DNA of 64,000 nt, from positions 51,212,001 through 51,276,000 of the forward strand of contig CM069142.1 of NCBI GenBank assembly GCA_035221665.1, in the 5' to 3' direction. The notes beneath the pieces are model-generated. The model saw only the letters and a list, made by a program, of their open reading frames with translations, searched no databases and was not told the origin of the DNA. Source of the stretch: Okamejei kenojei (taxonomy: Eukaryota). The translations under genes and the position numbers were made by a program. Of the stretch, positions 1-64,000 are shown piece after piece (the first letter of the stretch is position 1; each line of letters opens with the position of its first letter).

Positions 1-948
1 ATCTCCACGTTTGCGGATGACACTAAGCTGGGGGGTAGTGTTAGGTGTGAGGACGATGCTAGGAGGCTGCAAGGTGACTTGGATAGGCTGGGTGAGTGGG
101 CAAATGCATGGCAGATGCAGTATAATGTGGATAAATGTGAAGTTATCTACTTTGGTGGCAAAAACAGGAGGGTAGACTATTATCTGAATAGTGGCAGATT
201 AGGAAAAGGGGAGATGCAACGAGACCTGGGTATCATGGTACACCAGTCATTGAAAGTAGGCATGCAGGTGCAGCAGGCAGTGAAGAAAACGAATGGTATG
301 TTAGCATTCATAGCGAAAGGATTTGAGTATAGGAGCAGGGAGGTTCTACTGCAGTTGTTCTACTGCAGGGTTTTGGTGAGACCACACCTGGAGTATTGCG
401 TACAGTTTTGGTCTCCAAATCTGAGGAAATACATTCTTGCCATAGAGGGGGTACAGAGAAGGTTCATCAGACTTGATTCCTGGGATGTCAGGACTTTCAT
501 ATGAGGAAAGACTGGATAGACTCGGCTTGTACTCGCTAGAATTTAGAAGACTGAGGGGGGATCTTATAGAAATGTACAAAATTCTTAAGGGGTTGGACAG
601 GCTAGATGCAGGAAGATTGTTCCCGATGTTGGGGAGGTCCAGAACAAAGGGTCACAGTCTAAGGATAAGGGGCAATTCCTTTAGGACCGAGATGAGGAAA
701 ACATTTTTCACACATAGAGTGGTGAGTCTCTGGAATTCTCTGCCACAGAAGGTAGTTGAGGCCAGTTCATTGGCTATATTTAAGAGGGAGTTAGATGTGG
801 CCCTTGTGGCTAAAGGGATCAGGGAGAGAAGGCAGGTACAGGATACTGAGTTGGTTGATCAGCCATGATCATATTGAATGGCGGTGCAGGCTCGAAGAGC
901 CAAATGGCCTACTCCTGCACCTATTTTCTATGTTTCTATGTTTCTATG
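1..948 (+). mobile_element. CR1-clade LINE (HER1-like), 3' part of ORF2 plus 3' UTR, truncated by window edge
   Basis: RT motif FADD (tttgcggatgac at 10-21); ORF2 C-terminal RPHLEYCVQFWSP, LGLYSLEFRRLRGDLIE and LWNSLP; ends in a (TTTCTATG)n tail at ~925-948. Confidence 0.93.
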
Positions 949-1742
949 AATAGAAGTTTAAGATGTGGTAATGCTGTATACTTGCATTTAGAACTAACAG
1001 CCAAACCAGATATTTAAGCAGTAAATTTATGACTCTTGTTTGCCAGGAACACATCTTGTGAATTTGGCCATGTATCCCATGTGATGTTATATTAATTATT
1101 ATAAATGGACCAAATGCTATCAGTGGAAGAATGTCCAAATTTCCAATAAGCATCTCTTCTGAGATAACTTAGAATTGAATTTTCCATTAATCTGACATCT
1201 TCACAAAGCTAATGAGTATAGTCAGTTTCAGAAATGGAAAAAATATATACTCCTTGGCAAAGGAAAAGTTCTGAGACTGGGAGTTAGCCACATTGCCAAG
1301 GAAAAGATTAGCATTTCATCTGACCAACACTATAAATAAATTGTCAGGAAGCACTTAATGTTGTCATGATGTGCAAAGTAGAAATGTTCCATTCTGCAGT
1401 CCATCTCTCACCTTCATGAATACCACTGCAGGAGAAAAAAAAGTCATTCTAAATTAAGAAAGGGGTAGTAACACAAATTACCTAATGATAAAATAATTAA
1501 TAGTTATATTGATAATTAAAACATTGGTGTTCTTTTATTTCAGATCTTAGAACAAATACAATTTTCAAATTAAGTTAGCCCATAGTACTGGAACCTAATG
1601 AGTTTATCATAATAAAAATCTTAGGAAACGGTGTGATTTCATGTAATTTGCTGATAAAGGACGTTAAAGTAACTAAAGAAACTTGAGTTAGGGTTTATAA
1701 ATTAGCTTGTTGTTTTTATAATGTATCATCTTATGTGTGCAG

Positions 1743-1835
1743 AGACTACAAACACTGTCTCTAAGCCAGCACTGAAAAGGAGCAAAACAAGAAAAGAAAA
1801 TGACAAACCAGCAATAAAGCCCTTGACAACTAAAG
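1743..1835 (+). CDS. Exon of repetitive mucin/stalk-like gene, 93 nt, phase 1-1, basic: ETTNTVSKPALKRSKTRKENDKPAIKPLTTK
   Basis: tgtgcAG acceptor, AAAG|gtaatg donor, open frame, length divisible by 3, same phase as downstream exons. Confidence 0.65.
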
Positions 1836-3003
1836 GTAATGGCCTGGGTATTGGACTGGGTGAAAAAGGATGTCTGGGTAACAACTGGTCATTTTTTACT
1901 TTTCAAATCATTTCCTAGGCTCTCTCATACAGATTTACAGCGTGAGGCAACCAATCACACAATTGAATGCATATCCTAAAGTCCTCTAGTGAGAATCATC
2001 ATACTCCACTTCCCCCATTGCCACTCCTCCCACCCATCTTCTCAACCTGCCATCTTTCCTTAAGCTCTCCCTCAGTATAAATTCACTAAACTATTTGCAA
2101 TCACCCCCTTTGTCAGTCTATCACATGGTTCGCCATTCTTTTTATTACAATAATTTATGTGAGCCAGTGAGATTGTTTTAATTCACCCATATCCTCCATG
2201 ACTACCCTGACTTACTTTCTTTCAGTATCGTGAAGAAAAACTCCTCCATTTTTTCACTTGCAGTTTCAAAATTTAAACTGTGGAATATCTAACATTCATA
2301 TGGAACTAGTCTACTAAACCAAAACTAGTCTCCACCTTGAATAGCCGAGACCCCATTAAAATAATTTACCTTGGCTACTTTTCATTATAGCCTCATCTCC
2401 ACTTTCTGGAGTCCAGATTGTAGATTTGTGTGAATATTGCTCCCAATTGGTTTATCCAGTCGCTGCTAGATCTACTAGAATTCGATAAGAGAGACTGCGA
2501 GACGGCACAAAGCCCTACACTCATTTGCAAAACAGAATCACCATGGACTGCAAATATGAATTCCATGTTCACGTGGATGCTGATCTCTAACTGTATCTCA
2601 CTACCAACTCTTTTGACTCCTCTACTATCTCATAGTTGTAATATTACCTGCCTGATATTTCCTCCTTTATTTTCCCATGACTAAACATTGGAAAGACCAA
2701 AGCCACTGCCTTTAATCTCAGTCACAATGTTTGTACATAATCCTGTGACTCCATCCTTTTCCTTGGCACTGATCTGCAACTGATCCTTGCTGTTCATAAC
2801 TATGTCTCATGTTTGACCATACCCTTCAGCCCATTTTTCGTGGTCAGTATTTCCCCGCAGCCTAGCCGCAAAACTCTCATCCATGCCATATCACCTCTTG
2901 AGCTGGCTATGGCTTGCTTCTTCTCTGAACTCAGCTGCCCATGTCCTAACCTGCACCAAAAAAAACCTTCACCTATCAGCAGTGCTCTAATGTCCTTTAG
3001 TGT

Positions 3004-3210
3004 ATAGAAACATAGAAAATAGGTGCAGGAGTAGGCCATTTGGCCCTTCGAACCTGCACCGCCATTCAATATGATCATGGCTGATCATCCAACTTAGTAT
3101 CCTGTACCTGCCTTCTCTCCATACCCCCTGATCCTTTTAGCCACAAGGGCCACATCTAACTCCCTCTTAAATATAACCAATGAACTGGCCTCAACTACCT
3201 TCTGTGGCAG
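3004..3210 (-). mobile_element. CR1 LINE 3' end fragment
   Basis: Reverse complement of the 3' end of the 1-948 element (atagaaacatagaaaataggtgcaggagtaggcc...). Confidence 0.9.
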
Positions 3211-3265
3211 TATCATTGGGCTCAATGCCCAATTTTGTGGGATAACTTTCTTGCAACATGCCTTG

Positions 3266-3581
3266 GTTTAGTTTAGAGATACAGCGCAGAAACAGGCCCT
3301 TCAGCCCACTGAATCCGCACCGACCAGTGATCCCCGCATATTAACACTATCCTACACACACTAGGGACAATATTTTACATTTTATACCAAGCCAATTAAC
3401 CTGCAAACCTGTACGTCTTTGGAGTGTGTGAGGACACCGAAGATCTTGGAGAAAACTCTCGCAGGTTACGGGGAGAATGTACAAACTCCATATAGGCAGC
3501 ACCCATAGTCAGGACCGAACCCTGGACCTGGGGCTCTGACGCTGTCAGGCAGAAACACTACCACCGCGCCATCGTGCCGCC
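3266..3581 (-). mobile_element. tRNA-derived SINE (HE1/V-SINE-like)
   Basis: Minus strand starts GGCGGCACGATGGCGCGGTGGTAG (A-box like), has a GGTTCGGTCC B-box and ends CTGTATCTCTAAACTAAAC. Confidence 0.85.
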
Positions 3582-4096
3582 TATGTAACTTGATTAACGT
3601 AACTTGATTACGATAAAGCATTATATAAGCACATTGTTATTGAAGTGCAAAATAAATAGGTATATGCAGAGACAAATGAAACTTAAGTTCTCACAAATGG
3701 AAATTGTGCCTACAAAAACTGATGTTACCTAGCCAACAGATTGCATTTGGAACGTAATTTCCCTTATACAGTTCTTGGGATGGTCTTGTCCACATTGGAA
3801 TAACATTTGTTTTTGAGATTAAGGTATAATGCCCTTATAAATCTTTTGCATTACGCTCCGGAACTTCAGTGATGCTGTTCCAAACTTTTATTGTAACATA
3901 GCCTGAGGGCCAAAGGAAACGAAGATGCCAAGTTTCTGCCATTGTTTTGGCATGGAGAGAGGATGGTTTAGTTTGTCAGTCTGAATAATGAGAGGACATA
4001 AGGGCAAGCTCCCACAGGCTTTTAAAGTCAGTTTTTTTTTAATGGGAATTAATGAATAGCTGTCTTTACAGTCACATGTTCAATTTTGAATTACAG

Positions 4097-4165
4097 AATC
4101 CAAGCTGTCATCCTCAGCCACTCCATCCTTCCCATCAAAACCTATGCTTAATTCTGACAGAACAG
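4097..4165 (+). CDS. Repeat-gene exon, 69 nt: ESKLSSSATPSFPSKPMLNSDRT
   Basis: ttacAG acceptor, ACAG|gtaagc donor, phase 1-1, open. Confidence 0.85.
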
Positions 4166-5386
4166 GTAAGCCATCAATATTTTTCAGATACCTAATGTGT
4201 ATATATATAAAGCTATTCTACAAATATTATTGATTAAATAGTATGTTCTTCTATTGTTTATATGTACATATACAGACAGAAGTAAAACAAACATCTCTGA
4301 ATATTTGTAATAATTCCAAATCATTTATATAGACATTTTAATTTGAAGTAACTTGTCGACTATGTCTTCAGACTATGAACTCGTGATTAAAGAAACTTCC
4401 ACTACATGTACAAAAGCACTAATAAAGATGCTTTGAAGCGCATAGCACTGAAATGAAGGTGTTATCTGCTTTTCCTCATTTACATTGTTCCAATAGTTCT
4501 CATGAGACATGATCCAATTTATTTGAACTTATTAATATGTGCAATGCAGTGCCTTTGAGGTCTTTAACCTTTGGCTGTGTAGCATGTCTTTCATGAATAT
4601 AACTGCAATCCTGTTTGGATCTTGCAGAAAGAAATTAATCTCTGTGAAGTTATTCATTTGTCAGAGCACGAGGCTTAATTGCATTAATTGAGTGCCTTGT
4701 TCTCATTGTCTGTGAATGTTTGAAGAAAAAAAAAATTTTGCTCCATTGTTTTAGCATGGTAATTTGATACTTGCATGAAGTGAAAAATTGCAGACAACAC
4801 CCTGTACTGTCTGGCAAAATAATCTGTTTCTTAATAGTTGTGAAGTTGTAACTGTTCTACATCCTTGTACTTAGACTGACATCACAAATGGCTAACAAAA
4901 GAAAATATTTCTCTGTGTTCCTTCTACAATCTTACTTTTCAGTGTGCTTCGTAGTGCATTTTGGAAACCATATTTTATATTTGGCTTTGTAGTGATATTT
5001 GCTTGAGGCTCACTTTTTTGTTGTCGCACGTTTTCATGTTTTACCATAATGCCAACAAACTTTTAACATTAATATAGTTTTGTTGTGCCGGTTGCATTAT
5101 ATCAAAGGGATATGGAATGGCACCTCGCAGAGATATATACGTCATCATGTATTGCTGCATGGCATGGTATAGTAACGTCGTGTTTATGCAATGCCATGTA
5201 ACAGAACTCATCATTGTATTTTGCGATTGGATTTCTTTAATAACTAAAGGTTTTGTTCTCATTGTTATGGCCGACCAAGGTGATTGTGCATGCATTATGC
5301 TCAAACTTTGTTTCATTGGAAAGTATTGACATTACAAGGAGTTGTTATCTTCAATAACTTTACGTTTTTTTCTGCAAAAATTACAG

Positions 5387-5455
5387 AAATTCAGTTACCA
5401 GTTTTCCTCACTCCAAGCACAGCTTCTGAACATGATACCATGGATGAATTCACAG
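5387..5455 (+). CDS. Repeat-gene exon, 69 nt: EIQLPVFLTPSTASEHDTMDEFT
   Basis: ttacAG acceptor, TTCACAG|gtagtc donor, phase 1-1, homologous to neighbouring exons. Confidence 0.85.
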
Positions 5456-6343
5456 GTAGTCCTGTTCATCGGAATAACAAGGAGTGTATTATCCGATTAG
5501 ATCATTCACATTATAAATTGTGAATTATGTCAGGAAATTAATTTTATTAGTGTAAACAGTCTTGATTTTTCTAGGCATTAAGATCTAATCTACCAAACTT
5601 GGAAATGTAAAATTCTTCGTTTATTATGTATTTCAACGTGAACCAAGTCAGGTTGCATTACCCAAATTACATTTTTTTCTTCAGGAAGCTATATCCAATA
5701 ACTGAAACTATATGCAATATTTTTCAATCTGTGTGAGGCTGTATTTTGTTCATGTTTTATTTTTTGTTTTCCACATTTTTGTGGACCATTGCTATAGCCT
5801 TTAGCTGAGAGGATGGATGGGTCATTTGTAACAGTGATTACTAAAAGGATTTTGTGGATTAACTGCAGAGATGAGCAAATTAATTATCACCAGTATTCAT
5901 TCACTGCGTGGACAGATTACTGGACTACATTAATTATTTCCAAAGGAACCTAACTAGAATGAGAAAGTCTGTAATGTGCAGCAATGTTTGAATCTGCATC
6001 CTACTATCTCATGAGCTTGCAAGTTGGTGGTTTAAAATATTTGCATCTTTAAATCCTCAATCCTGCATGTGATGTTCTATCAATTACATGGTGTGCTACA
6101 ACTTCCAGTAATGTTTCAACATATTTTGGTTACGCATATGGTTTGCTGGAAGCTGAATAGACAACATCAGAATGTTGTAAGTTTTGCCAGAAAACTATTC
6201 ATAGCTCATGGTGTCAATGTGTTGCTCGAGATGCCAATTAGGGTCACTGGAAGTAAAATCTATTCTTTATCCCATTTTGATAACATTTGTTCGTAACTTG
6301 ATCAGGAAAATATTTCAACTTAATTTTCTAAAATGCATTGCAG

Positions 6344-6433
6344 AACCTGAGACGCCATCTTCTACTAAAATGCCATTCAATATATTAAGAACAACTTCAG
6401 ACCATACTGATGTGGGCAATCAGGATCTTCCAG
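6344..6433 (+). CDS. Repeat-gene exon, 90 nt: EPETPSSTKMPFNILRTTSDHTDVGNQDLP
   Basis: ttgcAG acceptor, CCAG|gtagtt donor, phase 1-1, open. Confidence 0.85.
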
Positions 6434-7449
6434 GTAGTTTCTATGTGCAGGGGTTCTTAATGCATGAAAGGAAATGAACATAATGTAACATATACAGCTT
6501 ATTAGTATGAGAATTTCTAAAGATTCATATGTTTCATGTCAATGGTCATGATAAGAATAGTTTGAAATATAAAACTTGATGTATCTACCATAATGTATAA
6601 CGGTAATTAGGGATGGTTTTCAAAGCCAATTAATCAGTAACAAATAATTGTTTGTATGATTTAATATTTGTGAAAAAATAACTCAGAATGAAATATGCAT
6701 CAAATTGATATAATTAGTTCCAGTAGACTGTTGCTAAAATACATAAATGTCAATTTAAATGCAACACATAAACCAAAGGATGCCCAAAGCTTCCATGACG
6801 CAATGACTATTCAGGACTCAAAACTGTTGGTCAGCACTCCCTCCTGAAACAGGACCACTGCAGGTTACTTGAGAGCTTGCAGTGAAATTGAGTGTGGATT
6901 TGGAGGTTAGGAGAGGATAATGGTAATTAAAGCCTTGATTAGGGCCTCTCAGGAATAGGTTCAGCTACGAGAGGATCAGTTCTGGGTGTGGGAAGATGCA
7001 CTATCAATTAGTGATCCCCCTGCTGGATGGGATAATGTATTAGCCATTGAAAGTTGGCATCTGGGCGTCGATGGCTTTGTCTGTTGATGGATCAGGACAT
7101 GGGCTTAGATTATTGGAAGATGGGAGCCTCAGGTACAATGGGTATGGCGTCATCTTTTGGGTATTCAGTGAGTTGGCAGTCAAGGAGTGGAAAATAGCGA
7201 CATAGGTTAATTGGGTAATTGGCTCCCTGGCTGACAAGGAATGTTGATAGGTGGTGGGTAAAGGACCATTCTTTGGTGGTGTTCCTGTACAGAGCCGAAC
7301 TGTGGTGGGAGCGAGAGCGACCAAAAACTCGCTCCAGGAAAAATGTGGTATATGTTCTCACATTGTTCTATAGCAGTTGCCTTGATGTCTCACAGTGACA
7401 ACTGCAAAGTTTCTGTAATGATGTGAAAGGAATCAGAAATAGAAATGTT

Positions 7450-7778
7450 TAAGAAGGAACTGCAGATGCTGGAAAATCAAAGATAGACAAAAATTCTGGA
7501 GAAACTCAGCGGGTGAGGCAGCATCAATGGAGCAAAGGAAACCAGAAATAGAAATGGTCACTTTTTCCAGCTTAACACAAAATTGGAGTAACTCATTGGG
7601 TCAGGCAGCATCTATGGAGGGAATGAATAAGCAACATTGTTCAGACTGAGACTGAAAAAGGGCCCTGACCCAAAACATTGCCAATCCATACCCTCCACAA
7701 AAGCTGCCTGAACACCGAGTTACTCCAGCATTTGTGTTTTGCCCAAGATTCCGGCATCTGCAGTTCCTTGTGTCTCTA
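7450..7778. mobile_element. Fragments of a Penelope-associated elasmobranch repeat
   Basis: Motif gaactgcagatgctgg...aactcagcgggtgaggcagcatc recurs at ~23840, 27240, 32610, 38470 and 57870; the last copy is contiguous with a GIY-YIG remnant. Confidence 0.55.
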
Positions 7779-8104
7779 ATGTCACTTTTTGCTTAGAATC
7801 ATGCCCATATATACACAAATTGTACTGTAATTGTAATTTTTTAATTCCCTGAATTGATGCTTTCTTCATACCACAGATTCTGTTCCTAAACACAGCCATT
7901 AGCTCTTGTGTAGCTCTTTCATCGCAGAGCTTATTTGTATAACACCCATATCAAATATTAGATTATATGATACTATTAAAACATCAAGGAAGCTGGTGTT
8001 GTAATTTTGTGGATGAAATAATAAATTGACATTTTGTTTGCCCTGTCCATTGGATGTAAAAGATCCAGTAGGAACAGATTTAATGAAGAATAGGGTTAAT
8101 TCTC

Positions 8105-8460
8105 CTCATGGCCTTGATAATAATTATCTGAACTGCTATTATTGGGAAAAATTCTGGTTATTATCATATTCCCCCCTCCTCCTAATTTCCCCAAGTATAG
8201 GCCCAGAGTCATCAAATGCTCCCCATATGTTAACTCAATCAACCCCAGGATCATTCTAATAAACAACCTCTGAAGCCTCTCCAACACCAGCATATTCTTC
8301 CTCAGATATGGGACCCAAAACTGTTCACAATATCCCAAATGTGGTCTGCTTTAAAAAGCTTTAGCATTATATCCTTACTTTAATATTCTAGTCCTCTCAA
8401 AATGAATGCTAACATTGCATTTGCCTTCCTTACTATTGACTCAACCTGCAAATTAATCTC
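8105..8460 (-). mobile_element. Degenerate CR1 LINE fragment
   Basis: Minus-strand translation YCEQFWVPYLRKNMLVLERLQRLFIRMILG is homologous to CR1 ORF2. Confidence 0.8.
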
Positions 8461-8618
8461 CTCTCATTAATAAAATCGCAAAGGGCCGGCTTGAGTATTG
8501 TAAGAGCAGTAATTATTATTGTTTTCCAGAATAAGGCATTTGATGGAATAGTTTTAACCAATCATCATTGGGATATTATTATTCTTTACCTAGTTTGAAA
8601 TGTATCTCGTAACAATTT

Positions 8619-8678
8619 TTGAAATATCAAGTAATTTGATACACATCATTGAAATATCAAGTAATTTGATACACATCA
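8619..8678. repeat. 30-bp perfect tandem duplication
   Basis: ttgaaatatcaagtaatttgatacacatca x2. Confidence 0.85.
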
Positions 8679-9045
8679 TATGTTGACAATTCAATCCAGG
8701 AGCTGTCAGCTAATGAAATGATGTTCAAGCATACACTTGCTTTTCGCAGAGGCCAATGTCAGCACTTTTTAAAAATATTAAGTAAGCCACTATTTAGCAT
8801 TTATATGTGTAGAATGCTGAAAGAAGAATACGGTGAAATGCATTGATGTATTTTTGAATTACTACACATTCTCAAAATAATTGATTTAAAAACTAACCAC
8901 TTTTTTAGTAGATGTTAGTTTTCCCATCATAAATGTCATTATTTGAGTCAACTTTATTTTTATTCTGATGTTGGATATGATTTATTTTTGCAGTGATACT
9001 TTATTTAAATATTCAAAATATTTGTTCTTTTCACATATCATCCAG

Positions 9046-9135
9046 AAATTGAGTTGCCATCCTCCAGCAATTCATTTTTAAACCCTCCAGACACTCCATC
9101 TGCATTAGATTCCATGGAAACGAAGCAGTTCACAG
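9046..9135 (+). CDS. Repeat-gene exon, 90 nt: EIELPSSSNSFLNPPDTPSALDSMETKQFT
   Basis: tccAG acceptor, TTCACAG|gtagtt donor, phase 1-1. Missed by the ORF track. Confidence 0.88.
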
Positions 9136-10328
9136 GTAGTTACAATAAGAGCTAACATGGATGTGAGATTTTTCTTGGACAGCTGCAGCAAGTTGCATGT
9201 AATTGTTTATGAAACTTTGCGTGTCCATTCTAATGCTTTCTTAGCTTTAATAGTTTACAAGTTCATGACTTCATGGTCTTGAGTGTGTTGACACCTGATA
9301 CATTGCATGACCAGTGCAAAAATACTCCAATTGTGTTTAAAAGTAATCTAATGGAATGTTTGGAATTGATAAATAACAGTTTGGTTGTCTAACGTTTAAT
9401 CAGTTCACCTGCATGATGTGCAGTACATGGTCAATAAAACCTGGCATGGAAATGAGAAATACAGACGCAACAAATTTGTTGGAATATTTTAAGAAATGTA
9501 TTGGACAATAGGAGAACTATACTGCTTGATCAATTTCAGAGATATAAATTTGTGCCTCTAGTTTGCTTTTTAACTCTTTCCATACCAAGAGATTATTTCA
9601 CCATTTGGTGGACAGGTAATATGTATCTAGGTCTGAACCAGAGGTGTTTGATGCATCTCCAAACGGTACAAAAACGACCCCCTATTAAGCCACTCTTCCC
9701 ATTCAGAAAATTAGCTTGCTTCCATTTCCACTGTGAATTTAAATCATTGAAAAGGATAAGATAATGTGTCTACATCTGAACATAAAAAATTAGAAAAGAG
9801 CTGCCAGACCATCAGCATGGCCAAAACCTGTGATGGCTGGAATCTTGGATTTGTGGCATCCTCTTTCACTTCCACTGCTTTACATCTTCGACAATACAAA
9901 TAGAGAAAAAATGGCCAATAGAAGAAAAATTACTCTGCTTTCTGCCAGAGAGCAATATTCCAGTTTCACAGATCATGACATTAAAGGGCTCTTCTACAGA
10001 ATGCAATTCTGCTTTTTCACAGAGCTGAAATGAGTCAGTGGCTACTACATTAATGAGCATTAGTTTCCAGAAACTAGGAAAAGAAGAATTGCATAACATC
10101 CAGTCTATCCCTGTTTGCGCAGAGTTTAAGTCCACGTCCCTTAGTGTTTGTTAAATTGCAGCATTCTAACAATAGGTATGCTAAGTAATTTAATCGACTT
10201 GTTAGGTCATCTCATTCAGTTAATGATATAAAAAAGTAAATAATTAATGGTATAGTTCTTTAGGTTTTGCTGTTTTGGCTTCCTTTCATTGCCACCTTCT
10301 CAGACATCGCAACGAGGGAACAGAATTA

Positions 10329-11086
10329 AGGGGCTGTCCCACTGCGGTGACCTAATCTGCGAGTTTAGAAGAGTTTGCCCTCGACTCATACTCACAGCAT
10401 GGTCGACACATGCTGTGTCGAGGAGGTCCTATAAGGTCACTGGAACTCTCCTTCATGCTCGAGGGAAGTTCCCGCATACTTGCGGCCTCAGCTAGGTCGC
10501 GGAAAAATTTTCAAATGTTGAAAACATTTCCGCAAGTAAAAATTGGTCGGCATGGTTCTTTTTAACACGTAGTGCAGTGGAGTGGGATCGCTGTGTAGTT
10601 ACAGGCAGTCGAGAGCAGCTGTAGGCAGTCTCCTTCGCTGACCGGGCATTTTAATTGACTCATTGGAGTTTTCAGGACCAAGGAAAACCGACTGTTAGGT
10701 TAAATGCCCGCTAAACTTTATTAAACGTTGTCTGACTTTTTAAAAGTGTCTCCACCCTTCTCCTCCACCTTCTCCTCCCCCTTCTCCTCCCTCTTCTCCT
10801 CCACTTTCACCTCCCCCTCTCTCAAGGACTTACTGTACACTGTGCAGCCATCTTTTACCTTCCTCTTCATCACGGGTGTGAATTCCAGACAGCGCTCCCC
10901 CGCTTTCCCTGATCCCCGCCTTTGCGATGTGTTTGTTTGTGTGTGTGTGGTCAGTCGATCCAGCTCACGGTTTCATCGCTGACGGTCGATCCAGCTCGAG
11001 GTTTTTCAGGCGAGTGCCATCGAGCTTGAAGGTTGAAGACACTTTTCTGAACTCATGGATTAGGTCGCCGCAGTGATACAGCCCCT
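10329..11086. mobile_element. Non-autonomous PIF/Harbinger-like DNA transposon
   Basis: Left TIR AGGGGCTGTCCCACTGCGGTGACCTAATC matches the reverse complement of the right end (AGGGGCTGTATCACTGCGGCGACCTAATC); flanked by TTA/TTA (3-bp TWA TSD); GC/CpG-rich relative to flanks. Confidence 0.8.
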
Positions 11087-11852
11087 TTAGGCACTACATT
11101 TCAAAGGCTGGTTGACTATTGACCTCTGTATCTCCTCTGATTATGTTGAACAGTTCAATTGGGTGAACACAACACTCAGTCTGATTTAACTACAACAAAT
11201 CTCCATGGTTATAATTCTTTAACTGAAACTGATGAAGTTTCCATGTAAAACAAGATACCCTACATACCCTACTGTGGAATTGTGTTGGATGTTAGCAAAA
11301 GTGAAATAAATATTCTGCAAAATATAGTTTGGATCGCAAATGTAAACAAGAAAAACATGAATTATCAGCCATCATCATCTTTATTTACATTTGGTTTATG
11401 GTATACCACCAAAACATTCAATTTTGAGCAATATAGATATTTATATATTCCATGTATTAATATATGAATATATATACTTGTATGCCATATATTAATACCG
11501 ATATTATTTGCTGATACTATGTAGTGACTCCGTATCTGGAACAAGACTTCTTGACTTTCTAAATGCATTCTATTTAACCGGGAGAAGTCATTTCCGAAAA
11601 GCGTTCCTACTTCTTTTGTAAAAATAATTATTATTTTACTCCACTTCAATTAATTTTCACTTGAATTCTCATTTCACATACCATGTTATGTAACCACAGA
11701 GAAAATTATTACCTTTCTGATTTCACACCCATTAATCTGCACCAGCCCACTGCATTGCCAAGCTGCTTCTTCCATTTGATTTCTACCATAGTTGTCATAC
11801 GTCAGTTAATGTGGATGATCACAGTGTTTGTTTTCTCTGAAATAAATTACAG

Positions 11853-11933
11853 AACCTGAGATGCCACCTACAAGCAGTAAACTTTTCGATCCAACATCTG
11901 AACCTGATGAGATGGATACACAAACATTCACAG
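11853..11933 (+). CDS. Repeat-gene exon, 81 nt: EPEMPPTSSKLFDPTSEPDEMDTQTFT
   Basis: ttacAG acceptor, TTCACAG|gtagtt donor, phase 1-1. Confidence 0.88.
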
Positions 11934-12554
11934 GTAGTTCAGTGATGCATAAAAAATCAGGATGTCTTTTACAATATAATGCATGCATTATATTTCACCT
12001 TTCAACTGCATCATTTTTGTCATCTACATCTGCATTTGTAAACATTATAGTTTTCAATGAGAGCATGTTGTTTTTTTCAGTTAGTCAGATATGGGGCTGT
12101 TTGCATGAGAGGTATTTGTATTTTTCTCAAAAAATATATATTGGTCCACAAACTGGACTGAAATGTACTGATTTATTGCTACATTTCATGATGTTTTTTC
12201 CACATTTAATTCATTCAAAAAACGATAAATTGCACAAACCATATTTTCAACCTTTTTTTAACAATCTGTATTAATCCTCCTTTTCTATCCTCCTCCCAAT
12301 TCTCACCAGCATTCCTTTTGAAAATTGTAGATACATTCATATCCATTTTCATGCAAGTTCTTTTGAACAGGTCTTTTGAAGACACAGAAGGAAACTTGGC
12401 TGATTTTCATTTTCTCATTTTACTCCACTCATATGTTTAACTCAGAATTGCACTGCTTGAAAAAATTGTGGACTATGCTTTTGTTGCTTGTATATTGACG
12501 CGCTAGTGTGTTGTATTCAAAGCTGTTTATCATCTTGCCCATCACAAATAGTAG

Positions 12555-12608
12555 AACCTGAGGTGAAGTTCAATGCATTCAGAGTTCTGTTGCAGATGTC
12601 CTTTTCAA
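12555..12608 (+). CDS. Possible weak exon, 54 nt: EPEVKFNAFRVLLQMSFS
   Basis: Starts EPE like its neighbours and has a phase-1 donor TCAA|gtaagg, but the pyrimidine tract is poor and the composition atypical. Confidence 0.25.
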
Positions 12609-13119
12609 GTAAGGATGTGTAAATTTAATTTCTATCTTATGATAATTTCAAACATTTGGAGCTTTTGAACAAGGACTCAACACATTTTGTTGTTAAAGCT
12701 CAGTAACGTGGTCTAAATGCGACTTCTTCAGCGTCTAGTTTGTAGTCCTTTAATGATAAAAAATAGTTAATTTCTCATAATCTACTTGCTGCTGCATGAA
12801 ATAGATTGTGAGAAAGCTGCACAGGAGGAAATAAGTTAGTAAGGTAAGTAAATTCAATTAAGTAATGTATTATTTTACTAGTGTAAGCTTTGCTTTTATG
12901 CTTTAGGAGGATATCAATGATATTCTTGAAATACGCATTGGAGTAAGCAAAGTACTTCTTCTTTCGCTTTCTTCAAAACATTGTTTGCAAGCTAATTTAC
13001 AATCCTTTGTTCTGGCATTTGGGCTTTTGAAGAAAATAGTAGAACACAAGATAAATCCAGAAAATGCCAAGACATATTTAGTAGGTATGGAGAGTAAAAT
13101 AAAATAAATATTCTGTGCA

Positions 13120-13545
13120 AATGAGCGTGAGGAACAGCATTTACATTTATCTTCTTCTGTGAAGGTCTATTGCTGTCTTCCAGACTCAAAACTGAGTTCG
13201 ACAATTTCAAATAATCACTCTTCCTGCATATTTACTCTGATTTCCAACATTCTCACTGATTTCATATTAATTCCACATCATTATTCTACATTTCTACCTC
13301 CTTCAAGCTATTACTACCATTTTATCACCCCTTTTGTCATACAATTTCTCCTGCCTTTCATCCTATCACTGTCTTGCTTTTTGTTCCTTCCTCCCCTTGT
13401 CTCTGCATTTCTTCTTTAACTGTAGCCCTAGTCCTACGAAGGATTTTTTTACCTCAACCATTGACTGACTGTTTCTACATAAATGCTGCCTGATATGTAA
13501 TTTCCAGCATTCTACTGCTTTTATTTCAGCCATGTCCTCACTTTT
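13120..13545 (+). mobile_element. Old Penelope-like 3' remnant
   Basis: gaggaacagcat (EEQH) motif followed by a pyrimidine-rich UTR and tgctgcctga...ttccagcatt, mirroring the element at 57.9-58.5 kb. Confidence 0.4.
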
Positions 13546-14378
13546 GCATTGCAATATGCATTATTTCTTCCTATTCTGATGGTCATTCAATCACTTCCAT
13601 TGTTTCGGAGCCAAACTGTGTCGTTGTTTTCACTTTCAGTGCCGTTCCTGTATCCTCCTTGTGCAGATAATGCTAGAAGAATTATTGTGGAATCAGGATC
13701 TATTGGGCTTCCTTGTCCCAAAAAAACCTCAGTGTCAGTGAGGACAGTTGAGGATCAACCAATAAGAAGCAACAAATCGAGTACAGAGAAAGGAGAATAT
13801 AGAATAATTTGGAGGGGAAAGAGCAATATGACGTAAGGGAGGAAAGGCTGTGCATGTTTGAACTGATATGTCAGAGGATAAGGATGCAAGTTCAAATTGA
13901 AAAGGGAAAGGATCACCATGAATTGAGCACAGGACAAAAATATATCCATTTTTGTAGCCTATTACCATGTCTATTCAAGATTTTCCAATAGCTATAAGAA
14001 CCGTGTCATGCACTGCATGAATTGAACTATTCCATCTTAATGTTATTCTGCATGAGTTGTCACTTTTAGCTGGTTTAGTTAACTTGTTTGACAGTGCAAA
14101 GTGCACGCATGTCTCGTGTTATCCATTTATGTTTAATTTCCTTATTAGAGAAGGAAAATTTGTCAACTTCCTACCCATTTTGCTGAACACAGACCTACTT
14201 TGCAGAACAGTTGTTGTCTTCTGACCTCTTCCTGTTCCTTTTGTGCAGTTTGTATGGATTTCAGTCTGTGGGATTGATATGTGCTGTGCATCTATGTCAT
14301 CTTTAAAACAATGCATTTGATTTTTACCTTTGTTTACAAATTGTCAGTTTTATTTGGTTTCTCTGAAATGCATTACAG

Positions 14379-14459
14379 AGCCTAAAATACGATACTCCAG
14401 CACCTCCTCTCTCAATCCAGTTCCTGAATCAGTTACTATGGACACGGAGATATTCACAG
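14379..14459 (+). CDS. Repeat-gene exon, 81 nt: EPKIRYSSTSSLNPVPESVTMDTEIFT
   Basis: ttacAG acceptor, TTCACAG|gtagtt donor, phase 1-1. Confidence 0.88.
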
Positions 14460-14912
14460 GTAGTTTGTCAATGGCTGTTATATAACTGCCTTTTTGAAAG
14501 AATAGGCTGCATTTCTTTAAGAAGAAGAGCAATTTACCTTGGAATGCTTTAATAAATCAATATGTTGTAATATGCAAAGTAAATGAAGATAGTGTTGGAA
14601 AGCATATTTTATGATCTAGCATCCGTAAAGAATTATTCATCTTGCATCAACATTAATATTATATTTGCTAGACCTGTTTTTCATGATGAATAACAACTTA
14701 TGCCTGCAAGTCAATTATTGCCTTTGATCAAACAATATAGGCATTAAACTTTATCTGGAATATATTTTACATCGGACAAACTAGATAAGTTTGAGGGTCT
14801 TATAGATATAATTATTTATGTGCTCAGATATTCTTCCATTGAAACTACTGTGGCATCTTATAATATTTGAAATTACAGGCATTTTTCTTTGTTTCTATGA
14901 ATGATATTACAG

Positions 14913-14996
14913 AGCTTCCATCCAGTACTAGTTCATTTTCGTCCAGTTCAGATACGGTTTCCAAACCTGAGGTCGTGCACACAGAGTGGTTCACAG
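14913..14996 (+). CDS. Repeat-gene exon, 84 nt: ELPSSTSSFSSSSDTVSKPEVVHTEWFT
   Basis: ttacAG acceptor, TTCACAG|gtagat donor, phase 1-1. Confidence 0.85.
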
Positions 14997-15662
14997 GTAG
15001 ATTACTGAATGGAGCATGTTGCGCTGTTTTGCTGTATGTACTGAATTGAGCATATCCATTGGGCACATCATATTTGAATACATAAGTGATGAGTACAATA
15101 TTGTATTAGTCACCAGTAGTCATCCATGTCATGTGAGCATGTTCCAGCAAAAAGTATGTTGTCTGGTTGATAGCTTTTTCTCAATGTAGTCAAGAATCAG
15201 TTTGCTTTTGCAAGTCAGCAAACAGCATGCAAATGAGCACCTCTAAGCAACATAATTCAATGATATTTAAAATCTACCTTGCTTGGGCACGACACATTAT
15301 TTAAAATCAAAGTGAATCATTGCTTGGAAGGTCCACGTTTTTGTCGACGTTGTGTCTTGTCTGGCTGGTTACTTCCACTTCACAGATTATTTTGTGTATT
15401 TTTTTTATTTTTTGTGCCTTCGGCTTTAATCACAGAACAAGTGTAAATTATTTTATATGCAGCATGGATTTCATGCATTGTACTTTATTGGTATATTGGT
15501 ATAGTTGCTATATGGTTCCTAATCTAACATTTAGTCTGTCTACAATTTGCATGAATTGTGCTCCTTTGGCCATTTGAAGTATTTCAGTGGACTTTGAGGA
15601 TGATGAAGAAAAAAAATCAAATCTGTTAAAAGGTGTTTCCTTCCATTTGGTAAAAAAAACAA

Positions 15663-15752
15663 AGTATGAGGAACCATCCTCCAGTGATGCATTTTACATC
15701 TATTCACCCACAACCTCAGCACCTGATAATGTGGATAACAAACAATTCACAG
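15663..15752 (+). pseudogene. Probable pseudo-exon with acceptor CAG>CAA, 90 nt: (E)YEEPSSSDAFYIYSPTTSAPDNVDNKQFT
   Basis: Open frame and intact TTCACAG|gtagtt donor, but the homologous acceptor position (15660-15662) reads CAA; nearby AGs give phase 0. Confidence 0.65.
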
Positions 15753-17949
15753 GTAGTTAGTGCATATGAAATAGATATATGTATTTTCAATAACAATAAT
15801 TTTTGCTCAATGTCAATATAAGTACTATAGTTACATGTGGGAGACTCCAATGTCCATCATCAGTAACAGCACGGTATTACCACCATAGACTGAGATGGCA
15901 AAAATCCGAAGTTCAGAGCTCTGGACTGGATAGCCAGTAAGCATCAATTGAACCAATACAAGGGATAAGTCTGTACAATCACATCCTTACCAGTGTACCT
16001 ATTGTAAATGCATCAGTTGATGACAGTACTGGTACAGGTGACCAATGTGCAGTTCTTGTAGAGCCAAAGTCCTGTCTTGATACTGAGTGCATTACCATCA
16101 TGTTACGTTGTTCCCCAATGTTGCTAAATTACACTGACTCGGAATCGGTCTGGCAATTCAATACCATGAGGTGACGTAGACTGTTAGCGGCAGCAGATAT
16201 GTACATTACCACATTTACCTGCCAGTTACGGTTAGCTTAACTTTCATTCTACCGTTGCAATCAAGCTGAGGATCAACCCTCGTTAAATTAGGAGTGCAAA
16301 CGGCAGGTAGAGAGCAGCATCTGTTGCCCAAAAAGTAAGATTGTAAACTGATGCAGCTGCAGCAGAAGACAACATGTATGCTAAACATAACATGCAACAG
16401 TCTGAACCAACCAGTACATCAGATTACAATTCTGCTGTCCAGACATATCCAATCATGATTGGTGGTGGTCAATTCAACGGCTAAGAGCAGGAGGAGGCTC
16501 CAAAAACATTTCTATCCTCAGGATTGGCCAGGCACAACACATAAATGCCAAAGACGAGACTGAATGGTGGAAAGATGGAATGAAAAATTAGTCAGCAACG
16601 TCATTGTCATCCTGTTGAAATCTATTCAATATTTACGAGACAATGCTGCATGGATTGAGTAAAAGAATCATATTAATTGCTGGAAATAACAGGAACATCT
16701 ATTGAGGGACATCCTTAGCTAAAGATCCAAACCAAATGTTTTTGCATCATGCCATTCTAAGGAGAAAATGTCTGTTGAGGGGAAACTTGATGGAGTCTTG
16801 CAGTGGACACTGAATGTCATTAACGTAGTTTATTACGAATTTCAAAAAGTAATTTGTTTAGGTATTTTATTGCTGTCATATCATTGACTTAACAGTTGGA
16901 AGATCGGGAGATGTAAATCCCTGGGTCTGTTGTTTGGCATTGTTTTTGATAAAGTTAATAATAGCAAGTATAACATTGGTCTCCAGCAATATAAATAAGC
17001 TGTAACAAAGCATACATTATTTTATTTTATCATTTTAGATATTTATTTGATTCGTTTTGATTGAGTGAACAGTGACAATGAATAGCTTCAATATTGCATT
17101 TGTTCAGCCAGTTGGTATGGTAAATATCTCAGGTACTTCGCAAGAGTGTATGAAACAAAATCTTCAAACATCAGTGGCCTTTATATTGGTTAATCAGAGA
17201 AATCTTGCTTGTGATTGGGAACTAAAATTGACCATTCTTTGTGTGACATTAATTTCCTTTAAATTCTCATTTGCTCAAATTATGAAATTATGACCTGTGT
17301 CTTACGAATAGATTTGATAATTAATTTTACTTTGGAATGAATATTGTAGAGAAAGCTGTTCATGTCCACTATTTATATCAAATGTGATATTTTCACAAAT
17401 TTTAAAGTACATCACTGTAAAACACTCGGGTTTGCCTGAAATGCACTGCATTGGAACAAATACTTAAAACTAGAAAATATTGTAAATAAATAGTATTTCT
17501 AAAATTAATTTACATTCTTTCCTGAATCATCTTACCCTGATAACATTTTATAGACATTTAGAGAAAGTCCATCACTTAGTCATTTTATTGTGGTGTTTTT
17601 GAAAGGCACATCAAAGAATTCTGTTAAGAATGTGCATTCATTAAAGTATAACCACTTTCACACAGTCAGATCTATTTTTAAAACCGTACATCTGTTTCCT
17701 CTTCAGCATTAATAATTCTGTGGTCTGATGCATAATTACAAATGTATTAAAGATTGAACATAGTAGGGTTTTGCGCACTATGGATAAACAACATATCTAA
17801 ATGACATAGGAAAGTTGAATTAATAGAATAGTTCAGCTACATTCTTGCTGTCTGTGGTTTGCAGGCATGAGGTTTGCATGGTATACTTCTGCACCTATTT
17901 TCTTATGTTCATATTACAGAGTTTGCTCTTTGTTTTGACCAAATTGCAG

Positions 17950-18039
17950 AACGTGTGGTTGAGCCCACCGCCAATTCATTTTTCACCACCTCAAATACAA
18001 TTTACGAATTTGATTCTCCACAACGGGAGCAGATTTCAG
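17950..18039 (+). CDS. Repeat-gene exon, 90 nt: ERVVEPTANSFFTTSNTIYEFDSPQREQIS
   Basis: ttgcAG acceptor, TCAG|gtagta donor, phase 1-1. Confidence 0.8.
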
Positions 18040-18516
18040 GTAGTATGTAGATAAGTCATGGCATGGATGCACACTTCATTGTCCTGTTCACCACTGGAAT
18101 GCAGACGCATTATCTATGTGCTTTCTTGCTCTTGAAAGATGGAAAGTGGCAAAATGCATCAATAAGCCAATATACAATTACGCAGTGCAATACATTAGGA
18201 TTAGTTTGGTAAGCAAATCTATATATTTTAGCTTTAGAATCTAGCTTTAGTCAGGTATCAATGTATCAATGACCATTTGCATGAATCACATTATTGTGAA
18301 CAATTTGCATGGAGGTGCAATTTAAATGTATCAGATTACTTCAGAGTACTGCTTAGCTTGATCAATGTATTCCATCATGCTTGGCCACTGCTCTGCATAT
18401 ATTTATATGGTTTTGAATTAGGTATGCTATACATTATCACATCTTATTTGATACCATGCAAAACAGTCCAGTTGGTAAAATAAATGCTTTATTTGTATTC
18501 TCTGAATAAGTTCCAG

Positions 18517-18603
18517 AATTTGGGAAACCATTCTTGAGCAGTTCGCCTGTCAACTCTTTAGAATCATCTAAAGATGATGCAGTGGAACCAAAACAATCCA
18601 CAG
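18517..18603 (+). CDS. Repeat-gene exon, 87 nt: EFGKPFLSSSPVNSLESSKDDAVEPKQST
   Basis: ttccAG acceptor, ACAG|gtattc donor, phase 1-1. Confidence 0.83.
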
Positions 18604-20279
18604 GTATTCTCAACGAGAAACGTGAATTAGCCTTAATTTGTTTCAATGTGTTAATTCCATCATTTTATTCACATATATAAATGTCATTGTTATTGTCAGT
18701 TTCATTTTCTCACCTGAAATGAAAAATCAGAAGGTCCGAATGACCAGTAAGAAATTTGCATCCTTAAACTTAGAAAAGGTGATTAACCAACAGTTAGTTA
18801 GAGTATTTGCATAAAGTAGATTCCTAATCAGCAGAATATATTTTGGAATGAAGTAAATCAATACGCTCATGAAACTATAGCTCACAGGTACTTAAACATG
18901 TGAACTTTGTTGCTCGTAAATAGCGCATTATTCTGAGGGTTAATTCTACACCTTTGTTGGTATAACATTGTTCAATATACCTTGGATCATTTGGATTATT
19001 TTGGTTGGAAAGAATTTCTGAGACTTATATCCCAAAATTGGTTTAAGTATTCATCCCCATTATCTCCCTCTTGTGGGAGATGACTTTTGAGATGGAGTCA
19101 TGATTTGCAGATAAAGTGCAGAATCGATGAGCTGATCTTTTCGTATCCTATGTTCTCATATGTTTGCTTGTTACCTGAAGGCACTGTTTGGTGAAGTGCT
19201 CTGTATCAATGTATATTTTTAAACATTATATTTAGTCGGCATTCAGAACCGTTTTGACTTCTGAGTGCAGTAATGATTGAGTGTATTGGAAATAGCTGAA
19301 CATGATTTGGATTATGAGAAAAAAAAAACCGTTAGAACTGAAAATAATAATGGACAGAAGCATGAAAAGAACAAAATACACAAATGGCCTTATCAGTTGT
19401 GATTATTATTTCTTACTTACCACTTTAGTTCATTGATTGACTTGTTTCTTTGCTACTCGTACAGTGCTGGCTTTCTCCAAAATTTGCTTTGTTGACTTGA
19501 GATATTGAGCCGCTGCTTTCTTTTACCGTTGACTACATATTTGTGCTGAAAATTAGTATTTGGTAAAATATAAGAACAAAATAACTAAAAACAGGGTAGG
19601 GTAATTGGACCTTCACATGCACTCAGCCATTCACAAGATCATGGCTTCATTTTAGCACCACTTTTATGTGCTTTATATATAAGCCTCTATCAACTCCTGT
19701 TTTGAGTGTACCAGTGTGAGAACCTCCTCAGCCTGCCTGGCTCAAATTCCAACAATTCACTATCTCTGAGTGAAGAAATGTATTCTCAATTTGTCCTGAA
19801 ACCCTTCCTTTGTGACCGTGACCGCTAGTTTTAAACCATTGTTTTTTCAATATGGAGGAGGGTAGGCAGCTTTGTGATCCTTGGGTGAATTAAGGGATAT
19901 TAAAAACATGGTTTGTCAAAATAGATCAGGCAAGGCTCAGCAGCATGAAGCACAAAGATTTCAGACAATTAATATGAGAAAGGCTCAGATGAGAAAGGGT
20001 ATTACAGAGAATGCTTGGGGAAAGTGCAAATTCCCAGACTGAAAAGCTACATGTTCTGCCTCTGCCCTGGCTATTCTACATTAGCAGTATATAGATTTAG
20101 CAACCCAGATGTGATCATCTCCCCATCTATCTTGTCAAGTCATGTGAGAATTTTGCATATTGTGCCAAACAAGATGTCAAGATAAACTAATCTTATCTGC
20201 TTGCTCATGATCCATATCCCTGTCATGAGGTATCAAATGGCCAACCTGCTTCTTTTCTTTGTATTCTTAAGTTCTAGAA

Positions 20280-20490
20280 CAGGTTTTCCATCCTGTTTAC
20301 CCTTGGCAACTTTAATAGCACATAACAATGTTATTTCACTTATTTATGAACAACTAATGATAAACAGATAGCGGTATACCAGTCACTCAATGAGAAAACA
20401 TTTGTACACATCCGGAATCAACAAATTTACCCCCTGGGTAGGCGAAATTTACCCTCTGGGGGTACATTTACCCCAAGTTGGGAACCCTTG
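20280..20490. mobile_element. hAT (Charlie-like) MITE
   Basis: Imperfect CAGG..TTCC TIRs (right end reverse complement CAAGGGTTCCCAAC); 8-bp near-identical flanks ttctagaa/ctctagaa (NTCTAGAN target). Confidence 0.6.
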
Positions 20491-21325
20491 CTCTAGAACA
20501 CTCACAGCATAGTGGGAGTACCTTCACTAGGAGGTACCATCAGGAAGACCACTCAACACCACCAGGAAATTAGGTTGGGTAAAGGGCTTGTCCTACTTAC
20601 GCAATTTTTTCGGCAACTGCCAGCACCCTTCACCAGAAAAAGATACGACTATTTGGGCGACTACTCACGACTATACAGGCGTCACCCCACGAAATGTCTG
20701 GAAAGAATGTTGGAACAACCATGTGCCACTCTTACAGATAGTTCAGTTTTAATTTAATTTTAAGTATTGGGAGAAAATGTCACTGTTGATAAGAAAATCT
20801 AATGTTCATCTGGAAGTACCAGAACATCTATCAATGGAAATTGAAATGATTCTTGAATGTAAGCTTGAGCAAATCTACTCAAATGTGCAAAGTATTTCTG
20901 AAATTAAAACTGAACTATCTGTAAGAGATGGTCTGCTGGTGAATTTCAAGAGAAAATATGTCCACAGTGAAGGGCACCTGTCTTGTCAATGAAGATGTTT
21001 TGTTGGGTAAGTGGAGTAATTATTAGATCACATGGTAATATATTTAAGGTTTACTTCATAACAGTGGCAGTTAGATACAGACGTGTTAGAAGAAATGTTT
21101 GTGAGTCAGAGGAATTTTCACTGCTAACTTAGACAAAATAAATTCCCAGTTCAAGTTCCTTTTTATTTTTGCTGTCAACAATGAAAAATAAATGCTTATC
21201 TTTTAACTTCAGACCTTTTTTGATTGATAAATACTGTTGGCCATACGACAAGGTGTGGGTTCCCTTTGGAAAAATGTTAATTAATTTTCTGAATCCAAGA
21301 TTTTTTTTTTCAATGCACATGATAG

Positions 21326-21409
21326 AATCATCATTCACTACGAATAAAGCCCTCATCACTTCAAATCCAATTACTGATGCAGACAACAAAGTTCAACAGC
21401 CATTTGCAG
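21326..21409 (+). CDS. Repeat-gene exon, 84 nt: ESSFTTNKALITSNPITDADNKVQQPFA
   Basis: T-tract then gatAG acceptor, GCAG|gtaatt donor, phase 1-1. Confidence 0.8.
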
Positions 21410-21989
21410 GTAATTTTAATAAATACACAGCAAAAAATACCAAACTTTTGTTTAAAGATAAATTGTTGGCATCTCTTAACATTGGGAAAAAACAAACCAT
21501 GCAACTTATTTCCTCCTTTGCTTGCTATCTTTCCAAATTTATAATATGTAGTAAACATGATACTCAAAGTTTAGATTGGCACAGGAAAGGACGAGGAGCT
21601 TGCCAGCTTACTTATTCGGAGGACATCCAATTTTAAATAAATTTAAAAACAGATTTGGCAAATTGGGGTCAAATGGAGAACACGTAGTTCTGCCTAAAAT
21701 GCATGTGTTTCCATTGTGTTAAATGGATATAATGTGTTTGATGAATTGGGGAACACTATTTGTATTATGTGGACTGAATTGGTTATCAAGTGTCGTTATT
21801 CAAAAATATCTTTATTTTTGAAAATCCTGCAGGAAAATAACTTTGTTATTATGGGTCTGAAATTTTCTGGGCCTAAATCCTCTATTCCCTATTAAGACAT
21901 TTGTTTTCTTAACATGATTTTCTTTAACGTGAGGTTTCTTAGATATGCAGCTATTGCATCATAGCAAAACTACCTGTACCGTAGTAACA

Positions 21990-22540
21990 ATATCGATATA
22001 GATAGCTAATGAGACTGCATCTGAAATGTTGTCTACAAATCTGGTTTCCCTCCCTATAAAAAGTTGTGTCAGTGGGAGTGCTGTGAAGATTTACCAGATT
22101 AATTCCTGGGATGATGTTTGTTATTTGAGGGAACATTAAACAGAGTAGGCATGTGTCCTCTTTAATTCAGAAGAATGAGAATATATATAAATTCTTGCCT
22201 ACTTGACAATGTAGATTCAGAGGTGATGTTTTCCCAAGCTAGGTTCCCAGATATCACATCATCAAACCACGGGATCAGTCATTCAGGACAGAGATAACAA
22301 GAAATCGTTTTACCCAGGTGGTAGTCAATCTTCAGAAATTTCTAACAAAGAAAGTTGTGCAAGTTTAGTTGTTGAGTATATTCATGGTAGAGATTAAAAG
22401 ATATTTAGACATTAAGGGATTCAAGAGACATGGAGTCAATATGAGAAACTGTTGCTGATGGAAAAGGTTAGCTATCATCTAACAAAATTATTAAATATGC
22501 AGAATTAATAACCTCTGCCTCGATGTGTTATGTTCTTGTA
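21990..22540 (+). mobile_element. Degenerate CR1 LINE 3' fragment
   Basis: Similar to CR1 3' ORF2 (agatttaccagattaattcctgggatg; ttcagaagaatgaga) and 3' UTR. Confidence 0.65.
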
Positions 22541-23139
22541 ATCAGAGGGAATATGGAAAGAAAAAGACTGATAAAATAGCATGAGGAATTCTGGCAATCA
22601 AAATGTCTTGGCAGTATCTTTCTAAACAATTAAATGGTGGTAAAAAGAGATGTGGCCAATTGGAGACCATAAAAGAGAGCTACATTTGAAGCCAGAGAAC
22701 ATCAGTGTCAGAATGGATATGGCAGCTCAATACCAGGCATCAATGAGACCCTGTGGACCACAATCAGTAAGATTTGTATTCCAACACAATCTGTAAGTTA
22801 TTAGCTGGCATATCTTTCACTCTGGCATTTTAGCAAGATAGGGGATCAACCCTGCTTCAGTTGGAAGGGCATCAAAGGGCATGGTTGCAATAATCAAGTG
22901 ACAAATTTGTGAATCTGAAAAACAGTGCTTCATCCATTCCAAATAGAAAAAAAAACACAACATACATTATATTGAGCCAAGTGATCCCATGACCAAAAAT
23001 ACTAAACAAACCTGCAGCTTCACAACATCTGATTATAAATTATGTTAAATAGCTGATGTGTTTTTGGGTTACCCACAAGAATAGCAAAGTCCATTAAGTG
23101 AGTCGCAAAGTTAAGGTCATCCTAAAGCACCAAGTGCTT

Positions 23140-24640
23140 TAAGTTGGCCTCCTGCTAAGTGCCCAATCATTGCACAAGCCAGTCTTCAGCCAATTTGGTT
23201 CACTCCATGTAATATCAATGCCCTATTGAGAGCACTGGATATAGCAAAAGCTATGGGACCAAACATCCTGGCTGTAGTAATAAAGATTGTCACTCGAGTA
23301 CCAGCTGTGCTCCACCCAAGTTGTCTCAGTAGATTTATAGTATTGGTATTTACCCGAAAATGACTCTGTTATGTCTGGTTCATGAAAAGTTCATGAAATC
23401 CAATCTTACTGAATACCATCCAATCAGTCTACCTTCAAAGTTGGAATATATCATTGACAGTACTATCTAGAGGTACTTACTCACCTCTAACCTGCTCAAC
23501 CTTGCCCAGTTTGGATTTTGCCGAGGCTGCTCATCTCCAGAACTCACTTTTGACAGTGCAAATAATAGGTAACTTTCAGAAATTGCACGTGTTTGACCAC
23601 ACCACATCAGAGATACAATTGACTGATTGAAAATGGCACAAGGAACTCTGGTGAACATGGTCAGGGGGCCAAAAGGAAAAATATTTAAGGGTTTGGAGTC
23701 GTATCCTGCACAAAAGAAGGTGTTTGCGGTTGGTAGCGATCAATTATCGCATCTCCAGCTCATTGTGATTCCTGAGGGCAGTGTCCTGGCCAAACTATCT
23801 TCAATTCCTTCATCAACAACCAACCATTGATTATAAGATGGTACACAAAAGGCTGGAGAAACTCAGCGGGTGCAGCAGCATCTAAGGAGCGAAGGAGATA
23901 GGCGACGTTTCGGGTCGAGACCCTTCTTCAGACTGGACTACTCCATTTTGATTATAAGATCATGAGTAGCATTGTTCACTGATAATTGCATAATGTTTAA
24001 TTCCATTCTCAGCTCTTCAGCAAATGGAATGATACATGTTGGCTTGCAGAAAGACCGGGACGATATTTAGGCAGAGGCTGGAAGTGGTAAATGAATATCA
24101 CACCTAAGTAATTGACCATCGGCAGCAAGAGATTGTCCAGCATTCAAATGTATTACCATAATTGAGCCCCTGATTATGCAGATACAAGAGCAAGATAGAA
24201 ACTGAGTATCCTAGGGCAAGTGACAGCCTGAAGCCATTCTACCTTCAATAAGGCACAAGTCAGGAGAACAGTGGAATACTCTCCACCTGCCCTCAAGAAG
24301 CTTCACACCATCAAGGGCAAAGGAGCATATTGATCAGTAGCCCATCTCCCACACTAAACATGCATTCCCTCTTCAACTGGTGCACCAGGGGCTGAAGTGT
24401 TCGCCACTTTTTTCTCACCTGGCCAACTCAGATATCAGTTTCAAACTCATGATCTCTATATTCAAGAAGGACACAAATATTAAATGCATGGATGCACCAC
24501 CTTCTGGAAATTTCCCATAAATCTCACTTGATCCTGATATGAAAATAAACCTTTGTTCCTTCAGTTCCCTGGAGCTAAATCCTTGCCTTCTCTACTCAAC
24601 AGCATAGGAGAGTACTTTCAACAGCAATCTATGTTTCTCT
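23140..24640 (+). mobile_element. Old LINE (CR1/L2-type RT) remnant
   Basis: Degenerate RT-like motifs: aaagctatgggacca (KAMGP), taccatccaatcagtcta (YxPISL), cctgagggcagtgtcctggcc (PQGSVLGP-like). Many frameshifts. Confidence 0.6.
23840..23947. mobile_element. Short Penelope-type repeat insertion nested in LINE, 13-bp TSD
   Basis: ttgattataagat at 23827-23839 and 23948-23960 flanks ggtacacaaaaggctggagaaactcagcggg... Confidence 0.7.
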
Positions 24641-25511
24641 AGGACTGCAATGGGGTATGGAAGTGTAAGAAATAAAGTAAATTATTTTATTTCCAGACCA
24701 GTCCTAAAACATTCCTAGTGATTTATTTAGCTCATGAAATCTCTGAATGAATTCTTTGTTGATACTTCATGGAAGATCTTGCATCTGTTTTGAATCTGTT
24801 GAATGACCAACCACAAAATTACTATGAACCAGTAACATGAAGTTCAGACACTACACAGAGATGCAGCGTATTATGGACAGCAATGTCTGTTTTCTTCCCT
24901 TTAGAGTACAGGGCAAGAACTGGCAGTTCTTTATTAACTGAAGATGATTGCAAGTGATGTGTTTAAACCTGTCATTAGTGCACAAAAATATAACAGCAGA
25001 TGTAAGCTACTGATGTAATTGTTTCTGTGAAAAAATGATGCACGGGCACTGATTTGAATTTTGGATGCGTTAGGACAAGCTTAACTGAGAAACAAAGAAA
25101 AAAATTGCTGGTGCTGCAAATCTGAAATAAAGCAGAAAATGTTGGGAAAATGCAACAGATCAGTTGGGAGAGAGAGAGAGAGACAGACAGACGGGCCTAG
25201 CTTTGATGAGTATCTTGGTCAGCATGGATAAGTAGGGCTGAAGGGCTTGCATCTGAGCTGTGTGTCGCTGAAGGTTATTAAGCTGAAACATTGACTCTTC
25301 TCCCACAATGGAAATGTTGTTGACAAAACAGTTTGTTTGACGAGCAAACTGCAATACATGTAATATTCAGATAGGGTTAGAATTCCAAAATGTGAAGGGC
25401 CTTCCACTTAATTTTAACACAGTAGTGTGTCACCAACTTTTGGACCTTGATGCTAAATCCTTATCTCTTTAGATGATTGTTTCCTTTAACTTATCTTCAT
25501 TCTAAATATTA

Positions 25512-25950
25512 GTGACACCATGGTGCAGCTAGCAGAGCTGTCGCATCATATATCCAGCATTCCTGGTGCAATCCTGATCTCTGGTGCAATCCTGATCTCT
25601 GGTGCAATCCTGATCTCTGGTGCAATCCTGATCTCTGGTGCAATCCTGATCTCTGGTGCAATCCTGATCTCTGGTGCTTTCTGTGGAGTTTACACGCTCT
25701 TTATTTGACAGGATGGGTTTCCACCAGATGGTTTTGTTTCCTCCCACAAACCAAAAACGCATGGATTGGTAGGTTAATTGGCCATTGTAAATTACCCCTT
25801 GTGTGCAAATGAGGAGAATTGATGGAACTATTGCGAAAAGGAAATGGGTTAGAGTAGGATTAGTATAAAAATGGCTACTTGATGGTCGGATATGGAAATA
25901 CATGTGGTGGACTGAAGGGCCTGTTTCCATGATGTATCTCTGAACTAAAC
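25512..25950 (+). mobile_element. tRNA-derived SINE (HE1/V-SINE-like) with internal tandem expansion
   Basis: 5' caccatggtgcagctagcagagctg; central gtaggttaattggc; 3' gaagggcctgtttccatgatgtatctctgaactaaac. Confidence 0.8.
25563..25677 (+). repeat. 18-bp minisatellite (CTGGTGCAATCCTGATCT) x6.4
   Basis: Six perfect units plus CTGGTGC, at the SINE B-box position. Confidence 0.95.
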
Positions 25951-26027
25951 AATAATGCACTTTTATCAGTATCAGTGCTGCTATGTTGCATAATTGGAAA
26001 ATTGCATTTAATATTTTTGTTATCTAG

Positions 26028-26102
26028 ATTTTGCACTACTAGATTCTGACACTCCGGTTACTGTGTATGATGTTGATAACCCTGAAGAGAACGAATCCAC
26101 AG
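26028..26102 (+). CDS. Repeat-gene exon, 75 nt: DFALLDSDTPVTVYDVDNPEENEST
   Basis: tttttgttatctAG acceptor, CCACAG|gtattc donor, phase 1-1. Confidence 0.8.
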
Positions 26103-26395
26103 GTATTCCAAGCAATACTTAACTCTGGGTTACATATTTTAGCTTAATGTTATACAGAAGAATATTTATACGAAACAGTTGGATCACGTTATTCAGTAAT
26201 CTTTATTTATGTTTTCAATGGAGCAAATTATGTTAATATTCATTCCACACCCATAATCATTTGAAGAGTTTTTGCATAAATTTTTCCTGATTCCTGGGAA
26301 ACATTTGGGAATTCACAGAATATTAGTGTTAAAGCATGAAAAACTAAAGTGATTAACTGATGGAAAAAAGTGTAGTATTTGACTGGAATGACAGG

Positions 26396-26680
26396 ATATA
26401 ACCATATAACCATAACAATTACAGCACGGAATCAGGCCATCTCGGCCCTTCTAGTCCGTGCCGAACACTTACTCTCACCTAGTCCCATCTACCTGCACTC
26501 AGACCATACCCCTCCATTCCTTTCCCGTCCATATACCTATTCAATTAATTTTTAAATGATAAAATCGAACCTGCCTCCAACTCATCCACTGGAAGCTCAT
26601 TCCACACAGCTACCACTGAGTAAAGATGTTCCCCATCATGTTACCCCTAAACCTCTGTCCCTTAATTTTCAAATCATGTG
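26396..26680 (-). mobile_element. CR1-type LINE 3' end (second subfamily)
   Basis: (ATATAACC)n tail followed by caggccatctcggccc and cattccacacagctaccact (reverse complement of the VxxWNEL region). Confidence 0.7.
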
Positions 26681-27652
26681 GTGGGATTGGTGGGACAATT
26701 GCAAGGAAGTGGAGTCAGACAACTTAGCAGGAGACTCAACCAATTTTTGCTTCCCAAATAACCTGGGATGATGGACAAGGTGAGCTTATTACTGTTTGAT
26801 GAAATCTGATGGCATCCCCAAAGCCTTAACACTCGTCACTTTATTTTCATGTTTCATGTATTTTGTAGTTTTTATGACTGTTGACAAATTAATTTCCCTC
26901 CTGGGATAAATAAAGTTCTATCATATTGTAGAGTACCTTCCAACTCGCCCATTAGCATATCAGACATTTGCCACACGTGACTGAAGTTAATCATCTGCTC
27001 CGGTAGCTTTTCTATTTTTATGTAAGTTTGGAGCTACTGTGACACTGGGTTTTTCTAATTTTATTTACTTATCAGGCATTTGTTTTTTTCAAATTAATGA
27101 TGTTATAGTTTTATTTCTAGAATATGTAGAAAGAAATGGGGTAACTTATACATCATGGTTTTCATTATATTGCCCGTGATGTGTTAGTTGCTCATAAATA
27201 GGGCATCTAAAAAAAATTGGTACAAAATACGTAAACTACTGGAGTAACTCAGTAGGTCAAGCAGTATCTGTGGAAGCAAAGAGATATTTGACATTGTAGA
27301 TCAAGAACCCTGAATTAAGATTGAAAGTATTAACTGAACAATTTGTTTTTCTGCTCAAGATTCCAACATCTGCAGTCTCTTGTGTTTCAAAAGATTTATT
27401 TTTCAGCTAATAGAACATTCACATTAATTTTGGTTGAAGAATCATCAATCAAATACTTTTAACGTACAAAGAATATTTAAATTTAATAGCTGAATCAGTT
27501 GATATACCATTTCTCAATAAGTTTTAAGATTGCACGTATTTCTGTCCAGCCGTAGAATCGCAAAATATATTCTAATTCAAATATATTTACTAGTAGACCT
27601 CTTTCATCATTGATTAAGAATTTTGTACTTGATTTCCTTCTTTTCCTCTTAG

Positions 27653-27769
27653 TGCCAGCCTTTGACACTTCTAAAGCGTTCACTTTAATGTCAGACAATG
27701 AGTTGGTGGCCTCCGACTCTTCACAGGTGTTCAATCCAATCACACAGAGCACAGATACTGAACCAACAG
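27653..27769 (+). CDS. Repeat-gene exon, 117 nt: VPAFDTSKAFTLMSDNELVASDSSQVFNPITQSTDTEPT
   Basis: Strong pyrimidine tract with cttAG; ACAG|gtactt donor; first long-module exon. Confidence 0.88.
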
Positions 27770-28639
27770 GTACTTCTGACAATATGTGTGCTTTGTATGT
27801 AAGGCTGAGAAATGAGTACATATACGTGTATGTTAACACCTTTGCTGAGTTGTCAAAAACATGGTCATGTGTTGTACACACAATACCATATCTTTACGCA
27901 AAGTAGCTTTTATATGTTTTGCATGAAATCATTCAATGTCACTGTTTCCGCAAAGTTGCTTTTGCTTGGTCACCAATGCACTCAATCTAGTCTTATTCTG
28001 TGAAGGCCTCTCACTTCCACTAAGTCATTGACTCTGAGAAGATGGACAAGGTCCTGAACTGCATTCATGGAAGCCATGCTCTAATGTAGTCTCGTGTTTG
28101 CAAAAAAACTTTAAAAAAAATAATTAAATTAAATATTCACAATTTTAAAATGTAAAATAATAAACCATTTAAAACATATAAGAAACTTTCAAAGTGATAC
28201 AAAGTCACCCCTCTAGAGAGGATAGGTTGCGGAAGCATTTATAACGGAATTTGGTTCGAGCAGATGGAGCGTCCCCACAGTTACACTGTAGAGGTTGTTG
28301 AAATTGACAGGCAATTGCTGTGATTGACAATTAGCTCTTTCAAACAATGTGACAAACAGCTTTAGTATTTTTAGCTTACAGTAATAAAAATAGATTTTTA
28401 GCTGTACGCTTAGTTGGCAGGTTAGTGTCTTTGGAAGGAGAAGCGGAATTCATGTTTACGGTTGATGTCCTTTTAACCTGAGTGGGCAGTTGGTCATGGG
28501 ACACTTTGAGTTTGAACGGGGTTTCCTCACACTGCCACCCTAACATTACAGACTTCCCATTTTGCTCTCAATCTCTGAATGTGAGAATCAGCAACAGGGA
28601 CAAAGATTATGGCCATTCCCTTCTTGGGCCATTGCACTC

Positions 28640-28985
28640 CATGTGGTGAGGGAGGTCACACTGGGCTCTCTTTCCCAGTTTCCCGGGTTTATTCCTGGTT
28701 TTGGTACTGTGTGGGTGGAGTTTGCAGGTTCTCCCTCTGAATGCACAAGTAAGCTTTTGGTGTTCTGATTTGCTACAATATCCCATAGATGTGCTGGTTG
28801 GTAGATTTATTGGCTGCGTGTAGCTGAGCATTAAAATCAGGGGTGTCTTGATAGGCAGGAGGGGAAAATAAAAAATGGGATCAATGTAAAATAGTGTGAA
28901 TGAGTAGTGGATAGTTGCCCAGGACTTAATAGGCTGAAGGACACATTTAGTGCTGGATCTCTCGATAACACTGTGACTCTATGAT
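28640..28985 (+). mobile_element. Degenerate tRNA SINE
   Basis: cccgggtttattcctgg...tgtgggtggagtttgcaggttctcccc...ggtagatttattggc, homologous to the SINEs at 3.3 and 25.5 kb. Confidence 0.6.
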
Positions 28986-29455
28986 CTGGATTTCTACATG
29001 CATGCAAGCATGTACAGTAGTTCTGAATTCCCTGGTTCTGCAGTTCCACTCAGAACTGCTAACATTTTAGTGGAAATTGTGGATGATGGAGCATTTTTTT
29101 GTTGGAATATTTGGTCAACATTTCATTAATGGCTGTTTGGCTGTAAATTGGTTGTCATTTCATCAAGGTTATATTGTGAAGTTTATTGTGTCTTAATTAG
29201 TTTTTCTGTAGTGAAAAAAATATTGCCAGCATGAATTATTTTGAAGAATTTGAATTAATGAGTGAAATGCTATGTATAATTTAATATTGTAAGAGACCAC
29301 ATGGTGCACATCTGAATACTGTATATTGAATGTTTTTATGGTGAAAGAATAAGACCAATGATACAATCTGGTTACGTTATAATGATGCACAGTGGAACAT
29401 TTATCTTCTTGACAATTTGAGACTTTTTATTTGGCTTCCTTATTGTCAGCTGCAG

Positions 29456-29583
29456 ACTATGGGGAACCAAACTTTGGCATTCCTAATGTGTTCAGTTCAA
29501 TCACAATATTTGAAAATAATATGGGAGTTCCATTCCTGGTATATACTCGGGAATGTACTAAATAATTAACAAGATATGTTCAG
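29456..29583 (+). pseudogene. Degenerate pseudo-exon (DYGEPNFGIPNVFSSIT...)
   Basis: Family-type intron motif ttggcttcctt and tgcAG|ACTAT start; no in-phase donor before a TAA stop. Confidence 0.5.
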
Positions 29584-30339
29584 GTTTGCATGGTATCAAA
29601 GAGTATGCCACATAGATGCTATGCTGCACCTTCTTTGTTGATTTAATGTTCATTGTACTTTTCATAATGCATAATTGTTGGCACTTCACTGTCTTGCATG
29701 ATTGTCATTTGTCACAGTACAAAATAATTTTTGGTGGAAAATAGCAATATGCTGCATTATTCATCATATTTCAGCACTTAAATGATGTGTGTTGAATTCT
29801 GTGATCAAACAATTCACTTCATGAAGCTTGGTGACCGTGCTTAGGTCTAAAATGTCTAACAGCCAGTTATGGCTTCAATGAAAAATATTTGACATTGTTT
29901 GGTTTTCCATTTGTTTTCATATTGCTTTTGTACTGGTTATTTTAAATAATATTTAATTAATTACCATAATGACTAAGCATTTTTAATGATTTTATGACAT
30001 GACTAAATACAGTAGTTCTAACTTGGGAATTGTTCCAATTTTGAAATCAGAGAATAAGATCAATTTCAAAACAGTGCTATTTTCCAATGAAGCCGAGTTA
30101 GGCAAATATCGGTATTGATACAGCACAGAGTTCATTTTCCCTGATCTCACAGTTCTCCAAGCCGCATTCTACTTGCTCTTACCCAGAAACATGGATAGGA
30201 CAGGTTTGGAAGGATATGGACCAAATGCTGGCAGGTGGGGACTAGTATAGCTGGGACATGTTGGCTGGCATGGGCAAGTTGGACCGAAAGGCTTGATTCC
30301 CACACCGTATCACTTTATGACTCTGTGAAACTGACTTCA

Positions 30340-31660
30340 ATTCCTTCTTGGGCAGTTCCTCAGGATCCATAGTGATATGCTTCTACTCCAGTTCTTTGGA
30401 TTTTAAGGTGGCTGAAAATTTCTTGACCTAAGTCACAGACTATCTCAGCTGAGTCAGGTGGAACCATATGGGCCAGGTGACATTGTAGTGTGGAATTCTG
30501 TGCATTCCTTATGCTGTTTATGAATGGCCATCACATCCTCCCATGATGGACCAAGGATTCCCATGGGTTGGTGAGGATGTCACAATATTTAGTATAGATT
30601 TTTAGAAATTCTTGGAAGAACTTGGATCATCTAGGTGGTTGGTTGAGTGCGACATTTGCCCAGGAGCAATGTTGGCATAGTTTTGCTTATCTGCCAATTG
30701 AAGTGTTGTGGATGCAGCAGTGGTGGTATCCAGTGCATTGAGGAGCCTACTGATGGCTATCCATAACTCTTGAACATTACAGGAAGTTGAGAATTGCTGC
30801 TGCTCAGTTAACCATGAGCTTGGTGCTGGTTTGAGATATTGGTCATCAAAGATAATTTTCCTGCTGCACAGGAAGCTATGGTATCTTTCATCAATTGTGT
30901 CTGCTTTTGCTGTGAGATGGCTGCTAAGATGTGGAAAGTGGTCCATGCTTTCCAAGCTCCAATTATAAACCATGGTTATCAGTGAGGTAGTGGCAGATAT
31001 GTAAAGGGCCTTACCAATGTTTAGTGCATGTTCCATCCTTTCGTTTTCTCCTGTAAAAGAGCCAACAATAACTAGGAGATATCAGTAGCTACTTTCGTAA
31101 GTTCTGTTGGCAAATTAAATTGATGTAGGAAGCTGAGGGAGTATCTGCTAGTAGTGAAGACAATGAGGGTTGGATCTTCTATAAATTAACCACATTGCTG
31201 TTCAAAATCTATTGGTATTGAAGTGAAGAATACAGAGAGGGCGTTGGATGGCACAGCTTGTTTGTCTCTGGAGTACATAGAGACTGTGCTTGAGATGGAC
31301 CTGTTGGTTACCATCACAACATCTCTTTGTCACATGCTTTGAATAGTATTGAATTTCGTAGGACAGCTAGATTTGTGAAGGATTCTTCATAATATTCAAT
31401 CATATGCCCTTGTGAGTACAAAAAAAGGCCTAATACAGATGTTGGTAGTATCTTTACACTTTACCTGGGAGGACCCGTGATTTTCTCTTTAGAGATCTAG
31501 CATCTTTCCACCCTTTGCAGATCTCTAACAGTTCCATTACAAGTACCCTGCAGCCCGTTTTCCCACACTGCTGACAGTCATCGATGTAGTGAACTTACTA
31601 TCGAAGTCTAAAGCTGCTTGGAGCTGTCTGCCATGACCATCCGATAGGTTTCAATCTCCT
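30340..31660 (-). mobile_element. Degenerate RTE-like LINE fragment
   Basis: Minus-strand LESMDHFPHLSSHLTAKAD resembles the post-RT (FxYLGS) segment of RTE-clade ORFs; boundaries approximate. Confidence 0.55.
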
Positions 31661-32055
31661 ACTAGCTAGATTACAGCAGTTAGGCTAGGCTAGGGCATGC
31701 ATTATGTAAAGATCATAGGGCCAATATCTAGTTGAAAGGTTGCCAATAAGAGGAAGTAAATGGGTGAATGGCTTTTTATCATTATTTATTATTACATTTC
31801 ATTAGATTTGATTAAACATTTACGTTAATTTGTCTCACTTTTTTTAACAATGTTATTATTAACATCATCTTTTGCATAGTTTTTTAGATGAAAACTATTA
31901 GTTACATACATTTCATTCTATTTAATCAAAACTCAAAAATAAGGCAATTTTACTACATTTGCTACATTGCTTTGGTTTTCAATAGTCATCGGGAGAATGT
32001 GTGTAACTTTAAATGAGATTAAGAATTATCTATTATTTCCTTCTTATCCCCTCAG

Positions 32056-32196
32056 ACTATGAGGTGCCAATGTATGACATAAATAATGTGTCCACTTTAA
32101 TGGCAGACCATGAAATTCCAGTTACTGACACCCCTAATGTGATCTATCCAATCCCAGAACCAGAATCTGTTACGATAAATGATATCGAACCTACAG
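32056..32196 (+). CDS. Repeat-gene exon, 141 nt: DYEVPMYDINNVSTLMADHEIPVTDTPNVIYPIPEPESVTINDIEPT
   Basis: ttcttatcccctcAG acceptor, ACAG|gtacat donor, phase 1-1. Confidence 0.9.
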
Positions 32197-33298
32197 GTAC
32201 ATGTGAGAATGTTTGTGTCTCAGTTGAAAATATTGTGTGGTTTAATTATGTAAAGGCACAATTCTACGAAATGAACAATTCACTGCATATCTTCTGAGAT
32301 ATAAGATTTTGCTTATCCTTGATGGAGTTAGTTGGTCAATGCTCTTTTTTCATAGAGCTCAATTTGTGCCTGGCTCTGTTTACCAATTATGCCTATATTG
32401 TTAGATAGCAACAATGATGCTATGTGAACTGCTTGTTTGTTGTATTTTATGAAAGATTACGAATTTAGTATCTGGCTTCTTCCTTATTCCTTAAGAAACC
32501 AATCATTGATACTCCTATTAATCTAATGTTCTAAACAACAAACCACTGACACTCCCAATATGGCAAAGAAGTTCCAGCACCTGAGCCAACTACCTTTCAA
32601 TTCATGGAAGGTAGATAAAAATGCTGGAGAAACTCAGCGGGTGAGGCAGCATCTATGGAGCGAAGGAAATAGGCAACGTTTCGAGTCAAAACCCTTCTTC
32701 AGATTTATAGAGGTCACATGTGCTTTGACAATATTTCAATTTTGATCGCAACTTCATGATGAAATAAATAATACTTGCATGCTGAGTTTTGTCCAAAAGT
32801 AACACAAATATTGGTTGCCTTAGGCATGAAATGTATTTGACGAACCTTGGAATCTATTTGCCAAGTTAAATGGAGCTTAAGTGTCAAAATTATGTTTAAT
32901 TATTGTGCATCCTTGCACAATTATTGTACAATGTGCATCCTTTATATTTATAAATTGTGCTTAGCTGTCAAGTGTTAATCAACCTTTACAAGTGATTGCA
33001 CAATGTTGCATGGAATATCTCTTACGATAACAGTTAACTCAAACATCTGGAATTATATTAAATTAATATATTGCTCGTTATATTATGGATTACTCTGTAT
33101 TGCTTGAACATGCATTCAGCAATTTATGTTTGCCATGGGAGATATTTATTGATATTGTATCAAAAAGGAGGATTTTTCTGCAATAATACTTTATTTTAAT
33201 GATGTCTATAAATACAATTGAATTCTTGAATGCATGGGTGCGTTATCTCAATGGGGAATTACAACGTTTGTTTCATAATACATTCTTATTCCCCTCAG

Positions 33299-33415
33299 AC
33301 CATGCCATGTCAACCTTTCACACTCCTAAATCAATTACTGTAATATCAGGCTCTAAGCTGGCAAACCCTCGCATGTTCAATCCAATCACACAATCTGAAC
33401 GTCCTGAAGTTACAG
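33299..33415 (+). CDS. Repeat-gene exon, 117 nt: DHAMSTFHTPKSITVISGSKLANPRMFNPITQSERPEVT
   Basis: cccctcAG acceptor, ACAG|gtactt donor, phase 1-1. Confidence 0.88.
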
Positions 33416-34075
33416 GTACTTCTGACAATGTTTCTATCTTGTTGTTAAATTGTGAGGAAATTAGGAAACCTGCTGCACAACCTCTATCTTCTATTCACAG
33501 TTAATTAATGTTTGTTACTTTTGTGAGACATGTTTGATCGCCTGTATGAATCTTGCATGCAGCAAGTTAAATATATTGACGTAATTTAAAAAAAATGAAC
33601 AGTACATTGCCTAATTCCTTGAAATAGGCATTGCATTCTTTGTAATCTGACTCATTTAACACTGAATTATGAGTGAATAGGAAGCTATTCAATGGTATAA
33701 TGAATAAATTAGATTTATTCTGCAAAGGTATGACATTGTAATGATATAAAAGAAGTGTGCAGAAAATATTGTTGAATAATTGGTGGTGGTACATGTCAGA
33801 GGGTGATAGGTGGAGAGTTGTTTTTCAGGTTGATGGTCTGTAAGATTGGTGCTGGGTCCATTGTTATTTGTCACCTACATTAACAATTGGGATGAGAATA
33901 TAGTTGCATTGTTAGTAAGTTTATGGATGAGACCGAATTGGTGGTACATTGGTGAAGAATGGTGAGATGTAATACAATTAATCATAATGGTAAATAAATA
34001 TATTCATCAAAACAAGTGACTATTTTAATGAGAAATTCAGAATTTTGTATCAGCCTTTTTTTCTTATCCCTTCAG

Positions 34076-34213
34076 TCTAGGCAATGCCACCCTCTAATAC
34101 TACTCATTTCTTCAAATTGCTCTCTAGCTGTAAACTAAAACCCACCAAGCCACCTAATTTATTCAATAGAATTCCAGCATCAGAACGAGCTAACAGGCCA
34201 GTTGATGTTGCAG
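34076..34213 (+). pseudogene. Pseudo-exon or poison exon with in-frame TAG at codon 2, 138 nt
   Basis: Intact ttcAG acceptor and GCAG|gtattt donor, but reads GTC TAG GCA ATG CCA...; the rest is open (MPPSNTTHFFKLLSSCKLKPTKPPNLFNRIPASERANRPVDVA). Confidence 0.7.
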
Positions 34214-34752
34214 GTATTTTGAGGATATTCATGTTTTTTTGTGAACCCAGAGTTGGAGTAGTTGCCTGTTGTGAATTGTGTAAAATAATAGAGCAAGGAC
34301 ATATGCTGTAAATGCTATACCACACTCGGTCACACTTTGTACAGTTAATGTAGGAATTTTAAATGTAGTACTTTTTTCTGTTAGATTATTTGACCAGTGT
34401 TTTTCTTGAAGTTTAAAGAGTGTGCTTGACTGTAAATTTCAGTTTGATACTAAATTTGTTCTAATTGCTGAATAATAATTGGTATTTATATTGTGTTGCT
34501 ACATGGGCTGTCTGCTTATTACCTCTTTCATCAGAAATCTTCAGAAGAATACATTTATTTGGCTGAAAATTAAGTAATGAATTCTTTAGTTATGTATGAA
34601 AATAATTAATTACATAATTTTGGTATTCCATAGCATCCACTTAAATTTACTCTAATGATAAAGGGTGTTTTATTCTACACACTTTTGCATTCTATAAACT
34701 GACATATATGACTATCAATGGTTCAATAGTTGAATGGAACCATTATGGTTAG

Positions 34753-34842
34753 GCCATAACTTCTTGGCCTTTGACTCTCCATATGTGTTCAATCCAAACT
34801 CCAAATCTGTAAAAGCTATAACAAGAGATGCTGATGTTACAA
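34753..34842 (+). CDS. Weak or half-module exon or remnant, 90 nt: GHNFLAFDSPYVFNPNSKSVKAITRDADVT
   Basis: Clear homology to the 3' 90 nt of the module and open, but weak acceptor (ggttAG) and donor (ACAA|gtatta). Confidence 0.35.
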
Positions 34843-35694
34843 GTATTATTGACCATGTTTGCATGTTGATTGTTCGTATTTGTGCTAAATTAAATGTTTA
34901 AACTTCAGCTTAGAAATTCAGTTGCGTGAAAATTGATTGTGTCTTGAGTGCAACACACTTGTGACCATTTCAGGGACAAATATGACCAGCCATTTCCACT
35001 AGTGATTTGATGCTGTTTCCATTATCATTCTGGTGCAATGTCCCTTTAAAGATTTGACCGGCACGAGCTAATACAAACATGTGCCTACCCTTGGGCACAC
35101 TAGGAACAACCAGATTTTTACAATTCTGCTATTTCTTTAATAGCTTGATTTAAAGAAAGCTCTCTTAAATGAAACCCTCCCAACACTAGGAGCCCAATTT
35201 GAGGAGGGGAATATTAATTTAGTTAGCTACCAGTTCTCATCATGCTCTGCCAACCCACCCATCTCACTCAACCAACAGACCCCCAGCCCCTACTCCTTAA
35301 CCAAATGATGACCTTTAGCTAATGTCACACCATTGCCTCATAGCCGCTTCACCTCCCCACTGAATACCAACTCAGCCATGACTTAATTGGACTTTCAATC
35401 CTGCACTCCCAAGACCCTGAAGGGGTGTTCAAATACCATCCTATCCATGTATCCCAATCAGATTCCTACACTCTCTACAACTCAATTAGCTCTGGACACA
35501 TCCCTGCAGCAACTCCCTACCCCTCTCCCTGCTCTGATACAATATTCCTGTCTCCGCCTGTCCATTTTTTTTATCCCTTGAGACACTTCTCCCAGACCCC
35601 AGTCAACCATTGACTTCTCCAAACAGCCAACATCCACATTGCCACACCACTCTTTCTGTTTTCACTCAAGCATCCTGCAAGATGATTCCAAGTG

Positions 35695-36083
35695 AGAAAG
35701 AAGGCATATGATATGCTTGCTGTCATATAGGGGCATTGAGTGTAAGAGTCCGGAGGTCATGATGCAGCTTAAAATTATGAACGGCATAGATAGGATGGAA
35801 AAATCAAATACTAGAGGACCTAGCCTTTCAGGTGAGAGGGGCAAAGTTTAAAGGAGATGTGCGGGGCAGGTTTTTACACAGAGGGTGGTGAGTGCCTGGA
35901 ATACGAAGCCGGGGGGGTAGTGCTTGAGACAAATATGATAGTGGCATTTAAGAGACTTTTGAATCAGCATATGGATAGGCAAGAAATGGAGGGTTATGTA
36001 TTATGTGTAGATAGATAAGAGATTGCCTAGCATCATGTTTGGCTGAAGGGCTTGTTCTTGTGCTTCACTGTTCTATGTTCTAT
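35695..36083 (+). mobile_element. CR1 LINE 3' fragment with internal deletions
   Basis: ggcattgagtgtaagagt, tttttacacagagggtggtgagtgcctggaa, tail ttctatgttctat. Confidence 0.75.
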
Positions 36084-36756
36084 AACAGTTCATGGGCCTC
36101 ACAGCCACACATGAGTGTTTGTGCCTCTTTGTGTACTGATTTTGTTACTCATCAGACGTTTACAAAGTCAAATCCAAAGTGATTGAATTTGTAGACCTTT
36201 GTCTGAAATTTGCATTTAAATGCTGTGTTTATGGTGCATTTGTTAGTTTGTGCGAATCTTTGTTGCAACTCATTCAGTGTCAATTCATACCATATATAAA
36301 GGGAGCAATCCACTGCATATCTGTATTTACCCATCTTGCCTATCTTTGTTGGTTTAGTTTGTCAATGCGCTTACTTATTGACTTTGGAGTTTGTCTGTTC
36401 AGTGTTTGTGAACGGATCATGGTTTTATCGTTGTGAAATTTTTTGAATGATAATTAACTTTGATGTATTGAAACAATATTGCATGGATTACTTGTTGTTA
36501 AGTAATTCATATTTGATGCATTATGAGATGCATGCAATTAATTATTCATTGTTTAGCAGCAAAAGAAAAGAAAAATACTTTTCATAATAAATGGTTGCAC
36601 TTGAATATGTATGTTAATATAATGAACAAATAACCTTTTGGTTTATTTAATATTCTAATGGCTTCGAGGAATCAAACAATATCAGCAAAATAATAAATGA
36701 TTTATTTTAATGAGAGATTAAGAATTTTTGTGTCTGGCTTCTTTCTTATTCCCCAG

Positions 36757-36894
36757 GCGACATGGAGCCAACCGCTGACACTTCTAACATGTTCAGAACA
36801 AGTTCAGGGTCTAAACCACAAATCATTGACACTCCTGTGTTCACTTCGATCCCTGAATCTGTACCAACTAAAATACGAGTTACTGAAGTTACAG
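36757..36894 (+). CDS. Repeat-gene exon, 138 nt: GDMEPTADTSNMFRTSSGSKPQIIDTPVFTSIPESVPTKIRVTEVT
   Basis: tttcttattccccAG acceptor, ACAG|gtattt donor; frame differs from the listed 181-aa ORF. Confidence 0.88.
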
Positions 36895-37529
36895 GTATTT
36901 CTGACAATATTTGTGTCTGAACTTGGGGATGAGGTAAATCATGGTTGCATGTTGAAATTTGTGCTCAAGTGTCTGAAAGTGGAGACACACGCTGCAGTTG
37001 CCATGCCACTCCTTTCTAGTTTAGTGTTCAGTCAGTCTGCGTGGGAGATGTATATGTTAAGTCACTGTCTTGCATGGAATCCATTCATTCCAGTTGCACA
37101 ATTTATATGGAATGAACAATCCACTACAATTCACAAAGACTTGAACCACCTTTGTTTTTTTCTGATGCATTACTTGTCAATGTCCCTTCCTCATCTAGTT
37201 TATAGATTGCACTTGGCTATAATTTGTCATTCATTTCATTAAATCTACTTTACACCAAAGCTTTTCAGATTATCATTGGCTTTTGGGTTGTGGAAGCAAT
37301 GTTATGCATGGACTGTCTGTTGTCATCTCACTCAAGTGCAACATTTTCTGCAAATAATTAATTTGTTAATATGTATGGATTGTTTTATGAAAAGTATATT
37401 GTCAATTTGTGTTTGTGTTGGAATTCCTTTAATGTTTTATCGTAAAGGGAGTATTTATTTTGTGGTACCTTGGGGATGTTTACATGGGAGATGTTTTTAA
37501 AAAATCGTGCTACCTTTTTATTTCCTCAG

Positions 37530-37673
37530 ACCATACAGTATCATCTTCTCAAACTCCTAATGTGGTCACCTTCCTGCCAGGTCATGAGCAGCCAGTGTCT
37601 GACTCTCCTCCACATGTGTTGAACCCAGCCATAAAATCTGAACCATCTAAAATAAGATTTAGTGAAGTCACAG
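37530..37673 (+). CDS. Repeat-gene exon, 144 nt: DHTVSSSQTPNVVTFLPGHEQPVSDSPPHVLNPAIKSEPSKIRFSEVT
   Basis: tttcctcAG acceptor, ACAG|gtactt donor. Confidence 0.88.
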
Positions 37674-37989
37674 GTACTTTTGACATTACTTGTGTCTTGG
37701 GTGTGAGCTCCAGAATGCTGTACTATAAAAACTATGTGTTCAGGTCACTTGTGTGAAGCCTATATCTAAATGATTATGCATAGGGGACATTTGTTTCTTC
37801 ACTGTTTTGCATTCAACTCATGCAAAGCCTTGGCGCCAATTGTAGGAAATAAGCAGTCCAATGCACTCCTTGTGGAATTAATGGATTTCCATGTACCTGC
37901 TGGATTATTTAATCAATGTGCTTCTTTCATGAAATTTGTGCTCTGCAATTGAGAAGGATAATGAGGTAATGGGGAATAGATCAGGAGTG

Positions 37990-38365
37990 TGATGGAATAC
38001 TCTCCACTTGCCTGGATGAGTGCAGCTTCAACAGCATTCAAGAAACAAGTAGGCTTTTATACAGGACATAATAGCCCACCTGATAGGCAGCCTAATCCAA
38101 AACCCATCACTGACTTCACCACTGATGTGTTGTAGCAAGAGTTTGTACTGTCGACAGGATGTGTTGCAGCAACTCACCACGATTCCATAGACAGCAGCTT
38201 CCAAACCCACAATCACTTCCAGCTAGAATGACTAAGGCAGGAAAACATGGGAAGATCACCACTTCAAAGTTGCCCTCCCAGCCACACAGCATCCTGACGT
38301 CGATATATATCACCATTGCTTCAAATTTGTTGGGCAAAATCCTGGTACATCCTTCCTGGAAAAAT
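37990..38365 (+). mobile_element. Old LINE 3' fragment (same family as 23.1-24.6 kb)
   Basis: tggaatactctccacttgcc also occurs at ~24270. Confidence 0.55.
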
Positions 38366-39055
38366 GGTGCCCAAAAATACTCTATTTGTGGAGTTAACAT
38401 TCTTCATGTGACAATATACATTTTCTCTAGATGCTGCAGTTTATTAGCCCAACTCAAAATGTGCTGAACACAAACTGTTGGTTGAACTCAGCGGGACAGC
38501 AGTATCTGTGAAGGGAAATGGACAGATGATATTTCAGATTGAGGCCCGTCTTCAGCCTGGTGGAGAAGAGGGCAATCACCACAAACCCATCACCTCTTTC
38601 TAGCAGCAATCTCCCCTTCACCCCAGTCCAAGGAAGGGTCCCAACCCAAAACATTCTCCGTCCATTTCCCTCAATGGTTGCTTCCTGACCCCTTGAAATC
38701 CTTCAGCTGTTTGTTTCTTTCTCAAGATTTCAGCATATACAGTCTCGTGTTTCTCAATAAGCGCAATCAATAACTCTAATGTAAGTACTGTAAGTGGCAA
38801 AAGAATGAGAGGCAACTTGTTGGCATGTGTGACTGAGTGTTGTAAGGAAATAAGGGGTGGTATGGAACTGATGGGATCGCTCTGTTAGGTTCCCATATAA
38901 TTCCAATGGGCTGGATGACTTTGTTCCGTACTGTATTAAATCATTAAGTAATGGTAGTGTTCAATGTACTAATGTACATAGGAAACTACAAAGCGTCAGG
39001 TGTACGTTTAAAAGATATTTAGAATTTTGTAATTTGGCTTCCTTTTTATCCTTAG

Positions 39056-39198
39056 AAGACCATGAATTGTCAACTTCTCACACATCTAAAGTGTTCACTT
39101 TAGTATCTGGCCATGAGCAACAAGCCACAGACATTCCCAGAGTGATCAATCCAATCCAGAACCTGATCCTGCTAAGATAGGAGAGGCAGAATTTACAG
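39056..39198 (+). pseudogene. Array exon copy 1, 143 nt, 1-nt deletion frameshift (or assembly error)
   Basis: ccaatccagaacc versus the consensus ccaatcccagaacc; leads to a TAG before the donor. Confidence 0.7.
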
Positions 39199-39678
39199 GT
39201 AGTCCAAACAATATGTGTATTCTATGTTTGAAGTAAACAATAGAGTAAATAATTAAAAGTGCATGCTTAGGTTTATCACAATTAAGGAAATAAATTTGGA
39301 CACGTGCCACAGATGCCATGTTATGCTTTTACAAGAATATTTATGTGAATATTTGTATTGGTTGTGTGTAAGTCGTGGAAGAGCCAGGAAAACACAAACA
39401 TACTGTACCCTTAGATGTCTATCCTTAACTTGCTTCAACATTGTTGGTAACAATGTGAGTGATTGTTGCCAGGAAAAAACAGGCGGTATGGGACTGATGG
39501 AATCGCTCTATTAGGTTCTCGTATAATTCCCATGGGCTGGAAGACTTGTTCCATCGATATAAATAATTAACTAATGGTAGTGTTCAATGTGCTTATATAC
39601 ATAGGAAACTACTCAGTGTCAGGTGTACGTTTGGAAGATATTTCGAATTTTGTAATTTGGCTTACTTTTTATCCTTAG

Positions 39679-39822
39679 AAGACCATGAACTATCAACTTC
39701 TCACACAACTAAAGTGTTCAATTTAATATCTGGCTATGAACGGCAAGCCACAGACATTCCTAGTGTGATTAATCCAATCCCAGAAACCGATCCTACTAAG
39801 ATAGGAGAGGCAGAATTTACAG
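39679..39822 (+). CDS. Array exon 2: EDHELSTSHTTKVFNLISGYERQATDIPSVINPIPETDPTKIGEAEFT
   Basis: tttttatccttAG acceptor, ACAG|gtagtt donor, 144 nt. Confidence 0.9.
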
Positions 39823-40292
39823 GTAGTTCTAACAATATGTGTATTCTATGTTTGAAATAAGCAATGGAGTAAATAATTAAAAGTGCATGCTTAGGTTTAT
39901 CATAATTAAGGAAAAATGTCTGGACAGGTCCCACAGATGTCATGCTAGGCGTTTATGTGAATATTTGTTTTGGTTATGTGTAAGGCATGGAAGAGCATGT
40001 AAAACACAGTATACTGTACACTTAGCTGTCTTTCCTTAACTTGCTTCATCATTGTTGGCAACAATGTGAGAGAGCGCTGCAAGGAAATAAGAGGCGGTAT
40101 GAGACTGATGGGATCGCTCTGTTAGGTTCCCATATAATTCCAATGGGCTGGATGACTTTGTTCAGTACTGTATTAAATAATTAAGTAATGGTAGTGTTCA
40201 ATGTACTAATGTACATAGGAAACTACTAAGCGTCAGGTGTACGTTTACAAGATATTTAGAATTTTGTAATATGGCTTCCTTTTTATCCTTAG

Positions 40293-40436
40293 ACGACCAT
40301 GAATTATCAACTTCTCACACAACTAAACTGTTCACTTTAATATCTGACTATGAACGGCAAGCTACAGACATTCCCAATGTGATCAATCCAAACCCCGAAT
40401 CCGATCCTACTAAGATAGTTGAGACAGATGTTACAG
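40293..40436 (+). CDS. Array exon 3: DDHELSTSHTTKLFTLISDYERQATDIPNVINPNPESDPTKIVETDVT
   Basis: Same splice signals, 144 nt. Confidence 0.9.
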
Positions 40437-40916
40437 GTAGTTCTAACAATCTGTGTATTTTATGTTTGAAGTAAGCATGGAGCAAATAATTAAAAGTGCA
40501 TGCTTATGTTTATCAAAATGAAGGAAAAAAGTCTGGACACGTGCCGCAGATGCCATGTTATGCTTTTACATGAATATTTATGTGAATATTTGTATTGGTT
40601 GTGTGTAAGTCGTGGAAGAGCCTGCAAACCACAAACAAACTGTGCACTTATGGTCTTTCCTTAACTTGCTTCATCATTGTGGGCGACAATGTGAGTTAGT
40701 GTTGCAAGGAAATACGAGGGGGTATGGGACTGATGGGATCACTCTATTAGGTTCTTGTATCATTCAAATGTGCTGGATGATTTTGTTCCATACTGTATTA
40801 ATCAATTATGTAATGGTAGTGTTCAATGAGCTAATATACATAGGAAACTACTTGGCGCAGGTGTATGTTCATAAGATATTTAGAAATTTGTAATTTAGCT
40901 TCCTTTTTATCCTTAG

Positions 40917-41060
40917 AAGACCATGAATTATCAACTTCTCACACAACTAAAGTGTTCAATTTAATATCTGGCTATGAACGGCAAGCCACAGACATTCCCA
41001 GTGTGATCAATCCAATCCCAGAACCCGATCCTACTAACAATGGAGAGACAGATGTTACAG
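40917..41060 (+). CDS. Array exon 4: EDHELSTSHTTKVFNLISGYERQATDIPSVINPIPEPDPTNNGETDVT
   Basis: Same splice signals, 144 nt. Confidence 0.9.
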
Positions 41061-41335
41061 GTAGTTCTAACAATCTGTGTATTTTATGTTTGAAGTAAGC
41101 AATGGAGCAAATAATTAAAAGTGCATGCTTATGTTTATCACAATTGACGAAAAAGTCTGGACATGTGCCGCAGATGCCGGGTATGCTTTTATATAAATAT
41201 TTATGTGAATATTAGTATTGGTTGTGTGTAAGTTATGGAAGAGCCTGGAAAACACAAACTTACTCGACACATAGATATCTTTCCTTGACTTGCTTCTTCG
41301 CTGTTGGCAACAATATGGGAGAGTGTTGCAAGGAA

Positions 41336-42830
41336 CAGGTACTTTGGATCGGATCCTAAAGATTCAGGATCAGTTCCTGTGGGTTGGAGGGTAGCTAATG
41401 TTATCCAACTTTTTAAGAAAGGAGGGAAAGAGAATACAGGGAATTATAGACTAGTTAGCCTGTCGTCGGTGGTGGGGAAGATGCTGGAGTCAATCATAAA
41501 AGATGAAATAGCGGCACATTTGGATAGCAGTAGCAGGGTCGGTCCGAGTCAGCATGGATTTATGAAGGGGAAATCATGCTTGACTAATCTTCTGGAATAT
41601 TTTGAGGATGTAACTGAGAAAATGGATGTAGAGCCAGCGGATGTAGTGTACCTGGACTTTCAGAAAGCATTTGATAAGGTCCCACATAGGAGATTAGTGG
41701 CAACATTAGATCACATGGTATAAGGGTAGGGTGCTGACATGGATAGAAAATTGGTTAGCAGGCAGGAAACAGAGCAGGGATTGATGGGTCCCTTTCAGAA
41801 CGGCAGGCATTGACTAATGGGGTACCGCAAGGTTCGGTGCTGTGACCGCAGCTATTTACAATATATATTAATGATTTAGATGAAGGGATTGAAAGTAACA
41901 TTAGCAAATTTGCAGATGACACAAAGCTGGGTGGCAGTGTGAACTGTGAGGAGGATGCTATGATGATGCAGGGTGACTTGGAGCGTGTGGGTGGGTGGGC
42001 AGATGCATGGCAGATTCAGTTTAATGTGGATAAATGTAAGGTTATCCACATCGGTGGCAGAAACAGGAAGGCAAATTATTACCTAAATGGTGACAAGTTG
42101 GAAAAAGGCGAAGTACAATGGGATCTGGGGAGTCCTTGTTCATCAGTCACTGAAAGTAAGCATGCAGGTACAGCAGGCAGTGAAGAAAGCGAATGACATG
42201 TTGGCCTTCATAACAAGAGGAGTTGAGCTTATGAGCAAAGAGGTCCTTCTGCAGTTGTACAGGGCCATAGTGAGAATACACCTGGAGTACAGTGTGCAGT
42301 TTTGGTCTCCAAATTTGAGGAAGGACATTCTTGCTATTGAGGGAGTGCAGCGTAGGTACACAAGGTTAAATCCCGGGATGGCGGGACTGTCCTATGTTGA
42401 TAGAATGGAGCGGCTGGGCTTGCATACTCTGGAATTTAGAAGGATGAGAGGGGATCATATTGAAACATATAAGATTATTAAGGGTTTGGACACGCTAGAG
42501 GCAGGAAACATGTTCCCGATGTTGGGGGAGTACAGAACCAGGAGCCACAGTTTAAGATTAAGGGGTAAGCCATCTAGAATGGAGATAAGGAAATACTTTT
42601 TCACACAGAGAGTTGTGAGTCTGTGGAATTCTCTGCCTCAGAGGGTGGTGGAGGCCGGTTCTCTGGATGCTTTCAAGAGTTAGATAGAGCTGTTAAAGAT
42701 AGCGGAGCCAAGGGATATGGGGAGAAGGCGGGGTACTGATTGTGGATGATCAGCCATGATCATATTGAATGGTGGTGCTGGCTCAAAGGGCCAAATGGCC
42801 TACTCCTGCACCTATTGGCTATTGTCTGTT
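41336..42830 (+). mobile_element. 5'-truncated CR1 LINE inserted in array intron 4
   Basis: RT motifs GKSCLTNLLE, YLDFQKAFDKVPH, FADD, LEYSVQFWSP; (CTATTGT)-like tail; host repeat resumes with gaaataagaggcggtatg. Confidence 0.95.
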
Positions 42831-42886
42831 GAAATAAGAGGCGGTATGGAACTGATGGGATTGCTCTGTTTGGTTCTCATATAATT

Positions 42887-43705
42887 TTTTTTTTGAACTC
42901 AACATTTATTGACATAACAAAATACAAATACAGACAAAACAAAAAGACACACAAAAGACAATTGCAAAATAACAAAATACAAATCACCTAGCCTCTATTT
43001 GCATCACATCGGATCCTCTTAACATTCTATCATAGAAGCATCTTATTCACAGGCACCACAGCAAGCTCATCCATTCATATCCTTAATCAATCTTGGCATT
43101 TGTAATAGTACCGGTTTCCATATAATATTAAAGGCCTCAGTCCTCAACTGGAGTTTAGCAGTTATACTTTCCATCACGTATACATCTTTCCCGCCACAGT
43201 TGAACATTTGGTGGCATTTCCTTTCTCCATAGCACTGTTATCATCCTTTTAGCAATCAACAGCATCACCCCAAGCAAATATTTCTGATTTTGAATATCTG
43301 TTGCTGCTGGAGTATCTCCTAATATAAAACAAGCCAGTTCCAAAGGTAAATCCACTCCCACAATTAATTTAATCTCTACCTGGATGTCTCTCCAGTATTG
43401 GTACAATTTGGGACAATCCCAAAAAATATGTGTGTGATCACCCCACATTGTCTCCAGCATAAATTTGAGGTGTTACTGTACCTTGCCAACACTAAAGGGG
43501 TCCTAAATACTCTCATTTTAATTTTCCAGTCGAACTCCCTCCAAGAGGGGCTGCTTGTCAGCTTATGGCCCAAGAGACATGTCCTTTCCCATATTTCATC
43601 TGTAATAATAATGTTCATTTCCAATTCCCATTTCTGTTTTGTTTCTATAGTATTTCCTTTTATATAGTCCTTGATATAAATGGGATATCAAGTTATTTTG
43701 TAACA
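42887..43705 (-). mobile_element. 5'-truncated L1-clade LINE with poly(A) and 9-bp TSD
   Basis: T-run at 42885-42894; TSD CATATAATT at 42878-42886 and 43706-43714; ORF2 C-terminal CWRQCG...HTHIFWDCPKL (zf-RVT-like). Confidence 0.9.
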
Positions 43706-43864
43706 CATATAATTCTAATGAGCTGGATGACTGTTCCTTACTGTATTAAATAATGAAGTAATGATTATTTACAATGTGCTAATATTCATAGGAAACTACT
43801 TGGCACAGGTGTACATTCAGAAGATGTTTAGAATTTTGTAACTTGGCTTCCGTTTTATCCTTAG

Positions 43865-44008
43865 AAGACCATGAATTGTCAACTTCTCACACCACTAAAG
43901 TGTTCACTTTAATATCTGGCTACGAACGTCAAGCCACAGACATTCCCAGTGTGATCAATCCAATCCCAGAACCTGTTCCTGCTAAGATAGGACAGGCAGA
44001 ATTTACAG
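43865..44008 (+). CDS. Array exon 5: EDHELSTSHTTKVFTLISGYERQATDIPSVINPIPEPVPAKIGQAEFT
   Basis: Same splice signals, 144 nt. Confidence 0.9.
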
Positions 44009-44493
44009 GTAGTTCCAACATTCTGTGTATTTTATGTTTGAAGTAAACAATGGAGCAAATAATAAAAAAAAGTGCATTCTTAGGTTTATCACAATTAAGG
44101 AAAAAAGTCTGGACACGTGCCACAGATGCCAATGTTATGCATTTACATGAACATTTATGTGAATATTTGGATTGGTTGTGTGTAAGCCCATGGAAGAGCC
44201 TGGAAAACACAAACAAACTGTGCACTTATGGTCTTTCCTTAACTTGCTTCATAATTGTTGGCAACAATGTGAGAGAACGTTGCAAGGAAATAAGAGGCGG
44301 TATGAGACTGATGGGATTGCTCTGTTTGGTTCTCATATCATTCTAATGAGCTGGATAACTTTGTTCCTTACTGTTTAAATAATTAAGTAATGATTATTTT
44401 CAATTAGCTAATATTCATAGGAAAATACTTAGCGCAGGTGTACATTCAGAAGATGTTTTGAATGTTGTAACTTGGCTTCCTTTTTATCCTTAG

Positions 44494-44637
44494 AAGACCA
44501 TGAATTGTCAACTTCTCACACAACTACAGTGTTCTCTATAATATCTGGCTATGAACGGCAAGCCACAGATATTCCCAGTGTGATCAAACCAATCCCAGAA
44601 CTTGATCCTGCTAAAATAGGAGAGGCAGAATTTACAG
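44494..44637 (+). CDS. Array exon 6: EDHELSTSHTTTVFSIISGYERQATDIPSVIKPIPELDPAKIGEAEFT
   Basis: Same splice signals, 144 nt. Confidence 0.9.
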
Positions 44638-45029
44638 GTAGTCCTAACAATATGTGTATTCTATGTTTGAAATAAGCAATGGAGCAAATCATCAAAAGTG
44701 CGTGCTTAGGTTTATCACATTTATGGAAAAAAGTGTGGACATGTGCCACATTTGCCATTATGCTTTTACATGAATATTTATTTGTGATTGGTTGTGTGTA
44801 AGCCCATGGAAGAGCCTGGAAAACACAAACAAACTGCACTTATGGTCTTTCCTTAGTCATTGTGGGCAACAATGTGAGTGAGTGTTGCAAGGAAATACGA
44901 GGGGGTATGGGACTGATGGGATCACTCTATTAGGTTCTCGTATCATTCAAATGAGCTGGATGATTTTGTCCCATACTGTATTCAATAATGATAGTGTTCA
45001 ATATGCTAATATACATAGGAAACTACTTA

Positions 45030-46927
45030 ACCAAAAAGACCACACTGGGAGAAAAGATGAGGTACGAAGATAAGCTAGCTAAGAATATAAAGCAGGATAG
45101 TGAAAGCTTCTTTTGGTATGTGAAGAGGAAAATATTAATTAATACCAAAGTTGGACCCTTGAAGACCGAAAAAAGTGAATTTATTATGAGGAACAAGGAA
45201 ATGGCAGATGAGTTAAACTGGTACTTTGGATCTGTCTTCACTAAGGAGGACACAAACAATCTTCCTGATATAGTAGTGCCCAGAGGATCTGGGGTGACAG
45301 GGGAACTGAAGGAAATCCACATTAGGCAGGAAATGGTGTTGGATAGACTGATGGGACTGAAGGCTGATAAATCCCCAGGGCCTGATGGTCTGCATCCCAG
45401 GGTACTTAAGGAAGTGGATCTGGAAATCGTGGATGCATTGGTGATAATTTTCCAATGTTCTATAAACTCAGGATCAGTTCTTGTGGATTGGAAGGTAGCG
45501 AATGTTATCCCACTTTTTAAGAAAGGCGGGAAAGAGAAAATGGGGAGTTATAGACCAGTTAGCCTGACATCGGTGGTGGGGAAGATGCTGGAGTCAATTA
45601 TAAAAGATGAGATAGCCACACATTTGGATAGCAGTAACAGGATCGGTCCGAGTCAGCATGGATTTACGAAGGGGAAATCCTGCTTGACTAATCTTCTGGA
45701 ATTTGTTTAAGATGTAACTAGGAAAATGGACAAGGGAGAGCCAGTGGATGTACTGTACCTGGACTTTCAGAAAGCATTTGATAAGGTCCCACATAGGAGA
45801 TTAGTGAGCAAAATTAGGGCACATGGTATTGGGGGTAGAGTGCTGACATGAATAGTGAAGTGGTCGGCAGACAGGAAACAAAGAGTTGGGATTAACGTGT
45901 TCCTTTCAGAATGGCAGGCAGTGACTAGTGGGGGTACTGCAAGCCACGGTACTGGGACCGCAGCTATTTACAATATACATCAATGATTTGGATGAAGGGA
46001 TTCAAAGTAACATTAGCAAATTTGCAGATGACACAAAGCTGGGTGGCAGTGTGAACTGTGAGGAGGATGCTATGAGAATGCAGGGTGACTTGGACAGGTA
46101 GGGGGAGTGGGCAGATGCATGGCAGATGAAGTTTAATGTGGATAAATGTGAAGTTATCCACTTTGGTCGCAAAAACAGGAAGGCAGATTACTATCTAAGT
46201 GGCGTCAAGTTGGGAAAAGGGGAAGTACAATGGGATCTGGGGGTCGTACATCAGTCTATGAAAGTAAGCATGCTGGTACAGCAAGCAGGGAAGAAAGTTG
46301 GCCTTTATAACAAGAGGAATCGAATATAGGAGCAAAGAGGTCCTTCTGCAGTTGTACAGAGCCCTAGTGAGACCACACCTGGAGTATTGTGTGCAGATTT
46401 GGTCCCCTAATTTGAGGAAGGATATTCTTGCTATTAAGGGAGTGCAGCATAGGTTTACAAGGTTAATTCCCGGGAAGGCGGGACTGTCATATGCTGAGAG
46501 AATGGCACAGCTGTGCTTGTACACTCTGGAGTTTAGAAGGATGAGAGGGAATCTCATTGAAACATATAAGATTGTTAAGGGCTTGGACACGCTAGAGGCA
46601 GGAAACATGTTCCCAATGTTGGGGGAGTCCAGAACCAGGGGCGACAGTTTAAGAATAAGGGTAAGCCATTTAGAACGGAGACGAGGAAACACTTTTTCTC
46701 ACAGAGAGTGGTGAGTCTGTGGAATTCTCTGCCTCAGAGGGCAGTGGATGCAGGTCCTCTGGATGCTTTCAAGAGAGAGCTAGATAGAGCTCTTAAAAAT
46801 GGCGGAGTCAGGGGATATGGGGAGAAGGCAGGAACGGGGTACTGATTGGGGATGATCAGCCATGATCACATTGAATGGCTGTGTTGGCTAGAGGGGCCAA
46901 ATGGCCTACTCCTGCACCTATTGTCTA
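45030..46927 (+). mobile_element. 5'-truncated CR1 LINE inserted in array intron 6
   Basis: KSPGPDGLHPRVLKE, YRPVSLTSVVGKMLE, FADD; interrupts the host motif aactactta|gcgcaggtgt. Confidence 0.95.
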
Positions 46928-46992
46928 TTAGCGCAGGTGTATGTTCAGAATATATTTAGAATTTTGTAATTTGGCTTCCTTTTTATCCTTAG

Positions 46993-47136
46993 AAGGCCAT
47001 GAATTATCAACTTTACCTACGACTAAAGTGTTCACTTTAATATCTGGCTATGAACGGCAAGCCACAGACATTCCCAATGTGATCAATCCAATCCCAGAAC
47101 CCGATCCTACTAATGTAGGAGAGACAGATGTTACAG
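46993..47136 (+). CDS. Array exon 7: EGHELSTLPTTKVFTLISGYERQATDIPNVINPIPEPDPTNVGETDVT
   Basis: Same splice signals, 144 nt. Confidence 0.9.
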
Positions 47137-47604
47137 GTAGTTCTAACAATATGTGTATTCCATGGTTGAAATAAGCAATGGAGTAAATAATTAAAAGTGC
47201 ATGCTTAGGTTTATCTCAATTAAGGAAAAAAATCTGGACAGGTTCCACAGATGACATGCTAGGCGTTTATGTGAATATTTGTATTGGTTATGTGTGAGTC
47301 AGGGAAGAGCATGCAATACACAGCATACTGTATACTTGGCTGTTTTTCCTTAACTTGCTTCATAATTGTTGGCAACAATGTGAGAGAACGTTGCAAGGAA
47401 ATAAGAGGTGGTATGAGACTGATGGGATTGCTCTGTTTGGTTCTCATATCATTCTAATGAGCTGGATGACTTTGTTCCTTACTGTTTAAATAATTAAGTA
47501 ATGATTATTTTCAATGAGCTAATATTCATAGGAAAGTACTTAGCGCAGGTGTACATTCAGAAGATGTTTAGAATTTTGTAACTTGGCTTCCTTTTTATCC
47601 GTAG

Positions 47605-47748
47605 AAGTCCATGAATTGTCAACTTCTCACAAAACTACAGTGTTCTCTTTAATATCTGGCTATGAACGGCAAGCCACAGACATTCCCAGTGTGATCAAAC
47701 CAATCTCAGAACTTGATCCTGCTAAGATAGGAGAGGCAGAATTTACAG
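47605..47748 (+). CDS. Array exon 8: EVHELSTSHKTTVFSLISGYERQATDIPSVIKPISELDPAKIGEAEFT
   Basis: ccgtAG acceptor, ACAG|gtagtc donor, 144 nt. Confidence 0.88.
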
Positions 47749-48228
47749 GTAGTCCTAACAATATGTGTATTCTATGTTTGAAATAAGCAATGGAGCAAAT
47801 CATCAAAAGTGCATGCTTTGGTTTATCATATTTATTGAAAAAAGTGTGGACATGTGCTACAGATGCCATTATGCTTTTACATGAATATTTATATGAATAT
47901 CTGGATTGGTTGTGTGTAAGCCCATGGAAGAGCCTGGAAAACACAAACAAACTGTGCACTTATGTTCTTTCCTGAACTTGCTTCATCATTGTGGGCAACA
48001 ATGTGAGTGAGTGTTGCAAGGAAATACGAGGGGGTATGGGACTGATGGGATCAGTCTATTAGGTTCTCATATCATTCAAATGTGCTCGATGAAGTTGTTC
48101 CATACTGTATTAAATAATTAAGTAATGGTAGTGTTCAATATGCTAATGTACATAGGAAACTACTTGGCGCAGGTTTATATTCAGAAGATATTTCGAATTT
48201 TGTAATTTGGCTTCCTTTTTATCCTTAG

Positions 48229-48372
48229 AAGACCATGAATTATCAACTTCTCACACAACTAACGTGTTCACTTTAATATCTGGCAATGAACGGCAAGCCA
48301 CAGACATTCCCAGTGTGATCAATCCAATCCCCGAATCCCATCCTACTAAGATAGTCGAGACAGATGTTACAG
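48229..48372 (+). CDS. Array exon 9: EDHELSTSHTTNVFTLISGNERQATDIPSVINPIPESHPTKIVETDVT
   Basis: Same splice signals, 144 nt. Confidence 0.9.
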
Positions 48373-48855
48373 GTAGTTCTAACAATCTGTGTTTTTTATG
48401 TTTGAAGTAAGCATGGAGCAAATAATTAAAAGTGCATGCTTATGTTTATCACAATTAAGGAGAAAAGTCTGGACACGTGCCACAGTTGCCATGGTATGCT
48501 TTTACATGAATATTTATGTGAATATTTGTATTTGTTGTGTGTAAATCATGAGCCTGGAAAACACAAACATACTCTACACTTAGATGTCTTTCCTTAACTT
48601 GCTTCTTCGCTGTTGGAAACAATGTGAGAGCCTGGTGCAAGGAAATAAGAGGCAGTATCAGACTGATGGGATTGCTCTGTTAGGTTCTCATCTCATATAA
48701 TTCAAATGTGCTGGATGATTTTGTTCTATACTGTATTGAATAATTAACTAATGATAAAGTTCAATGTGCTAATATACATAGGAAACTACTCAGTGCAGGT
48801 GTACATTCAGAAGATGTTTGGAATTTTGTAACTTGGCTTACTTTTTAATCCTTAG

Positions 48856-48996
48856 AAGACCATGAATTGTCAACTTCTCGCACAACTACAGTGTTCTCTT
48901 TTATATCTGGCTTTGAGCGGCAAGCCACAGACATTCCTAGTGTGATTAATCCAATCCCAGAACCTGATCCTGCTAAGATAGAGGCAGAATTTACAG
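48856..48996 (+). CDS. Array exon 10: EDHELSTSRTTTVFSFISGFERQATDIPSVINPIPEPDPAKIEAEFT
   Basis: 141 nt with an in-frame 3-nt deletion; missed by the + strand ORF track. Confidence 0.88.
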
Positions 48997-49476
48997 GTAG
49001 TCCTAACAATATGTGTATTCTATGTTTGAAATAAGCAATGGAGCAAATCATCAAAAGTGCATGCTTAGGTTTATCACAATTCAGGAAAAACGTCTGGACA
49101 CGTGCCACAGATGCCATGTTATGCCTTTACATGAATTTTTACGCGAATATTTGTGTTGGTTGTGTGTAAGGCATGGAAGAGCCTGGAAAACACAAACATA
49201 CTGTACCCTTAGATGTCTATCCTTAACTTGCTTCATCATTGTTGGCAATGATGTGAGTGATTGCTGCAAGGAAAAAACAGGCGGTATGGGACTAATGGGA
49301 TCGCTCTATTAGGTATAATTTCCTTGGGCTGGAGGACTGTATAAATAATTATACTGTATAAATAATTATATAATGATAGTGTTCGATGAGCTAATATACA
49401 TAGGAAACAACTTAGCGCAGGTATATGATCAGAAGATATTTAGAATTTTGTAATTTGGCTTCCCTTTTATCCTTAG

Positions 49477-49620
49477 AAGACCATGAATTATCAACTGCTC
49501 ACACAACTCCAGTGTTCCCTTTAATATCTGGCTATGAACGGCAAGCTACAGGCATTCCCAGTGTGATCAATCCAATCCCAGAACCTGATCCTACTAAGAT
49601 AGGTGAGGCAGATGTTACAG
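49477..49620 (+). CDS. Array exon 11: EDHELSTAHTTPVFPLISGYERQATGIPSVINPIPEPDPTKIGEADVT
   Basis: Same splice signals, 144 nt. Confidence 0.9.
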
Positions 49621-50395
49621 GTAGTTCTAACAATCTGTGTATTTTATGTTTAAAGTAAGCATGGAGCAAATAATTAAAAGTGCATGCTTAGGTTTATCAC
49701 AATTAAGGAAAAAAGTCTGGACACGTGCCACAGATGCCAGGTTATGCTTTTACGTGAATATTTATGTGAAAATTTGTATTGGTTGTGTGTAAAGTATGGA
49801 AGAGTCAGGAAAACAAGTCTACTCCACACATCTTTCCTTAATTTGCTTCTTCGTTGTTGGCCAAACCCAGGGCCTTACTATTATTTTCCACATTCCCATG
49901 TTTCCCATTCCACCATGCATGGCCTTGATTTTAGCAAACCTATCCTAAAATACATGCAATCTGTTTGTTCTGTGTTCTGGTACAGATATTGTGAATTGGG
50001 AAGTGCACTGCATATCACCTGGAGTTAAGCATTTTGCTCATGTATGCTGGAATAAATGGGCATATTTCATAAAACTTTGAGTTTGTTTGAGAAGTGATGT
50101 GTTAACCTATTCTGTCGGTGTTTCTTCTGATTTATTGAATTATGATAGCCTCTAAATAATGGATGTAATGTTGCAGTGTGGAGAGTCTCTTGTAATGTCG
50201 TGCGTTAAATTATTTTGAATGATATTGAATTAGTGAACTTAATCAATTATAATGTCGGGGTAGTTTTGTGTTACATAAAATCTGTTTTACCTGTGGCATT
50301 TATTGCTGCATTGGAAACCATCCAATGTAATTGTAATGTTCAATTTTCAACAATAATTATCTAATTTGAACATTTTATATCCAGCTTACTTCCAG

Positions 50396-50542
50396 TACAC
50401 CGGACCGTGTTGCCGACCACTAACATCCCTAACATCTTCTGTTTAATCTCAGACATTAACGTACCTGTCACTGACATTTCAAATGTTCCCAATGCCATCC
50501 ACGCGTCTGACACTACTAAAATAGAAGATACAGAAATAACAG
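50396..50542 (+). CDS. Repeat-gene exon, 147 nt: VHRTVLPTTNIPNIFCLISDINVPVTDISNVPNAIHASDTTKIEDTEIT
   Basis: cttacttccAG acceptor, ACAG|gtattt donor, open, phase 1-1; acceptor appears shifted. Confidence 0.65.
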
Positions 50543-51043
50543 GTATTTCTGATAATGTTTGTGCCTTACTATAAACTGCAACAAGAGCAAAAATAATCTG
50601 CATGTTGAGATGCCTGTTAAAATAACAGGAAATTATTTTTTATGTTGTAGATCTCTCACATTATTTGTGTTGCTCCTGTGTAAAGTATTTAATAGCCAAT
50701 ATAACAGCTTACATAACATAACAGGAAACGACTAATCTTCCATATTGCCTGGGAATTTACTTATACTTGTGCTTGGTTAGTTATTATGTTGCATAGTTCA
50801 AAAAATTCAGATATCACATTTCAACAGGGATGTTAAGGCCTTGGAACCATTAGGAAATAATAAATAGATCTGGTGTAAAGATAGTAGGGATAAGGAGGTT
50901 GTGGTAAGACAGTGGGAGCCATGCAAGATTGCTATGTAATAATGATAATGCTCTATAATGGAATATAATTAATTTATGAAAGTTCATGCATTATCATGCA
51001 AGATTAAGAATTTTGTACCTGGCTTCTTCCTTATCCCGAGCAG

Positions 51044-51175
51044 ACCAGGTGGTGCCAACCTCGGACACTAGTAACGTGTTTACTTTAATGTTAAACCATG
51101 AGCTGCTGGTTACTCATGTGATCGATCCAATCCTAGAATCTCAACGGACTAGAATGAGAGATACAGAAGTTGCAG
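51044..51175 (+). CDS. Repeat-gene exon, 132 nt: DQVVPTSDTSNVFTLMLNHELLVTHVIDPILESQRTRMRDTEVA
   Basis: ttccttatcccgagcAG acceptor, GCAG|gtactt donor. Confidence 0.85.
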
Positions 51176-51776
51176 GTACTTCTGACAATACTTTCACTTG
51201 GGAATTTACCTAATTGCTAGAGTGGCAGATTTTTTGACACAACTATAAATTCTATGCCATAATTTTTCCGTTAAATTAATCTTCAAGTTACTTGTATGTG
51301 AAGTAATTTTATTGCGGAATACATTATCTTGCGTACAATTATTCAGTAACATGCCAAAGCATCTATAAACAATACAGCCCATCGCATATCTCCTCCTGAA
51401 ATGTATGCATTTAGTTTGAGGTTATTTTGACAACAAAAGTATTTCATGGAGTTTTGAGTCCAGAGCAAATCATTGCTGTGTTGTTGGGAAAATTACTTAA
51501 ACAGTAGTTCCATTTGAAAGGTGAAAATTTTGTAACTGTATGTAGTTGTAACATTTTATATGAGTAACTTTGAGAAATACTGATTTAATTGTACAATGCT
51601 GCAACAACAATAGTACCAGAGTCACAATTCATGGTTGCAATGAAATTCACTTAATATTCTCAGAATGAAGAAAGGTTCAGTTTTCCTCCCCATACTGATG
51701 TTGATCAAAACAATGTTTTATTATTTTTGTTAGATAGTAATTAAATTAGACATTTAATTCCATTTTATCTCCTCGG

Positions 51777-51916
51777 GTCATGATGTGATGATCTCTGACA
51801 CTCTAATGCATTAAATTTAATTCCAGTCTTTGAGTATTCAGTCACAAACATTCCTATTATGTTCACTCCAAATCCTAAATCTGTAGTTATTAAGACAGGC
51901 TATATCAAAGTTACAG
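51777..51916 (+). pseudogene. Pseudo-exon: acceptor CAG>CGG, 1-nt deletion, donor GT>GC
   Basis: cctcgg|gtcatgat...ttacag|gcactt; 140 nt; clear homology to the module. Confidence 0.75.
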
Positions 51917-52486
51917 GCACTTCTGATTGAGTATGTAATTAGTGATGGATTGTGAGGTTTGAGCTAAAAAGACAAAGGACATGCGCTGTAGGTGCACTGC
52001 CATTAAAACTATGTTCAAGTTTCCAGTGCATAACAAGTATTTGACAATAATCTGTCTACAGGCAACTGTTCAGTTTCATTGCAAATATTGGAAATGAACA
52101 CACTGTTGCATTTTTCCTGGAAGAGAGCATTTAAATATCTTTGTTGAATTATTTGGCCATGCTTCTTATTAAATGACTTTTAGAGACCCTTGCTTTATCA
52201 GCAAAGCCTATCAACTTATCTTGGCTATATTGTGGCTTGGAGCATCTGTTCTTATATCCGACAATTTGAATAATGTTGAGTTCATGAGGCAATGCATTAT
52301 GTTCATTTGATTTAGCACTTTATGAAAAGTATTATTCATGTTTACATGAGTTTTTAATATTTATTACACTGTAAGAAGACCAGATGTGCTCCATCATTAC
52401 ATAACAATGATGCCTAGCATTTTCAATATTATTCACAGAAACAACATAGATTCAGAAAATAAGAATTCTGTTTTTTATCCCTTCAG

Positions 52487-52627
52487 ACCACGTGGTTTCA
52501 ACTTCTCGCACTCCTAAAGTGCTTACTTTAATATCAGGCCTAAATCCTCTGGTTTCTGATACTCCTAATGTGATCAATCCAATCCCAGAAACTGAGCGCG
52601 CTAAGATAAAAGATGTTGACATTACAG
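52487..52627 (+). CDS. Repeat-gene exon, 141 nt: DHVVSTSRTPKVLTLISGLNPLVSDTPNVINPIPETERAKIKDVDIT
   Basis: ttttttatcccttcAG acceptor, ACAG|gtattt donor. Confidence 0.9.
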
Positions 52628-54298
52628 GTATTTCTGCCAATATTTGTTCCTTGGCTGTTGAGGTATGTGCTAAAGCAATAGAAGTTTAGCACGCATGCTT
52701 TTAATGCTATGCCACACAATCCCCGTGCAATCAGTGTTCACATTGCATGTGTGTAAAATATATCAACATGCTGTCTTGCATGCAGCTCATTTAATGTTGT
52801 GGCAATGTTTATGGGAAATCCACTTCATATTTCTTAAAATTTGTACTTTATGCTTACCTTTGTTAGGTTATTTTGTCAACGTCCTTATCTTACTGAGTTT
52901 AGGGATTGCGTAGCTGTAAAGTGTTTGTTCATTCTCCAATGACAATATTGTTGAAAAGTGTATTAAGTAATAATTAGCTGTGACATAGTGGAAAGTATGT
53001 TGCTCATGAACTCTCTCATTATACCATATATATCAGATTTTATTGGTGTATTATTGAATTAATTAATCAATAATTGGGGCATATTTTTTATTGCGCTGAA
53101 ATCACTGGCTACATGCCCTGGGGTTACACAGTTCCAGCATGGTCCCAGACACAGTGTTCACAAAGTCTCAGCTCCCAGTGCCTTGGCATAACTACCGACT
53201 GAGTCGGTGCATAGACAACTTACTGCACACACAGGATGTCTTTGAAAGCTTATTTAATGTCAGTGTGTCAGCTGTTTTTGACTGAATGTGTTCGGCATTT
53301 GCAAATTGGCAGCAACACTTTGAATTTGTTTAAAAAAAAGTCAATATACATTTGCAAAATAAATATATTACATTTAAGATCCAAAACACATTGACACTCT
53401 AAAAATGAATTTAAGACCCAGCTAAGCTAGACAGAAATTTGCCTGTATTTGGCCCCATATCCCTCTTTCCGTCCATTAGTCTTTCCTATCCATGTACCAA
53501 ATGGTTAGAAAATGTGTAGAGGTTTATGCTACACCATTGGAGTCCATGAAAAGTCAATAGAGGCAACCATTGCGCCTCCTACCCTGTATAGTTTAAACTC
53601 GCTCTCTGATCTAGTATTTAGTAACATTCCTATTGTAATCAATCTAATCCCTAAATGGAAATCATACTAATGGCAATACTTTTGTCTTGAAAATGAGTTT
53701 AAGAATAAATAACCATGTACAGGGAGAGGCTTATGCCAAAGTACCAGATTGTTAAGCAACGTTCTGAAGCTGCTATTCCATGTGTACACTGTTAAATGTT
53801 TGTTTGGATTACTTGTCTGCAAAGTGTCTGTGATTATCCATACACTACCTGCATGGAATTCAACTAGCTCCCAGCTATTCTGTTGTAATGTTTATTAAAT
53901 GATAAATCACTTTTCTGTAGTAGGAACATTGCTGCTGCATGGAGTGTCTGTTGTTTTATTACTCTTTGTGAATATTGTGGTGTTAAAAAGTATTATTCAT
54001 AGTGGAAAAATATTACTGCATGGTTTATCTATTGTCATACCATTTGTTTAAATCATTTTGAGTAACTTGGATTAATTAGGCTTAACATTCGATTAGTTTG
54101 GTACAGTAAAAATGTATTACCAATTAGTGTAGTTCATCACTTGACATGAATGCATTTAGTAATATAGTAGTTAGATTAATTAATCTACGTTGTTGCAATG
54201 TAATAATGTGCAGTAATACAATTGTGTACATCAAAATGATGTAAAAACATTTTCGGGCAAGATTAAAATTTGTACCTGGCTTCTTCTTATTCCCTCAG

Positions 54299-54421
54299 AC
54301 CATGAGGTGCCAACTTCTAACATGTTCAGTTTAATCCCAGACTCTGATCCACCAGCTACTGAATTTCCTAATATCCTCAATCCCATAACCAAGTCTGAAG
54401 ATATAGATATTAAAGTTGCAG
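54299..54421 (+). CDS. Repeat-gene exon, 123 nt: DHEVPTSNMFSLIPDSDPPATEFPNILNPITKSEDIDIKVA
   Basis: ttcttattccctcAG acceptor, GCAG|gtacct donor; indels relative to the module are multiples of 3. Confidence 0.88.
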
Positions 54422-55232
54422 GTACCTTTGATAACGTTTGTGCTTTGAGTGTGTATTGAGAAATAAATTAAATAAGAATAAGTTCATGCTGAGGTTTCTA
54501 TAAAAGTGCCAGAAACTTAGGTCAGATGCTGTACAAGCTTTTACAGTTAAATCTGTGTTAAAGTTGCAAGTATTCATGTATATAACCTGTTTAATGTTGA
54601 GCCAAATTGACATGAACAAGGCAATCCTTGAATTAATAAATATTTTGCTTATCTTCATCAGATGTTGATGTTGGAATCTTAGGCGTGTGATAAAAAAGAC
54701 AGTTAAGAAAAGGAATACTAATGAGAGTAAAGAAGTTTGTTGACAGTAAGGAGAATAGTCTTAGGTAACAGAACAACTTTGATTAACTGGTAAATTGGGT
54801 CTGGTGCTAATAGATGGGATTTAATAATAATAGTTTAATGTGGGGGAGTAAGAGGGTTAGTGAGGATATCGGGAGGGGGGGGGGGGGGTAGTGGGGGAGG
54901 GAGGTGGATCCATCCAATGGATGGCTGCAATATGATGTTTCTAGGCAGCATAGAAGGTTGGAGACCAAGTATTGATAAATGGGATTGGTATGGTTAAGTG
55001 TTTGATGGTTGGTGTCAACCTGATAGGCTAAAAACCTGTTTTTGTGTTGGATGCCTCTATCATTTGAGCAACATTCTTACATGATTGAAGTAGAGGCTTT
55101 GTTTTGTGCTAACCTATCATTGCGACTGGATGGAAAAATTGTGTTTCTCAAATGGCAGCAATCCTGCTCCATGGATTTCCTGGTGCTATATTATGCTTTG
55201 TGAATAATATCAAATTAATTAGGTAAGACATA

Positions 55233-56436
55233 CAGTGCCCTCCATAATGTTTGGGACAAAGACCCATCATTTATTTATTTGCCTCTGTACTACACAATTT
55301 GAGAATTGTAATAGAAAAAAAATCACATGTGGATAAAGTGCACTTTATCAGATTTTACTAAAGGCCATTTTTATACATTTTGGTTTCACCATGTTGAAAT
55401 TAAAGCAGTGTTTAAAATTAAAGCCCCCCCCCCCCCCCCCCCCCAATTTCAGTATGTTTGAGACACAACAATGTCATGCATGCTTAGTATTTTGTTGCAT
55501 AGCCTTTGCATGCAATGACTGCTTGAAGTCTGTGATTCATGGACATCACCAGTTGCTGGGTGTCTTCTCTGGTGATGCTCTGCCAGGCCTGTATTGCATC
55601 CATCTTTAGCTTATGCTTGTTTTGGGGGCTAGTCCTCTATTTCTCTTCAGCATATAAAAGGCATGCTCAATTGGGTTCAGATCGGGTGATTGACGACCAC
55701 TCAAGAATTCACCTTTTTTAGCTTTGAAAAACTCCTTTGTTGCTTTAATGGTATGTTTGGGATCATTGTCTTGCTGTAGAATGAACCACCGGCCAATGAG
55801 TATTGAGGGATTTGTTTGAGCTTGAGCAGGTAGGATGTGTATATACATTTCAGAATTAATTATGCTACTATCATCAGCAGTGTGGTTGCTCTTTTAAGTA
55901 TTTCTTGGCAAACTGTAACCTGGCCATCCTATTTTTGTGGCTAACCTGTGGTTTGTATCTTGCAGTGTAGCGTCTGTATTTCTGTTCATGAAGTCTTCTG
56001 ACGACAGTGGTCATTGACAAATCCACACCTGAAGAGTGTTTTTGATCTGACAGGTGTTTGGGGATTTTTCTTTATTATAGAGAGGAACAGTTGATAAAAA
56101 ACAATAAAAGTTTCCAAAGGTGATGGAAAGACTAGATGCTGAGAGCTCTCTTATACCTGCATTAAGGAGGCAGTTAAACACACCTGAGCAATTACAAACG
56201 CCCGTGAACTCATGTGTCCCAAACATTATGCTGCCCTGAAATGTGGGGACTATGTATAAACACAACTGTAATTTCTACATGGTGAAACCAAAATGTATAA
56301 AAATTGCCTTAAATAAAATCTGACAATGTGCACTTTAACCACATGTGATATTTTCTATTACAAATCTCAAATTGTGGAGTACAGAGGTAAATAAATAAAT
56401 GATGGGTCTTTGTCCCAAACATTATGGAGGGCACTG
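55233..56436 (-). mobile_element. Internally deleted Tc1/mariner transposon with long TIRs
   Basis: TA|CAGTGCCCTCCATAATGTTTGGGACAAAGACCCATC... with its exact reverse complement at the right end |TA; transposase remnant QQDNDPKH and SPDLNPIE on the minus strand. Confidence 0.95.
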
Positions 56437-56585
56437 TATCTATTTGATAATTGTGTGCAAAGTATCATTATTAATTAAATTGTATTCCTTTTATTGCAGG
56501 AATTAAAACTATTCATTTAAACAACGCGTATAATTCCCTTGTGAGACTACACATTTTCTCTCTGCCTTCCTTCTTATCTCTTTAG

Positions 56586-56726
56586 ATGATGAGGTGCCAA
56601 GCTCAGATATTCCGTTTGTGGTCACATTAATGCCGAACTATGTGCTGCCACTCACTGATACTCCTAATATGATCAATCCAATCCCAGAACCTGAACGTGC
56701 TAATGTAAAAGATACTGAAGTTAAAG
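56586..56726 (+). CDS. Repeat-gene exon, 141 nt: DDEVPSSDIPFVVTLMPNYVLPLTDTPNMINPIPEPERANVKDTEVK
   Basis: Long pyrimidine tract with tttAG; AAAG|gtactt donor. Confidence 0.9.
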
Positions 56727-57454
56727 GTACTTCTGTATGCTTTATTTATGTATGCTTTTCTTGTTGAGGTTTGTTATAAGGTGACAAGAAATTACCTTAC
56801 TTGTAGAATTGCTGCCTTACTTAACATGCATGCGACTTATTCAATGTCACAAACAGTATGAAATGAGCAACATAGAGCTTCTCACTCTTGAAATCTTGTG
56901 TATTATCACATGTACAGAGATATAGTAAAAAATGTTGTTTTGCATGCAAACCAGTCAAATTATACTATACACAAGTACAATCAAGTCACAAATGTGTATA
57001 AGTTATGCTAAAAGAGAAAGGAAACATAGTGCAAAACATATTGTTGCAGCTACAGAGAGAGTGGTGACAATAGAAAGTGCAAAAGCCACCATGAGGTAGA
57101 TGGGGAGACCAGCAACGCATGCTTCAATTTTTCAAGGTCTCTTCAAGGAAGTGGTAATAACAGGGATAGTGCTGTTCTAGAATCTGGTGTTACATGCTTT
57201 AAATCTTTTGTTTCATCTCCCCAACGGGAGAGGGAAGAGGAGAGAATGAAGTGGATGTGGGTGGACGTTAATTATATTGGCTGCTTTCCGGAGGCAGCGT
57301 GTGGTAGATGGAGGCAATGGTGGTGATGGGAAGGGGAAGTTTTGTTTGCATGATTGACAGGGCTGCATCCACAACTCTCTGCTACTTCCTGCGGTCTTGG
57401 GCTAAGCAGTTGTCAAACCAAGATATTGATGAGTAATTGGAGACGTTGGTGACG

Positions 57455-57860
57455 CTTCATTGGAGTACTGTGTTCATTTTCAGTGACATGCAATAGGAAA
57501 GATGTAATTAAGCTGGAAAAAATGCAAAGCAGATTTACAAAGATATTGCCAGGTCTTGAGGACCTGAAAATAGGGAAAGGTTGGACAGACTGGGACTTTA
57601 TTCATTGGAGTGTAGGAGGATGAGGGATGAGGCGTATAAAATTATGAGGGGAATAGAAAGTGTGGATGCACAATCTTTTAGCCAGGTTCAGGGAATCAAG
57701 AACCAGAGGATATAGGTTCAAGGAGAGAGGGAGAAAATTTAATAGGAAACTGAGGGGTGACGTTTTCCACTCGGAGAGGGTGGTGGGTATATGGAACGAG
57801 CTGCCAGAGGAGGTAGTTGAGCCAGGTACTATAACAGTGTTTGAACGACACTTGGACAGG
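57455..57860 (+). mobile_element. CR1 LINE 3' ORF2 fragment
   Basis: ttggagtactgtgttcattt; SRTRGYRFK...RVVGIWNELPEEVV. Confidence 0.8.
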
Positions 57861-57861
57861 T

Positions 57862-58552
57862 AGCAACAAAGAACTGCAGATGCTAGTTAATACACAAAAG
57901 GACACAAAGTGCTGGAGTAACTCAGCAGGTCAGGCAGCATCACTGGAAAACATGGTTAGGCGACATTTTGTTTCAGGACTTTTCAGACTGATTGTAGAGG
58001 GGGAGAAGGTGGTTGGAAAAGGGGAGAGGCAATAGGGCGACATAGGCAATAGGGAGTTAGAACAAAGGCCAGAGATAAGAACAGATGTGAGACAGGTTTG
58101 AAGAGTTGTGGAATGTGAAGCCAGAGTGAGAAAAGTAGGTGGAGGGGGGAGGGTACATATAGGTGGGAGTCCAGGTGGGGCACAGGGGTGGGAAGGGGTG
58201 GAGCAGTGGGGGATGTTTGGGGTAAGTTAGTTAGAGGTTACCATAAATTGGAGAATTAAATGTTCATACTGTTGGATTGTAAATTACCCAAATGGGAATA
58301 TGGGGTGCTGTTCCTCCAGTTTGTGTGTGGCCTCACTCTGGCAATGGAGGAGGCCCAAGACAAAGAGATCAGTGGGAATGGGAAGGGGAGTTAAAATAGT
58401 TTGCAACCGGGACATCCAGTAGTCCATGGCAGACTGAGTGCAAGTGTTCAGCGAAATGGTTGCCAAGTATACACGTAGTCTCGTTGATGTACAGGATGCC
58501 ACATCAGGAACACCAAAATGCAGTAGATGAGGTTAGAAGAGGTGAGTGTGAA
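57862..58552 (-). mobile_element. Penelope-like element remnant (GIY-YIG region plus terminal repeat)
   Basis: Minus strand VLGLLHCQSEATHKLEEQHPIF, with upstream tacatcaacgagac (YIxET-like) and ttcgctgaacac (FAEH). Confidence 0.7.
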
Positions 58553-58786
58553 CGTACACGGATACATAGATGAGAGAGATATGGGGCAAAAATTTGCTCA
58601 TCTCTGCTCGTTGAAAGATATTTGTCAATCCATCGTTGCATGCTGTGTTTTATCATTTTTGTATCATTTTAAAACAAATCCAGATGGTGCATAAGTCCGG
58701 GTAAAGGATGAGAAGTAATTTTCAGGGTTAGATCCTTCAGGATAATTTTATTTACTGTATATCATGCTTCCTTTGCATCCTGTCAG

Positions 58787-58882
58787 ACTGTGAAATGCCA
58801 ACATCTGACACTCCAAATTTGGTCATTTTAGAGCCAGACCATGAGTTCTTCGTCACTGATACATCTAATATAATTAAGTTTA
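58787..58882 (+). CDS. Truncated exon or pseudo-exon, 96 nt: DCEMPTSDTPNLVILEPDHEFFVTDTSNIIKF
   Basis: Good acceptor (tgtcAG), open; 3' third of the module deleted; weak in-phase donor TTA|gtacct. Confidence 0.4.
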
Positions 58883-59270
58883 GTACCTGCTCAGATAACA
58901 GAGAATGAGCATTTGTGCTCTGAGCATTGATGTTTCCGGGAAGTCATGCATTGTGATTATTTTATTCTCATTGTACTCTAGCTGGGCGGCACATTGTCAG
59001 CCAATCATGGCCATGAATTTGTGATTATTATTTGCCATTAAATTAGTACTGATTTGGGGAAACAATGATTGGCATGAAGTGGCAATATCACTGTAATGTT
59101 TTTATTACCATTAAATGTAATTGGTGAACATGTTAATTTGATACTTTTATATTATTCATAGTTCCACTTGAATATACAATAAAACAAATTGTAAAACATT
59201 GTCACAATTTGACGATGTCTAGTAAAACGATTTTTTGTCCAAAGCACTATTTTCTTCCTTATCTCTTCAA

Positions 59271-59403
59271 CTCACAAGGTGACAACCTCTGACACTCCTA
59301 ATATATGTAATATCCCAGGTTGAAAAATGCCAATGACATTACTAATGTGTGCAATACCATATTGAGTCCTGAACATTCTAAGTTTGAGATGCTAAGATTC
59401 CCG
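59271..59403 (+). pseudogene. Degenerate pseudo-exon (acceptor CAG>CAA, stops and frameshifts)
   Basis: ttccttatctcttcaa|...acaacctctgacactcctaat... is homologous to the module. Confidence 0.65.
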
Positions 59404-59936
59404 GTGTGGCTGACCCTATTTGTGCCTTGAGCGTGGACTGTGCAATGGAATAATTGATATACACAAACTGAGGTTTGTACAAATATACCTGTAGCAGAAA
59501 GTTAGGCCATGCCGTTTTATTGGTATTTAGGTTACAGGTTTGTAAAGTGCATTTGATAGTCGTGCCACAGTTTAAATTAACTGTGAAATTCACTAAATGC
59601 GTCTTGGAATTAAGCAATTTTAAAAATCTTTTTCGGATTATTTGGACAAAATTGTTAATCAACTGCTCATGGCAAGAATGTTTATTGGAGAGTAAATTTG
59701 TTTTGTGTTATACTATTGCTGGTTAATATTGAATTAATCAGGTAAATGGGGTATCATACACTGGTTAGTTCATGGTTTCACGCTATCCAGACAAATTCAT
59801 TATATGAAATGAATAAGAATAAATTTGTGAACATGGTACATAATAGTCCTATAATTCAATATTAATCATGAGAATAACAAATAATAAACCTGAGAAAAAC
59901 AGTATTTTGTATCCAGCTTCCTTCTTATCTCTTCAG

Positions 59937-60080
59937 ACCATGAGGTGAAAATCTCAGAAGCTACTACTAACGTGTTCACTTTAATGCCTGACGGTGGGCT
60001 GCCAGTCACTGATATTGCTAATGTGATCAATCCAATCCCAGAACCTGAGCATGCTAAGATAAGTGATACTGAAGGTACAG
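59937..60080 (+). CDS. Repeat-gene exon, 144 nt: DHEVKISEATTNVFTLMPDGGLPVTDIANVINPIPEPEHAKISDTEGT
   Basis: ttcttatctcttcAG acceptor, ACAG|gtatct donor; an in-phase alternative donor lies 6 nt upstream. Confidence 0.9.
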
Positions 60081-60639
60081 GTATCTTTAACAATATTTAT
60101 GACTTAAGCTTGTGTTATAGTAATGGAAATTTAGGGCACATGCAGCAAGTGCTACCACACGCTTTTACAGTTAATTGAGTTATGGTTGTTATTGCACTAT
60201 GTTGCTTGCAGCTTACAATGTTGTATCACGGCCCATGTGACATAAGCAATCTGTTGTAATTCTATGTCTTCGTCTTATGTATTTTGCTTTTTTTGTTGGG
60301 TTATTGTGCATATTTCATTAAGTTTACACATGGCTTAGATGTAAATGTGTTGTCTGCTGATCAGAACTATTTTGTTGAGAAGTTTATTGAATAATGATTG
60401 GATTTCATGCAATGGAAATTATATAGCACATACTTTTCATTATTTTACTCATACATGACTCTTCTCGAATAATACCGGATTAATTGGTCACCATTTTCTA
60501 TTAAACTTAGTTTAGTATATCAAAACTATTATTAATTCATGGTTAACTTCAATATTAAAATTATGAAAACAAATGCAGTATATTGATAGAATGTGATGAT
60601 ACCTGGTACTACTGCTATGTTCATCAAAATACCATGAAG

Positions 60640-60780
60640 ATTTTGTATCTGGATTCCGTCTTAACCCCTTGAATCAGCCCAGTTGAACCTCGACAATGTC
60701 ATTGACGTTCCTGAGATGATGATTGGAATCTCCTAATCTGAAGTTGCTAAGATTTGCTGACATTCTGGCAATATTTGTGC
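60640..60780 (+). pseudogene. Highly decayed exon-module remnant
   Basis: Retains the upstream motif attttgtatctgg and internal gtcattgacgttcct, ctgaagttgctaagat and caatatttgtgc, but no splice sites. Confidence 0.4.
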
Positions 60781-61699
60781 CTTTGTGAATCTAGGAAATC
60801 AGTGCCTAGTAACTGTATATGCCCTTATGTAACATGAATTTAGGACACATTCTAAAATGCCATTTGATGATTTTATAATTGAATGGTGGTATAATTCACT
60901 TGTGTCTGAATGTATTTGACAAGTCAGTACATTGTCTTGCTTGCAACTTGTAACAAAAACTATATGAAATGATGACACTGCTCTTCATTTCATGGGATTG
61001 AGTGATTCTGCTTATCTCTGTTGGATTATTTGTTCAGCACATCTTATTTGGAGAAATTTAGATGATGCGCTTGGCTATAAAGTGTTTGTCGAATTGTTGT
61101 GTCTGATTTGTTGTAGTGTGCTGGATGGTAATGCAACTTCTTAATGCATGGATTGTCTATTGCCATTTAAATCATGTACACTTCTGCTTTGAATATTTCT
61201 AATGTAATTGTCCTGAACATCAAGGAGAAAGTTTAACTTTTGTTGCTGTTATTGATTGTCTGCAAAAATATTAGTTGCTGGTTGTATTTAACAGCGCGCG
61301 GCCGATTATCTTGAGATTACTAGTATTAACGTTGTTGGAAGTTGTATTCAACCTGCAACCAGTACAGTTGCCCACAACATTAATGTGATTTGATATTATT
61401 TGAAAGATAATTTTGAATATTTTATGCATGGTTACTTTTGAATTCATTGCTTGTCCTTAGGATGTCATAGTAGGGCCAATTCAGCAATGGTGATACATTA
61501 ATGTCCTATAACAGAGAGAAGAAATTAATAAGCTGCTGAGTGCAACTGAAAAAAAAAGGCAATTTTCTGGTCATTTTGTACAACTCTAGTAATACCACTG
61601 GGCCAGTTGAGGGTTGGATGGGGAAGTTGATAGTCACACTTCAGGATGTGAATTGTATGTCATTCATACACAAGGTCACTTCATTTCTGATGTAACGCT

Positions 61700-62955
61700 C
61701 AATGATATATCTTAAATTAAAAAACAAATTAGGAGGTCAAAAAAGAGACATGAAATGGCCTTAACTAGCAGGACTATGGTGAATCCTCAAACCTTTACCG
61801 TTCAAAGTAAAGGAGTACTCTGGGAAAGAATGTGACCTCTCTGAGAAATCTACATGCGCACCCAGAGGATATGAGTGGGTTCCTAATTGAATACTTCTCA
61901 TCGGTATTCACCTTGAGCAAGATGTAGAGGATGGAGAGAGAGGTGTTAGTGGAGGAATATGTTGATATTTTGCAACGTTCATATGTGGAAGGGGATTTTG
62001 GAACATATTAAGTCAGTTAAATGCCCTGGGCCTGATGGGATTCTATTCTTAGATTATATTCAAAGCAGTGGAGGTGTTTGCTGAGGCTCCAAGGAGAGTT
62101 GTGTATCTTTGCTAGCCTCGAATGACATTCCAGAAAACTGGAGGATAGCAAATGTCATTCCCTTTTTTGAGAAAGACTGTAAGGTTAAGCCAGGAAACTC
62201 AGACATTACTTCTGTCATAGAAGAAAAAATACATGGGACAGGATTTATGCCCATTTGGAAAGTTAGGGACTGAGTATGAGGAGTCGAGGAGTCAGCTTGG
62301 TTTTGTGCAGGGGAAATCCTGTCTTGTACATTTATTTTGGTTTATTTGAGGTAACTATGAAGGTAGGGAATATATGCCATACACAAACTGTTGAAAGGCT
62401 TTTGTCCCACATGTTAGGATGGTTTGGAAGAATAAAGCACATTGGATTTGATATGTCTTGACAAATTGGAACCAAATGTGGCTTGGTGATGGAAGGCAGA
62501 GGGTTGATGGTGGAGGGTTGTTTTTCTGATTGGAAGTCAGTAATCAGTGGTGTACATTGGGGATCAGTATTGGGACCTTGCTGTTTATCATCTATATATG
62601 GATGATAATTATATGGATGAGAATGTAAGTTATCTGATTAGTAAGTTTATTGACGACATTAACTTGGAGGCATATCAAAAGATAAGTTTGTCTAAAGGTC
62701 CAGAGGGATAGATCAGCTAGAAAATTGTGTGGATACGTGGCAGATGGAATTTAATCAAGACAATTGTGAGGGAATGTATTTTGGGATGTCAAATAATGGC
62801 ATAATATATAGAATAAGAAGCAGGGGGTGTTGATGTACAGAGAAACCTTGGAATGTAAATTCATAGTTCACTGAAAATGGTGACATTAACATATATGGTG
62901 GCGAAGAAGACATTTGGCATGCTTGTCTTCATTGGCTGAGACACTGACTACAAAC
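61700..62955 (+). mobile_element. Old degenerate CR1 LINE
   Basis: cctgggcctgatggga (PGPDG), actggaggatagcaaatgt (WRIANV), gggaaatcctgtct (GKSC), tggcagatggaatttaat (WQMEFN). Confidence 0.8.
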
Positions 62956-63253
62956 ATAGAACAGTCCAGCACAGGAACAGGCCCTTCACCTCACATGATG
63001 TCAAGTTTTGGATGTCGCTGTGCTGTAGAACTCTGACTTCATTACCTCAATTTTTTTCTAACAAAAGCTGTATTTCTAAGTTTTGTTATTTGGATTGGAA
63101 TCAAATCTCTCATCTGAGAGGACTGGGAGAATTTTACATGGAAGCTTCTTTATTCTTTTGGAACAGCCACTACATTTATGAAAGTGCACACAACCACCCT
63201 TGCATGCTTTTCACTTGGTTTATTTCATTTGGTATATTTGTTATTTGTTACAG

Positions 63254-63334
63254 ACCATGAACTCTCAACATCTAAGACTGCAAAATTGTCTAATCCAACC
63301 CATGTTTATAATGCAGGAGAGAAACAACAGACAG
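63254..63334 (+). CDS. Repeat-gene exon, 81 nt: DHELSTSKTAKLSNPTHVYNAGEKQQT
   Basis: tttgttacAG acceptor, ACAG|gtattc donor, phase 1-1. Confidence 0.85.
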
Positions 63335-63933
63335 GTATTCAAAAAGTTATCAGGCTCTAAATAATAAGTGATGTAAATACTGACCATGGAAGAAATTTTA
63401 TGCACATTCACCTTTGGCATTTTGCATGATTTTGTTTCTATTAGCTGTTGTGTCTAACAATTTAAGTACATTTATACAATTAATTTTATAGAATTATGCA
63501 CATCAATTTGCTTGAAGTTTGCTTGGTAATTATTTATATTTGACCATATTAAATTAAATTGCTGCAGCAGAGTATTTTAACTATGGCAAAGCTGAGTGCA
63601 TGAGATATTATGGAATCATTAACAAGTGGTCTTTAGGGTGAATAATGTATGAAATATAAAAGATCAGTTTGGTTTAAGTTCAAAGCTAGTGCAAGAAATC
63701 AGATGGAATAACTGTCTATAATAATATGTACCAGGAATATCATCGGGGGTCCACAGCTTTTATTGGAGATAAAACATTCAGATTTCTTATGAATCCATTG
63801 GCTATACTGAAATAAACATATTGATCCAATACAAACACAGTCACAAATGTTTCAGATGCCAAAATAGGCAGATTATTACTCTACTTGGTAAAGACACAAG
63901 ATTTGTATTTGGTTTCTTTGTCATCCTTTACAG

Positions 63934-64000
63934 ACCATAAGCTGCCAATCTCTGACACTTCACATGTGTTTATTCCAACCCCTGTTTCTGAGATTGACCA
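63934..64000 (+). CDS. Repeat-gene exon cut by the window end: DHKLPISDTSHVFIPTPVSEID...
   Basis: tcatcctttacAG acceptor, DH start, open to the edge. Confidence 0.8.

Follow-up and report, generated by a model that had tools for sequence, protein, structure and literature searches.

The analyzed window is a stretch of 64,000 nucleotides on contig CM069142.1 of Okamejei kenojei and, judging from its encoded protein segments, the host gene is the skate ABI3BP/TARSH. The window contains 37 exons of the central Ser/Thr/Pro/Glu-rich region of ABI3BP, and the gene extends past both window ends. Eleven of these exons form a tandem array, which is flanked on the forward strand by 18 upstream (1743..37673) and eight downstream (50453..64000) single-copy exons of the same central region. 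The upstream exons are colinear with skate and ray proteins and comprise first short modules of about 70–95 nt and then modules of about 115–145 nt that belong to the array's family. The downstream exons were placed by protein mapping, and in stingray and manta the sister exon of the one at 59937 has been amplified. Altogether, 26 non-array segments are colinear with skate ABI3BP models at about 91–94% match. By protein-guided mapping, the residue differences in single-copy exons are 44 of 777 for Leucoraja (5.7%), 51 of 856 for Amblyraja (6.0%), and 76 of 897 for Rhinoraja, with these totals counting 27 matched segments, one of which is a partial duplicate. This skate is nearer to Leucoraja and Amblyraja than to Rhinoraja.

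For the array module itself, an exon profile search produced 18 matches, and all 16 named ones are shark or ray ABI3BP-type models. Among 50%-identity representatives, the same type of search produced 15 matches, including four of the ABI3BP models already named and 11 unnamed entries that were set aside. Named matches of the 47–48-residue module are present only in shark and ray proteins, and a Pfam scan assigned no Pfam family to the array repeat. In the two orthologues scanned, two FN3 domains and TARSH_C (PF21731) scored above the gathering score; these domains lie outside this window. The NCBI name for the Leucoraja orthologue is "mucin-2" though the gene is ABI3BP, which is an annotation error.

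Decayed members of the exon family are also present on the forward strand. The one at 34077..34215 has an in-frame stop and a 51% match to a coding stretch of Narcine ABI3BP, with no match among the skate models examined. Another at 32496..32612 contains a stop and a frameshift. Similar decayed or unused relatives are located near 29451, 34760, 51790, 53560, 58787, 59280, and 60700.

The array occupies 38817..49861 on the forward strand and consists of 11 homologous exon-plus-intron units of about 620 bp, each with one phase-1/phase-1 exon. Both array ends have the same 8-bp unit motif, TTGTTGGC, so the array contains a whole number of units. Self-BLAST of the window produced HSPs of up to 2.5 kb at about 85% identity (E = 0), which places the array far above chance. 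Tandem Repeats Finder made no call for the array because its longest period is 500, shorter than the unit. The array introns are 455–485 nt after exclusion of the insertions described below and can be aligned end to end. Matches to an intron-core HMM are confined to 38817–49863 (weakest large piece, E = 1.5e-14; best match outside, E = 0.16), so the introns of the flanking exons are unalignable to those of the array. These results bear out two claims of the earlier note, namely that 11 units have alignable introns and that the introns of flanking exons have diverged. The term "macrosatellite" used in that note is an overstatement. Macrosatellites have multi-kb, near-identical, and polymorphic units, whereas this array is interrupted and its units of about 620 bp are 82–94% identical, short of both the several-kb size and the high identity.

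The AG acceptor and GTAGT donor are preserved in all 11 exons, which have phase 1 at both ends. The array thus qualifies as a tandem exon duplication, its homologous exons lying next to each other with splice sites preserved and the phase equal at both ends, and the repeat unit contains both exon and intron, as in coding VNTRs. Nine exons are 144 nt and open: copies 2 (39679..39822), 3 (40293..40436), 4 (40917..41060), 5 (43865..44008), 6 (44494..44637), 7 (46993..47136), 8 (47605..47748), 9 (48229..48372), and 11 (49477..49620), all on the forward strand. Copy 10 (48856..48996) is also open and has 141 nt because of a 3-nt deletion, so the count of ten open exons of 141–144 nt given previously was correct. 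Copy 1 (39056..39198) has 143 nt, with a 1-nt deletion in a C run that causes a frameshift and a stop; it is either a pseudo-exon or an assembly error. The statement that a 3-nt change is the sole indel in an intact exon is true; however, it omits the frameshifted copy 1, and the exons have two indel events, of which one is frame-breaking. Copies 6 and 8 are the closest pair (5.9% unit divergence), and the unique nearest relatives of copies 3 and 10 are Leucoraja copies 3 and 15, respectively.

The array is not contiguous. Three retroelement insertions, 4,222 bp in total, account for about 4.2 of its 11 kb and go unmentioned in the earlier note. The first (41336..42829, forward strand; ends approximate to a few bases) is a 5'-truncated LINE with an RVT_1 match, stops, and frameshifts, which we take to be CR1-like. 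The second (42887..43714, reverse strand) has AATAAA, a poly(A) tail, and a 9-bp target-site duplication, and is presumably an L1-like 3' end. The third (45028..46927, forward strand) is a LINE with an RVT_1 match and 86% identity to the first; it has a different position within the unit and is thus an independent insertion. A Pfam scan found no match for two ORF pieces of the second insertion and one of the first. None of the three LINE insertions was duplicated along with its unit.

Copy numbers in other species were compared using proteins from automatic RefSeq models. Leucoraja has 16, 15, and 16 array-exon copies in three models and Rhinoraja has 9–11 in 15 models. The three Amblyraja models have 13, 13, and 8, with a minimum union of 16 that is a lower bound because the longest isoforms were left out. 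The exon is single in four of six Hemitrygon models and in all three Mobula birostris models. Counting by the array start motif gave zero copies in the Narcine and Mobula hypostoma models and in two from Hemitrygon, which may represent skipping isoforms or losses. The suggested copy-number difference is thus borne out between species: stingray and manta models have a single copy, this window and Rhinoraja 11 each, Leucoraja 16, and Amblyraja 16 or more. The amplification is therefore skate-wide and was followed by lineage-specific turnover. In a 136-row repeat tree (quick search, 46 columns), a single clade (SH-aLRT 99) unites ten window copies, 16 Leucoraja copies, and 11 Rhinoraja copies with the one exon each of Hemitrygon and Mobula. 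In a weakly resolved 47-column tree, the window copies are not clustered by species (9 changes vs. 9.9 shuffled; 140 of 500 as low), nor are those of Leucoraja (13 vs. 13.3), whereas those of Rhinoraja are (4 vs. 9.9; 0 of 500). The Leucoraja copies have a four-unit periodicity, with a lag-4 distance of 4.3 residues compared with 8–9 at odd lags. Identical copy pairs number seven in Amblyraja, three in Leucoraja, and zero in this window; Amblyraja also has four identical copies in a row, and the repeat registers differ between skates. Furthermore, rays amplified a different exon of ABI3BP and sharks have their own repeats, which makes this region a recurrent hotspot of exon birth and death. 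The family relationships of skates are given without dates in the portion of the source available (PMC8303890).

The array was previously described as a recent and ongoing expansion, i.e., a coding VNTR that is young, still growing, and polymorphic in copy number within this species. The alignable introns are compatible with this description, as is recombination between units (near-site incompatibility 0.28 vs. 0.38 permuted, p = 0.0005; 75 informative sites), and the identical copies in Amblyraja and Leucoraja indicate recent turnover in relatives. However, whole-unit divergence averages 13.4% (range 5.9–17.9%; 55 pairs), the longest perfect inter-unit match is 87 bp, and 199 variants are singletons. 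Near-identical units would differ by less than about 4%, and human intron-containing coding VNTR units differ at 0.02–3.7% of sites in the source as available (PMC11201333). On average, the array copies differ from each other at 21.5% of their residues (about 9% for the closest pair), more than the single-copy exons differ between genera (5.7% to Leucoraja). Nine of the 11 window copies are nearer a Leucoraja copy than any sibling, in distances that the consensus-like state of the Leucoraja copies and their larger pool (16 vs. 10) bias downward. Together with the unduplicated LINEs, these patterns make a young VNTR improbable, and the amplification in this genome appears to be an old event and not a continuing one. 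The earlier account holds in that the array grew by recombination among its units, which are mosaic, given the incompatibility signal and the Leucoraja periodicity. Most of the DNA tree built from the 11 units is unresolved (one of eight branches starred). Absolute dating was dropped: with assumed rates between 1e-10 and 1e-9 per site per year, the closest pair would be 305 to 30 My old, and a shark pedigree rate of 7e-10 per generation is given in the available part of one report (PMC10587355). Relative dating alone was used because slower assumed rates give implausibly old ages.

A neutrally decaying duplication, with copies mostly unexpressed and frames open by chance, may also be considered. 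Omega is 0.66 with a bootstrap confidence interval of 0.36–1.23, such that amino-acid constraint is non-significant, and variant density per site is similar in exons (0.45) and introns (0.49). Exon alleles comprise 44 nonsynonymous, 20 synonymous, and zero stop changes, compared with 51.8, 17.5, and 2.8 expected (P = 0.17 and 0.06). The broken copy 1 and the several older decayed family exons are consistent with such decay. Nevertheless, 24 gap events (20 of lengths other than multiples of three) are intronic and two are exonic (P = 0.027), and exons have a deficit of frame-breaking indels (P = 0.02, falling to 0.003 should the copy 1 deletion prove to be an error), in a test that may be inflated because gap blocks are non-independent and introns are richer in homopolymers. 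The intact splice sites, the absence of stop alleles, and the modeling of open copies as coding in three other skate genera also argue against neutral decay, which we consider quite unlikely. Selection on frame, as proposed previously, is supported by the exon indel deficit at P of about 0.02–0.03; the support is moderate for selection on frame and splice sites and weak for selection on the exact amino-acid sequence. Alternatively, the units may form a mutually exclusive cluster with one exon per transcript, diversifying sequence instead of length. Tandem exon duplications are often tied to mutually exclusive choice in the part of the survey available (PMC9013439), and isoform models vary in the copies included. 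However, all 21 skate models (automatic, not cDNA) carry 8–16 copies in series, and symmetric exons preserve the frame when included jointly, such that mutual exclusion is very unlikely. The single homopolymer-type 1-nt deletion in copy 1 would favor an assembly artefact, yet all 11 units are distinct and anchored by three unique insertions, and the same array is present in models of three other skate genomes, which leaves an artefact hardly credible.

The array most likely arose within the gene when one symmetric exon (phase 1-1), together with half of the intron on either side, was amplified in tandem in the low-complexity center of ABI3BP/TARSH. A founding duplication of about 620 bp would have occurred in an ancestor of skates; the 8-bp motif shared by the two array ends may have been its seed. 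Thereafter, units may have been gained and exchanged through gene conversion and unequal crossing-over, mainly in mid-array, with edge copies fixed in position. Phase symmetry keeps every copy number and every skipping pattern in frame, and each included copy therefore adds 48 residues to the spacer. The copies look to be included additively in transcripts, judging from automatic RefSeq models of other skates, in which near-identical exons can be mis-assigned. The lengthened part would be an acidic Ser/Thr/Pro-rich spacer between the N-terminal FN3 and the C-terminal FN3/TARSH_C. Over the ten open copies, the repeat contains 23.2% S+T, 10.0% P, 16% D+E, and no C or W, and is thus mucin-like in having tandem repeats with more than 20% Thr+Ser. 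It lies at the charge-hydropathy boundary (H 0.452 vs. 0.450, an estimate), which gives no clear call of disorder. The ABI3BP spacer is probably extended and O-glycosylated. Selection would retain splice sites, frame, and rough composition, and the exact sequence weakly. In this lineage the array looks aged, with private substitutions built up and three LINEs present unduplicated.

A more speculative proposal, which we consider rather unlikely, is that the middle of ABI3BP is a recurrently re-tuned spacer. Within one module family, the exon amplified would differ between skates, myliobatiform rays, and sharks, with LINEs shutting down turnover here and sister genera continuing. Were amplification driven by selection for a given spacer length or glycan load (e.g., in skate cartilage or skin matrix), with splicing setting length by tissue, nature would have run the experiment of exon birth and death at this locus several times over. 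The array belongs with the tandem exon-intron repeats already known from LPA, NEB, and spider MaSp2, and would hold little surprise for a specialist because the mechanism is already known. Its value is that of a clean vertebrate example with every stage of exon birth and death within one gene, from old diverged modules through a lineage-specific burst to decayed pseudo-exons and very young identical copies in sister genera, and with different exons amplified in different lineages. With the skate genomes already available and long reads, two questions become testable, namely whether the turnover of an array slows to a halt once retroelements insert into it and whether selection acts on the length of the ABI3BP spacer.

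The following comparisons rest on the portions available of the works cited. The earlier note contrasted one repeat per exon with typical mucin VNTRs; the arrangement is not unusual, since in Argiope the MaSp2 and flagelliform spidroin units each comprise one or two exons plus a repeated small intron (PMC9779670), and LPA, DMBT1, and NEB repeats span splice sites. For these spidroins, edge introns were treated separately and unequal crossing-over was proposed (PMC9779670). MaSp2 introns are 94–99.7% identical within the gene, whereas skate array identity is 82–94% and the window copies are intermixed with those of other genera, not homogenized. In LPA KIV-2, DMBT1, and NEB, exons and introns are likewise repeated together in one gene with altered protein length; those units are 4–10.5 kb, differ at 0.02–3.7% of sites, and are polymorphic between people (PMC11201333). 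The skate unit is 0.62 kb and 6–18% diverged, with variation known between species, from one assembly here. Duplicated exons are stated to occur in about 10% of animal genes, and OBSCN, NEB, NBPF20, and dumpy likewise have regions of mostly homologous exons from rounds of duplication (PMC9013439). Compared with tandem exon duplication in general, skate use looks additive rather than mutually exclusive, and the module lacks a Pfam family. In mucinization, secreted proline-rich proteins likewise gain lineage-specific Thr/Ser-rich repeats, with more than 20% S+T defining PTS repeats (PMC9417175); each skate repeat is a separate exon, acidic, and just 33% PTS, and its glycosylation is putative. 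Human ABI3BP has a disordered, alternatively spliced middle (PMC13518942, PMC9239745), and no published description of exon amplification in skate ABI3BP was found among the literature listings searched. Compared with vertebrate ABI3BP/TARSH, the gene is the same and its orthologues share FN3, a low-complexity middle, and FN3 plus TARSH_C, whereas skates differ in having one exon amplified 11–16 times.

By sequence comparison, the window is the central part of a skate ABI3BP gene. A profile search with 20 window exons as input returned 18 proteins, of which the 16 with names are all ABI3BP/TARSH-type models from sharks or rays; later searches brought in Leucoraja erinacea, Rhinoraja longicauda, Amblyraja radiata, and Heterodontus. 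Outside the array, 26 window segments are colinear with the skate proteins; they differ at 5.7% of residues from Leucoraja, at 6.0% from Amblyraja, and at 8.5% from Rhinoraja. Phase-1 AG acceptors are present in 25 of the 26 segments and phase-1 GT donors likewise in 25; the last segment leaves the window. This colinearity, together with the phase-1 splice sites, points to a central region with 37 exons inside the window. FN3 and TARSH_C, which fall outside the window, are present in both orthologues scanned. The precomputed Pfam lists for the Leucoraja and Heterodontus orthologues both contain TARSH_C. NCBI names the former 'mucin-2' (proteins P0019, P0024, and P0025 in our comparison: XP_055500958, XP_055500959, and XP_055500955) and the latter 'fibronectin type III domain-containing protein 1-like'.

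Ser and Thr together make up 23% of the array repeat, Pro 10%, and Asp plus Glu 16%; Cys and Trp are absent, and a Pfam search found no family for the repeat. By charge-hydropathy, the repeat alone is borderline for disorder and the central region as a whole plots as disordered; 16 copies make up one third of the longest Leucoraja model. In human ABI3BP, the disordered middle is alternatively spliced (PMC13518942; PMC9239745), and the protein acts via integrin beta-1 (PMC6426741). The repeat region may have a mucin-like spacer role, with copies possibly included as additive cassettes. In shark ABI3BP (proteins P0001, P0002, and P0007), the ~47-residue module seems to have arisen by duplication within a shorter module of ~30 residues; the latter persists in sharks, where the repeats seemingly alternate two types.

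Self-BLAST and exon calling identified 11 homologous exon+intron units within 38817–49861. The earlier note had described these units mostly correctly, omitting three retroelement insertions (4,222 bp in total). In all 11 units, the exon is flanked by AG and GTAGT and is in phase 1 at both ends. Numbered 5' to 3', nine copies have exons of 144 nt and copy 10 has 141 nt, whereas copy 1 (143 nt) lacks one base of a short C run and so shifts into a stop. The introns, with insertions excluded, are 455–485 nt and alignable throughout. That the introns of the flanking exons have diverged, as also noted earlier, agrees with an intron-core HMM whose best hit beyond the array was not significant (E 0.16), although ~30–40 nt of splice-flank sequence are common to array exons and neighboring exons. 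The array has the same 8-bp unit motif at either end and therefore comprises complete units only; this motif may have seeded the first duplication. A tandem NAGNAG acceptor is present in 10 of the 11 exons (e.g., 39676–39681; absent in copy 3), and three Rhinoraja models use its distal AG in one copy, with the loss of one Glu.

Two of the insertions (41336–42829 and 45028–46927, both plus strand) are LINE pieces with RVT_1 matches that are 86% identical to each other and lie at different positions in the unit. The remaining piece (42887–43714) lies on the minus strand and shows a polyadenylation signal, poly(A), and a target-site duplication of 9 bp. None of the three was duplicated together with its host unit. 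The intron between copies 4 and 5 contains two unrelated retroelements only 57 bp apart (41336–43714). Further copies of the LINE family, about 77% identical to those in the array, occur at 1–939 and 3004–3210. Elsewhere in the window, an inverted repeat pair (55217–55414/56257–56452; 198 bp, 89%, about 1.2 kb apart) encloses a minus-strand ORF piece (55606–55893), which we take to resemble a Tc1/mariner transposase, and an intronic 18-bp minisatellite is perfect over 6.4 copies (25563–25677).

Exons are poorer in indels than introns (2 vs. 24 gap events, P = 0.027, after one further intronic block, a target-site remnant, was dropped), and frame-breaking indels number one in exons and 20 in introns (P = 0.02; were the frameshift of copy 1 an assembly error, P = 0.003). 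Divergence at synonymous sites (0.146) is in line with that of the introns (0.140); at nonsynonymous sites it is 0.10, and omega is 0.66 (CI 0.36–1.23). The observed alleles (20 synonymous, 44 nonsynonymous, and 0 stop) do not differ significantly from those expected from the intron spectrum (17.5, 51.8, and 2.8; P = 0.17 and 0.06). The proposed selection on frame is therefore supported: frame and splicing appear to be maintained, and the sequence only loosely. At least nine decayed or unused family relatives were also detected, most with HMM scores far exceeding 9.9, the highest value for shuffled sequence; one that carries a stop has a coding counterpart in Narcine. These older family members display the end stage of exon life. 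An open exon at 15665–15752 lacks a phase-1 AG acceptor in the window; it is present in Rhinoraja and ray models and has no match in the Leucoraja or Amblyraja models examined, and its acceptor was possibly lost in Rajidae. Another open stretch (51827–51916), with a GC donor, has a 55% match to a ray exon and none in the skate models examined.

The amplification is specific to skates and copy number differs among species. Counted between the same two flanking exons in each protein model, one copy is present in four of six Hemitrygon and all three Mobula birostris models, and none was counted in the other two Hemitrygon models or in those of Mobula hypostoma and Narcine. Leucoraja models have 16, 15, and 16 copies, and Amblyraja models 13, 13, and 8 (minimum union 16); the Rhinoraja cluster comprises 23 models, and the 15 listed show 11 copies in 12 models, 10 in two, and 9 in one. 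In a 136-module tree (a quick search on 46 columns, with Amblyraja left out), window, Leucoraja, and Rhinoraja copies form one clade with the single ray exons (SH-aLRT 99), with no shark module inside. In Hemitrygon and Mobula, another exon forms a near-identical run of their own (7 rows, SH-aLRT 96), and this run groups with the exon at 59937, which is single in the window (support 86). Rhinoraja is placed in Arhynchobatidae. Given that Rajidae includes Leucoraja and Amblyraja (PMC8303890), the shared amplification is probably older than the divergence of the skate families.

The array had been proposed to be a recent, still expanding coding macrosatellite. Unit divergence argues against this in the present genome (mean 13.4%, closest pair 5.9%), as does the lack of identical copy pairs (0 in the window vs. 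3 in Leucoraja, 7 in Amblyraja, and 0 in Rhinoraja). Moreover, for 9 of the 11 copies, a Leucoraja copy is nearer than every sibling (of the other two, one is a tie and one an exception), although repeats may outpace single-copy exons and consensus-like copies attract nearest neighbors. The units carry 199 singleton variants, and their longest perfect match is 87 bp. Residue differences between copies within species are 21.5% in the window, 15.7% in Leucoraja, 15.6% in Amblyraja, and 18.9% in Rhinoraja. Past recombination between units, which the same proposal entailed, is evident: nearest neighbors switch along the units, and the incompatibility test is significant (P = 0.0005). Judged from residue similarity, edge copies are positional matches between skates and array middles differ. 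Window copies 1, 3, and 10 have Leucoraja 1, 3, and 15 as unique nearest neighbors; the first three Amblyraja copies are nearest to Leucoraja 1, 2, and 3, and its penultimate copy and Leucoraja 15 are identical. For window copy 11, the nearest neighbor is the last copy of Amblyraja, not of Leucoraja. Leucoraja has a 4-unit periodicity (distance of 4.3 residues at lag 4 vs. 8–9 at odd lags), and Amblyraja has four identical copies plus a 2-unit repeat, although such runs of identical copies may be artefacts of automatic modelling. A founding duplication of one exon+intron unit may have been followed by unequal crossing-over in 1-, 2-, and 4-unit registers, and turnover may have slowed in the lineage carrying the LINE insertions.

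Our literature search, thin on subscription journals, found no paper on elasmobranch ABI3BP repeats. A catalogue of alternatively spliced repeats, one third of them disordered, leaves ABI3BP unmentioned in the accessible portion of its main text, and its supplements may list the gene (bioRxiv 10.1101/2023.04.29.538821). Related processes have been treated for volatile, disordered, recombining repeats (PMC5100051), decaying duplicate exons (PMC2718932), and PTS-repeat gain (PMC9417175). Tandem exon duplication is common (PMC9013439), and exon-intron repeat units are known in Argiope MaSp2 and flagelliform spidroins (PMC9779670) and in LPA, DMBT1, and NEB (PMC11201333). The array resembles these systems in how it works. 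However, it differs from a live coding VNTR in that its units are not nearly identical, and from concerted evolution in that its copies do not cluster by species. The array is a real feature and a further case of an already known kind of gene evolution.
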